Shown piece by piece: positions 1 through 64,000 of a stretch of 64,000 nucleotides of DNA. The stretch comes from Malacoraja senta (Eukaryota). The DNA is taken from NCBI GenBank assembly GCA_038087875.1, contig CM075998.1, forward strand, positions 1,488,001 through 1,552,000, read 5' to 3'. Under the pieces are notes generated by a model, which was not told the origin of the DNA, did not search any database, and was given only the letters and a program-made list of their open reading frames with translations. The translations under genes and the position numbers were made by a program. Each line of letters starts with the position of its first letter. The first letter of the stretch is position 1.

Positions 1-86
1 CATTGCAAATGAGTTTTAACACTTTCATAGGCTATTGTGATCTAAATGGACAATCTTTTAATTGTACTAACACTTGCTTTTTCCAG

Positions 87-260
87 TTCTTTGATCGTCT
101 GCAACTATTTGCAATGCCAGCCAAGCACCAGCCAGATTTTATCTACCTGCGTCATGTGCCGCTGCGCAAAGTTCACCTTTTTACATTCATACAGCTCACC
201 TGTCTAATCCTGCTCTGGGTCATCAAAGCATCACCTGCTGCTATTGTCTTTCCTATGATG
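87..260 (+). CDS. SLC4A8: SLC4A8 exon (174 nt, phase 0-0), last TM segments
   Basis: ttccag|TTC...ATGATG|gtaaaa; FFDRL...AIVFPMM. Confidence 0.95.
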
Positions 261-3200
261 GTAAAAAATTGACTTTTTAATGTATTTTGTCTACCTGATT
301 GTTAAAGTTAATTTTCTCCTCTTCCCTTCATTTAGGTCTCTGGCATTTGTACTATCCCTTTTGTAAATGATGTGCAGGGGACTTGCTGATTGGTCCATAA
401 CAAAGTTCTCCTACAATTTTCTATCGGGCAACATACAAAAGTGACCTTGCTAGGCTTTTGTTTTTGTTTTTTCCCCCTCTGTCTTTGCCAAACATTTAAG
501 TGACATTTGAAGCAATGACACAAATCTGCATCTTCCCATAAGATAGGCAAAAAATGATGCAAATACTCCGCAGTTCAGGCAGTATTTGTGGGGAAAGGAA
601 CAGAATGTTTCAGATTGATGACCATTCATCAGAACTAGGAAGAGTTATAAAACAAGAATGCTTTACACGCTAAAGAAGGAAGAGGGTTGGAAAGAATACA
701 GGGTGGGGACCAAAAGATTGAATGACACAGATGGCATAGGTGCAAGCTGAGAAAGGGTGGTAAAAGATTGTTAATGGCAGTTGACCTGTCCGGAAGAGGT
801 GTGAATAAAATAAGATTAAAGGGAACAGAGGAGTGAGAAACCAAAATAATATTGAAACTGCAAGATACAGAACACTGCAGTTGGATATCTGAAACAGGAA
901 GAAGTTGGAGATACCAGCAGGCCAGGCAACATCTGTCATGATGCATCAAAACTGGCTAGTTCTAGCTCAAGTTGAAAAGGTGGGTTATCCGAGTGTTAAT
1001 TTAATAACTTGCATCAGAACTGGACAGTCTGTATCTTCCCACCCAATACTGCAGTGGATTCAAATAGTTTTTTAAAATATATTCGCATGGCATTTTATCC
1101 AAATAAAACAAGCATTAATGTAGTCACTTTTAAAATTATTTTCTAATAGACTTTTAACAATCGCTTCCTTGTGAAAACTGTTGTGGCAAGGATTTGTGAA
1201 TGTTCTTAACATCTCTTCCTCAGTTATCTAAAAGACAAAGAGCCAGCTCTGAGCCCTTCATGTTAAGCCCTTGTTTTTTGACTTCCAGCTTGTACAAAAT
1301 ACTTGAGCACCAAAGTGTTGACTGAACAACCAGAGTAATACTCAGGGAATGCTCCACCATTGAAAGTGCTTCTTTTTTTAAGCTAACATGTTCAAACAAG
1401 GCTCTGGTAAAAATTCTGGTAAAAATGATCTTGTGGCACTATTTTGAAGAAGAACAGGGGATATATCAAATATAGACACAAAAAGCTGGAGTAAATCAGC
1501 AGGGCGGGCAGCATCTCTGGAGAGAAGGAATGGGTGACGTTTTGGGAATATCCCTGTTTTTCTGGTCAATGTTTATTGCTCAATCAATGTAATTGGGGGG
1601 GGGAGATGTGGTGTGGTTGGGATTTAAAAAAAAACATACACACAGTGTTATTATTTGTGCAATGTTGCTGGGCGCAAATTGGCAATGTGGCTTTTTTTTG
1701 TATTGTAACATTGACTGCTTCAAAAATACTACTTTGCACATAAAGCACTGAGGTGTCCTAAGATCACGAAAAGCGGCATGCAAATGCAAGTAGATTCATT
1801 CTTTACAACTAGAGTGAGAAGTCATTTGAAAAAGGGAGGAGAATAACCACTTTGGAGGATGGATAATGATAAGGATCAAAATCGGTAAGCGCCGCAGAGA
1901 GCATCTTATCGGGACACATCGCACCATGGTTTGGGAAGAGCTCCATCCAAGACCGCAAGAAATTGCAGAGAGTTGTGGACGCAGCACAGACCATCACGCA
2001 AACCAACCTCCCTTCCATCGACTCCATCTGCACTTCACGCTGCCTTGGCAAGGCCACCAGCATAATCAAGGACCAGCTTCACCCTCATTTCCCCTCTCCC
2101 ATCAGGAAAGAGGTACGGAAGTGTGAAAACGCATGCCTCCAGATTAAGGGAGTTTCTTCCCAGCTGTTATCAGGCAACTGAACCATCCTCTCACCAGCTA
2201 GCGTGCGGTCTTGACCTCCCATCTACCTCATTGAAGATCTTTGAACTATCTTTAATCGGACTTTGTTATATCTTTGCACTAAATATTGTACCCTTTATTC
2301 TTTATCTTTGAACTGTGAACGGCTTTATTGTATTCATGAATAGTCTTTTTCTTTGACGGGCTAGCACGCAAACAAAAGCTTTTCACCGTACCTCAGTACT
2401 CGTGACAATAATAAACTAAACTAAGCGGGTAGCAGAGAACAAGCCCTGTTCCCGAGGGCAGATGAGACATTCCGGTGCAAGTATCCCAAATAAGTGGACT
2501 AATGACTATGGGCTTCCTGGATATCGAAGGATATAAGGCTGAATATAATTGTTCTTATTGAGACCAAAATCCGTCTTAACATCCTCCTTGTGAGGGCTTT
2601 TATTTGTAGAGCAACAGCACTTTGTTGTATCTCTCGTGTTCAATGTCTCTTTCCCTCATAGATAATGGTAGTCTACATTAACTGTGGGCACTGCATAATG
2701 GTCACATTTATGGTTTGCAGTGTTCTTTTTTTTACAATAAACACTTTTTCTTTTGTTGGGAGTATGAGTTAAAGATGGGTTTTATGCCTACAGTTCTTCA
2801 ATATTGTTTTGTGTCATGTACAATTTACGTTTGCATAACAAATTTTTCATTATTGTTATTTTCCTTTGCTGTTATTTTACTAATTCGTTCACTATTGGGT
2901 ATTATGAATTTTGGTACCTAGCTACATCAATACACCCAACTTGATTTTTGATACTAATTCAGTTTTCACTTGAAATATCTCTTCAATTTGAACAAAATGA
3001 GCGTGTGGTGTGCTTTTGCCAAGAATACTGCATTCTTACTCTGAAGAGGCTAACTTAATACTGCAGGACTGCCACCATATGCTCGTGATGCCACTAATAA
3101 ATATTTAGGTTGGTTGATAAACTGCCAATCGAGAGACCCACTTTGTCTTGAGTGAGGTGCTTCCTGAGCTGTTGGAATTGCACCTGTGTGGATGGGGTTC

Positions 3201-6200
3201 CAGTGAGCTCCTGTCTTGCACTTTATAGACAGCGGAATGTGGTTTAGCGTGTCCGGAGGTGAGTCATTTGGTGCAGAATGCTCAGGCATTGGCTTGTCCT
3301 AGTTGACCATCACATTTGTGTATCTGGTCCAGTTGAGAGTTTGGCCAATGGCGACCAAAATGCTGATGGTGGGGACACTGTGATTATAGTACCTTTTGAA
3401 TGTCAGGGGTGGGTGGTTAGACTTCTTGTTGGAGACGGTCATTGCCTGGTACTTTTGTAGCACAAAAGGTACTTATCAACCTGTACCTGAATGTTGTCTA
3501 GGTCTTGTTTGTACAGGTGTGCACTGGCTCATTTTGCTGAGAAGCAAACTGAATATTGTGCACTCGGCAATTATCTCCACTTCTAGCCTAATGCTGGAAA
3601 GAAGATCATTGATGAAGCAGCTAGCAATTAATGGGCCCAAGGATTATTTGGAGAGTACTTACTATTTGATTGCTTGTGAATAAATCTGATTGAAGAAAAA
3701 AATATATGCTTAATATTTAGGCTTTATATTACTGCTTTCATCTGTCCTTTGTGATAACTAAATTCTGAATGATAGAATGCGCATATAATGTGTATAATGA
3801 CAGATAATTTAGCAATAAGAATGTGAAGTGATGTCCATTTATTTAGGTCTGGAAAAGTTACAGACATCTTAACACTATGAAATGCATTATTCCTTTTAAT
3901 AACTCTGGGGGGAAATGACTGCAAAGAAACTACATTGTAAAGAATACTTACTAAATAAATCTAGCTCTTTTGTATGTTTTGATTGTTGTACATTAATTAT
4001 TAAGAATTAATCTTTTTCAAGTATGTTGTCCCAATATTTCTTAATCTGATACTATATTGCAGGTATTAGCTCTAGTTTTTGTTAGAAAATTGATGGACCT
4101 TTGCTTTCTGAAGCGCGAGCTAAGCTGGCTCGATGATTTAATACCTGAAAGTAAGAAGAAAAAAATAGATGACGCCAAAAAAGTCAAGGAAGATGGGGTA
4201 AGATTCAATTGTCATAATGACTCTTTTTTTGTTTTGACAGACCAGTTTTAATCATTGTCTTTTGCTTTTAATCGTTGAAAGGGAAAATCCAATTGCATTT
4301 TTAAAAGTGGAATTTTCCTCTTTTCCAAAAGATTTGTGCACCTGAAGCTACTTTGATGTAAACATTATTTGATCACACCTGATGGGAACAACTTTCCAAT
4401 CTTCCCCAATCTTTTCAAATGACAATTTGAATTGGCCATAGGAACAGTCAAAATACTGGTTTGTTTTGAATTTCCCTCTTCCCCCCAGCTTTCAAAATGA
4501 ATGCACTTGAATTCAGTGCAAGGAATTAATTTTGAAGTTGCATTATCACAATGTAGAAGAGTGATTCAAAACTGATATTTCATCACTCCACCTACAAACC
4601 ATGACATGGAGTAAACTAACTCATGGGTCATTTTGCAATCTTATTTTGGTTTAAAGCAAGTGACTTCTTTAGAAGAGAAAGTCGTGTACAGAATTTGCAT
4701 TAAGATCTATCGTTTGGTGGAGATTGTTCAAGGGAGGGAGATGGAGAATATTTAACTTGTTGCAATTTAAACCACTTAATTTTATCTGGTTTTCATTATA
4801 TGATTACGTAATAATATATATATGTGTGTTACATAATCTTGTATCTAGTGCAGTTTTGTTATGGTACCTATTACCAATCGCAGATACACCATAGATATTG
4901 TCTCAGTTGTTCCCTTTAGCAGTCTGGGTATTCTGCATCCACCAATGCCCCATATTGCCCAATATTTAGTTATTTTATAGGACACAAAGTGCTGGAGTAA
5001 CTCAGCAGATCAGGCAGCACCTCTAGAGAACATGGATAGGTGACGTTTTGGGTCGAAACCCTTCTTCTGACTGACTTGAACACACAATTCAGGATGCAAC
5101 AATCGGACCCTTGTGATCTGAATTACTTAATTTACAATTTACACATGTTTCTCAATTTTACACATTATACAATTATCCCCTTGACTTGTTTGGTATGTGG
5201 CTGCGTATGTACTTGCCCAGATTTTTCAGTAGACAATGAAAACATTTTAGTAAGGAGAGGATTGGCTTGAATCATTGCACTGCTTTGTTTTAGTATTAAC
5301 AAGTGAGCATACAGAGAAATGGATGTTCACAAACCTTGCTTTCTCTGCTCAATTTCACTTCTCTCAAACATTAATGAAAATAAAAAGTGCCATTTAGGAT
5401 AATTTTCCTTGTTTGGCACCAACATTATTTTGGCCAACTTTGAGGTCTAAAAAGTGATGTTTCACACGTTAACTTGTAGTTCTATTGATCATTCTGTGTC
5501 TCTGTGGAATTTTTAAATATGCAAGATCAACTTGGTATTTCCAAGTGAGTCTGTGTATAATAGAATATGCAGTGCCAAATAGTGTGAAACTTAACCAGAA
5601 TAAACTTAATTTTCAGCCATTTCATAAAAAAGACCCTCTCATTGACTATCAGTATAACTGGCTTCCTACTGATTTGCTTTTGTGACAAGCTGTGGAAAAT
5701 ATTTCAGCAGATCAGTGCATCGTTTTGGATAGTTTTTTGATCTGGTACAGTGTTTTTATTTCTCCAACAGGAATCAGAGAAAATGTTGGATCCAGGGGAC
5801 AGTGGTGTGCAGCTGCCAATGGAAAGTAGCAAACTGCTTCAGAGTCCTGTAAAGAGTAATATTTATAGGTAATCCAGTCCATAGTGCTTCTAGTACTGTT
5901 TGCAATTACGTTTATGCAATTTTATCTGCCATTTGGATGTTTTAATGCTATTTTATGCATCACCATCTGCATTTTTACCCAAATGATAACAGACACCATA
6001 TTGATATCCTTAAAAATACCAACACTTGTACATCAATCAGGTTAAATGTTCCTTGTAAGTATCAGTCCAGTTTTTGAGTATTTCGTACTTGCTGTTCAGT
6101 TGTCGACCAGGTAAAATGATGCCACTGTTTTTCCAAATGCTATTGATAATATTCCTTCGAAGAACTAGAATTGATTCACTGGAGGTACACCAGCGTAAAT

Positions 6201-9200
6201 AATGACTGGTCTAAAATCTTCTGTGCAGTAAGATTAAACTCACAAATGCAGCACTTCTATATTGGTGTATGACCAATATATTTTAATGAAATGTCTTACA
6301 ATGCAATGTCATACTCATCTGACAGATTTCATGCTTATAATAAAGCAATGCAATAATGTACTGGAGAAAGGCAATATTTTACATGCTGGATAACAGCACA
6401 ATGGCTGAAAGCGCAATGCAAACAACAGGCATAATTACCATTGACAATATATTCACTGTGAGTAGTACTAGGACTTGTATTGTGTCTCATTTTCTCTTGC
6501 ATCATATGTGTGACATGCTAAAAATAACAATCTGAAAATTGCGTTACTTTTAATTTCAGTGACTTCTAACTTGCAGTTTTGCGCTATTTTCTTGAATGTT
6601 TTTGCAAGTGGAATGCATTGCAATGCATGTATAACTGAAGAGTTGATCGCTTTCTTCTTGCCATGCGACTATGGAAACATTTGTTAGGAAGTTAACAGAG
6701 CTAAAATCTGCATAATCTGCGCATTGCTCAGCAGCATTCTCATAATCTATTTTTCTTCTGTCTGTCAGCTGGAAATGGGTTAATTACACACAAAATGCCC
6801 TGCATTCACTGTTCTTTCTGCTTGTTATAAACAGCCTTGCAGCCTAAGTTCAAAAATTCTTGGCAACAGTGCTGCTTGTTGCCTATTTCAGAATGCTTAT
6901 TACCAGAACCCATGTACCAATCAACAAGGTTAGCAAATTTTTCAAATGGTATGCAGCAAATCATTGCCTCGCAATGTGTGGTGACGCAGAAAATAAAATG
7001 CAGTTGTGCAACTGAAGATTGGGAACATTGCAATCTTTGAGTCCGTATTCATGCCATGTAAAAATTGTTTTTATACTTGTGATTAATAAAAACATGTGCA
7101 TTACTACACTTGAATGCAATTTTACTTTCAATGGAATAGTCAGTGTTTCTCCTTGCTTCCCAACCCTTGTGCAGTCAAATAAAGCAACAATGAAACAGGA
7201 CATGACAAAGAATGATTCTCTTTACAAATTATTTTTGAGTTGTGGACCAAACTGTCAAAAGACTTGTTGTCATTAAAAACTGTTGGGCCGCCTTGAACTG
7301 CTGCAGTTCTTGTAAAAGCAGGGAATTTTAAGAATTTCTCCTAGTGGCAATAAGGGAACAGAGTTGTCCGTCAAGTCAGGATTGTATGAAAGTTGGATGG
7401 GAATTCGAAGATGTTCTCGACATAATTTATCTTACCTGTGTGCTCAAGATCATGGGAATGACTATTGTAATGTTGGGTGATTGATGTTAGATACTGTAGC
7501 CACAATGTGTTTCTTGTTAAAGTAGTGAATATTAAGTCTAGTGACAGAAATACTGATTAAATTAACTGCACTAGGTGACAACCTACCTTGCTGCTATTAA
7601 AATCGGGTGCAATTTTAAGGGAAATCCATAAGCTGGCAAATTCTTGTGTTCCTCCACATTAATGATTATTTTTCCTTCAAATTAAAATAAATGGAAGGAA
7701 TTCCAAATGTGAACTGCAACATAATATGTTTGAGAATCTTCACTCTACCAACGTATGATTATGTCTTATTGCATTGACAAAGTTGGATTTAATGTATTCA
7801 TGGGTGTACTTCAGTCACTCAAATTTACTAATGTCTATAACGGCTTATCTAAATGTTGTTAAAGAGGACAATTTAATTGTGTTTTACCAAATGCCGCAAT
7901 TTTGTATAAGCAGCAAAATTCCAGTCGCATTCTACACAGCTTTAAAATCTAAAAGTTGGAAGGAAATACTTTCCCCTCTGGTGAACATAAGAGTGCAATC
8001 GTTCACAGCAAACGCCAGTACTTGGAAGGTGCAGCGGCATTAAGCAAATCTGCACTGGTTTTGCGCTGAACGAGATTCTCTGCAGATGTAATTTATATTG
8101 TAGGTGACTAAAATGAGGGAAAGCAAATAACTGAGTTTATCTACTTATTAAAGATTTGTACTTGGGCCGTTCTCATTTCCTATCTCCTGGCAACTTCATC
8201 CAAAACACATCAATTTCCGATGTACATGATGACATGTAATTCTACCTCATCATCACCTCTGTACTAATTTGTTTGCCCAGTATCCAGTACATGATGAGCA
8301 AGAATTTCTTCTAATTAATTCCTGGGAGAACCGAAGCCTTTATATTTGGCTCCTGCCATGAACTCTATTTCCTTGCCTCTTTCCTTGTCTGGTAATTAAG
8401 GCTAAACCACATTCTTTGCAACCATAGTGTTATATTTAACCCTAAGAAGAACTTAAGATTAATTACTTGTGCCATCACCAAGAACATCTTTCTCCATAAC
8501 ATTGCCCAAATTTGTCCCTACCTCAGCTCAACTGTTGCTGAAACTCTCATCCGTCATTTGAGAACTCCAGACCTGACTATTTCAATGCAAAAACTTGTGG
8601 TCATCCACAACTCTGCAGCTTGTGTCCTAAATCTTCATTAACTCGTTAATATGCATGGTATTCCTTAACAAGGAACCATGAATTTTACAATTCTAATCCT
8701 TGTTTTCAAATCCTGACATGTCCTCACCTTTCCCTATCTCTATGCTCCTTCGGCATCACAACCCTCATATATGCTCTAACTCTGATTTCTTGGCATCTTC
8801 ACTCTAATCTCTCCACCGCAAATGCTCGTGCCTAAAGCTCCACATTAAAGGTTTTTCACCTCCACCTTTCCTCTTTTAAAACGCTGCTAAAAGTCACCCC
8901 TCAAACCAAATATCTCCTTGTGGTGGTTTGTGTCAAATCTTGTTTGATAAACTTCCTGTGAAGTTTTATTATGTTACACAAATGTTATTAATCCTCACTC
9001 AAATTTTGTTTATAGGTGTGATCCATCTGAAATTAATATATCTGATGAAATGTCCAGATCTACTGTTTGGAAGGCACTTAACATGAATACAGGGAGCAAC
9101 AGACCTAAGGATAACACAACTTCAAAAAGGTAAATTGCTGCTGATATATTTCTGTCCTGAGATTTTTGAAATCCTATTGTCATTTTAATGTATTCCTTCA

Positions 9201-10794
9201 AAAATAATGAATGGCTTTCTCTGTGGCATGATGGTCAATTCACCAGGAAATATTCTAGAGCAAGGAAATGGCTGTTTTCTGATGTGCCTATCTTTCTGTC
9301 AGTTATATGGACAAAGATTCAAGCCTTTTCTTTTTGGTAACTCTATTACTAACTCGGATTGGAAGGATCACTCCACCACTAATTTGTGCTGAGTTTGATT
9401 CACAGGGTGGGAGAAGAATTCAATTGACCTCTGTCCCTGGTTAAGACAGATGAGGGATGGGTTCTCAGTCCTGACTGCTCTCTAATGATACTTCTTACTT
9501 ACTGCCTATTATGCCTCCTGGCATGTAGGGCAGCAATGAAGGTCCTCCACGCGGTAGTGTTGATTCCTTCAGTTGCTGTTTCCATAACATATTTGTTTTA
9601 CGAGACAGGGTTGTTAGCCCTGTGCTTAACCTCCAACCTGGAGGACCAGTGGATCGCTCTTTGTCTCGCCTTTACCCTTCGACCTGTCCAGCATGGGAGA
9701 CCCTAACAGGAGACGAATCTCCCGCTGGCATAGCTCTGGGGGTCACTGAGTCACACAAGCTCCCCGACTACGACAAGGTTGCAATCCAACGGGGAGAATG
9801 ATACTTCACCTTGTCCAATAACTTACAACGCTTGTTGTCAATGCTTGCATTAACAACAAGTTATCTTGGATAAGGGCTGGAGGCATCTTATGCAACTATG
9901 CCTCAGCAAAAGTTGTGACTTGAGGATAGGAGAAGGAACGAGACAATAAGCATTAATTTTGCATTATGGATTCTTGTTGCAGTTAACTATTGATATTTAA
10001 TTTACAATAGTTAAAAACCCAATGGTTTTATTCTTTACATCAAACAACAATGCAAGTTAGCATGCTCGACTTTTGAGTTAATTTTATTTCACAATTCTGT
10101 TCATTTGCATAAACATTTAATTTTTAAGTCTGAGTTGTCTAATACCCCCTCTACTGTGAAAACGGGTGGTAAGCAGACAAAATGACATGAGCATTTTTTT
10201 TAAATTACTTGCCATCTGAGATGTGCTCAGCTTAGTTTTTTCAGTATCCTCCTAAAAGAGCAGCCAACACTCCTAAATTAGATGACGGTCTTGGTGTATG
10301 ATTTAAACTGGTGGTAGGATTCTAATGCAATTTTCAAATACTGATGTTCTGAATGATTGTTCTGCTGGTTTGGCACTAAACATAGAGCAGCCTAACCAGT
10401 AATCCTCACTGGGACTGCTGGAGGCAGCTCTGAATTGAAACCTTGAACGGTCTCTTAAAATCTTCCATACCATTGATAGCAATTCAATGGTCTCCTATTC
10501 AAATGCTTAATTCTAATTTTGCTCTACAAAGAAACAGTCAAATGTTTACCCTTTACCCACAGCAAGTGGCAAGTTAATTGATCAAAGCATATTTATCTGT
10601 GGCATTTTACCAATTCCATAAGGCATGAGCATGAAAATGGTTCCGGCCTCTTGCAATAATCAGGATGTGTTGCTCCACCTGATCTACATGCCAAATGGAA
10701 ATCAGCCACTAATTATTAAAAAGAAACATATTTGTTCTTTTTTCTTCATTTTTCTTTCTTTTTTTACTGCAGTTCCATTGAAAAACCAATGTAA
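87..10794 (+). CDS. SLC4A8: Na+-driven Cl-/HCO3- exchanger (SLC4A8/NDCBE-like), 3' coding exons; gene starts upstream of the window
   Basis: Exons 87-260, 4063-4197, 5771-5868, 9016-9129 and putative 10773-10815 join in frame at GT-AG junctions: [98 protein letters not shown].../ESEKMLD.../[41 protein letters not shown] and [12 protein letters not shown] fit SLC4A8 better than SLC4A7/A10 as recalled; SLC4A8 and ESYT1 are both on human 12q13. Confidence 0.85.
1280..1790 (+). mobile_element. degenerate Deu-domain SINE interrupted by a Penelope-type fragment (~1470-1545)
   Basis: gatcttgtggcactattttgaagaagaacagggga and 3' aaagcactgaggtgtcctaagatcacgaaaagcgg...aaatgcaag resemble the Deu-SINE consensus as recalled. 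Confidence 0.55.
1886..2424 (+). mobile_element. Rex1/Babar-type LINE 3' fragment
   Basis: Remnant RT C-terminal peptide ([37 protein letters not shown]), tail aataataaactaaactaa; homologous to 16222-16630 and 39128-39825. Confidence 0.75.
3060..3640 (-). mobile_element. old CR1-type LINE fragment
   Basis: Degenerate similarity to the 20200-21010 fragment; no intact ORF. Confidence 0.45.
4063..4197 (+). CDS. SLC4A8: SLC4A8 exon (135 nt, phase 0-0)
   Basis: ttgcag|GTA...GATGGG|gtaaga; [13 protein letters not shown]...KKVKEDG. Confidence 0.93.
4981..5074 (-). mobile_element. Penelope-type short repeat with degenerate hammerhead core
   Basis: gacacaaagtgctggagtaactcagc...gtgacgttttgggtcgaaacccttcttctgactga. 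Confidence 0.7.
5771..5868 (+). CDS. SLC4A8: SLC4A8 exon (98 nt, phase 0-2)
   Basis: caacag|GAA...TATAG|gtaatc; [32 protein letters not shown]. Confidence 0.88.
9016..9129 (+). CDS. SLC4A8: SLC4A8 exon (114 nt, phase 2-2)
   Basis: ttatag|GTGTGAT...AAAAG|gtaaat; [37 protein letters not shown]. Confidence 0.9.
9495..9796 (-). mobile_element. RTE-derived short non-autonomous retroelement with 11-bp TSD
   Basis: TSD aatgatacttc at 9484-9494 and 9797-9807; minus-strand 5' end has RTE/BovB-type motifs CCTTGTCGT, GAGCTATGCC, GGACAGGTC, GATCCACTGG; 3' tail gtaagtaag. Confidence 0.75.
9650..9796 (-). ncRNA. candidate HDV-like self-cleaving ribozyme at the 5' end of the RTE-derived element
   Basis: P1 CUCCCCG/CGGGGAG, P2 UGGAUUGC/GCGAUCCA, P3-L3 ACC-UUGUCGU-AGU, in nested HDV order. 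Confidence 0.5.
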
Positions 10795-10815
10795 AATGAT
10801 GGTACCTTGAATCAG
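10773..10815 (+). CDS. SLC4A8: putative 43-nt stop-containing cassette exon of SLC4A8 (SSIEKPM*, TAA 10792-10794)
   Basis: Long polypyrimidine tract + ctgcag acceptor and consensus donor CAG|gtgagt. Confidence 0.65.
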
Positions 10816-12371
10816 GTGAGTCAAAGCTTAGTTTTTTTTAAATGTGAAGTTTTGTCTTAATTAAAAAACATTTTAGACTATATACCATGGGTCAGATCCA
10901 GCAAAAGTTTCCCCAACTTCACTTTAACTATGATGTTTAACCCAAGACTAGGAGCAGCCACAGCTACACCAGATTGAAATTTCCATTCTGCACATCACCA
11001 GTCTCCCTGGTATTACTGTACCTCTGGCAAAACTATGGACCTTTGTGGTTTGGAACGAATACATGTACCCAATGAAATACTATGGGATCCTTTCAACTTT
11101 AAATAAGAATTGTTGGTACCATGCTTCTCTTGATTTAGGTTTAGATAATTTTGTTTTAAAAACCTTTTTAGTCTTTCAACAACTATTTCTGTTGATTTAA
11201 GTTATTAAGTCTGTTAATGTTAAGTATATCCGAAAATGGTTATTACAGGCCATGCTTATGTCCCCGGTATCTCCTTTAAAGGTATTTTGCATTACTATCT
11301 CTCTACCTTCAAGTGTGTGCTTTTTAAAAAGAAACCTCTAATCATGTCTTCATCTCTTTCAGCTCCCACCCCAATTTCTCAATGTTTTTACTCTTTTTCA
11401 AAGTACTCTGAACTATCCTTTTCTTTGACATGATAGAAATGCTGAGTTTTTTTGTTTATTTCTCAGGATTAAATCCAAACCTTGACAAAGAGGGATGAAG
11501 TTGTAATTGACTCAGGGAAGAGCCAAAATAGAAAGACTTGCAATTGGATATTCGCAATACTTCATGGAAGATCCTTGGAAACAAACAAATTGAAGGCAGC
11601 ACATTGTCCTTTTAAGTACTCAGAACCCCAATAAGGCCTTTCAAAGAAAAGTCCAAAATTTTAAATTTAATTTTAATTTTGATTTTTTGTTGTTGTTGCA
11701 ATTAGATTGGCCAGAAGTTAATACAAGTTTAAATTCTTGGAAGAAAATCAGTGTAATTTTGCATATTTTTAAAATTTTCAGTTTTGTAATACAAAGCCTG
11801 ATTGACAAAATGTAACCTTTGAAAGGTTTTCATCTCTAACCAGCATATAATTTGAGATGTTTGATATATAGATTGAAATAATTAATTAGGTTTGTTATGT
11901 ACGTATCACAATTATTGTGATTATTAGTGCTGTTTGATGATTTCTACACTTCAATATGATTTCATGTCTCTGCATGAAAGAATTCTGACTATCAAATATG
12001 TTTACATGTATCTTGATCACTAAATGTTACCGTACAAAGTAATAAAGCAACTTGCTGTGCAATATACTGTACAAACTAAAATCACTACTAACATACCACA
12101 TGGCCAGTTATTTTAAAAATGTTCTCTACTTCCTTACTAATAGTTTTGAGAGGCCTTTGTCATTTGTACCCCTCATCAGCCTGCTAGCAGTAATATTCCT
12201 ATTAAGACCCTTGAGGAGGGGACGCAAAACACATGGTTACCAATTGCATGACTTTACGATGATAAGCAAAATATTTTTCTACAGTTATAAGTAATTTGCA
12301 GGAGGGAATAATTATTTGAAATCCTAAAATGCTGCAATTATATTTAGAAATTATCTAAATAGAAAAGAGCA

Positions 12372-12510
12372 AAACACAAAGTGCTGGAGGAACTCAGATG
12401 TTCAGGCACTATTTATGAAGGGAATGGACATATGATGTTTTGGGTCGAGACCCTTCTTGAAACTAATTCTGTTTTGCCCTAGATTCCAACATCTGTAGTT
12501 CCTTGTCTCT
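12372..12510 (-). mobile_element. Penelope-type short repeat (degenerate)
   Basis: aaacacaaagtgctggaggaactcag...gttttgggtcgagacccttctt. Confidence 0.65.
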
Positions 12511-12964
12511 AATTAGAAAATAATCTTTTCCAAAACTAACTTGCAAAGATATGCTGAATGAAATGCAAAATCATGAAATGCATCTTATCTTGTATGTTGA
12601 TTTGAGCTGCTTCCACCAAAAGCATGTATAAAGTCTCCTAAGGACTTAACAATTAAAATTGCTAGAAAACATTGCCACTGACAATTTTATTAACTGTTTC
12701 TTAAATCAGTTTTTTCGAGTCGATGGAAGATTTAGTGCAATAATATAGCAATACACAAAGCATTTTTATTTATATTTAGTGCTGTGGAATAGTACCAGTA
12801 AATCATTAAATAGAATAAACTTAAAAATGTACATTCCACCCTTTGCCATTTGTTTGGATGTGGTCCTTGGGTAAGTGTCATGACTGTAATTCAATCCAAA
12901 CAAGATAGTTGAATAAATTGTGGATAATCATGAAGCGGCTGCTGAATACTAATACTAATACTAA

Positions 12965-13234
12965 TATCCACAGCCAACTGAGACAGCACACACCCTGGAC
13001 ACTGCCTCTTCACCCGACTGCCCTCAGGAAGACGATACAGGACACTGAGAGCCCGCACGACAAGACTAAAAAACAGCTTCTATCATAGAGCTGTGACACT
13101 AGTGAACTCTATCCCCCTCCCACACTGATTTTTTTATTTTTTATTTTTTTTAAATGTATTTTTATAATTATATTCCTGTGCAACTGGAGGACTGAACCAA
13201 CAAAATTTCGTTGTCTTGTACAATGACAATAAAG

Positions 13235-13273
<39 letters not shown>
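12965..13273 (+). mobile_element. Rex1/Babar-type LINE 3' end with (ATT)n tail, inside the putative SLC4A8 3' UTR
   Basis: Encodes HPGHCLFTRLPSGRRYRTLRARTTRLKNSFYHRAVTLVN; aataaag followed by (att)n at ~13236-13273. Confidence 0.75.
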
Positions 13274-13277
<4 letters not shown>

Positions 13278-15231
13278 CCCTGAACTCCGAAAGTAAACAT
13301 GCTGATGTCTGAATGTGTTTTCAAAAGGGAATGGGGGAGGAGGAGGACGAAGAGAAGGAGGAGGAGGAGGGAGGATAAAACGATGAGGCTTTGGTGTAAG
13401 TTAGCTTGTTTCTGCTCCTCAGGGTACCATTCATCAGGCCTAACCAATGCCTGATATATTGCAATCGTCCTCCGATTGATCTAATAAGTTTTAAAACATG
13501 TGCTGATTGCAGGCTGTTGAGGGCACCGGCAATAAAATAAACCAATCTCTCCGTTCTGATGGTGTAACTCATTATCTCACATACTTCAGTTCACACCTGC
13601 AGAATTCATTGCTGTTCTGTCACACATGTAGGACATTTGTTTTTGTCTGATTTCCTGGAGAAACACTGCTAACCAAGCAAGCAATTGTCATGATTTTATG
13701 ATTTTGAATGTAATACATACCAAAATAAAATAAAAATATATCCTTACTGAATTTAAGAAAAAGTGCAGGCACAAATTTTTAATATAGCTTCTTTCTAGTG
13801 AACTACACGTAGAAATAGAGACTCATTATTTTAGTTGGAGAAACTTAAAGAAATATATTAATAGATTATTTTGTTGCAGAAAACCTATAGTCTTATGATA
13901 CTTATAATGTAAATAAGTACAAGCAGCAATCTGATTCACCTGGTCCACCAAATGGCAGTATGTTGGCTTAAATCTGAAGGATGAGCTAATAACTGAATTA
14001 AATAACATGACCATAGATCCCTTGAACTAAGAAATAGAAAAGTAGAGTAAAAGCCAATGTGGCTTCTATTTTCGTGAAGTTCATTTTTTTTTCCTCTTTC
14101 GTCCTGGGATTTAGATGTGAAGACCCAGGTTATATCTTTAAGTGCAGTAATGTGTTTACTGATTCAGTTCAAGGTGAGTTGTTAAAGCTATTTGTTATAC
14201 TGGAGGAATTGTGTAAAAGTGCTGTATGGTCAGGTAATACTGTTGTTTATCTTGTCCTTTGTTGTACACTTGTAGTGAAAATAGAGAAACATAAAGTAAG
14301 TGTACTAAACTGTAACATGAACTGTATCTATTTAAAGAGACAACATTCCTCATTTAAATCGGTCTGCATTTTGCAAGAGGTTAGAAAAGTTTTTTTTGGT
14401 TGGTCTGTAGTACGTATCAATAAGTGGAAACATTTTTATTTCTGTTCAAAATATTATGGCGTCTTACTAATGTGTGTATTATCATAAAGTGCAGCCTCTT
14501 TAGACTAATAGCAGGAATTCTGTCGACTTAAATGCTGAAAATGTGAATGGGGAAAATTGTAATTTATTTCTATAAGGAAATAAAAGTGATTAAAATGCAA
14601 TGACTTGATTATTATTGTTTTAATGGATTCAAATAGAATACTGCACGTGATCGGTTTCTGGTACAGTGGTTCTTGATATGGACCTTGTGATTTCTAATAA
14701 TGAATTACAATTGTAAAATGTATCATCTAGAGGTCAATAGTCAATAGTCAGATTTATTCGCACATACACAATGAAGTGCAGTGAAATGAACTTGCAGTGA
14801 AATGAACTTTCTAATAGGAAATAAGAGGGGAATGAGAATTTGAATTGTAAAACAGAAGCTGCTATCTTGTATTGAATTGGCTTTTAGAACATGTCTTATC
14901 TGATGCTTGAGGTAAATTAAAAATATAAAAGGAACTTTCAGCTTTAAGCTTTACTTTAATGTGACAAGTAAAATAGCTCTCTTTGAAAATTACAAGCAAC
15001 ATTTTGAAGACTATTCTCATTTTGGTAAAGTAACGGTTTAGTTGAGTGAAATTGGGGAAAATCCACCTGATAATCAGTTCAACCATTGTGGTCAAACTGA
15101 TATGTAACTGCATTTTCCCGTGTGTGTGCGCACACATCCCAGCATACTATTGTTTGCTCTACATGTGTCCCAGAGACCTATAAGCTGCTGTGAAAGTGGT
15201 GTCAGAGAAGTGCTACATTGCTCTTGCCTAT

Positions 15232-16132
15232 AGGGAGGTTTCACAGCAGTCGGATCACGACCCATGACCTGTACTGTTGCTACGCTACGCCAAATGGAGT
15301 ACACGCGATGAACTGCAGGTAAGCACTTACCATTGTTTCCAGCGTAGCGGGCCCGTTAAAACCCACCGAAATTGTCAATTTTTGAGCTGTAAATAATTAT
15401 GGAAATCGGGATAAGCGTGAGAGACATTTATCCTACTTCAGAATTCAAAATGTGAGGAGAAATTACGGTAGATAGAAGCGAGAGCTGAAGGGACAACAAC
15501 AGCCAGAGTGCTTGGCGAACATTGGCCGTTTGCTCACTGCATTTCATCAACTAAGGCATTATTTGTGTTTTTTCTTGATTCCTTTGGCATCTAAAAAGTT
15601 TCAGAAGTGATAAATCTGGCTGTAAAATTTTTAAATCGCCCATGGTTCTCAAGTGGGTTTTTACATACAAAAAGAAAACGCCTCTGAAGCAAAATTTACA
15701 ACCAGATTTATCACTTCTGAGACTTTTTAGATACCAAAGGAATCAAGCAAAAAAACAAATAATGCCTTACTGTTGATGAAATGCAGTGAGCAAACGCGAT
15801 AATTCCCGATATTTTCAATTCCGATATCTGCACGGCCAATGTTCGCCAAGCACTTTAGCTGTTGTTGTCCCTTCAGCTCTCGCTTCTCTTTACCTTCATT
15901 TCGCTTCACTTTTGGAATTCTAAAGTTGGGTACATGTCTCTCACACCTACCCCGACTTCCACAATCTTTTACAGCACAAAAATTCAACATTTTGGCGGTT
16001 TTTAACAGGTAGGAAAGTACGCGTTTCTTGCATTAATAACATATACCGGAAGTTACGGATGTCCTCCAGATGGATTGAGCGGCTCCGTGCGTCAAGCCCT
16101 TTGACCCGGTGACCTTACATGCAACCCCCCCT
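15232..16132. mobile_element. fold-back non-autonomous DNA transposon with two opposed THAP remnants (ISL2EU/Harbinger-like)
   Basis: Ends tAGGGAGGTTTCA...TGCAACCCCCCCTa; inverted arms ~15355-15630 and ~15690-16008; ORF 15727-15990(-) has the THAP pattern C-x4-C...FRIP...CSLHF. Confidence 0.7.
15727..15990 (-). pseudogene. transposase-derived THAP zinc-finger remnant
   Basis: MLNFCAVKDCGSR...FRIPKV...CLANIGRAD...YRVCSLHF; conserved Trp position reads Cys; no catalytic domain follows. Confidence 0.7.
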
Positions 16133-16221
16133 ATATCTATATTATCACATCTGCACATTTATTGCTTTGAACAATGTTAATGGAGGCTGATTGTCACATA
16201 AATAGCTGTACCAACAAATGG

Positions 16222-16630
16222 TTTAAGTTTAGTTTATTGTCATGTGTACTGAGGTACAATGAAAAACGTTTGTTGTGTGCTAACCAGGCAGTGGAAAGAC
16301 AATACATGATTACAATCGACCCAATAGTTGTACATATACATGATATTGGAATAAGTTTTTTTTAGTGCAAGGTAAAGCCAGTAAAGTCTGATCAAAGATG
16401 GGTCTCCAATGAGGTAGATGGGAGGTCTGACAGCTCTCTAGTTGGTGAGAGGATGGTTCAGTTGCCTGATAATAGCTGGGATGAAACTCTCCCTGAATCT
16501 GGAGGTGTGTGTTTTCACACTTCTGTACCTCTTGCCCGAGGGGAGGGGAGAAGAGGGAGTGATAGGATGCTGCTGGCCTTGCCGAGGCACCGTGAGGTGC
16601 ACATGGAGTAAATGGAAGGGAGGTTGGTTT
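16222..16630 (-). mobile_element. Rex1/Babar-type LINE 3' fragment
   Basis: Reverse-complement match to 2000-2424, including the gtttaagtttagtttattgtc tail. Confidence 0.75.
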
Positions 16631-17070
16631 GTGGGGCGGTTTCAGCAAAGAAGGGGGGAAGCTAGTCACGCGAGATGTGTCGTCGGCCCCGGCCCCGGCC
16701 CCAACCGCCCGCCTCGCGCTTGTTGGCGGTTTGACCCAAACGCGCGGCAACGGCTTCATTGTTTGGGCGGTGGAGCATGCGCCGATCAGCTTTCACCCGG
16801 GAGCAGGCAGGTAGGCGCGCGAGCGGTAACCGCGTGGCGTCAATGCTGTGCGTTCCCTCCCGCGACACAGGCACTCGCTCCGTTTGAAAATAAACTGGTA
16901 ACAATAGGTACGCAAGGACAATTTGTTTTCGACCCCTGCAATCCTGGTAGGGAGTAACCGTGCAGCGTCGAATACGTATTTTGACCAGAGGCGCGGAAAA
17001 TTTCCGATGTGGTGCCAGTGTTTAAAAAAAAAAGTGGAATCGGTTGAGTAACTGCAGGTCGGTTGGGTGC
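16630..17070 (+). promoter_or_regulatory. CpG island / promoter and first exon of the unrecognised gene
   Basis: Abrupt CpG-rich stretch in AT-rich DNA; GC boxes (ggggcgg, tgggcgg), gcatgcgc, tcacgcgaga; donor CAG|gtaggc at 16810/16811. Confidence 0.75.
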
Positions 17071-20000
17071 AAATTGGTGGAAAAAATTAGGGATATTAAA
17101 TCATCGTGTCAAAAGGTATCGATTAATCAGTGGGAATTAATTAAGGGAAGCTTGCGTCTGGTCAACTATTGGGATTGTGGAGCCCTGCATGAGGAGAGTC
17201 AACGTAGAGGGCTGAACTCTGGACACGGTTAAATATGAGTGTTAGTGTTCCAATCTAAAGATGCTAGCGTGTGTTGGGGAAACTGCAGGCTCCCCCTCAG
17301 AGTTTCAAGTAGTCATGGTCTTTGAACAGAAGGCGTCCCATGTGGGTGGGCCAACATTAACTAGCAATGTTACAACATTTTGAGATTTTAAAAATCAAGT
17401 CTGCAATTTATCCCATCAGATAAAGCATAAAAAGACGTTTAATTTGACACCTAATTCACTTTCATATCTTCAGTATTAAAAAAGTTATGGCCATTTTCAT
17501 ACTCTGAAATCAGCATATTGTCCCTATTTGCTTTTCCATTGACTTAACACAAAAGCTGTGATCGAGGACAGTCAAAAGCCCATAACTTTCTTAAAAATTA
17601 AGAGAACTGAATGAAATGTTCAGTTATTATAGATTGAAGCATTCTGAAACAAATATGAAACATCTTACTTGGATGACCTGAAATTAAAGCATATAATTAG
17701 TTAGTTAACCAATTGTAGTTAATTACAAAAGTGACCGTTGTGATGGAAATAGTAATAAACACTCAGACTGCCATGAAAATTCAAAAATGTGATATTCTCA
17801 AGATCAGAACTTTAATATTATTGTATTATATGCTGTGAGTCTGTAACAGATAGGTAAATAAATTACAATTTCTAGCAATAGACCAAGTCTTTATGGAGAA
17901 GATCAGTTGCTAGCTGGTACATTGGCATATCATAATCAGTAGCATCATCATACTCCTCAGATTGTAACTAATAAGCAACTCTTCCTCAACTTTTCAATTT
18001 TGGCATTGTAAACTACAAGTTTTTGCTCTTCAAACCACGCATGACATGCCTTTCTGCCCACTACTTTCCCATTAAGAATGTCCTGTAGATTCCATTTCTT
18101 AAGAAAAGGATAATTGTTTTAAATAGCCTAAGTATCCAAATAACAAACTAATCCCATTCACACAAGAATTCACAATATAACATGCTTTTTAAATCTCATT
18201 GTTATGAACATATGCCAGATGGAAGGAGTGTATAATGACAAGTGTATAATGCATGAGTCATGAATATTAAAGCAAATGGGATCCAAGGGAAGTTGGCTCT
18301 GTGAGAGAAGATAAAAGGAAATAATTAGTAAAAGTTTAGTGAATGGAGGGTTGTGTACAGTACTGGGTGGGCCCCTTTTCTTAAAATACATTAATGGCTT
18401 CGAAACAAATGGTTTGGTTAAGTTTACCAAAATTAGCAGTGGGGTTGACAAAAATAAATTTGTAGGCTACAGTGAGATATCTAAGAACTGGCTGTGTCAG
18501 TACAGAACTGGCAAATAAAAATCAATCTGGAGAAGTGTGGGTTTCAGGAGGGTGGATAAAACAAGGCAATGCACAATAATGGGTTAGATTGAGTCCAACA
18601 ACATCTAATTGTGAACGTTGCGGAGAGTTAATTGTGAATGTTGTAAAGAGTTATTTATTAAGCTTCTTAATAATGCAAGTGTGAGATTTCATGACCATGT
18701 TGAAGCATTTGGAACCATGTTCAGCCATGTGCTTCACCTTGGCGTTTTCCATGTATGGACCAAGAATGATGAGGTCAAAGGCCAAGTGGTTCAGGAGAAA
18801 CCCACATTGGGTGGACAAGGATTTGGTAAGTGCCACAAAAGTCTTCAGCTTAATTAATTCACTTTGTGTGATGTCAAGAATCAGCTGAGGGCATGGAATG
18901 CAGGAAATCGCACACCATTCTGGCTGTAGTACTCAAGATCTGCACACCAGATTTGTGGATCGAGCCAAGCTTTGAGTACAGAACTACACAGTTACAACAT
19001 TTAATTATAGAATCAGAATTATACAGCATGGAAACAGGGCCTTCGACACAACTTGTCCATGCTGACTAAGATGTCCCATTTGCTTGCGTTTGACTCCTAT
19101 CCCTCTTAACCTTTCTTGTCCATATACGTGTTTAAATGTCTTTTATAATTGTACCTGCCTCTACAGCTTATAATTGTACCTTCCTCTACAACTTATAATT
19201 GTACCTGCCTCTACAGCTTCCTCTGTCAGCGTGTTCCACATACTGCCATCTGTAAGAAAATATTGTTTCTTGGATCCCTTTTAAATCTTTCCCTCCTTAA
19301 ATCTATGCCCTCTAGTGTTAGATTCCTCTATACTGGGGAAAAGGACCATCCACCTTGTGATGTTATATACTTCTGTTTGGATACCCCTCAACCTCCCATG
19401 CTTCAGTGAAAACAGCTCCAGCATATGACTTATGCAGCCTTATCCCTCCAGGCCCAGGAGTGTGGTAAGACTTCCCCAAAGGTTCACAGATCTTTGAAGG
19501 TGACAGGTAAAAGTGTTAAAGTTGCTCAAGGCAGCATATGGAATCCTGGATTTTATCTATAAGCATAGACTGCAGGAGGTTCAGCTAAGCCTTTATAAAT
19601 AATTGGTCCTAGGTACCGGATTTTAGTATTATGTCAAAACATTCAGAGAGAATTTATTTGACTCAGTGCAAAACTGATTAAATGGAGAAACTGGAAAAGC
19701 AGAGTGTTCTCTTTAGAGGAAGTTAAGGATAAAGTTGAAAGCAATGTTCAATATCATTAAGGATTTTGATAAAAAATAAATTGGCCATAAATTAAGGATC
19801 ATTAGTGAAAGAACATGAGGTGAAATGAGAATATATTTTACCCAACAATTTGTTATGATCTGGAATATACTTTGTTAAAGTGTGAAGGATGCAGAACGAA
19901 TAATAATATGAAGACAAGAATTGGTTAATATTTGGATACCTCCTGTTGTTTGTTATTCTGATTGATAAAAGTTTGGACAATGCATTTAATGGACAACATT

Positions 20001-23000
20001 AAATAGAGTGAACAGAAGTGAAAGCAGAAATGTACCACTTTTATATTCAATTTACTGGATGTAGCCAAGGTTACAATTCCCATCTCAGATTGGTGTTATT
20101 TTTAAACTACTACAATCATGAGAACATAACATCACAGTAGCTTTGGCAGATAAGCGTATCTGCCAAAAGATCTGCTCTTGGCAGATACGCTTTGGCAGCG
20201 GAGGGAGTGAATGTTTAGGATGATGGATAGGGTGCCACTCAAGCAGTCTGCTTTGTCCTGGATGATGACAAGGTTCATGAGAGTCATTGGAACAGCTCAT
20301 TTCGGCAAGTGGAGTGTATTTGGAGTGTTAGGAAGCGAGTTACTCGGGCAGGATACCCAGTCTCTGCTCTGCTCTTGCAAGCACAGTATTTATGTGACTG
20401 TTCCAGTTAAGTACCTGATCGACAGTGATCTTGAGGATGTAGATTGTGCAGTCCCAATGTTAGCAATGCTGATGTTAAGGTTGGATAGTTTGACTGTCTT
20501 GTGTTGATGATGGTAATTGGCTGGCACTTTTTTGGCACAGTTATTTTCCACTCATCAGCACATGCCTTAATGTAGTCTAGATCTTGCTGCATGTAGATAT
20601 CGACTGCATCATTATCTGAGGAATCATCATGCAGTTGAGAACTGCAATCATCAGGAAACATCCCCACTTCTGATCTTATGATGGAAAGGAGTTTATTGGT
20701 GGTATAAATATGGCTGGGCCTAGCATACACTGCCCTGGGGAAATTCTGTGGTGATGACCTGGTGCTTCTTCTTCAACAACAACCCAATCATATTCTTTTG
20801 TGCCAGGCATGATATTGACTCTAGCCATTGGACTGTTTTTTCACTGTGACTTCACCACTATCAAGGCTTCTTGATGCTATTTCCAGTCAAATGCTGGCTT
20901 TTAAGGCCAGTAGGTTGTACCACACTTCTGCATTTTACTCTTTTTCATGTTTGGGCTAAGACTGCAATGAGGTCTGGAGCCAAATGGTTCTGGCTAAACC
21001 AAATGCCCTTCCTTTCACTTGAGGACTATCCATAATTTGTTCTTTGTTTTATCACTCCTTATCAGTTATTGACCCAATTTGCCACCCATCCCCTGAAATT
21101 CTCTCAGTAATCTCTTGTCTGTAACCTCTCAAGAACTTTTTGAAATATGAGCGCCATTTTCAATTCCTTTCATCATTCATATCCACCACTTTCTCATTAA
21201 GAAACATTAAAAATATTAATACAGGTTACAAATTGAAGATTTTTGGATGGGATCGATAGTTTTATGTTTAATATTCCAGTGTTTGAAATGGAACATAGAG
21301 CAAGTCATCAAACAACTTCTACCTATTACTCTCCATACAGTCGGCGGTGTGCATCTCTACTACCAGAATCACCCTTGCATCTGGTGCCCGAGATTGAAAG
21401 ATCTGGTCTTGAGTGGTTTGACATCTGGGTTTATGAAATGATGGAAGAAGGTAATTTTGAAAAAGCTGCTTAACATTACTCGTGTAAAGCTGACAATCTT
21501 ATGTAATACTGATTTCATTCTTCAGTTGGTAACAGGGACCAAGATGTGCCAGCCTCACCTTTCAGTGATACTTCTGAGAAAATGCTGAGTTCTCAGGATA
21601 CGGGTAAATTTTAATTCTCCCTGCCACAAATTAATGTATTAGTAACTAATTTACTCTCCTGAGCTGCATGACCCCCCCCTGTCCAAGAAAACTGGGTGAT
21701 AACTGGTTGGAATGATAGTTGTTTATGGTGACTTACTGTGTTGATTTCCTTTCCTAGAGGATAGCATATCTTTCACTGAAGCTTTACCAAATGTTTGGAG
21801 GAGCATTATCATACTGTATAAAATGTTAGTGTTTTTGTTATTTTACCTGTATAATCAGCCAGGCTCTTTGTAGTAAGCAATTCTGAAATGTTTTAATGTA
21901 GCTCACTATGGAGTGGAATTTTTGACGGGTTTTCTTAATCTCTCATTGTAATTGGAGTAGAAGATTATTGCAACTCCTGCAGAAAATATTGAAATAGCTA
22001 TTTACGCTGTTTCTCAGAGTTGCTGCCAATCTTGCACTAAAGCTTCTGCTGAAGATTAGAATGCTTGGGGAAATTCTGTGCCTATAAATTCAAACGCTTC
22101 AATAAAATATTTTGGTTATTAATACATTATTCTTGGAGACTGTATAATTATTAAACACGTTTAATTTAAGTAAGCTAAGCAAGCATATTGATCAATATTT
22201 ACATCATGCCAACAGATTTTACAGTACCGTCAACCCCAATTGATCTTAACCTGCAAGACATGATTTCTGCCACTGATCAAAGTTTGGATCAGAATCCATC
22301 ACCTCAGGGTAAAACAAAATTGATATTTTGACATTTTTCAGTTTTCAAAGCAAAAAAAGATAACTTGCGAAAATAAAAATGTCAGGATTTCACTTCATGG
22401 CATACTATTTTTTTCTTAAAGGAACATTCAAATTAGAGCATTCTGGAAATTAGTATACTGTAGTTTTGTTAACCCATTTATTGATTGTAAATCAAGGAAA
22501 ATTGTGTTTTACCTGTGCAAAATACCTGTCTGGTATTTGGATCGTGTAACACCACATTTAAGAATTGAGGCGGGAATAATTTGCCAAATTTGGCAAGGTT
22601 ACTCTGGGGCTCCTCCTGTTGTCTGATAGTGTCAACTGCCCGTGACTAAAACAGTATAAAATATTTCAGTAAGGTTGAGTAAATCTTATTCCATCCTCAC
22701 CACCTCTGGCAAGAGGTGGTGAGGAGAGACTTCCTCCTGGCGCCATGTAAGCTTTTTACAAAACCTTTTTGTTACTTGTGATGCCTCCCCCACTTATACT
22801 TAACACACTTTTTAAAATGTCCTTTAAACAGATATTTAGCCTCTGATATAATTACTTAAGGGGCACATGTTTTGGGCATTTTCCCCAAACAGTAGAAGGT
22901 CCTTCTGCAGAGGCAGAATGAATGCACGTTCCATTGATAAAATGGATACAAACTATTCCAAGTTATTATGTCCTAAAAATGTGCATACACTTAAATCCAT

Positions 23001-25893
23001 TTGCCTGTTTTGTGCGGTACAGTCTAGGTTAGATGCTTTTGAGGTGTGGGAAGAATCAGGAAATCTGAAGTCTGTCAATGAGAGGTATATAGAAAAGTGC
23101 TGGCAGTGAGAATAGAGTATGAATTGTCTCCATGAAATCTGCTTAACCAGCCTGGGAAGTAACCCTCAAGATGGGTCTGGTTAAAATTTAGGAATGCATA
23201 ATTTATTGTGACAAGTGATACTTGCATCTTGATCAGGTTTTGGAGTGAATTTGGCACTAATTCCCAAAAAATTATCTAAAAATAAAAAATGTAGAAAGTT
23301 GCTGTATCTGCTACTGAATCAAAAGCGATTAAAAGCAAATTAGACTAATGTGAGAGTAATTTGTAGGGCAGTGGAGAAGTGTCTGAAGAAGGGTCCTGAC
23401 TCGAAACGTCACCTATCCATGTTCTCCAGAGATACTGCCTGACCTGCTGAGTTACTCCAACACTTTGTCTATTTTTGTAGACCAGCATCTGCAGTGGTTG
23501 GGAAGTCATGTCACGGTTGTACAAGATGTTGGTATTGCCACAGTTGGAGTATTGTGTACATTTCTGGTTACTCTGAGAAGTAATACTACCCAGTGTGCTG
23601 CATTTAAGTCCAGCACTGATGTATCACAAACACAAATTGCAGAAAATGCTTAACTGGTCATGATACAAAGATAAATGAAGTTACTGTCTTGGATTAAATG
23701 TCCTATCATAAAACAGACCAGAAAAAACATTCCTCTCTGACGCTGAATATTTCTAGGATTTTCTGGTTTTATTTCAGAATTCTGAGATTCACACTATTTG
23801 TCTTTTGTTTTATGTGCTTTAGTCCCTGGAGTGAGGCTTGACCCAGAACCTACTGCCATTGAAGGAGAACTGGTGCCACTGAACAATTTAAAACAAAAGA
23901 GTAAGTGTGGTATCACAGAAGTAAACGTCGATAATTGTGGCTGCATTTGTGTTACTTTATTAAGATTATATATACATACAGCAAAACAATAAATGTACAT
24001 GCAGAATTATTCATCTCTTTCATTTTAAATTCACGTAATGTGATATACATAAGTGCCTGAATCACAATGTGCTATTATGCAATTATACTATAATTTGGCA
24101 ACATTTAACCATAAGAGTAGTAGTTTAATTTATGTTTGTCATGTTTGATAACTGATACATTCAACATATTCAGAAGAATAGCATCAAACCACATTCCTAT
24201 TGGAAGGAATCCTCTAATAATTGAAGATAAGAATTCAAATTACAAATGCATTTTATTTATTTTTCAACGTGTAGTAACGTCCTGTTACATTTTGTTTGAA
24301 ACATAAGGCAGAGGAGTAATAAGCAAGAACTATAATGAAACCATTAAATGGTATCATACCCAAACCAGAAAGAAGCTTGCCCTTTCAAAATTGTCTGAAG
24401 ACCAGCTTCTGTCTGGGGAAGTCATTATTTAGTAAGTTCAGCTCTAGCACACCCACCTTTTTTTTGTTCTTTTACAAAGCTTAGATGGGTGTAAACACTA
24501 AAATATTAAGATTAGTGGCCTTGGTTATTAAATAGTTTAAAATATTTTGTCTAAATGTGCTTACACTTGCATTGATCATTCTTGACATCAAATTTCATGG
24601 TGCAATTTTTGCAATAATTAACTAGTTTATTTCAGTGACATTGGTTGATGTACTCTGTTCTAAAGTGTCATTATTTTAACTGAGACAGGGATTTTGTTTT
24701 TCTAAACATAATGGATATTAATGTCTTTTTTCCCTGAAATTAAAACGGAGTTTAAAAAAGAGAAAAATCTGCTTGATCGTTTTGATATAATGTGGCTGAG
24801 GGGGAAGAGCTTAATTCTGACTTTCCATTTGCATACAATTTTACTATTTAGCATTCAGAAACAGCGCAATACCACCCCTTCCTGCCATGCAGACCTGTCA
24901 CCTGGAAGCATGGTAATTTCAGTCTGTAATTAGAAAGCATTGTAGCAACACCTTGTGGGAATACAAGGCAATTGCACCTCTGAACATTAAATAAGTACTT
25001 TGAATTTCAACTGATGTTTCATGGATGCATAATTACACCAATGGCTTTAACATACAATCTGAGATTTTGTATTCATGTTACAGAATTTCCAAATTGTTAA
25101 CCATTAAACCTCAATCCCTTTTTTTACAACTGGTTAAAAATGGACACGCAAAATGTCCTCAATTGGTGGAGGTAATTTATTTAATTAACTTTTTAAAAGG
25201 AGCTACATTGATAGCAATTTAAGTTGGGAGAGATAGCAACAGCTGATTCAATATTTTTTGTGAAGGTTTAGGGACCAATTTTGTGCTTCAGAGTATGGGC
25301 ACATGGGTTGTCCTTAACAAAATAATTAATGAATGGTGGATGAAGTGAATTGATTGATGGACTGAATGCTCATCTTTTCCTGATTTCATTTCATGTATTA
25401 TCCAGACGATTTAAGAACTAAAGCTGCCAATTGCACTGAAGCGTGTGGGTGTATTATAATTAGAATAGAGCTCAGGCTGCAGAGATCATAATGTGAAACA
25501 GGGCACATTTTTAAAAGCATATTATGACATTTTGATAATGTGAGATACGTTTTCAGTGCTGAAAACTTGTAGCATGGTTTAAGTGAGGTATCTAACCTAA
25601 CGTTAAAACATTGCACTGTGGAAATTTGTTAATGTTTATTTTCATTTTCATTTAGACTTGTTATATTTGTGAGCTGTAAGATGTGAATATACAGTACAAG
25701 GCATATGTTGTTCCTGACCAGTTGGTTAAACCATGGGAATAAGCTAGGGAAGTCATCAAGACAGTTATTTTCTGGTTATTCCCATTCTTGAGGACATTAA
25801 CTCAATCTTTCAACTCCAGTTTTAATTCATTTACAGCAAAGTGGTCTTTACAGGGACATGCCGTGGTTCCATCATTCACTGGAGGGACAGTAG
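16777..25893 (+). CDS. unrecognised multi-exon gene, ~231-aa Ser/Pro/acidic-rich protein
   Basis: Exons 16777-16810, 21280-21450, 21526-21603, 22216-22308, 23823-23900 (all phase-1 junctions), then 24308-24431, 24852-24912, 25837-25893; 696 nt, open throughout, all GT-AG. The last three exons are less certain. Confidence 0.6.
17362..18226 (+). mobile_element. truncated copy of the non-autonomous DNA element at 34719-35756
   Basis: Same left end tagcaatgttacaa and ~370 bp of high similarity; a different middle (~17730-18085); similarity resumes; right TIR absent. Confidence 0.75.
18390..21010. mobile_element. cluster of old CR1-type LINE fragments in both orientations (intron 1 of the unrecognised gene)
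   Basis: Degenerate RT C-terminal and 3'-tail motifs similar to the CR1 copies at 44.4 and 52.3 kb. Confidence 0.55.
19143..19217 (+). repeat. 25-bp tandem repeat x3
   Basis: ttataattgtacctgcctctacagc in three near-identical copies. Confidence 0.9.
21280..21450 (+). CDS. unrecognised gene exon 2 (171 nt; alternative start gaaATGG at 21288)
   Basis: ttccag|TGTTTGAAATG...GAAGAAG|gtaatt; VFEMEHRASHQ...LEWFDIWVYEMMEE. Confidence 0.65.
21526..21603 (+). CDS. unrecognised gene exon 3 (78 nt)
   Basis: cttcag|TTGGT...ACGG|gtaaat after a 75-nt intron; VGNRDQDVPASPFSDTSEKMLSSQDT. Confidence 0.65.
22216..22308 (+). CDS. unrecognised gene exon 4 (93 nt)
   Basis: caacag|ATTTT...CAGG|gtaaaa; DFTVPSTPIDLNLQDMISATDQSLDQNPSPQ. 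Confidence 0.6.
23381..23495 (+). mobile_element. Penelope-type short repeat with intact minimal hammerhead core
   Basis: CTGAAGA-a-GGGTC-ct-GACTC-GAAA-CGTC at 23383-23410. Confidence 0.7.
23823..23900 (+). CDS. unrecognised gene exon 5 (78 nt)
   Basis: ctttag|TCCCT...AAGA|gtaagt; VPGVRLDPEPTAIEGELVPLNNLKQK. Confidence 0.65.
24308..24431 (+). CDS. unrecognised gene putative exon 6 (124 nt, phase 1-2)
   Basis: cataag|GCAGA...ATTTA|gtaagt; SRGVISKNYNETIKWYHTQTRKKLALSKLSEDQLLSGEVII; weak AAG acceptor. Confidence 0.45.
24852..24912 (+). CDS. unrecognised gene putative exon 7 (61 nt)
   Basis: atttag|CATT...CATG|gtaatt; YIQKQRNTTPSCHADLSPGSM. Confidence 0.5.
25837..25893 (+). CDS. unrecognised gene putative last coding exon
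   Basis: ttacag|CAAAGT...CAGTAG; QSGLYRDMPWFHHSLEGQ*. Confidence 0.4.
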   Translation, partial: QSGLYRDMPWFHHSLEGQ

Positions 25894-26044
25894 CTTGCAG
25901 ACTTTAAAGAGGAATATCAATCAAAATATTTTCATTGTCAAAATGTTCACTCCTGCCCAAATATATTTTAACAATTACCAAGCATGAGACAGGAAAAAAC
26001 TGAAAACAGAGGAAGAGAGATGAGCGTCTCAATTATCAATTTTG

Positions 26045-26430
26045 ATAATTGTACCTTGAAATGACAGTTGTCTTGCCTGTTTACCCTGAATTTATTCTAT
26101 ATATATTTTTTAATTGTACCTTAAAATAACACATTTTACCTGCTTGTCACTTAATTTACACTGAAAATCTGTGATAATCATACCTTAAAATGACACCAAA
26201 TCCTTGCTTGTTTACGCTTGTCATATTGAAAATATTTTATATTACACCTACTTGTAACATGATACCTGTTCCTTGCTGGTTTACTCTAATTAGAAAGAAG
26301 TATCCTTTACACAGGAAATGTTGGATAATTTTTTGATAATTATACCTTGAAATGACACAATTTCCTTGCTTTACCCTTAATTTATACTGTTTTTTTTTTT
26401 AAATTATACCTTACAGTAACACTTTACCTG
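26045..26430. repeat. degenerate ~64-bp tandem repeat, about 6 units
   Basis: Core taattgtaccttgaaatgaca variants at 26045, 26111, 26174, ~26239, 26336, 26401. Confidence 0.8.
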
Positions 26431-26519
26431 ATTGAATCGGGTATAAAAAAAATAACATTGTAGTGTCTATGACATACAGACTCTTGAATGCAATGCGAGT
26501 GTTGTGTTTGTGTACATAA

Positions 26520-26780
26520 CTCTGCTCCCCGCCCCAACCCCCGGTACAGTAGGCCTAGGGGACAGAGGAAAACCGCTACACTACATGTGCGGAGCTGACC
26601 GCTAGCCGTAGAGATGCACATGCAAAGACAGTCGGCCCGCACCCGTTTACACGCTTTCGCTAAAATCGACTCCGAGGATTTCCATGCACTCAACCATCGG
26701 CGCAGCGGCTCACTGTCTTTTATTGCAGAGATTTAGACTTTTTTTAAACCGAATTTCAAAGTGCGCGGAGAAATCTCATG
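26520..26780. promoter_or_regulatory. small CpG-rich island of unknown function
   Basis: Dense CpGs and GC box ccccgcccc at ~26527 in AT-rich surroundings; no ORF or repeat recognised. Confidence 0.45.
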
Positions 26781-28019
26781 CCTGAATTACTGAGTCCCCC
26801 TTTTTTACTGGAATACTTCAACTGGTATTCTAGAAGAGCTAACCAGAAAAAGGCTCTCAAATTGCCCTGATTAAAAAAAGGGGCAATGGTCTTTTTCACC
26901 CCACAATTAAGTGTCCAGGCGCACCAACACTGAAAAATTAAGAGTGGACGAGAGTGGTCTGGAATTTGAGAAAAGGCTGGTTGGTTAAAGGTATAAAGAT
27001 ATTCCAGTTGCTGGCTATCCTTATGCATCAGTGGCTGTCTGTTGCCTAATTTTTAGGACAGGGGTTGGTTTGGGCTAATTTTCCAGACAACATCTAGCAT
27101 TCTAACCACCACTCGAGTAATTGGAGACTTTCAAATTAGCAGCTGGGAGTTTTGAATGCCTGCCTCAAACCTGGCGTAAGCCCATTCAATACGTTAGAAT
27201 GTGAGAGGAAAAGTGAACACCATCCAGTTTTTGATCCTTAAGCTTGCCAAAGAATAGATATTTACCAGACCCATTTGGAATGGTATTCCGTGTTCCTGTT
27301 TCCACAATAAAATGGCCACTGCTTGGTTGTGTTTGCGGCTTCCTTTTTCCTCTCTCCATTCTGTCCACAGAACTTTTGAGCATTTGAGCTTGCTGAGATT
27401 TTGGGAAGGAGAGTATAGATAAGTGGCATGAGACAGCTAAATGGAATTGACAGCTCACTGGTACTTCACCTGGTATGGGACCCAGTGTATGATCTGGTGA
27501 GTCCCAGTACTTGGCTTCAGGCATATTTCCAATAAATTACTGATTTTGTCAGGTTAATAACATAGTAATGTTAAATAAACCCATCAAAGAATACTTTCAC
27601 TTCTCTTAATAATTTGATCCAGTAAAGAATCTTTGATCTGAAACATTATCTCTTTTTTCACAGATGCTGCCTGACCAGCTGAGGGTTTCCAATGTTTTCA
27701 GTTTTTAATTGCTGATTTCCAGTGGCTCCACAGCTTTGCTTGTTAGTATATTGTTCTTTTACTTACTGACTTGTTAAAATCTTTGAACACTTTTTAATTG
27801 ATGTTGAAATTGATCCAAACTGCAGTGGGTAGGATGGGTTACAGTGTACTTTTGCCCAGTCAGTAGCTGCATTACCAGTGCTGTTATATTGATGTCTCCC
27901 CAGAACCCCCCCCCCCCCTTCCAGGCTACATAAATAAAGAGTAGGCTTTTTGTAACTACTCGTTTCCAACAATTCTTTTGATTTCAGCATATGAAAATTT
28001 TGATAATTAAAGGGTCCTT

Positions 28020-28780
28020 ATTCTCTTGATATACCTGTAGAATCTCTTAGAATGTACCTTGATCTTGTCTGTCAGAGCTTGCACTTTCTCTTTTTGCCAT
28101 CATGATTTCACCCCCTAACTCTATACTCTTATAATCCTGACATTCCGTAAGGGATATGTTTGATTCCAGCTGCCTATACCAAAATATATCTCCATTTTGG
28201 TGATGAGCGCCTCAATATCCCTTATCAACCAGGGCTCCTTAAACCAGCCAGCCTTGCCTTTTACTCCACGAGAAACATGCTGTCCCTGAACTCTCTCCAT
28301 CTCACCTTTAAAAGCTTCCCACTGGCCAGACATCTCTTTACTTGTGAACAGTATCTCTCAATCAAACTCTGCAAGTTCCTGTCTCATACCTTCAAAACCT
28401 GTTTTTTTTTCCCCATGACTATTTTAAAGTTAATAGGTTTATGATCACTGGTCCAAAAATGGCACTTCAGTCACCTGCCGTCTTGTTCCCGAGTTGTTCC
28501 TAAATTGTCCCCTCACAAATAGGGGGGTCTGTATTGTTTTTTTTTTAACTTTCCTGGAAACACAATTCCACATATCCGGCGGGAGTCTTCCAATGAAATA
28601 AATGCAGTTTTGACCTCCTTGCTTTTCCTCTCTACTAAATTTATCCACATTAACATCTATATCAGGCTGTATTTGTTCATCTGCCACATTATTGCTTTGG
28701 GTCTCTCCTCCCTGCCAGACTAGTTTACATGTTCCCAAGTAGCACTAGCACATCTCCCCGCCAGGATAATGATGGGTCTA
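28020..28780 (-). mobile_element. old CR1-type LINE fragments
   Basis: Remnant peptide WEAFKGEMERVQGQHV...EPWLIRDIEALI typical of the CR1 ORF2 linker. Confidence 0.65.
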
Positions 28781-29520
28781 ATGTTCAGATTTAATCTGTG
28801 ATGAAACTCTTTTTGAACAATGCTTGTATTATATCTTATGGAGTTTAAAAATAGAATTTTGTCTTACATTTCATGCGATGGAGGTTGTCATTTTAGATTA
28901 TCTTAATTTTTTTTTAAGTCTTGTCGACAAAACTGCATTCCACTACTTGTTTATCAAGAATTGCACAATTTAGATCCATAATGAAGCTACCACGTTAGTT
29001 CTGCCTCACTCCCACATGCATGTTTCATCTGCACCAGTCACCCATTTCTCACACCAGCTATCCTTCTGGTGAGCCTGCCCATTCTCCATTAAATGGCAAG
29101 CAGTTTTGTAATCCTTAGGAGAAAAAAACCCTTAGCAGGATCTCCCATATAGGATGTTATTGTTCACTTCCATCCCACAGGATCTGAGAGGAAAATAAAC
29201 AGTTTCCAAGAGACTAACACAACCAAGTGCCCTTAGAATTGACCTTATGCAATATAAAATGCTGAAACAAAATAACAGTTTTCAAACGAGAATTATAGTA
29301 AACAGAATGAGCAGTGACTTACTTAATACTCCGATTATAGTCTTTGGAATTTCTTTGTGAATTAAAGCTAAAACATGAACAATGAATATAAAAACCATTT
29401 AAAAAATTTGAACATAATACTTAAAGCGGCACAAAATACTTCAGTGGAAGCAAAACAATTTAAAAATAGTTGGTCATAAACCAAACTGAACGATGGGCTT
29501 ATTAAGGCAACAGTATCATA

Positions 29521-29542
29521 TTATTCTTCCTTCAAATCGAAC
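29521..29542 (-). CDS. ESYT1: ESYT1 exon 31, coding part with stop
   Basis: ttgcag|G TTC GAT TTG AAG GAA GAA TAA. Confidence 0.88.
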
Positions 29543-32500
29543 CTGCAAAATGAAGAAAAGGTTTTAAAATGATGCAGTAAATATTTTAAATTATATCTTA
29601 ATGCTTTGACACTCTGGGTACAGTCCATGGACACCGACAACTCTCCAAGGTCTCACAAAAATGCTCATACTTTTCACACCAGACAATGAATGTTGACAGT
29701 TTTATCAACAATTAAGAACAGAGCTAGCTATTCCTCACAAGAGTAATTTTCTATTACTGTTGGCACCTAACATGTTCTGACAATTAAATGATATCTCACT
29801 GGGGCTGAATCAAGGTTTGGATTCTAATACATCTTTTTCTGAAGGCATGAACATAGAACCATGACATTTACCATGAGCAGGATTTTTTTTTTTGTGTGAC
29901 GAAAACTTTAAGAAGATTTGTTAGAAGGTCAATTATAAGTAAAATAAGGTAAACATCAGTAAGAAAATAATTTAATAGACAATAGGTAATCAGTTTGGCC
30001 CATTTTTTTTTCTTCAAAACTTTGGCTTGCTCACTTACCACTGCACTATCTCCTGACTCAGGTCAAGCAGTGAAAGATCAATATGGAGCTGGAAGAGAAA
30101 CAGAAAGATCTGTTTAGAACCTAAATTTAGTAAAACGCAAAATTAAGGAAGGGCACAAAATAAAGAATAATGAACATAGAAGTAATGAGAGGCTTAAATT
30201 ACTCTCAGTATCATATTATGAAATTGATGAAATTATCACAATCTGTCTTAAAATTGAAATGCAGCAAGTTCCAACATCGCTCCAAAATTATTTTTTATTT
30301 CTTTAAATTAACATGGGTTTCTTTTGACTATTTAAAAAAATAATTCCTGGTATGTTGGGAACCTTTGCAAAGCCAGTACTTTGAAGATCTCATAATTCAG
30401 ACGCCCCTCCACAGGGCAAAGTTCCAACATTCAGACCCAGCAATGATGAAGGAATGATGATGTATTTCCAAGTCAGATAGTGTGTGACATGGAGGGGAAT
30501 TTTCGGGTGGTGGTGTCTCCCTGAACTTGCTGCCTTTAAGTGGTATAGCTCACTGATTTTGGAAGTGCAGTCAAAGAGTTTGTACATATTCACATTTTTC
30601 AATGCAATCATGCCCATAAAAAAAGTAATTGTAGGGGAATTGTGTGTGGCATAGAGGTATACTACACAGAAACAGGCCCTTCGGCCAAACTCATCCATGG
30701 CGACCAAGCAGTCTACCTGAGCTAATCCCATTTGTCTGCATTTGGCCTGTTTCTTTCTAAACCTTTTCTATCAATGTACCTGTCCAAATGTCTTCAAACA
30801 TTGTAATTGTACACTGTCTCGCACAGTGGCGCAGCTGGTGGAGCTGTTGCCTCAGTGCCAGAGACCCAGGTTCAATCCTGATCTTGGGAACTATTTGTAT
30901 GGAGTTTGCACTTTCTCCCTGTGACCACGTGGGTTTCCTCCTACATCTCAAAGACATGCGGGTTTGTAGATTAATTGGCCTCTGCAAATTGCCCCTAGAC
31001 TGCAGGAAGTAGATCTAAGAGTGTCTGTACCAGACACATTCCTCCTTTCTTCCTGACCAGAACCTCAATGTCCTTCATCAGCCAAGGTTCCCTAATCCTT
31101 TCAGCCTTGTCTTTTACCACTTGTGCTATATTTGTTACATACACAGAATATTTTCCTTTTAAAAGTTCTCCATTAGTGAATCCTACCTTTCCAATCTCTT
31201 TGGACATGAAGGAAACATTGTTTTTTACAGTGAGGTCCAGCTTTTTCTTCTCTGCTTCCTCCAACGATATTTCAAACTCAAATCTGGAAAACAAAACAGC
31301 ACAAGAATAAAGGAAAACTTAATTCAGAGCATCATTCCTACACCAGTCAGTGCCTTTATGTTGAATCTCATACAAATTCACTCAGTCTTCTATCCCCTCC
31401 TTTAATATACACACACACCCCCCCCCATCCCCGTTTTGGGACAGCAGTTCCTTTCCGCAACCTATGAAGAAATAAAGCCCTAGCCCATAATCCCTCTTCG
31501 ATAAAGTTCCCTAAAATAGCTTTAAATGTCCACTGTCCCAAGGAAGGGAGAGGGGGAATAAGTTACATTTCTGATCGGAACACAGGTTAGAGGGAGGTGC
31601 GAAGGACATACTCAAACCAAACCCCTCAACATAAATTTGTTTATTTTTTTTAACTGAATCTGGTGACAATTGGAATAAGAGGAATTAAATTATTGAAAGT
31701 GCTGTAATATAATGTATCAAGCCTAGATGCCTCTAAAGTTAATATTTTGTTTAAAGCCGCTCATAAATTTCTCATGTGTTTCTCATTGTGAATTATCTTA
31801 AGAACTGTGATTCACTAAAACTAAAAGTGGGTTCAATCCTGACCTCTGGTATTGACTGTGGACTTTGCATATTCTTCTTCTTCTGCCCTCATGGATTTTA
31901 GTTTTTTGTTTTAGATACAGCATGGAAACAGGGCCTTCAGCCCACCGAGTCTGCACCAACTATTCATCCCCCGTTCACTCTAGTTCTGTTATCCCACTTT
32001 CTCTCCCTACGCATTAGTGGCAATTTGCAGAGGCCAATTAACCTACAAACCTGCACGTCTTTGGGATGGGGGAGGAAACCAGAATGCTCAGAGGAAGCCC
32101 AAGGTCAGGATTGAACCTGGTTTTCCGGCACTGCAAGGCAGCAGCTCTACCGGTTGTGCCAACTTTTATAGATACCTGGATGAGCCCTTAATACATGATA
32201 AACCACAGGACAGTGGGCCAAGAGCTGGGTGATCGGATTTCCGCCTAAAATTATGTGCTGCTAGACATATTAGTGACTCTAAACTATATTGGTGACAAAA
32301 TAAGGGATGGTGGTCTGCAGGGAAATAAGGAAAGGGGGAATGGAACTGATTGGCAAGTTCTGCTGTAGCCTATAGGTCTTTGTGTCATAAGTTCATTAGA
32401 ACTGATGCTCTAAATTTGCTGTTAAAATGTTCCACACAACAGCATATTCAAATAATTGTCCTGTTTATCAGTATTTAAGAAAACTTGATGGTAACTGCCT

Positions 32501-35500
32501 CTTTAATAGTATTGGATATTTCTTCCTCATTTCCATGTCTATTCATTCATTTTCCATTCTCTTGCTCCCTTTTGCCTCTGGGTTTATTCTGCCACTGGCT
32601 TTTCTTGTTCTCCAATTCTCTTCCTTCTACAACCTTTCCTTATCTCCCCTACATTCCTTACGTTTCATTATATTCCGGATTAATTGTTTTCTTCTTCACA
32701 CTTGTTTTTCTCTTTGTCACTTTATTTTTGTCAGGGAGCAGAATTAGAGAGATATACGGGTCCGGGATCTCCCTGGAATGGAGTCTTAGGTTCCTGCAAC
32801 AAGCAAACAATTAACACTCATTACTCTTTCTTTTAAAAAACATTGTGTTGCAGAGGTCATGATCCAATCACCATGCTGTCTTTCGTGCAATCTGCCTACT
32901 CCAAAACTAGGCTGCTTAGATTACAGCCTCCACCAAAAGTCTCCAATAAAAATGAGTGGATAAGATAAATGCAGAGGACGGAGAAGGGGCCTGGGATAGA
33001 AGGACAGGAGGCCCAGAGAGCAGAGAGCAGGGAGTATCGAGAAGGAAAAGGATGAGAAGGGGAGATGATGGGAAGATGGGTGCGAGAAAGGGGGATTTAA
33101 CTGGTGGGAAGCAAATTGCAGAGAGTGGAGGTGGAAGGTTACCATAGTACAGGTACATCACAGATTTTCCAGCATCCTTTGTTCCAAAGCTTTGCCGGAT
33201 TATCCGTTTTGCTGGACCAACAGAGGTCACGTAATAATAATAATAATAATAATGTGGGTTGTTCCCTCTGGACATGTTCATTTATGCAGAGAACAAGGAT
33301 GGTGAAGACGGGAGAGCGCCAACATGGTCACCGGCACACAACTTTAAGTAAAAGCTCACAGCAAATGGAGCTCAGCTGCTGTGCAGGGACTGCTTTGCCA
33401 CGCTCTCCATCTGGCCCTGAGCCAGGTCCACTCACTTGATCTCGAATTAGGCAACTCACAGCCCTGAGGCTCATACACACTCCCAATCAGATTTTTTTTA
33501 ACATGAAAAAAAAGATTCCTTGGGTAGCAAAGGATAGATCCTCTTTCTTGTTCCTCAGCCTTGCGCCACCATGAGTGTCAAACCCTCAGCTCGAGCCTGT
33601 GGTACCACACATGAGGTGGGAGGCACGGCTGCGCATGTGCACTACGCATCGATTGGCTTGCAACCTGCTCAGGTGTTCCAACAGGTAAAAGCTGGAATTG
33701 AATGTGGGGGTTGGGTGCTGGAGGTGGGAGTTGAAAGATTGCAAGGACATGGAAGCACAACTCGTGAGTGGAAACAAAGACATGGGGAAGATGGGGTGCT
33801 AACGTATACTGCAGCTGTGAAGAATCGTTTCTGTATTGTAATTAAAGGGGGTGCCGGACCATCAGTTGCCGGAAAATCAGTGGTGTACCTGTACCACATT
33901 AAACTAAACACTTTCTACTTAAATGGTGGCTTACATATGCAATAGACTACTATTCTATATCATTTTCCCCAAAGTCACCAAACAAACTTAGGACTCGGGA
34001 TGGGTGGTGGCCTTCATTTGCTCGTAGCATTAGAATGAATCAAATTTATGATGGAGTGATTCTCCCACGAGTTACTTCTGGGAGCTGTATGAGGTCCTCC
34101 TAGTGAGGCAAAATAATCTCACTTCACAACCAAAACAAGCTGGATGCATGAAATTAATAGCAAATTTTCACTGATCTGTGAAATGTAAAGATTTATTAGC
34201 AATAAAGTTGAACAATTATTCCCACTTACCTGCAGGAATGCACTACAAGCAGCAGTCTTTCTTGTTGCATGCTATACAGTAGTGTCAGCTTGATTTGTGG
34301 CGACTCTGAAACATCCATTTTGCTGAAAGAAGAGGACTGCAATTATATGACGAGACTACAACTGAGCAATCAATCCACAAGCTAGCCACCGGCCCAATGT
34401 TCAACACCAGATACATATTTTCAATAAAGTACATTTTAAGCCACCAGAGGTACCCACGAGTTATTGGGGATGTTGCAATTTTCAAGGAGCCTTAGAATAT
34501 AATTGATTCTCTTCCTCTTTCCACCTGGTAATCCCTTCCCACCAGAGTGCTCAGAATAGTGCGCCTGTTTCAGGATTCTTGTGTTGGTATACAAAAATGA
34601 CATGCACAAGGTAACCAACTGAGAATAACCAATAATCAGTGAGTTGTCTTGGGTGAAAATGTTTGTGTTGGGTTGCCATCCAGTCAATTTGGAGAACGTG
34701 CAAGTGGTATTTCCAATGTAGCAATGTTACAAAATTTTGAGATTTAAAAAATAAAGTCTGCAATTTATCCCATCAGATAAAGCATAAAAAGAAGTTTAAT
34801 TTGACACCTAATTCACTTTCATATCTTCAGTATTAAAGAAGTTATGGCCATTTTCATACTCGGAAATTAGCATCTTGTTCCCTATTGCTTTTCCATTGAC
34901 TTAACACAAAAGCTGTGATCGAGGACAGTCAAAAGCCCATAACTTTCTTAAAAATTAAGATAACTGAAAGAAATTTTCAATTATTATAGATTGAAGCATT
35001 CTGAAACAAATATGAAACAATCTTACTTAGAAGACATGAAAGTAAAGCATATAATTAGTTAGTTACCAAATTGTAGCTAATTACAAAATTCAATTACTAG
35101 ATCTAAACATCGATCAATTTCTTAAGAATAGATTAACATTTTTAAATAGCCTAAGTGTCCAAATAACATTCACACAATAATTCACAATATAACATAATTT
35201 TTAAATCTCATTTTCATGAATTTACAGGCCAAATGGAAGGAATTGAATGTTTAATACCTGTAAATTAATGGGCATTTAAATCTTGTGAGTGAGGATTTCT
35301 GGAACGCGATCTTTTGGAACGTTCATTTGCGGTGAATTTAACCCCGTATTGGCATGAAAAATACTGCCGTTAATTCGGGGAATAAAATCACCGTGTTGCA
35401 TGAAAAAATGTGAATTAAAGGCTTCTTAAGAAGCACTTTTATACATTTAAAGAAACCACTTTCGTTTACCTGTCCCGTGTGTGAAATCCGTCCCCGTTAT

Positions 35501-38500
35501 CGGCGTTGACGCTTCAGGAGCTGCTTATAAAATTACTCCAGCGCTGACATTGACGATTTAATAAAAATAAAAAATTCACAAAAGGCCCCTAGGAACGATT
35601 CTTCAGCAAACGCTTGTACTCCAACAAAATATTAACCAGGACAAGGTAGGAGAAACCCGCGTTTTAACCCCGCCCCCCCTTAAAGGCACCAAAATCGCGC
35701 ACACGGCCAGTGGCAGAATTACAGCGCGACTGAAGGTAAGTTTTGTAACATACCTATCCAATGCCTACTGCAAAAGAAATGTACCAGATGGCAGATAACA
35801 GACATTGATGCAGAGAAACAGTAACTGAATGGGCCGAGTGTTACAATCACTAAATATTTTAGAGTGAGGAATTTGCTATAATTGAAACACATATGCCCTC
35901 TGCATCAAACTTGTGCTTACGACAGTGGGAGATTCCAAATCGATACCACATCGCCTCAGCAAAACAAGAAGATGGGCTGTCAATCACCTATCCTGTATCT
36001 GAAAAAGGTTTAAAGTTATGCATTTGACTTTTAGGGAGATTTTTCCACCTGATTTTCTCTGCATGTATGTATGTACTGAGATTGATTGAATAAAGGTGTT
36101 TCATATCTACGGCTGCAAACTCAGAATGGCTCTTCAACCACAGCACAGTTAGAGTTAGATTACCATCCTCTGACATATACAATTGACCTTAATGAATAAA
36201 ACATTATGGGATGACTTGACCTTTTAATCTATACAAAGCTATTTTCAGAAAACACACAAACGAAAGCATGCATTTAGCAGGAAAATAAATAGTTTTTCTC
36301 TACCGATTCATTCTCTGACGCAGATCCAGTTCAGATGATGCCGACTCGCTCTCTGGAATGTTGGCATTTTGCTCTGAAGTAAAGGAGGCCACTGAATGGA
36401 TGCTGGGATCATTAACCAATGATGAAGCAGCTTTCAGTTCACTCTCATCACCAGCTGAAGCTGAGAATGCCACATTTTCCACCTCGTGGCTGGTTGGATC
36501 TCGAGTCTGAATTGAGAAAAGCTCGCTGGAATGCTCAGAAACTAGGATCTATGTGGTAAAAACAATATATTAAAGAACATCAAAACATTTACAATAGTCA
36601 GAGAGCCTAGTTCTTAACAAAGGGCATCAGTCACAATATGGTCACATGTTGCAGGAGGTGCACAGGCATAGAGACATATACAGTTAATACTTGTTTGGTA
36701 TTCTTACCCCAAGAATAACCTTCAACATAATTTGGCTATTGGGTCCTGAATTTTCCAGCTGAAACCACTTATCTAAGGTCAGATTCTTGCAGACCAGCAG
36801 TTCAGTGAGTGGAATGGTAAGAGTCCCCAGGGTGTGATTGTCATCTTTAACCTAGGAGAAAATTGAAACATATGAATAAGCCATGTATTTGACCAATGAA
36901 ATTAACAAACGTTATTCCAAATATTGTACTTTAGATTGTGCTGTGTTCTAAAAATTATGTGCACCAAGCTGAGTGTTGGCATGCTGAGAATTTGCTGACA
37001 AATTGAGATTTGTATGCTGAAATAAACACAGAAAATGATGGGAACACTCAGCAGGTTAGGCAGTTTATGTGGAGAGAGAAACAGAATTAACGTATCAGGT
37101 CTAGAACCTTTACTCAGAACTCAAAAGAGTCAAGAAAACAAAGATGTTCTGTGTTGCAGAGAAGGGGAGGGTGAAGAGTGCCTGTAAAAGGTGCCCAGGT
37201 AACACAAATGCTGTTGGTGTCATCTGAGAGGGGGAGTGAATACTTAACATTTGAAGACAGTCGAGTGAAAAACTACAATGCTGGAAGTGTGAAAAGCATA
37301 ACATAACCGTTGATGGTAATCAGAAGTAAAAGAGAATGTTGGAAAATACTCAACATATCAGGCAGCATCTGTGGAAAGAACTGAGTGAATGATACATGTG
37401 GATCATCTAAAACAGAACTGACAGGTTCAGATACAAAATAGCAAAAGTTGATTATCTGAAATTATTGTATTTGATATCGAGTCTGAGCTGCAGGGTACAG
37501 AGATGAAAGATAAGATGCTGTTCCTTAAGCTTACATTGGGCTTTGTCAGAGAAGGCCAAACACAGAGCGGTAAGTGTGGGATAGAAAAAGTACCTGTACA
37601 CTGGCTAATCTTGATCTTGACCCTATTGCAAATATTCCTTTGGTTCTGTCCACCCCTGCAACTCAAAACACTCAATTTCTCAGTTCTGATGAAAGATCAT
37701 TAACCTGAAACATATTTTATCCAGAGGCACTCCCTAACATACTGACTATTGCTAGCATTTTCTTTTGTATTTCCAGCAGCTTTTTGAGGTGGGCATGCGA
37801 GAGAGTTTTTCTGCAGAGATGCCTTTTCAAGATATAAAGTATCAGATTGAAAACATTAATATTCAGGCCGCGTGCCGTTTACCTGAACTTCCAGACGATC
37901 CGCATTTGGATTCCTAACAAGGAATGAAAACGACTCCTCCCAAATAGGTATGTCTGTGCTATTAATAACCTGTGACAGGTAAAGACATTGTTAATCTACA
38001 AAGAATAGGAATAATTTAACAGAATTATAGCTCTCAGCAACAAGACCTTCATCTTCAAACTCCAGGTGGACTATTTTAACCACTGCGTCACACTTTGGTT
38101 TGTTTAGTTTTAAATTTGTCCATCAAAAGGGAGGTTGAATTTTTAGATTCTGAAGGCGGAAGTCTTATTGCCAGGAGAAAAAAAAGTGCCATCAATCATT
38201 CTCGAGTCAATTGGACCTTAATTCCACACAATCTCATTAAGATACCTCATTTAGCATCAATCTCAAATCTGTGCTGCCGTATCATTTCCTCAACAGCCAT
38301 TTCTACACTCCAACAAAGCTACAACCTTTGACGAATCTGTTTCTCTTGGTTTTTATAGGTACCGATTTTCAACAATATTTTGCAATGGCAAATCACTAGC
38401 CCCATTCTAAATGACGTTTCCATGAAGGGAAGTAAAGATCTATACCAGGAATATGCTCAGCATAATTTTCTTGTGAACAAGAAAGTTTCAAAACTAATTT

Positions 38501-41500
38501 ATTTTACCTGACTTTTAAATGTGGTGTGATCGACTGTGAGCTGAGCCAGAGCACTGGGAAGCTTCTTTCCTTTCTTCAGCTATGAAAATGAAAAATCTAC
38601 TGTCAGAATCACAGAACAAGACAGCAATTTTACCTCAATAAATGATTGACGAGGTGCAGAATGGCTAAGCATTGAATGTGGTAATAGTATCACTCGCACA
38701 AACTAACAAACATAGATGTGGTCTCATCCATATGATGGCAAGATTCATACAGTTTCTTGGGACAGAAATTAACATTTTATTTACAATCAAGAAACCCAAG
38801 GCTTACAGGAAGCTCATGTGCTCTGTCCACGTAGACGGACAAGATGGCAGCAGATGGTTCCACCTCATTCTGTGTGAAAATGGTCTTGTTGGCTTGAAGC
38901 ACCTGTAAACAAATGTTGGGGGGAGGGGTTACTATTAATGGAAAATACCAGCTCTCTCTTCATTAAAAGGAGGGGATAAGCAGCTTGTTTATTTCAAACT
39001 TCCCATTTAAAAGTTAAAAGCAGATAGCATAAAATCTATTTTCAGTCTAGCTGGTCACAATGTCCTCTGACATTTGACATGAAACAATACTTGCACAAGG
39101 CAAAGAAATTTAACGATGCCACTTCGTTCAAGAGTGTTATTGTCATATGTCCCAGATAGAACAATGAAATTCTTACTTGCTGCAGCACAACAGAATATGT
39201 ATTCATAATAAATAATAACAAAAACTCAGAAAAAAAGAACAAACAATAACAGTGCAATAATAATAATAGTCTATTGCAGTTCATAGCTTATGAGGTTGTA
39301 GTGTTTAATAGCCTGATGGCTGTAGGGAAGAAGCTGTTCCTGAACGTTACAGTTCTCAGGCTCCTGTACCTTCTTCCTGATGGTAGTGGTGAGATGAGTG
39401 TGGCCAGGATGATGTGGGTCTTTGATGATGTTGGCTGCCTTTTTGAGGCAGCGACTATGATGGATCGCTTCGATGGTGGGGAGGCCAGAGCCGGTGATGG
39501 CCTGGGCAGTGTTTACAACTTTTTTTAAAGTCTTTTCCGCTCCTGGACGTTCAAGTTGCCGAACCAGGCCACGATGCAATCAGTCAGTATGCTCTCTACT
39601 GTGCACCTGTAGAAGTTCAAGAGAATCCTCTTTGACATGCCGAATCACGGTAATCTTCTCAGGAAGTAGACGCGCTGATGTGCTTTCTTTATGATTGCAT
39701 CAGTGTGCTGGGTCCAGGAAAGATTGTCAGAAATATGCACAGCCAGGAATTTGAAGTTTTTTACTCTCCACCATCGTCCCATTGATGTAAACAGGATTGC
39801 GAGTCCTCAACCTTCCTCTTCCAAAGAAGTGAGATCGACCGACTGACCATATGGTGCCAGCAGAACAACCTGGCACCATATGGTCAGTCGGTCGATCTCA
39901 CTTCTGTATTTTCCAAAATAACCCTTTTCCAAAACAAAGAGAGCCCAGCCCTGTTGATAACTATTTCTAATTAACACGGGGACGACCAAGATCAGAGGCT
40001 ATGATGTGACTCGAGACCACCAACTTTGTCAGGCCTATAAATGCCTGCCGAGTACAATAACCATGATGTATGTATTTGCGTTGAAGCTAAAATTGCGTTG
40101 AACCCTGCTCAGTTGCCAAACTGAAAACTGTCACCACCACCATCCACCATCTAAAACACAGGCTCATTCCTCAAGAATTCCCTCCAAGTTATTTGGAATT
40201 CCGCAAAAGAGCTTGCAGACAAAAGCCTCACCACTACCATTCCCAATACGTGGTGCTCAAAAGACATTATGCCAGCATCTTGGCTAAAGAGATAAATCAT
40301 GTGGAAATGTTGCATGGGTTGTAGAAGGAGACTGGTACCTGGTCCAACATGATCGAATCCATACTTGGTGGCAACCATTCCAACTTCAGATGAAGTTTTC
40401 CTGATTTGACATCGTTCAGCATGAACCACTGCATAAAAAGGGAATGGAACATAATGTTGCAGTGCATAGTGGTTACGATAGCGGGCGGTTAAGTGAGTGG
40501 GCAAACATTTCACAAATAATGAATGATATGGAAGATTGTAAAATTGGCAATATTAGCAGGATTAAAAAAAAACATATTCTCTAAATGGTGAGACATTTCA
40601 GAGCTGAGATGCAGAGTAATCCGAGTGTCAAAATGCAGACTGACAAAAGACAAGTATGGGGGTACAGCATGTAAATAGGAAAACAAACAGCCGAGGGAAT
40701 TGAGTTCTGGCGAGACTATCTGAAATGTATAGTAGCAAAGATAGAAATGCATTGAAAGCAGTTCAGAGAAGTCTTACTGGACAAATAACTGAAATGGGCA
40801 GATTGTCTTTATGAAGAACGGTTGGGCTGATTAGGATTTGAATACAGGCAGTCCCTGGTTACACAAGGGTTCTGTTCCTGGGAACTGTCTGAGCCAATTT
40901 CTCTAAGTCAGAAATGTCCGTTTTCCATCACAACCCTTATAATGTCCTACATACTCGCTATAATTCTTCCATTTCAGCAAATAATCACACTAACACTACC
41001 CATAATTAAACTAATGGAACATATATTGCATAAAGTTATTAATAAAACTTCTTAAAATGCTTTAAAAATGTGTGAAAGAATTTGCATAAAGTCAGATTTC
41101 TGTATGTCAGGTCATCTGTAGCCTGGGGAAGTCCCTGTATTGTTCAGGTAGAGGTAGATAGATTCTCAGTAAGCAGAGTGAAAGGCTACTGGGGTAGGCC
41201 AGGGTAATAATCAGCCGTAACTTTATTGAATGGTGGTACAGGCTTGAGGGCCCATATGGCTTACACCTGCTTGTAATTCACATGTTTGTAAGATTTGATT
41301 AGGTGGCTCATGAGGAGACAGTCTTGAAGGATTGAACAGCTCGTTTTAGTTGTTCCAAATCATGGAGAGATTTTCACTGGCCTCACATCTAGAAAACAGA
41401 AGCACCCAAGATTGTTCTCACACTGTTAGAGATAACTCTGCCAGGCATTGCAAGGGATAGGATGGTTCTAATTAGCCAACCACTCCATGCTCACACCTCG

Positions 41501-44500
41501 TATCCAGTTAAACTTCCAGTTCAATGTGTAACATTTCCAGATCAGCATCTGAAAGTTCAGCTAAAATCAGGGGGTCATGACTGGAAGAGATCGACCACGC
41601 CAAATCAGCGGAAAATTATGTACGCTCTTCCTTTTTACTTGATCTCTGAGCTGTTGGTATATCTGGAGATCCAATACCTCCAGATGTAGCAACAGAGAAA
41701 ATGTCCCATTATACAATTTTAATTAACCAGGTTTCCATACCTCATCCATAAATTTATTCTTCATGACATCCTTGTAGGTGATCTTCAATCTGCACACAAG
41801 AAATTAATTTAAATCAAAGACACGGATGAAGTTCATTTACATTGTAAGTGAATGCAACTAAAGTGCATACTGTCCTAGAGTAGATTTACTAATACAACGC
41901 TCAGACTTACAGAAGGCAATTGTTAAGGTGCTAGTTCAGAGAAGGTTTACTAGATTACATGGGCTGTCTTAATGAAGAAAGCTTTGACAGGCTGAGCTTG
42001 TATCTGCTGGGGTTTAGGAGAATGGAAGGGAACTCGATTGAAACATGCAAGAGCCTGAGAGTCTTGACAGGGTAAACGTGCAATGTTTCTACATGCTCAT
42101 TAGAAAAATTCATCCTTCCCATATACCCAACAGGCTGCAAAAACAGTTGAAGGGCCGGGAACTTCACCCAGTCTTTACGCAAGCTTCTATCGTCTAAAGA
42201 AAGGTTTCGACCCGAAATGTTGTCCATCCATGTTCTCCAGAGATGCCGCCTGAATGCTGAGTTACTCCAGCACTTTGTGTCTTCCTCTACAGTCACATTT
42301 GGTTGCTGACTCAGAGGAGCAGCTGCAGCATCCGTGTAATTGGGCCACACCAAAGAGGATGAAATGGCCCAGAGACATATTCACCCCAGTTGAAATAATA
42401 AAAACATGTTAGAGAGAGGAGTAATTAATACAGGTGATAAAGGGAGAGGAAGGCGAAGGATGGTGTTTTTTTCTGCCGGATCTTTCGCCTCAGAGGCATT
42501 TTCACCTAGGACAGTTGATAATGGGCAAGCTCTTTCCAAAGTTCAAGGTATAAAGAGAAACTTTCTCCACCTAGACATCTCCAGCTGACACATATCAGAC
42601 AATAGGGACAGGGAAGATAGACAGAAAAAGCTGGAGTAACTCAGCAGGTCAGGCAGCATCTCTGGAGAAAAGGAATGGGTGATGTTTCAGGTAGAGACCC
42701 TTCTTCAGAAGGGAGACAATTACATGTGCCAAGATGGGGAAAATATGTGCCCTTCAGAAGTCCCTGTGAGATTCTTGCCTTGCACTCCTTCCCCACACGT
42801 TTAGTGTGTCGACTGACCAACCTTTTAAAATTTTATAACGTATCGTCTTGTTTAGTAATTTAAAACCTTCTTCCCACTTTTCCATCGGTTGCAGTTGATG
42901 AAATCCAGATTCTCTCTCTCCAGCTCCCCCCATTACAGTCTCCTGCTCTCTACACTGCAGCTGCTCCACACTGATTGCAGGTAGGTGTTTCCGATCTTTA
43001 GGAAGAGGAAGAGTGGTCGATGGGACTGCGTTCTCTCAATGTACTATCCCTTTGCCTGGAATAGGATTGTGATCCACACCCCAGAGATTCCCTCTCTAGA
43101 GGGCAGGCGGGACTAGCCTAAATGGGGCATCTTGGTCAGTATGGATAAGTTGGGCCAAAGGGCCAATTGCCATGCTGTATGACTCTTCAAATTGATAAAC
43201 TAATTCATCAACATATTTGAGGAGCCAGTTAGCGGCACTAGAGGGTCAAAGTTCTAATGAAAAGGCAACCTCTTTGTTCTAATACCACGGCAACATTGCA
43301 CAACACACAATTTTGCGGTGTATTGACATACCTTCCGAGGAAATCATCCCTATCCATGTCCTTGTCAAAGAGCTCAAACTCAAGCTCCTGACCAGGAATT
43401 TGATTTACAATCACCTAAAGAGGAGAGAGATTACCACAAATCAGAATATTATTTTGGAAGAGTGCAATTAAGTCGTATTCAGTACAAATAATTATAGGGG
43501 TCTGACATTCTACAGCAAATATGAAATAATCTACTACTATAATAAATCCAGGAATATAAGTGAAAGAGGGTCAATGGCTGGCCCAAATCCAGGAATTGGA
43601 CTCTCAGCAATGGAAAGATAAGAGTAAAAAAAATGTTTAAAAAATACATTTAAAAATGAACAGCCCACTTGTTACTCAGACCCACCCATTAGGTATCCAT
43701 TTTGCCCTGCAGGATGAAGGGCTTTTACTTTATTCTGCTTTGGTTGCAAACGGCATGGTCTGAACATACTGACCTCATACAACTCGTGCCACTTGGGATT
43801 GAGGTTTTCTTTAATAGTTCTACTTCGGAAGCTTTGGGCTCCTGCTCTCACTTTGACGTAGGGATCAGACTTCCCTTTCACCATTCCCCTCATGAAGTTG
43901 TCCTTTGCGATCAGGTTCTCAGCTTCCAACAGATGAATGCGGATAACCCCCTGAAATAGCAGAAGTCGGTAACTGCGACTTTACAGGAACAAGAGTCAGA
44001 CCCTTGAATTTGCTGCACAATTCAACAGGATCACAACTCATCTTCACTCTTGATTACTTGTTTACTCACCTACTATCAGCGTTTCCTTTATATGAACTTG
44101 GACCCCCAAATGTTTTTAAGTAATGTCCAGAAAATTGTGCTTAACTGATTTACATGCACATTTCAGAATCGGAGCTTCTTGGCTTGGTAACTTCTATTAA
44201 CATGTGTACTATTTCACAAGTTATGGTGTATTACAAGATTTCACAGCATGGCAATAAAATAACTTGTTTGATGTGAATCTCCAAAGTAATCGTTTTCTAC
44301 AGATTTTGAACTTCAAAATAACTTCAACATTAAGTTAAAATAAAAAATCTACACAGTATATTCTCGTAAATTACATTAGAAACATAGAAAAATAGGTGAA
44401 GGGTAGGCCATTCGATCCAGCAATGCCATTCAATATGATCATGGCTGATCATCTAAAATCAGTACCCCGTTCCTGCTTTTTCCCCATATCCCTAGATTCC

Positions 44501-47500
44501 GTTAGCCCCAAGAGCTAAATCTAACTCTCTCTTGAAAACATCCAGTGAATTGGCCTCCACTGCCCTCTGGCAGAAAATTCCACAGATTCACAACCCTCTG
44601 GGTGAAGAAGTTTTTCCTCACCTCAGCCTTAAGTGGCCTACCACTTATTCTTAAACTGTGACCCCTTGTTCTGGACTCCCCCAACATCGGGAACATTTTT
44701 CCTGCATCTATCCTGTCCAATCCTTTAAGAATTGTATATGTTTCTATAAGATCGCCTCTCATCCTTCTAAATTCCAGTGAATACAAGCCCAGTCGACCCA
44801 TTCTTTAATCATATGTTAGTCTCACCTTCCCGGGAATTAACCTGGTGAACCTACGCTGCACGCCCTCAATAGTAATAATGCCCTTCCTCAAATTAGGAGA
44901 CCAAAATTGCACACAATACTCCAGGTGCGATCTCACCAGGGCCCTGTACAACGGCAGTAGGACCTCCTTGCTCCTAAACTCAAATCCTCTCGCAATGAAG
45001 GCCAACATGCCATTAGCTTTCTTCACTGCCTGCTGTACCTGCATGCTTAGTTTCAGTGACTGATGTACAAGCACACCCAGGGCTTGTTGCACCTCCCCTT
45101 TTCCTAATCTGACACCATTCAGATAATAATCTGCCTTCCTGTTCTTGCCACCAAAGTGGATAACCTCACATTTATCCACATACTACCTATGATTTTAATG
45201 CAAACTCCTTTTATGTTCCTTTTCTACAAATGTTTGCAATCAATTAATCACCATAACCAACCAATACCTATCAATCAATCAATCTATCTATCCCCATTAA
45301 TCAAACCTCAATCAATCCTTGCAGTCAATAAATCACCATAAATCAATCCATCCCTGCAATCTATTATCTCACTGCAGCTATTGGGACACCTCTTGTGACA
45401 CCATTTTAAATGTCAAGGCTAGAAATCAAAATCAAACGCTGGTAGTCAAGCATGTTGATAAATGATATTCCATTGACATAAGCTTCAGCCTGATCTATAC
45501 GAACCTCAATAGCGAATGCTTACTCATGTGGAAATATAAAGCGACCCATACCTCAGTCCCCACACTGCAGGGAGCACTGCTTTCAGTTGGCAAGGGAACT
45601 TGAATCAGGCCCCCCAATCCCGAGGCCTCCACTAACTTAGAAGTAGTCGCATTTATCTTGTCAGGCTTGGATGACCCCGGCACTTTGTCCATTGTAGCTT
45701 TCCGGGCTCTGGGAATTTTCTCAAGATCAACAGCATCGGGAACAAGCACCTGCCAATCAAACACACAATGGTAAATGATGGCAGAGAAGTAAAGTGGTAC
45801 CTGATTTACTTTGCTTTATTTTAATAAACCTAAGTAATTTATGTGCAACATTTAATTGAGTCCTATTTCAAATCTAAGAAGGTACCTTTGTTCAGTGATA
45901 GACACAAAAAAACTGGAGTAACTCAGCAGAACAGGCAGCATCTCTGGAGCGAAGGAATGGGTGACGTTCAGTCTGAGGAGGGTCTTGACCCGAAACTTCA
46001 CCCATTCCTTCTCTCCAGAGATGCTGCCTGTCCCGCTGAGTTACTCCAGCTTTTTGTGTCTATCTTCAGTTTAAACCACCATCTGCAGTTCCTTCTTATA
46101 CCTTTGTTCAGTGAAAATTGTTATGGAGGACGTTTCCTCTTTTTGCATTTTTCACTTCTACACACCCCACCAACTAAAATGTGAAAACGTTACGAGAGGC
46201 CAATGGTGCAGGTAGAAACGGCACAAGAGAAAGTATGAGAGGGGAAGGGTAGGTGATACACAGAATGGAGCATAGGAGCTGGCTTCCTCAACCATTCACA
46301 TAATCTCTTTGTGTCCTAATTTAACACTATTCAAAAAATGAGTTCAAGCAGTTCAAATTTGAATTTTAAGCAGACGTTAAACAGTACGTTAAATAATACA
46401 AATATCTTTAATCTTACAAAGCAGCAAACTTAAAATATTTCAAATTTAAGTTGTTACGGAAACAGAATTTTAAAAAAAAAGCCCCAAGGTCAATGAAGAA
46501 CAACAGAATGAAAATAAAAAAATGGAAAAAGGATAAAAAGGGAAAGGGGTGCATTCCACGTAACGTTCTTGGGCAAAATGCATCACCCTGCCTTTTATGG
46601 CTGCATCACCCCACCCGGATCTTGACTGAAATCACTGGAATGAGTCAGATAGACTCTATGTTGGTGGGCAGACAGTGAATAACAATATGTATCCATATGT
46701 TCTATTTTCTCACTTCCTTCTTGAATTCTGTAGTCAGATGGCGGATTGTTCCTGGTATCAGTGCCAGCACTGTTTCTTTAGCTTCAATCCATAGACTGTC
46801 TTTGTATAAAGGTTGCCCGTTCGTTCACTCACCCGCATTATGATTTTCAAATAAATTTGGCTGTTACGTCCAGAATGTTCTAGTGGGAACCACTGATCAA
46901 CGGTCATATTTGGGCTCATCAGAATCTGTGACAGAGACAGGGACAGGGATCCCAGACTCAACTGACGGTCATCATCTTTAACCTAGAAATGAAAATCAGA
47001 TGTACAGATTTAACCAAAATGCTGAAAGTGCAGGCTGTAATGATTTTTTAATCTACTTCTTTCACCGTAATCCTAGTTTCAATGTTTGTCTTAACTCTTG
47101 TTCGATGGCCAAAATTAGTTTTTAAAAATGGAATATTTTGGAATTATTACATCTTCTCTTACACACCATGCAACTGGAGATTGAAATATTCCAGTGGGCA
47201 GTGTCAAGCTGTCTGCACCAGTTTCCCTTTCCATTCTTCTTCCTTTTATTTAAATCCTTCCAACTGACTCTCAACCATGGATAGTAGCCAGGAATTTCCT
47301 CAGGGCTATTCTTGCTCTGCTGGTTTGAAGAAATTCACTTACATGAAAAAATCCCCTCCCCTCCGTAATGCCAGTAGCACTGAAAAGGCTCAAAGTCCAT
47401 TCCAAACAGCAGTGTTTGCTTCAGCGATTAACTCCTGTGGTGCATTTCAGTCTTTCAAAACCTAGTTTTTCCTGTTCTGTGTCATACTTTCATTTAAAGT

Positions 47501-50500
47501 TGCATCAATGTTGTTTTACGTGGTTTGCACACGCCCAAATTAAGCCTCCCCTGGCAGCTGTACTTTCAGCTGCTTTGGTCCTAAGCTCTGGAATTGCCCT
47601 CCCTAAACCAATTTGCCTTCTTTTTAACATGTTCCTTAAAACTTAACTGGGTAATGTGGTATATGGAACTGGTCTCATTAGCTCTTGCAAAATGCTGTAT
47701 GCCATTTTATTAAGTTAGAGGCTATGTAAATGCAAGGCAGCTGTGGCTACAGAAGTAGCTCACCACCACCGAGTGTGACTGAGGAGTGAATGAATAATGC
47801 GATGTAAAGCGCCTTGAGTATTAGAAAGGCGCTATATAAATCCAATCCATTATTATTATTATTATTATTAAGTTGTTCACCAGAAGTGAGAGAAATGGTT
47901 TCATTTCTACAGTGATGTACTCACAGTGAAATCCAAAATCCAAAGCTCAAAGGAGCCGTTGGAAACATTCAAACTTCCTGCAAGTGTGCAATACTTAAGG
48001 CAAAACCCAGATTGTTGCTAAGTTACAGTTAACACAAAAACTGCTTTTGTCACTTCTGGTAAGTTTATGGAAATTACCTGTATATCCAGCTCCTGTTGCT
48101 GTGGATTCTGAACAAAGAATGTAAAGGCATCCTCCCAGGCTGGGGCATTTGTGTTATATACAGTCTGTGGAAAGAGGCAAGAAAGTGAAATCTCAGAGTG
48201 GCAAAACATCGACTTTGCTTGTCTGTTGAAAAACTGGAAATGTAACAGGCATTGTGGGATGGTATTTGCTGGTACATACTGCAACATTCGACACCATCAG
48301 CTGCTTGCTGGGCAACATTGTGTTTCCAAGTCAGAGGGTTGTGGGCTCAAGTCCCACCACAGCGGAATACAGGATGCTGTTCCTGTGCAATACTGAGGGA
48401 AGGCTGCATTGTGGGTGGGTGCTGTATTACTGGCTGAACTGCTAAACTGAGGCCGTGTCTGTTCTCTCCAGTTGTCCCAAAAGACCGTGGTGTGCTACTT
48501 CGAAGAAGAGTCACGGTTCTATAAGTATTCCTCAAACAAAATCATCAAAACAGATTAACTATCCATTATTCATGGGATCCTGCTGTTTGACCACTATGTT
48601 TCTAACAGTAAATATCTAACCGGACGTTTTTGGCTCTGTAGCACTTTGGGATGTCTCAAGGATGTAAAAGGCTCTAACGAAATGAAAGCCTTTCTTTTTC
48701 ATGGATAAGATACATACTGGGGGAGTGTCTGCTGTGATGTGCATGTTAATGATAACACAATCTGAAAGGAATAGAAACTCTGGGTGGGTCTGGTAATCAA
48801 GAAATTGTGAATGGGTTGGCATATAGCACCCATTAGTATTTCTTGCCTGCTCCATTTGTCACAGAGCCATTGAAAATCCACAATATAGTAAGATATTCAG
48901 CTGATTGTGTTCATGCTAGTTGAAGAAAAGCTCCCAACCTAAATCTAGTTTACCATACTGGATCCATAGCCCTGCAGGTCACAGCTCTTCACGTACGGTT
49001 CAAACAGGGGAAGTGATTGCTCCTCTGATCCCCTTTCAGCCAGTGAGTTTGACTGCCCTCTGGCTGAGAAATAACAATCCTTCACCTCCCCTCTAATGCT
49101 TCCATCTTTGCCCTCTGTTTTTACACCCCTCTGCTACGAGATTCTGAAGTACACATTATTCATCATAATCAATAGACTCTGAAATGCCCTTCATACCCTG
49201 CTCTCGAAGGTTTTGTCCAATAGTGACGCCTGTACCAAAGGATTCGGTTCTTTCGTTCCTTGCTTTAGCTGTGGATTTAAAAAAAAAAAGAGTTCATGAG
49301 AAAAAGCAAGTGGTGGATGCCGAGTGACAAAAAGAAAATAAGTAGGGAAATAGAAACAAAGACATAGATGAATAGAAATACAGAGGGGTAGAAACCGGCC
49401 AGGAAGGGAACTAAAATTCCCTGGATCACTTTCCCAAATTTGACAGACCGATTCGTATCAGGCAATTTCAAATCACAGCCATTCACCTCACAACCACTGA
49501 ACGTACCGGGAGATCCTGTGCTTGGTCCACATAGACAACCATAATGGCAGCGGAGGGTTCCTCACTGTTCTGTGCACCAATGGAGTTATTTACACGAAGC
49601 GCCTAAAGAGAAAAGCACAATGCTCGTAAATTTTAATTTTGAAGGGGGAGAATCCCTTATTTTCCCCTCTCCCAATATATCTCATTGGCCATACATGTCA
49701 ATAAGTGTTACTGTAAAGTTACTGGTACACAAAAATGCTGGAGAAACTCAGCGGGTGCAGCAACATCTATGGAGCGAAGGAAATAGGCAACGTTTCGGGC
49801 CGAAACCCTTCTTCAGACTGATAGGGGCTGTAAAGTTACTGCATGACTAGCGAGATATATTGGGAGAGAATATCTCACTTCAAGAGCAATTTGTCTACTC
49901 ATATTTAAAGAAGCTAAGAATTCATTTCTTCATCAATTTGAACTAAAGGATAAACTGTATTCCAAATTACACACAGAGTCAGGTATCACTTGTTGATCAC
50001 TGCATTGTTCATCGGGCAAGGTGTGATTTCAAATGTGAAGCACTAGCATCTTCAAAGATCAGCTTTGGGATTACCTGCTCCAGTTTTGCTGGGTCAGCGT
50101 ACAAGGTCAGCCACTCCAGTTTCAGATGAACTTTTCCCCTCTCCACATCCTTCAGAGTGAACCACTACATAAGAACATAGTCAAGAGGATTACAGTCTGG
50201 CAGTGAGCATTCACAAAAAGAACACACACCTCCCATCCTCCCCCATTCAATCCGAGCGTGGCTGATCTGCTCCAGGCCTCATCTCTTCTGTGCCAGTTCT
50301 ACACAGCCTCCAATTCCCAGTTTTCGCATCTCCCTCCTCTTTAAATCCCTCCAGTGATCCGGCCCCTACAACCTTCCGGGGAAAATAATTCCGGTGATTC
50401 ACCTCCCTCCTTGAGAAATTCCCACCCACCTGAGTTTTAAATGTCCACCCCCTTGATCCTGTAACTATGTCCCTGATCTTGAGACAGCCCAAATAAAAAC

Positions 50501-53500
50501 TACTCAAATAAAGATCATATATTATTGGTGATAATTTTAAACTTCTCAGAAAAAGTTTGCCAAATATTTTACTTGCTAAAGATCTGGCAACATAACAATG
50601 CAAATTAGTTGTGTATGAGATGATGCCATAAATGAAATACCTGCAGCTCTCCTTCCTCCCCAACATAACAAGGGTAGAAATCATATTAGCATTAATAGGC
50701 AACAATTTCCTTCAACTTAAAGGAAGGTTTGATCTACTTAAAGGTTTTAAGCTTCTTTTGAGATAGTCAAGTGGAGAAAATGGTACAACTTGCTAAAGGT
50801 TTTTACACTACCACCAAAATTAACATTTTAGCTTTGACAATTTTTTTATGACAGCGTTTCCCCGACCCACTTTTATCCCCGTTTTGCAGTTATCTTTGAA
50901 TTTCTTCAAATCTTTACCTCATCCACAATTTGGTTCTTCAAAACTTCCCCAAGATCCAGCTGCATTCTGAAAGAAAAAATAAATACATATCACCAAACAT
51001 GATTATCTCAGTAGGAGTCATCTGGAAAGTGCTGGGATATATTTACTATTTTCAACAGTGACCAGAACAGCCCAACTGAGATACTGTAAGTGAAAACTTT
51101 CTTTATCATATTTCACTAAATATGATACAAAGTAATTGGCCTAAAATTTACTACAAGCCAAAGCAGTTCTGTGCAACAGGCCTCTGCCAGCTTCGTTTGT
51201 GAGCCCTGCCTGTGGTTTTCTATTGCACGTTTTATTCTGTCATGTGTGAATGAATATATCTTACCTGAAGTAATTTGAACATCCGAGAAGCTATCAGTCT
51301 TTTGTTAACGCAAAGCAGAGTACACACCTATGCGTGCGCACACACACACAAACTCAGAGTCTTATAAACAAAATGGATCCTGACATGTACTTGCATGCAG
51401 ATTACTACACGAGTTGTGTACGTGTACACAGCATCACACACCACACACCACACAAACACACACAGAGCTCTCACCTGCCCAGAAAGTCATCCTGATCTGG
51501 GTCTTTATCAAACATTTCAATTTCCAACAGCTGACCAGGAACTTCGTGGACAATCACCTGAGGTATGTGGAAAACAAGATACAGTGAAATAGTTTTGAGA
51601 TGAACCGTAATTTTCAACTGCTGACATCTAAATTCTCCATCTTCTGAAGCTCCATTTTATTCATTCAAAAGTAATTAGTTCCAAGCCTGCATTGTTCATC
51701 ACTCGTATCCTGCCTGGCAGATAACTTTCAAAAGGTAAGTTCCTACTGTTTGAAACAGCTTGAAAGTGTATGGACGCTTCTTCACATGGTATAGTTATAA
51801 CACTTTATTACAATTAGCAAATAGAGGAAATGCATTCATTCAAGTCCACAGCTGGACACATTTGACAGAACTGTCCCACCAGGCTGCTGGGAACTGCAGG
51901 CATTTACTTTTAAAGAGGGTGATGATTGGGTGACACAACAATGAGATTCACCCACCTCATACATTTCATTCCATTTGGGATTCAAGGTTTCATTGAGAGT
52001 CTTGCTCATGAATGCCTGTGTGCCCACTCGTACAATTGCATATGGATCAGATTTTCCTTTGATGATTCCTTTGACATATGTATCTTTTGACTCCAGACTT
52101 GCCCCTTCAATGAGGTGAATCCGTACTATTCCCTAAAAATAAAAACATAAATTCAAATCTCCCTTTCCAAAGGGCGGTATTATTGAATGTGACATGCGGA
52201 TTAACTGAATATACAGTAGGCTAGCTACCCGGAGCACCATTAGCCCTTGCACATGGTTGCTGCACTGTAAATTCCCAATTTCTAGACTTGTTCTCATCAG
52301 GCTGGGATTTAGACAATAGACAATAGGTGCAGGAGTAGGCCATTCGGCCCTTTGAGCCAGCACCGCCATTCAATATGATCAAGGCTGATCATCCCCCAAT
52401 CAGTACCCCGTTCCTACCTTCTCCCCATATCCCCCGACTCCGCTATCTTTAAGAGCCCTATCTAACTCTCTCTTGAAAGTATCCAGAGAACTGGCCTCCA
52501 CCGCCCTCTAAGGCAGAGAATTCCACAGACTCACAACTCTCTGTGAGAAAAAGTGTTTCCTCGTCTTCATTCTAAATGGCTTACCCCTTATTCTTAAACT
52601 GTGTGTGGCCCCTGGTTCTGGACTCCCCCAACATCGGGAACATGTTTCCTGCCTCTAGCGTGTCCAAACCCTTAACAATCTTATACGTTTCAATAAGATC
52701 CCCTCTCATCATTCTAAACTCCAGAGTGTACAAGCCCAGCCGCTCCATTCTTTCAGCATATGACAGTCCCGCCATCCCGGGAATTAACCTGGTGAACCTA
52801 CGCTGCACTCCCTCAATAGCAAGAATGTCCTTCCTCAAATTAAGGGACCAAAACTGCACACAATACTCCAGGTGTGGTCTCACTAGGGCTCTGTACAACT
52901 GCAGAAGGACCTCTTTGCTCCTATACTCGACTCCTCTTGTTATAAAGGCCAACATGCCATTCACTTTCTTCACTGCCTGCTGTACCTGCATGCTTACTTT
53001 CATAGACTGATGTACAAGGACCCCCAGATCCCGTTGTACTTCCCCTTTTCCCAACTTGACGCCATTTAGATAGTAATCTGCCTTCCCGTTTTTGCTACCA
53101 AAGTGGATAACCTCACATTTATCCGCATTAAACTTCATCTGCCATGCATCTGCCCACTCCCCCAACCTGTCCAAGTCACCCTGCATTCTCATAGCATCCT
53201 CCTCACAGTTCACACTGCCACCCAGCTTTGTGTCATCTGCAAATTTGCTAATGTTACTTTGAATCCCTTCATCCAAATCATTGATGTATATTGTAAATAG
53301 CTGCGGTCCCAGCACCGAGCCTTGCAGTACCCCACTAGTCACTGCCTGCCATTCTGAAAGGGACCCGTTAATCCCTACTCTTTGTTTCCTGTCTGCCAAC
53401 CAATTTTCTATCCATGTCATTACTCTACCACCAATACCATGTGCCCTAATTTTGCCCACTAATCTCCTATGTGGGACCTTATCAAATGCTTTCTGAAAGT

Positions 53501-56500
53501 CCAGGTACACTACATCCACTGACTCTCCCTTGTCCATTTTCCTAGTTACATCCTCAAAAAATTCCAGAAGATTAGTCAAGCATGATTTCCTCTTCATAAA
53601 TCCATGCTGACTCGGACCGATCTTGTTACTGCTATCCAAATGTTCGGCTATTTCATCTTTTATAATTGACTCCAGCATCTTCCCCACCACCGATGTCAGG
53701 CTAACTGGTCTATAATTCCCTGTTTTCTCTCTTCCGCCTTTCTTAAAAAGTGGGATAACATCAGCTACCCACTAATCCACAGGAACTGATCCTGAGTCTA
53801 TAGAACATTGGAAAATTATCACCAATGCATCCATGATTTCTAGAGCCACTTCCTTAAGTACCCTGGAATTTTGTAAAAACATATTGTGATACATACCCGA
53901 GGCAAAGGAGAACGGAGTTCAGCCACATGGAGTTCTGAAACAAGAGGGCAGGTAATCCGGTTTGGCAAAACCAGGAAAGAGGCAATGGTGTCCATAAGTA
54001 CGGTGTCAGACTTTGAACTGTTCCAAGTAAGAAAAAGAAGCAGAGCAAGGTCAGGTCAAGTCAAGTCAAGTTTATTCGTTACATACAAACGAGATGTGCA
54101 GTGAAATGACAAGTGGCAATGCTCGCGAATTGTGCAAAAACAAACAAACTACAAACAGGTGTGTAAAGGGAAGAGAGTGGGAGATAGGGAGAGATAAACA
54201 AAACATTCATCAGGGGCTTCAACTGCAGAAAATGCAACCCTAAAGGAGCACTGTTAGTTTTAATGCAAACTGATCTACAAAAAAAGTCAAATTTAACTAG
54301 AGGTGAGGACCATGAATATTAATTATGGTTCCACAAGTATTTCAGCTGCTTCCTGGTAGTTTTCAAACATGTTGCTTTCTGCATGGTGGCACAGTGCCAG
54401 AGACCTAAGTTTGATCCTGACCTCGGATCTTGACTGTGTGGAGTTTGCATTCTCCCTGTGACCACATTGGTTTCCCCCCCCGGGTGCTCCGGTTCCTCCT
54501 CAGATCCCAGGGACGTGCGGGTTGGTAGGTTAGTTGGCCCTCTGTAAATTACCATCTATATGTAGGCGAGTGATAGGAACATCACAGGGAATTGATGGGA
54601 ATGGCGGGAGAATACCTTACATATAAATAAATGGGGAATGGTGTTAATGGGATTGCTTCATTAACATAGATTCAATGGACCAAATGACCTCCCTCAATGT
54701 TATAAGGTGAGAAATATGACTTGCAAGATTCCCCAGGTGGGCCTCATGCTCACCTGTTTCAAAACAAATGTTACATTTCTCATGAAATCATCCGACTCCA
54801 AAACTTGCATACTTGTGAAAATGCATTATTAATTATATTTTTCAATATATTTGGGTTTTACTTTATTACTACTGTTCAATCTAAGAGTGAGAAGTTTCCA
54901 GAATTCAAGAATGTAACTTCATATTGTTCTTGGAAGAATCTTACAAATATTTTATCTTTATTTTTGATTGGGATCCTATGAACAATCATTACCTCAGCCC
55001 TGGAATATCCAGGAAGTTGGTGAGTCCTGTCCAGTTAATCTCCAGCACCTGAAAAGGGACAAAGTTTCAAAATATCAGTTGTAATTTAGTACATTAGAGA
55101 TAGGTGTCAATTCACAACTAAAACATTTGACATTCAGAGTCAGACTTGCAACTCTAAGACTAACATGCCATTCAAATTTATCTAGGCTCAAGAGCCGGAT
55201 GGTTGCAAAAATCATCTATAGTTTACTCAACCCCTTAATTTGTTCATGATATATGTATTTTTACTTCTATTTATTTTTTACTGCACATTGAAATGGACAC
55301 TGGTTGAGTAACGTTTTTTTGTTTCCTCTGGGTATGTGAATACTCAGGAAATGACAATAAAGATATACAATACAATACAATACAAAAGCAATACTATAAC
55401 ACTGAAGATTAGGCAATGTGAACTAAACTCCCATCTGTGGTCTGTTTCCAGTAGCTTTGAAGGCAGCTTCTCCTGATTTGTGTTTTATCCTTTGATTAAA
55501 TAATTAATAATAACATATCTCAGCTTGCCTACTGGTCATATTAGGTCTGGTTATTTTTGGGTCAATTTTCTCATCTGTACAAATGGCATGAGGAATTCCA
55601 ACTTGGCTGTTATACTTTAAATGAGAAGCGAGGCAGTGGGTGCCTGTTGGCTATTCAATCTTGGGAAATGTCACAGTTTGGCCTGATCCTGTTTTACTCG
55701 TTAGTCAAGTTAACAAGCAACATGGAGCTGGCACATTAAATATGACTCAACATTCCCTGTGGAGCCCAAGTTGCAGGGCTGTATTAATCCTAAATCAAGA
55801 TCTCACTGATCGGTCAGCCTCTGTAACACTGGCTGGTTTCTCCATCCACAACAACATGCTTACTGGGCGGCGGATGAAGAACAGGGTCACTGCTCCCACC
55901 AATGGCATGTCTCCAATTAAGGGCTCAAGGATCACACGGAGCATTCCATGGAGCTGCAAGAGAGGGTAAAAAAAAAAATCATCAACCCAGGGAGCAGACA
56001 ATAAATCAATAGCCCTGAGCCACCTCAGGAGAAATCCGTCAAACATGATGCAAGATTACTGGAAAAGCCTGCAGTTTGCTCCCCAAGCTTGCCTCTTATG
56101 GAATGGCTGAGTCAACCAGGTGATTAACATAGGATCACCTGCTGCAGTAAGATAAGGCTTTAATACTATGGTCAATCGTTGATTCTTCTACCAATACCAC
56201 ATTTCAATACTTATATGGGGATTTACGGCCAAAAACATTCAACTGTACCAGAGTCTCTGTTCCCCTCCTCATTCCCACTCTGGTACCTCAATCCCACGGC
56301 TTTTTGTTTCAGGTAGTTTGTTTCTTTGCCATCATTCCGACTCTAATGCTTATGTAAATGTGCGTTCTTATAAACAACCATTTTTCTCCAGCGGTTGAGA
56401 CCATACTGTCTCATTCACTGGCTGCTGCAAAACCAGATGATGCGTGTTATCTATGAGGGGGCTGGCTCCAAACTGGCTGCTAGCGCAAATGAGTTGATGC

Positions 56501-59500
56501 AATTAGGTGGCTGCAAATGCGAATTAGCTGCGCGTGGCAAACTGCGTACTTTGCTTTTTCCACAGTTTAATGGTTGCCGTCGGTATAATCAGCAGATGTT
56601 TTTAAATCATGAGGCACGTATAAGATGGGGATTTTGGCTCATTTTTCCACCCCCTAGGCTGGGCCGAGAGACTAGATAGTGTCATTATTGCTGCGCCAGT
56701 TGCATCAGTGAGCACAACAGTCCAAGGTATGATCCTAGAAGCTTCTGATTCAGACACAATGATGCATTTGTCCACTGTGTCATTGAGGGTGGCATTTTGA
56801 ACAGATTGTGTTTCTCCTTTCATTGTCTCTTGCAAAAAGGAACTGTAAAATAGGGGACACTGAGTTACAAGGGCCACTGAGCTCTGTTATTTCCCATCAA
56901 GTGACCTACCTGGATACCATTCACTCCAGCTTTGCAGAAATACTTCTTTACTTCAACATTGATTTCACAGTCACCAATGTAACTACAGAGGAAAGACAAC
57001 AGAGGAGACCCCATTTTAGATATTCTCAGAGTGTACAGTGTACTGGTAGACTGCTGTGTTTTTTTAATGGATTATTTCAAAACTAAGCACTAACCTGGAT
57101 TGTGAAGTGAAGATCATGTGCTTAGGAATTTGCCTATACTATACACTTATACAGTGGCTGATAAACCAAAGTTAAACCCACTAGCAGACTTTCTTTGGAC
57201 AATTGAAGGAAATTTTAGAAAAGTCAAACCCACCAAAGCTCTATTACAGAGCTGCATTAACAAAGATCAAAGCCGTTACCAATTGTCCGGTCATGTCATG
57301 ATGGTATCAGGATAGGCTGCGAAAAGGTCAAAAACTAAATTTCATGAGTAGGCATTTCCTTAAGTTCAGTCCATTTAAAAAACACTCCAAACTTGGTTGA
57401 ATAAAAATTTATTAAGTAACTTTTCCATGTTACTTTTGTGAGAGATCACATAAAATGACAAAATACACAATCAAATTGGGGGGGAAATCTGCAAAAGGGG
57501 AAAAGCATTTCAATAGCACCTTTTATATATATTTGGGATGCACTTAAATCTGTAGCTTAGAATGGATTTTCAAAACCAATATTTTGCCCTTGGCATTTTG
57601 AAAATACTTTGCTGTGATGTACAATAATTATTTTTCTGTGCACTCTTCATATTTCAAGTGACAAGTAGATCCAGTGGTAGAGGCACAGAGGGAAGTTGAG
57701 AGGACAGGACTTGATGTGCAGATAGGATATGGCAGACTGCTGCATGATTGCTGCAGACTGCCAATGATGCTCCATTAGAACAGACTGCTGCATGATAGGA
57801 TGAGCAAGGCATTATGAAGAAGCATCATCTGCAGTCTCATCTCTTTATAAAAATACCTACTGGGTATCTCAGATTACCCAAGTATTTGACCATTTGTCCA
57901 TTTCAATAAAAATAAAAAGCACTGGAAATACTCAGCAGCTTAGGCAGCATCTCAGAACACAGGCAGAATTAATAGTTACCGTATCAGGCCAATGATGCTC
58001 CATTAGAACAGACACTGCAATGTCTACAATCTTTGCACAATTCTGCGTTTTGCTTTCATCATTGTTGCATCTATCCATGCAGACAAGAAATGTTATTGCT
58101 CCCTGGTGTATACAACAAGCTAACCTGAATGCAAATCAAGAAAAGAGAAAACGCCCATGTTTAACTTGTAGAGAAGGGCGAAGAGACCTGTGCCAATGAC
58201 CGTGATAGGGTGATGGCCAAGGTTGTCCAAGTGACAAATGCCTCTGGAGCCGTGCAGTCAGTAGATGAATGAGATCAGGGAGAATAAAATACAAAAGGTG
58301 CAGGAGCTGTGGGAGGCTGAACCCAATAGCAGCTGCAAATCTGGAACAAGAGAATGCTGGAAATACCCAGCAGACCAGGCAGCATCCGTGGAGAGAGAAT
58401 GGCTGAGTTAATGGTACAGGTGGATGACGTTACATTAGAACATTGGCTGTGACTGTGTGGATTATCTCCGGGTGCTTCGGAGAAAATCCACTCCAAAGAC
58501 GTACAGGTTTGTAGGTTAATTGGCTTCTGTAAAGTGTCCCTAGTGCGTAGGGTGATCATTCGTCAGCGCAGACTCAATGGGTTGAAAAGCCTGTTTCTAC
58601 GCTGTATCTCTAAAGTCTAAATCAATCAAAAATGGCTATTATAAAGGGTTGCCCCTCAGAACATCACGCAGAGAAATGCTGTTGAACCTCCTACTAGAAA
58701 AATACTAGGAAGTTCAATAAAGCTACAGGTTAGTAAGAAAGTGCTCAGGAAAAGGAAGGCTTTGCGACCTCTCATAGTGGATGCAATTTGGCCTTGCGCA
58801 TGCTTTAAACTTAGTTCCTTTGCAAGATTTTGCGCCAGCCGCCACTGTGCCCACACAGCTCTTGTGTCAGCCTCAGTAAAGCTCTTGATGGATGTTATAA
58901 TATAACTGATGTCATTGCATTGTTTTGGACTGAATGGTCCTTTCACTGTTTAAAGTAGCAGTTGTTTCCTGTAAAACAATGTCAACAGGGTACTTGTGGC
59001 TAAAAAGGGGAACGGAATCTTATTTGGGTCACACCTGCCACCAGCACCTAGGAACAATAATGACTGCAACAATTATCCCTACCAGTGCCAAGAGATTATT
59101 TTCTGTGGCCGAGATCAACAACTTCAAGCATACTACAGTTTTAGTATTCTGCCTATTAATATTCCAATAGGCCACCTGGTGACCAGATATTCTCAAAGAG
59201 CATTGCTAGGCACAAAGTATAGATTACATGGAGGAAGTAGAATTTCAGGTTATGCAAGGAAAAGACCCAAAAAAACTGAACTGAAATCAATGCAAGTACA
59301 GTTTAAGACAGCCAATTATCATCTGCCCCTTTAAAAAATCTGGGCAACACAAACTAATTTGCCAATGTACTAATGACATTGGGCAAGTAAAGTAACCAGA
59401 TTATATGCAGATCACCTATCTAAAGCACAAATTCACATCACAGATTCATTGATTCCTGCATATGGAGTTAGATATGCAATAAATACAGTGGCTTGCAAAA

Positions 59501-62500
59501 GTTTTCATACCCCTTGAACTTTTCCACATTTTGTCACGTTACAACCACAAACGTAAATGTATTTTATTGGGATTTTATGTGATAGACCAACACAAAGTGG
59601 TGCATAATTGTGAAGTGGAAGGAAAATGATACATGGTTTTCAAATTTTTTAACAAATAAAAAACTGAAAAGTGTCGCGTGCAAAAGTATTCAGCCCCCCC
59701 TGAGTCAATACTTTGTAGAACCACCTTTCGCTGCAATTACAGCTGCAAGTCTTTTGGGGTATGTCTCTACCAGCTTTGCACATCTAGAGACTGAAATTTT
59801 TGCCCATTCTTCTTTGCAAAATAGCTCAAGCTCAGTCAGATTGGATGGAGAGCGTCTGTGAACAGCAATTTTCAAGTCTTGCCAGAGATTCTCAATTGGA
59901 TTTAGGTCTGGATTTTGACTGGGCCATTCTAACACATGAATATGCTTTGATCTAAACCATTCCATTGTAGCTCTGGCTGTATGTTTAGGGTCGTTGTCCT
60001 GCTGGAAGGTGAACCTCCGCCCCAGTCTCAAGTCTTTTGCAGACTCTAACAGGTTTTCTTCCAAGATTGCCCTGTATTTGGCTCCATCCATCTTCCCATC
60101 AACTCTGACCAGCTTCCCTGTCCCTGCTGAAGAAAAGCATCCCCACAGCATGATGCTGCCACCACCATGTTTCACAGTGGGGATGGTGTGTTCAGGGTGA
60201 TGTGCAGTGTTAGGTTTCCGCCACACATAGCGTTTTGCATTTAGGCCAAAAACTTCAATTTTGGTCTCATCTGACCAGAGCACCTTCCTCCACATGTTTG
60301 CTGTGTCCCCCACATGGCTTGTAGCAAACTGCAAACGGGACTTCTTATGGCTTTTTTTCAACAATGGCTTTCTTGCCACTCTTCCATAAAGGCCCGATTT
60401 GTGGAGTGCACGACTAATAGTTGTCCTGTGGACAGATTCTCCCACCTGAGCTGTGGATCTCTGCAGCTCCTCCAGAGTTACCATGGGCCTCTTGGCTGCT
60501 TCTCTGATCAATGCTCTCCTTGCCCGGCCTGTCAGTTTAGGTGGACGGCCATGTCTTGGTAGGTTTGCAGTTGTGCCATACTCTTTCCATTTTCGGATGA
60601 TGGATTGAACAGTGCTCTGTGAGATGTTCAAAGCTTGGGATATTTTTTTATAACCTAACCCTACTTTAAACTTCTCCACAACTTTATCCCTGGTTGTGTC
60701 TGGTGTGTTTCTTGGGCTTCATGATGCTGTTTGTTCACTAATGTTCTCTAACAAACCTCTGAGGCCTTCACAGAACAGCTGTATTTATACTGAGATTAGA
60801 TTACACACAAGTGGACTCTATTTACTAATTAGGTGACTTCTGAAGGCAATTGGTTGCACTGGATTTTATTTAGGGGTATCAGAGTAAAGGGGGCTGAATA
60901 CTTTTGCACGCGACACTTTTCCGTTTTTTATTTGTAAAAAAATTTGAAAACCATGTATCATTTTCCTTCCACTTCACAATTATGCACCACTTTGTGTTGG
61001 TCTATCACATAAAATCCCAATAAAATACATTTACGTTTGTGGTTGTAACGTGACAAAATGTGGAAAAGTTCAAGGGGTATGAATACTTTTGCAAGCCACT
61101 GTACTTCTGTATAATAAGCATCCGTGAAATGACTGCCCGCAGCATAGCCAAGGGGTAACTGTGATGGCCTGTGTCCGACCCCAATAACAATGACAGATGC
61201 CTGGGATAAGCTTAAAAAAATCAAGTTATGTCATATGGCCTAATTATTACAGAAAACAACCATTAAAGGGCCAGGTGAGAGCTCTGTATTCATATGTCAA
61301 GCAGGAGCCATCAAATAAATCCCAAAAATGATTGACAGCTTGCATTCGTACATTAAAAGCTATTTTCCCTTGGAGTGAAGCAAGAAAGTGGAATTGAAGA
61401 ATCAATTACCTGATATGCAGGTCAAGCAAGACCTGCCTTTTGTCTGCACCTGCATGCACCTGTACTCCATGAATCTTCAAAGGCTGAAAGACATTTCAGA
61501 GGCTTGATTTGATCTCCAGTCAACTACATATATTTTAACAACAATGTATTTGGAACCTATTTCCATCAGTTTGGTTTGCGGTAAACATGCTTGTTACAGC
61601 AAAAGCTTCCTGAGTGACTCAGCAAATTTAGCAAGTGAGCAGCTGAAGGTCCTATGGATTGTTGAAAAATGCCACAACCCGATATTAGAAAGGGGCTTGT
61701 TATGGTATTCATGGCAACTGATATCTACTGACCTCCACTGAAATGTGCATGAACTTGAGTATTGGTAAAGGCAGGGCGAGGCTCAACTATCATGGTGAAT
61801 TAAAAATGGAGGCATTAAACAAATAAGTATTTTTAAGGATTAACTAATTGGTAGATAAAGACATTAGATGTACAATATCTGGATTTTTCGAAAGGCATTT
61901 GGTAAGGTACCATGAATAAACTCTGCATAAAATAATGCTGATTTATCAAATATATTCGAGACCAAGATCAAAAGATCTTTGAACTTTAAGGGGATCAAGC
62001 AACATTGGCATTGTGTGTGTTGGGGGGGGGGGGGGGGGGCGAGAAAGGAAGGTGAATTTGATCTGAAGGGTCAGTCATAATCGTAATGAATGATACATTT
62101 AGATTGGACAAGCCATATGGTCTTCTCCCTGCTTCCAGACAACACATTCTTATTCAATGCATTCATTTATTGAATCCACCACTGAGCAAACCAAACTGAT
62201 TGCTATCTGGAAATCAGCTCACACATTAACACTAGCTTAAAGCTGCTTTCTAGTGCAACTTTAGTTGACAATTTCTCTTACCAATTATGGGAAGTTTGCA
62301 GAGGCCCAAATAAGAACAGGCTTACACTTTGGTGAAATGGTCATCCAGCCTGCTGATACTTGTAGTCAAGGCTCAAAATGAGAAGCACTGCCATTTGAGC
62401 ACAATACACAAGTGTGCTGGGTACGAGACTGCAGCACCAGGACCCATTTTCAAAATGGCAATAAATAGCTTGACATCCAATTATTCTGTACATACAACAT

Positions 62501-63563
62501 TCACCACATCAAACAAAGAAACTCCAGACATAAGGTGTAAAAATTAACATGTTACTGGAATAGAATTTAAATCATGCAGATATTTCATTACCTTCACTCC
62601 AAAGCAGACTTTGGTGAAGGCAAATGTTTGTAGGTGATTGTTTGAACTCCGAATAATGGGAGCGATGGAGTTTACCAACAGCTTCTCCAGGTATTGGCCA
62701 ACAAATGGCCATGCTTGCTGCAAAACCTACCAAAGAAAATATGTCTCTGTTAGATTTGTTACATTTTGGAATTTGATCTTAGATCTAACACATGCAGAAA
62801 CCCAGACAACAATTTTTCCTCATCTCATTTAGGATTCCAGGCTGCTCAGTAACCATTCACCAGGCAACATGGGGGAGCAATCCCATGGAAACTCACATTC
62901 CAAGTTTACTTCACTTCGCCTTTGTGCTTGGTGAATGGTCAATCTACACACTTTAAAACAATAAAAAAAACAATTCTAATTTAATTGGGGTTAACCAGAG
63001 ATATTTCATTTTATAGGGTTAATTCATGAAAAAAAGGCCACATTTACACCTAACCACTTGAGGGGTTAAAAGCAGGTTTAACTAGAATGAAATGTTACAC
63101 ACCAACCTATTTTATGCATTAATAGCATTAAAACTGGGGTTTTAAAACTCAGACATCACTTGACAATTGTAATTGTGTCAGAAAGAGTAGTTTTGATTCC
63201 AAGTAGATGTGAGGAATATACATTTTAATATCCCAAGTTTCACTGAATCCGACAGGATTTATCCACAAATAACAACCACTGACGGGATGTGATAGTGGAA
63301 TAGAAAAGGGTAAAAGCATTATTGAAATCCAAGCAGTGTATGTAAACAAAATATTTAAATTTGAATCCAATGATATTAAATTTGCATGACTTTTGCTAAC
63401 CCAGTCTCATTTTCCCACATGCTGGAGATACGACTTGGGTCAGTGACCTCAGTGTCTGGTTGAGCAACCTTCTATTGCACAGGTTAGAAAAGCCCCTTGT
63501 GGACAAAGTAGAAGTTCCTACCTTGTTTAACCAGTCTGCACGTTCGAGATCTTGGAAGTTGAT
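29521..63563 (-). CDS. ESYT1: extended synaptotagmin-1 (SMP + C2A-C2E), exons 2-31; exon 1 lies beyond the window
   Basis: 30 exons join in frame at GT-AG junctions; SMP domain (ERADWLNK...LHGMLRVILEPLIGDMPLVGAVTLFFIRRP), five C2 domains, ends QWFDLKEE*. Five C2 domains distinguish ESYT1 from ESYT2/3. Confidence 0.95.
30039..30088 (-). CDS. ESYT1: ESYT1 exon 30 (50 nt)
   Basis: LHIDLSLLDLSQEIVQ(W). Confidence 0.92.
30820..31010 (+). mobile_element. HE1-type tRNA-derived V-SINE
   Basis: A box tggcgcagctgg, B box ggttcaatcc, V-domain tgtatggagtttgcac...ctccctgtgacc. Confidence 0.8.
31187..31283 (-). CDS. ESYT1: ESYT1 exon 29 (97 nt)
   Basis: FEFEISLEEAEKKKLDLTVKNNVSFMSKEIGK. Confidence 0.92.
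31899..32160 (-). mobile_element. HE1-type V-SINE
   Basis: Reverse complement of the 30820 element with a CR1-like 3' tail. Confidence 0.75.
32662..32793 (-). CDS. ESYT1: ESYT1 exon 28 (132 nt, C2E polybasic patch)
   Basis: [43 protein letters not shown]. Confidence 0.94.
33232..33253 (+). repeat. (AAT)n microsatellite
   Basis: taataataataataataataat. Confidence 0.9.
34230..34322 (-). CDS. ESYT1: ESYT1 exon 27 (93 nt)
   Basis: KMDVSESPQIKLTLLYSMQQERLLLVVHSC. Confidence 0.9.
34719..35756. mobile_element. non-autonomous DNA transposon (hAT-like TAG termini), 1038 bp, 7-bp TSD
   Basis: TIRs TAGCAATGTTACAAAA / TTTTGTAACATACCTA; TSD tccaatg at 34712-34718 and 35757-35763. Confidence 0.8.
36304..36548 (-). 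CDS. ESYT1: ESYT1 exon 26 (245 nt, C2D-C2E linker)
   Basis: ILVSEHSS...SSELDLRQRMN. Confidence 0.88.
36708..36851 (-). CDS. ESYT1: ESYT1 exon 25 (144 nt)
   Basis: VKDDNHTLGTLTIPL...DKWFQLENSGPNSQIMLKVILG. Confidence 0.93.
37883..37969 (-). CDS. ESYT1: ESYT1 exon 24 (87 nt)
   Basis: VINSTDIPIWEESFSFLVRNPNADRLEVQ. Confidence 0.93.
38508..38579 (-). CDS. ESYT1: ESYT1 exon 23 (72 nt)
   Basis: LKKGKKLPSALAQLTVDHTTFKSQ. Confidence 0.92.
38807..38902 (-). CDS. ESYT1: ESYT1 exon 22 (96 nt)
   Basis: VLQANKTIFTQNEVEPSAAILSVYVDRAHELP. Confidence 0.93.
39128..39905 (-). mobile_element. Rex1/Babar-type LINE 3' fragment with a 5' fold-back
   Basis: Remnant peptide LKKVVNTAQAITGSGLPTIEAIHHSRCLKKAANIIKDPHHPGH; 36-bp inverted repeat at the 5' end. 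Confidence 0.8.
40339..40428 (-). CDS. ESYT1: ESYT1 exon 21 (90 nt)
   Basis: WFMLNDVKSGKLHLKLEWLPPSMDSIMLDQ. Confidence 0.93.
40845..41137. mobile_element. Tigger/pogo-type MITE nested in an old CR1 fragment (~40440-41290)
   Basis: ta|caggcagtccctggttac ... gtagcctggggaagtccctg|ta; TA TSD; degenerate TIRs. Confidence 0.55.
41741..41789 (-). CDS. ESYT1: ESYT1 exon 20 (49 nt)
   Basis: LKITYKDVMKNKFMDE. Confidence 0.9.
42192..42280 (+). mobile_element. Penelope-type short repeat
   Basis: gtctaaagaaaggtttcgacccgaaatgttgtcc...gagttactccagcactttgtgtc. Confidence 0.7.
42620..42710 (-). mobile_element. Penelope-type short repeat
   Basis: gacagaaaaagctggagtaactcagc...gagacccttcttcaga. Confidence 0.7.
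43332..43414 (-). CDS. ESYT1: ESYT1 exon 19 (83 nt)
   Basis: VIVNQIPGQELEFELFDKDMDRDDFLG. Confidence 0.95.
43774..43950 (-). CDS. ESYT1: ESYT1 exon 18 (177 nt, C2C)
   Basis: GVIRIHLLEAENLIAKDNFMRGMVKGKSDPYVKV...LNPKWHELYE. Confidence 0.95.
44377..45180 (-). mobile_element. CR1 LINE 3' fragment (frameshifted RT C-terminus)
   Basis: ORFs 44805-45179 and 44502-44801 (DKCEVIHFG...LYRALVRSHLEYCVQFWSP...RRMRGDLIETY); tail tagaaacatagaaa. Confidence 0.9.
45552..45749 (-). CDS. ESYT1: ESYT1 exon 17 (198 nt, C2B-C2C linker)
   Basis: VLVPDAVDLEKIP...CSVGTE; tggcag acceptor, gtatgg donor. Confidence 0.85.
45899..46098. mobile_element. palindromic Penelope-type insertion with 16-bp TSD
   Basis: TSD tacctttgttcagtga at 45883-45898 and 46099-46114; ~70-bp inverted arms around a hammerhead-like core. 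Confidence 0.8.
46833..46982 (-). CDS. ESYT1: ESYT1 exon 16 (150 nt)
   Basis: VKDDDRQLSLGSLSL...DQWFPLEHSGRNSQIYLKIIMR. Confidence 0.93.
47770..47870 (+). mobile_element. L2/SINE 3' tail with (TAT)n
   Basis: tgtaaagcgccttgagtattagaaaggcgctatataaat followed by (tat)n. Confidence 0.65.
48078..48164 (-). CDS. ESYT1: ESYT1 exon 15 (87 nt)
   Basis: TVYNTNAPAWEDAFTFFVQNPQQQELDIQ. Confidence 0.93.
48300..48700 (+). mobile_element. degenerate Deu-domain SINE
   Basis: gtgggctcaagtcccac, gcaatactgagggaaggctgcattgt, taaactgaggcc, ctacttcgaagaagag, gcactttgggatgtc. Confidence 0.6.
49197..49268 (-). CDS. ESYT1: ESYT1 exon 14 (72 nt)
   Basis: LKQGTKEPNPLVQASLLDKTFESR. Confidence 0.92.
49507..49602 (-). 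CDS. ESYT1: ESYT1 exon 13 (96 nt)
   Basis: ALRVNNSIGAQNSEEPSAAIMVVYVDQAQDLP. Confidence 0.92.
49725..49827 (-). mobile_element. Penelope-type short repeat with hammerhead core and 14-bp TSD
   Basis: TSD ctgtaaagttactg at 49711-49724 and 49828-49841; minus strand CTGAAGA-a-GGGT-ttcg-GCCC-GAAA-CGTT. Confidence 0.8.
50075..50164 (-). CDS. ESYT1: ESYT1 exon 12 (90 nt)
   Basis: WFTLKDVERGKVHLKLEWLTLYADPAKLEQ. Confidence 0.93.
50918..50966 (-). CDS. ESYT1: ESYT1 exon 11 (49 nt)
   Basis: MQLDLGEVLKNQIVDE. Confidence 0.92.
51475..51557 (-). CDS. ESYT1: ESYT1 exon 10 (83 nt)
   Basis: VIVHEVPGQLLEIEMFDKDPDQDDFLG. Confidence 0.95.
51956..52132 (-). CDS. ESYT1: ESYT1 exon 9 (177 nt, C2A)
   Basis: GIVRIHLIEG...KGKSDPYAIVRVG...LNPKWNEMYE. 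Confidence 0.95.
52311..53865 (-). mobile_element. young 5'-truncated CR1 LINE with a 369-aa open RT segment
   Basis: ORF 52581-53690: QHGF, YLDFQKAFD, GVLQGSVLGP, KFADD; tail agacaatagacaatag; frameshift near 52605. Confidence 0.95.
53897..54017 (-). CDS. ESYT1: ESYT1 exon 8 (121 nt)
   Basis: SKSDTVLMDTIASFLVLPNRI...LRSPLPR. Confidence 0.93.
54385..54700 (+). mobile_element. HE1-type V-SINE (degenerate)
   Basis: cagtgccagagacc...ctgtgtggagtttgcattctccctgtgacc...gggtgctccggttcc. Confidence 0.75.
54993..55048 (-). CDS. ESYT1: ESYT1 exon 7 (56 nt)
   Basis: VLEINWTGLTNFLDIPGL. Confidence 0.93.
55864..55953 (-). CDS. ESYT1: ESYT1 exon 6 (90 nt)
   Basis: LHGMLRVILEPLIGDMPLVGAVTLFFIRRP. Confidence 0.95.
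56910..56982 (-). CDS. ESYT1: ESYT1 exon 5 (73 nt)
   Basis: YIGDCEINVEVKKYFCKAGVNGIQ. Confidence 0.93.
58440..58625 (-). mobile_element. rearranged HE1-type SINE fragment
   Basis: gactgtgtgga...ccgggtgcttcgg...ccaaagacgtacaggtttgtaggttaattggc...ctgtatctctaaagtctaaa; HE1 motifs read on +, so the orientation call is weak. Confidence 0.45.
59486..61101 (-). mobile_element. full-length Tc1/mariner element (Passport-like, IR/DR type), 1616 bp
   Basis: TA TSD at 59484-59485 and 61102-61103; ~213-bp near-perfect TIRs starting CAGTGGCTTGCAAAAG with inner and outer direct repeats; internal transposase. Confidence 0.97.
59705..60722 (-). pseudogene. DD34E Tc1 transposase with a +1 frameshift near codon 9-10
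   Basis: ATG at 60722 (MKPKKHTR) stops at codon 13; shifted frame is open for 324 aa with GRPPK, WSDETK, FQQDNDPKH, NPDLNPIE (34 residues between the second D and E), ends KGGSTKY*. Confidence 0.9.
61410..61483 (-). CDS. ESYT1: ESYT1 exon 4 (74 nt)
   Basis: PLKIHGVQVHAGADKRQVLLDLHI. Confidence 0.92.
62592..62726 (-). CDS. ESYT1: ESYT1 exon 3 (135 nt)
   Basis: VLQQAWPFVGQYLEKLL...FTKVCFGVK. Confidence 0.93.
63522..63563 (-). CDS. ESYT1: ESYT1 exon 2 (42 nt)
   Basis: INFQDLERADWLNK. Confidence 0.92.
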
Positions 63564-63906
63564 CTGTGAAAAGGAAACATTGCCAATTTTTAATAAACCA
63601 ATCAATAAATCAATCCAGGGTGTTCACAGCATTTACAATGCAGCTTTCTCCAGAGTGTTTACGTAATTCTCTCTTGTACTCTTTGGAATTAAGTTTACAC
63701 AAAAATCTCTGCCTTGGAAATGACCCTGCATGGTGTCATGTTTGATCCTTTCAATATTTCTCAACGCAAACACACGCTTTAGTTAAGGTGAAAATCTTCA
63801 CAATACCTCTCATGATATTAATAATCACAAGTGGCCTGAGGAAGACTCACCCTAGCATCAGATAAAACAGCAAATAGTCGAAGCAAATTGCTATTTAATA
63901 TTGTTT

Positions 63907-64000
63907 AAGAAGGAACTGCAGGTGCTGGAAAATCGAAGGTAGACAAATGCTGGAGAAACTCAGCGGGTGCAGCAGCATCTATGGAGCGAAGGAAATAGGC
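63907..64000 (-). mobile_element. Penelope-type short repeat, cut by the window edge
   Basis: aatgctggagaaactcagcgggtgcagcagcatctatggagcgaaggaaataggc, near-identical to the 49725 copy. Confidence 0.75.

What the first reader, a model, noticed from the sequence alone, without database searches (positions are those of the whole stretch)
16777..25893. Hidden multi-exon gene of no recognisable family between SLC4A8 and ESYT1
Seen: an ATG in the CpG island (16777) reads MRRSAFTREQA to a phase-1 donor, and four symmetric phase-1 exons (171, 78, 93, 78 nt) continue the frame without stops. Three more exons (124, 61, 57 nt) close a 696-nt CDS: MRRSAFTREQAVFEMEHRASHQTTSTYYSPYSRRCASLLPESPLHLVPEIERSGLEWFDIWVYEMMEEVGNRDQDVPASPFSDTSEKMLSSQDTDFTVPSTPIDLNLQDMISATDQSLDQNPSPQVPGVRLDPEPTAIEGELVPLNNLKQKSRGVISKNYNETIKWYHTQTRKKLALSKLSEDQLLSGEVIIYIQKQRNTTPSCHADLSPGSMQSGLYRDMPWFHHSLEGQ. 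The ORF track shows only pieces of it. I do not recognise the protein. Inference: largely disordered, with one aromatic/acidic helix (LEWFDIWVYEMMEE), several SP/TP sites and an S-T-P motif of the Polo-box docking type, as in fast-evolving cell-cycle or meiotic adaptors. The 3' model is ambiguous: skipping exon 6 gives a different open C-terminus.
Basis: partly seen in the sequence, partly recalled or inferred. Interest (0 to 1): 0.8.

Follow-up and report, generated by a model that had tools for sequence, protein, structure and literature searches.

The report
Conserved orphan gene, ends mis-modelled

Summary
The spliced ORF is in the sequence exactly as described (8 exons, all AG/GT, 696 nt).

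**Exons 2-5 are real** (21280-21450, 21526-21603, 22216-22308, 23823-23900).
- They match NCBI gene models called "uncharacterized protein" in the skates Rhinoraja and Amblyraja, the ray Narcine, and the sharks Cetorhinus and Chiloscyllium. A profile search also finds coelacanth and sturgeon.
- Lengths, phases and splice sites are kept. dN/dS is 0.45-0.58.
- Rays and the basking shark keep ESYT1 downstream, and Rhinoraja also keeps the SLC4 gene upstream.

**Exon 1 and exons 6-8 are not supported.**
- The exon 1 donor is missing in Rhinoraja.
- Exons 6 and 7 carry frameshifts and lost donors there. Exon 8 lies in sequence Rhinoraja lacks.
- All 40 shuffled copies of the downstream DNA allowed a similar ORF completion.
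- Exons 6-8 lie antisense inside what looks like the 5.6-kb ESYT1 3'UTR.

**Likely product:** start ATG at 21288, giving 140 aa (exon 5 spliced to 27664) or 167 aa (read-through).

**Family and function:** no Pfam, PDB, Atlas or literature match. AlphaFold predicts disorder. Three short motifs are invariant. The polo-box serine is not conserved. Function is unknown; a motif-bearing, phospho-regulated adaptor is my guess.

The parts
16560..16900 (.). Small CpG island, the likely promoter region of the gene.
   Evidence: GC 0.625 and CpG o/e 1.04, against 0.34 for the whole window. The coding start of Rhinoraja isoform X2 maps inside it.
16603..16622 (+). End of the homology-inferred non-coding 5' exon. 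The donor GT is at 16623-16624. The 5' limit (TSS) is unknown.
   Evidence: This aligns to the first exon of the Rhinoraja X2 model, whose donor GGAG|GT is kept. In the window the X2 start reads ATG GAG TAA, so it is UTR or a 2-codon uORF here.
16777..16810 (+). Not supported.
   Evidence: The ATG is kept in Rhinoraja, but an indel follows it and the GTAGGC donor is absent. No annotated relative carries this N-terminus.
21280..21450 (+). Exon 2, holding the conserved start codon (ATG at 21288, context GAAATGG). It encodes motif 1, SPLxxVPxxExSGLEWFD, at about 21369-21422.
   Evidence: It is 171 nt with AG/GT borders in Rhinoraja and Chiloscyllium too. dN/dS against shark is 0.38 in this frame, against 1.06 and 1.54 in the other two frames. 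phmmer gives E 1.9e-27 and 1.0e-18. Shark, coelacanth and sturgeon models, and Rhinoraja X1, start at this Met.
21526..21603 (+). Exon 3 (78 nt, phase 1-1). It encodes motif 2, N..(Q/R)(D/G)VPxS.
   Evidence: Same length and borders in Rhinoraja and in the shark.
22216..22308 (+). Exon 4 (93 nt, phase 1-1). It encodes motif 3, FxVPxTP, at 22218-22238.
   Evidence: It is 93 nt in Rhinoraja and 96 nt in the shark, with borders kept. F, V, P, T and P are invariant in 11 relatives.
23823..23900 (+). Exon 5 (78 nt), with donor GTAAGT at 23901.
   Evidence: Identical length and borders in Rhinoraja. It is present in the Narcine and Amblyraja models. Sharks, coelacanth and sturgeon have a divergent counterpart, (I/A)Q(I/V)VP followed by a Lys-rich tail.
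23901..23993 (+). Possible read-through end of exon 5, giving a 167-aa product. The stop TAA is at 23990-23992 and overlaps an AATAAA at 23988-23993.
   Evidence: The Amblyraja model XP_032871455.1 ends this way. Sequence read; product length.
27664..27674 (+). Alternative terminal coding exon, AT GCT GCC TGA, giving ...KQK-NAA-stop and a 140-aa product. It is derived from a repeat.
   Evidence: This is the terminal exon of Rhinoraja isoforms X1-X3, and the acceptor and the 11 nt are identical in the window. The motif GATGCTGCCTGACC occurs 11 times in the window at up to 2 mismatches.
24308..24431 (+). Not supported.
   Evidence: Rhinoraja has a net +1 nt (frameshift) and the donor is GC instead of GT. 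There is no counterpart in the shark. Both substitutions seen in relatives' contigs are nonsynonymous.
24852..24912 (+). Not supported.
   Evidence: Rhinoraja has +4 nt (frameshift) and the donor is AT instead of GT.
25837..25893 (+). Not supported.
   Evidence: It lies in window 25422-27580, which has no counterpart in the Rhinoraja locus.
23941..29520 (-). The poly(A) signal AATAAA on the minus strand is at 23961-23956.
Evidence: All end 0-20 nt past the minus-strand AATAAA. A 6858-nt contig continues to the right of 26800. The ESYT1 stop codon is at 29521-29523 on the minus strand.
21870..22040 (.). Conserved non-coding block in intron 3.
   Evidence: About 69% identical to the shark locus, where the rest of the intron does not align, and it contains stops in all frames.

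Best explanation
Window 16.6-27.7 kb (+ strand) holds a real, conserved protein-coding gene. It is the orthologue of NCBI's 'uncharacterized protein' LOC144611996 (Rhinoraja) and LOC116968755 (Amblyraja).

**Gene structure.** Translation starts at the ATG in exon 2 (21288), after a non-coding 5' exon in the CpG island. The product is about 140 aa if exon 5 splices to a repeat-derived terminal exon at 27664, or about 167 aa if exon 5 is read through to the stop at 23990.

**Unsupported exons.** Exons 6-8 sit antisense in the long 3'UTR of the convergent ESYT1 gene.

**Family.** It has no described domain. It is found so far in skates, rays, sharks, coelacanth and sturgeons, so it is at least as old as jawed bony and cartilaginous fishes.

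**How it probably works (inferred, not shown).** The protein is intrinsically disordered, and its only invariant parts are three short linear motifs:
- SPLxxVPxxExSGLEWFD
- (Q/R)(D/G)VPxS
- FxVPxTP

Two of them contain Ser/Thr-Pro sites. The most likely mode of action is a small docking or adaptor protein. Its motifs would bind folded partner domains, and proline-directed kinases would regulate the binding. The partners are unknown.
For: **Sequence and model.** All eight exons, their borders and the translation were checked.

**Homologues.**
- Exon 2 alone finds only two representatives among 1.8 billion proteins, a skate and a shark protein (E 1.9e-27 and 1.0e-18).
- The clusters hold Rhinoraja X1/X2, Amblyraja and a Logan ORF.
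- Further searches add Rhinoraja X3, Narcine and Cetorhinus.
- A profile search adds Latimeria (E about 1e-19) and Acipenser (E about 2e-11).

**Conservation against Rhinoraja.**
- Exons 2-5 have the same lengths, AG/GT borders and no indel.
- They differ at 13 of 420 nt (3.1%). Well-aligned intron and upstream DNA differs at 6.2%, with 17 gap events in 1251 nt.
- Fisher p = 0.017. The chance of no gap in 420 nt is about 0.003.
- dN/dS is 0.45.

**Conservation against shark.**
- Exons 2-4 keep their borders and phase, with 66% aa identity and dN/dS 0.58.
- Exon 2 gives 0.38 in frame, against 1.06 and 1.54 out of frame.
- A relative's DNA runs (organism E) hold 0.77 of the exon-2 words but only 0.33 of the words of the 4.7-kb stretch.

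**Synteny.**
- Rhinoraja: SLC4-like (+), X (+), ESYT-like of 1118 aa (-).
- Narcine and Cetorhinus: ESYT-like downstream.
- Sturgeon: next to CSRNP- and CP2-domain genes.

**Against exons 1 and 6-8:**

**Antisense transcript:**

**Disorder:** AF2 mean pLDDT 53.9 and pTM 0.13.

**Invariant motifs:**
Against: - I saw no spliced RNA from this species or any other. The only read-laying run showed no contigs on exons 2-5 in four RNA-like runs of relatives. Organism B's RNA-like runs hold next to none of the exon-2 words, organism A's are not among its listed holders, and one small RNA-like run of another species holds 0.47.
- Support for splicing is therefore indirect: Gnomon multi-isoform models in several species and conserved splice sites.
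- dN/dS of 0.45-0.58, and 0.88 for exons 3-4 against shark, is only weak purifying selection on few sites.
- The 5' exon and both 3' ends are taken from other species' models, which disagree with each other.
- The functional reading rests on motif conservation and predicted disorder alone. No partner is known.
- The minus strand of the 23.9-26.3 kb transcript is inferred from the poly(A) signal and contig ends, not from stranded reads.
Confidence: 0.85

Rival explanations
1. The reader's full 8-exon, 231-aa model is the true product in this species. Exon 1 gives the start, and exons 6-8 give a lineage-specific C-terminus.
For: All borders are canonical and the frame is open. The ATG at 16777 is conserved in Rhinoraja.
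Against: - In Rhinoraja exon 6 has +1 nt and a GC donor, exon 7 has +4 nt and an AT donor, exon 8 has no counterpart, and the exon 1 donor is missing.
- No relative's protein has these ends.
- RNA-like contigs run unspliced through the supposed introns 6 and 7 and end at a minus-strand poly(A) site.
- 40 of 40 shuffles allow such a completion.
- 4 of 5 substitutions in relatives are nonsynonymous.
Confidence: 0.04
2. The locus is transcribed but not translated. It would be a conserved lncRNA or a decaying gene, and the annotated proteins would be artefacts of automatic prediction.
For: - dN/dS is not far below 1 for exons 3-4 (0.88).
- Intron 2 and a block of intron 3 are also conserved, which suggests constraint at the nucleotide level.
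- There is no domain, and predicted structure confidence is low.
- The models disagree at both ends.
Against: - The same frame stays open with phase-1 exon borders from skates to sharks. A profile of the peptide then recovers coelacanth and sturgeon proteins at E of about 1e-19 and 2e-11, with invariant residues clustered in three motifs.
- Exon 2 shows dN/dS of 0.38 only in the proposed frame.
- Indels between shark and skate come in multiples of three (93 against 96 nt).
Confidence: 0.06
3. The gene is a strongly diverged orthologue of a named tetrapod or teleost gene of the 12q13-like neighbourhood that my searches could not reach. In that case it is not an orphan. This is compatible with the structural conclusions above.
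For: - The profile searches were limited to proteins of about 110-400 aa that share 5-residue words.
- The exhaustive search used a single 56-aa exon and did not even find coelacanth or sturgeon.
- One sub-threshold Pfam hit to TIMELESS_C was seen (P0021 51-90, E 0.0063, 17.2 bits against a cut-off of 23.8).
Against: - No named protein appeared at E up to 10 in the profile searches.
- NCBI assigns no orthology-based name in eight species.
- The TIMELESS_C hit occurs in 1 of 11 members, and no Timeless chain is found in the PDB by profile or single sequence.
- The literature search was empty.
Confidence: 0.15

Closest known systems
NCBI Gnomon models 'uncharacterized protein' LOC144611996 (Rhinoraja longicauda, XP_078287523.1 and isoforms) and LOC116968755 (Amblyraja radiata, XP_032871455.1)
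   Same: Orthologues. Exons 2-5 match with 131 of 139 residues identical to the Rhinoraja product, with the same exon lengths and splice sites. Rhinoraja has the same neighbours, an SLC4-like gene upstream and ESYT-like convergent downstream.
   Different: Rhinoraja starts in exon 2 or in a CpG-island exon that is closed by a stop in the window, and ends in a 3-codon repeat-derived exon. Amblyraja uses another upstream exon and reads through the exon 5 donor.
Uncharacterised homologues in Narcine bancroftii (XP_069761017.1), Cetorhinus maximus (LOC144672641), Chiloscyllium punctatum (GCC19050.1), Latimeria chalumnae (LOC106701857) and Acipenser ruthenus (LOC131720871)
   Same: They have the same three invariant motifs in the same order, a similar size (123-229 aa) and a comparable exon layout in the sturgeon. 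ESYT lies downstream in the ray and the basking shark. The sturgeon neighbours are a CSRNP-domain and a CP2-domain gene; from my own knowledge, human CSRNP2 and TFCP2 lie near SLC4A8 on 12q13.
   Different: Identity to the bony-fish members is only about 30-40%. The C-terminal parts diverge: a Lys-rich tail in sharks, coelacanth and sturgeon, against a short tail in skates. None has a known function.
Small disordered docking proteins regulated by proline-directed phosphorylation, such as polo-box or Cks docking substrates. This is an analogy from general knowledge, not a family.
   Same: Small size, predicted disorder, conservation confined to short motifs, and invariant T-P and S-P sites.
   Different: No sequence relationship to any such protein was found. 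The Ser of the S-T-P core needed for polo-box docking is Leu in the basking shark. Binding was not tested.

Membership tests
Uncharacterised LOC116968755 / LOC144611996 family (elasmobranchs, coelacanth, sturgeon) | Significant sequence similarity over the core (exons 2-4/5). | tested here: met
   phmmer of exon 2 gives E 1.9e-27 and 1.0e-18. tblastn of the relatives hits window exons 2-5.
Uncharacterised LOC116968755 / LOC144611996 family (elasmobranchs, coelacanth, sturgeon) | Three invariant motifs in order: SPLxxVPxxExSGLEWFD, then (Q/R)(D/G)VPxS, then FxVPxTP. | tested here: met
   All three are present in the window's exons 2, 3 and 4. Invariant columns are listed.
Uncharacterised LOC116968755 / LOC144611996 family (elasmobranchs, coelacanth, sturgeon) | Same exon structure (phase-1 symmetric exons) and conserved splice sites. 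| tested here: met
   Exons are 171/78/93/78 nt in Rhinoraja and 171/78/96 nt in Chiloscyllium, with AG/GT borders kept.
Uncharacterised LOC116968755 / LOC144611996 family (elasmobranchs, coelacanth, sturgeon) | Conserved position next to ESYT1, in convergent orientation. | tested here: met
   Seen in Rhinoraja, Narcine and Cetorhinus. In the window, ESYT C2 and SMP ORFs lie on the minus strand and the ESYT1 stop is at 29521-29523.
Polo-box (PBD) docking adaptors | A conserved S-[pS/pT]-P core; the Ser at -1 is required (general knowledge). | tested here: not met
   T-P is invariant, but the preceding Ser is Leu in both Cetorhinus isoforms (PLTP).
Polo-box (PBD) docking adaptors | Phospho-dependent binding to a polo-box domain. 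| not testable with these tools
   No vertebrate PLK sequence is available to the complex tool, and no experiment is possible.
Timeless PAB domain (Pfam PF05029 TIMELESS_C) | A score above the Pfam gathering threshold. | tested here: not met
   The best score is 17.2 bits against a cut-off of 23.8, in 1 of 11 members. No Timeless chain is found in PDB searches.
Any Pfam-A family | A hit at E up to 1 to any model, for exon peptides or full-length relatives. | tested here: not met
LC3-interacting (LIR) or FFAT-like motif carriers (lead from memory for E-W-F-D-[IVC]) | A core [WFY]-x-x-[LIV] (LIR) or E-[FY]-[FY]-D-A-x-E (FFAT), conserved in all members. | tested here: inconclusive
   W-F-D is invariant, but the fourth residue is Cys in coelacanth, and position 2 is Trp rather than Phe or Tyr. 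Binding was not tested.

The most novel reading that the evidence does not exclude
This is an ancient orphan gene, predating the split of cartilaginous and bony fishes. It encodes a roughly 140-aa disordered protein with three invariant docking motifs. It survives only in slowly evolving lineages (elasmobranchs, coelacanth, sturgeons) and was lost, or diverged beyond recognition, in teleosts and tetrapods. Its 3' end overlaps the ESYT1 3'UTR tail-to-tail, which could couple the two genes' expression.
Probability: 0.35. Interest if true: 0.5.

Novelty: new member of a known kind. Interest (0 to 1): 0.35.

Why it matters
- **For annotation.** The 231-aa peptide should not be propagated.
- **For biology.** It is a member of a small, entirely uncharacterised gene family with no Pfam entry and no paper. 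Cartilaginous fishes, coelacanth and sturgeon share it, and it was not found in teleost or tetrapod proteomes in my searches. Its three invariant short motifs give direct handles for finding partners.
- **As a caution.** Chaining open AG..GT segments in AT-rich vertebrate DNA always succeeds. Here it added four unsupported exons to four real ones.

Tried and rejected
- **Pfam** on the five exon peptides and on 11 full-length relatives gave nothing above threshold. The single TIMELESS_C hit (17.2 bits against a cut-off of 23.8) is rejected, because PDB searches with the profile and with that protein find no Timeless chain.
- **ESM Atlas** search by features gave no usable hit.
- **PDB** profile and single-sequence searches gave only insignificant matches: cytochrome c2 (E 0.054) and the ABC ATPase signature region (E 0.15).
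- **Literature** searches for the LOC identifiers and for the motif strings found 0 papers.
- **RNA evidence.**
  - The runs ranked by the 4.7-kb stretch held about 13% of its words. I first took this for the exon share.
  - Laying them showed instead a contiguous block, 23941 to about 26250, at roughly 96% identity, and nothing on exons 2-5.
- **Locus look-ups** for the coelacanth proteins failed because they are not on record.
- **Not run.** Fold search was skipped because the model is low-confidence (pLDDT 54). Complex prediction was skipped because no partner is proposed.
- **Motif readings from memory** (polo-box, LIR, FFAT, PP2A-B56 L..V.E): none is fully conserved across the family. I keep them as leads only.


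Full report
**1. Observation**

- The ATG is at 16777. Exon 1 runs 16777-16810 and is followed by GTAGGC.
- The other exons are 21280-21450, 21526-21603, 22216-22308, 23823-23900, 24308-24431, 24852-24912 and 25837-25893.
- The ATG sits in a small CpG island. Region 16560-16900 has GC 0.625 and CpG o/e 1.04, against 0.34 for the window.

**2. Surroundings**

- SLC4-type C-terminal exons lie on the + strand (ORFs at 3-272 and 4057-4251; weak Pfam HCO3_cotransp hit, E 7e-4, below the cut-off).
- By alignment to the Rhinoraja locus, the SLC4 CDS ends near 10.8 kb.
- ESYT-type C2 and SMP exons lie on the minus strand at 43672-43929 and 55795-56046.
- The ESYT1 stop codon is at 29521-29523, where the protein ends ...FCRFDLKEE.
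- The gene therefore lies downstream of SLC4A8 and is convergent with ESYT1.

**3. Exons 2-5 are real**

A full HMMER scan of 1.8 billion representative proteins with the 56-aa exon 2 peptide gave only two hits:
- a 140-aa protein, 96% identical;
- a 131-aa protein, 75% identical.

These are XP_078287523.1, "uncharacterized protein LOC144611996 isoform X1" of the skate Rhinoraja longicauda, and GCC19050.1, a hypothetical protein of the shark Chiloscyllium punctatum. The skate cluster also holds LOC116968755 of Amblyraja radiata.

In the Rhinoraja genomic locus (L001):
- The four exons have the same lengths (171, 78, 93, 78 nt), AG/GT borders and no indel.
- They show 13 differences in 420 nt (3.1%). 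Well-aligned intron and upstream DNA shows 6.2%, with 17 gap events in 1251 nt.
- Fisher p = 0.017. The chance of no gap in 420 nt is about 0.003.
- Nei-Gojobori dN/dS is 0.45.

In the shark locus (L002):
- Only exon 2 with intron 2 and exon 3, exon 4, and one intronic block align at all.
- Exons 2-4 keep their borders and phase (171, 78, 96 nt). Amino-acid identity is 66% and dN/dS is 0.58.
- For exon 2, dN/dS is 0.38 in the proposed frame, against 1.06 and 1.54 in the other two frames.

The genome runs of one relative (organism E) hold 0.77 of the sampled words of exon 2, but 0.33 of the words of the 4.7-kb stretch around it.

**4. The family is wider than elasmobranchs**

- A search with the Rhinoraja protein adds Narcine bancroftii and Cetorhinus maximus.
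- A profile of five members then finds Latimeria chalumnae LOC106701857 (E about 1e-19) and Acipenser ruthenus LOC131720871 (E about 2e-11). A further round adds only another sturgeon.
- Every member is named "uncharacterized" or "hypothetical".
- Synteny supports orthology:
  - Rhinoraja has SLC4-like, X and ESYT-like.
  - Narcine and Cetorhinus have ESYT-like downstream and convergent.
  - In the sturgeon the gene lies beside CSRNP- and CP2-domain genes and an AAA gene. From my own knowledge, human CSRNP2 and TFCP2 lie close to SLC4A8 on 12q13.
- The alignment shows three invariant patches: SPLxxVPxxExSGLEWFD, (Q/R)(D/G)VPxS and FxVPxTP.
- In five of the seven species with full-length models, at least one model begins at the Met in exon 2 (window 21288, context GAAATGG).

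**5. Exon 1 is not supported**

- The ATG at 16777 is kept in Rhinoraja. An indel follows it, and the GTAGGC donor is absent.
- Rhinoraja isoform X2 starts about 170 nt upstream, in an exon whose donor (GGAG|GT) is conserved in the window at 16622|16623.
- There the window reads ATG GAG TAA, so this exon is non-coding here.
- The Amblyraja model uses yet another upstream exon, at about window 18729-18824.
- The three N-termini disagree. What is conserved is the start in exon 2.

**6. Exons 6-8 are not supported**

- In Rhinoraja, exon 6 has a net +1 nt and a GC donor. Exon 7 has +4 nt and an AT donor. Exon 8 lies in window 25422-27580, which has no counterpart.
- No relative has this C-terminus.
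- All 40 dinucleotide shuffles of 23901-26000 allowed a comparable AG/GT completion.

RNA-like contigs of three related species, about 96% identical to the window, add to this:
- They cover 23936/23941/23955 to about 26250 contiguously, straight through the supposed introns. None lies on exons 2-5.
- All end just downstream of a minus-strand AATAAA (TTTATT at 23956-23961 on the + strand).
- A 6858-nt contig continues to the right of 26800. That length fits an ESYT1 mRNA of about 3.35 kb CDS plus UTRs (my arithmetic).
- I read this as the 5.6-kb 3'UTR of ESYT1 on the minus strand. The strand is inferred, not shown.

**7. Likely 3' ends**

- Rhinoraja splices exon 5 to a 3-codon terminal exon, AT GCT GCC TGA.
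  - Its acceptor and sequence are identical in the window at 27664, giving a 140-aa product.
  - The exon is part of a repeat whose core occurs 11 times in the window.
- Amblyraja reads through the exon 5 donor to a stop that in the window is at 23990-23992, inside an AATAAA. This gives 167 aa.
- In sharks, coelacanth and sturgeon, the exon 5 counterpart encodes (I/A)Q(I/V)VP plus a Lys-rich tail.

**8. What the protein is**

- No Pfam family is found for exon peptides or for 11 relatives. The one exception is a sub-threshold TIMELESS_C hit in one member, which PDB searches do not back.
- There is no Atlas hit and no paper.
- AlphaFold2 with the 11-sequence alignment gives mean pLDDT 53.9 and pTM 0.13, with two short helices only and none at LEWFD.
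- It is therefore a disordered protein whose conservation is confined to short motifs.
T-P is invariant, but the preceding Ser is Leu in the basking shark.
- My best guess is a motif-bearing adaptor regulated by proline-directed phosphorylation. This is inferred and untested, and I would put it at roughly one in four that it is right in that form.

**9. Verdict**

Only the middle four of its eight exons stand.
- The gene is already modelled, unnamed, in related species. In this genome it is therefore a new member of an annotated but uncharacterised family.
- The earlier-findings look-up returned only this same finding and an unrelated ribozyme note.

Noticed in passing
window 15727-15990 (-): An 87-aa ORF starting with Met encodes a THAP zinc-finger domain (Pfam THAP, E 3.5e-5, 24.9 bits against a cut-off of 23.9), just upstream of the CpG island. 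Window 15232-16192 has no counterpart in the Rhinoraja locus, so this is probably a lineage-specific transposon-derived insertion.
   Followed up: partly
window 23941-29520 (-): ESYT1 appears to have a 3'UTR of about 5.6 kb, ending at a minus-strand AATAAA (23961-23956). It would overlap tail-to-tail with the 3' end(s) of the orphan gene. In Cetorhinus the two genes' CDS ranges also overlap.
   Followed up: partly
window 21451-21525 and about 21870-22040: The 75-nt intron 2 is nearly invariant against Rhinoraja (1 of 75 differences) and aligns to the shark. A 170-nt block of intron 3 is about 69% identical to the shark although it is full of stops. These are possible splicing or enhancer elements.
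   Followed up: partly
window 23381-23470 and 27663 (also 920, 1502, 5008, 37356, 42647, 45929, 46020, 57938, 58373): A high-copy repeat with core GATGCTGCCTGACC. It reaches contig depths of tens of thousands in relatives' runs. One copy supplies the terminal coding exon of the Rhinoraja models.
   Followed up: partly
window 25422-27580: About 2.1 kb present in the window, and at least up to about 26250 in relatives' transcripts, has no counterpart in the Rhinoraja locus. This is an indel inside the presumed ESYT1 3'UTR.
   Followed up: no
L002 15656-15752 (Chiloscyllium punctatum): The deposited shark model GCC19050.1 reads its last exon in the wrong frame. In the phase-1 frame the same exon encodes a peptide 69% identical to the C-terminal exon of the Cetorhinus protein.
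   Followed up: yes
P0021 residues 103-139 (Cetorhinus); L002 15657-15752: The shark exon 5 peptide (…PLLDKKPSKISTGKQQKV…) resembles the region around the ABC-ATPase signature motif (…PLLERKPSDLSGGQRQRV…). The E-value of 0.15 against the PDB is not significant, so this is probably chance. Skates lack this sequence.
   Followed up: no
window 59705-60679 (-) and 52581-53690 (-): There is an intact-looking 324-aa Tc1/mariner-type transposase ORF (Pfam HTH_Tnp_Tc3_2 E 7e-23, DDE_3 E 4e-13). There is also a 369-aa ORF that looks like a LINE reverse transcriptase (not tested). Both lie inside ESYT1 introns.
   Followed up: partly
window 16603-16611 (+): The position that is the start codon of Rhinoraja isoform X2 reads ATG GAG TAA in the window. 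If this exon is the 5'UTR, it is a 2-codon upstream ORF.
   Followed up: no
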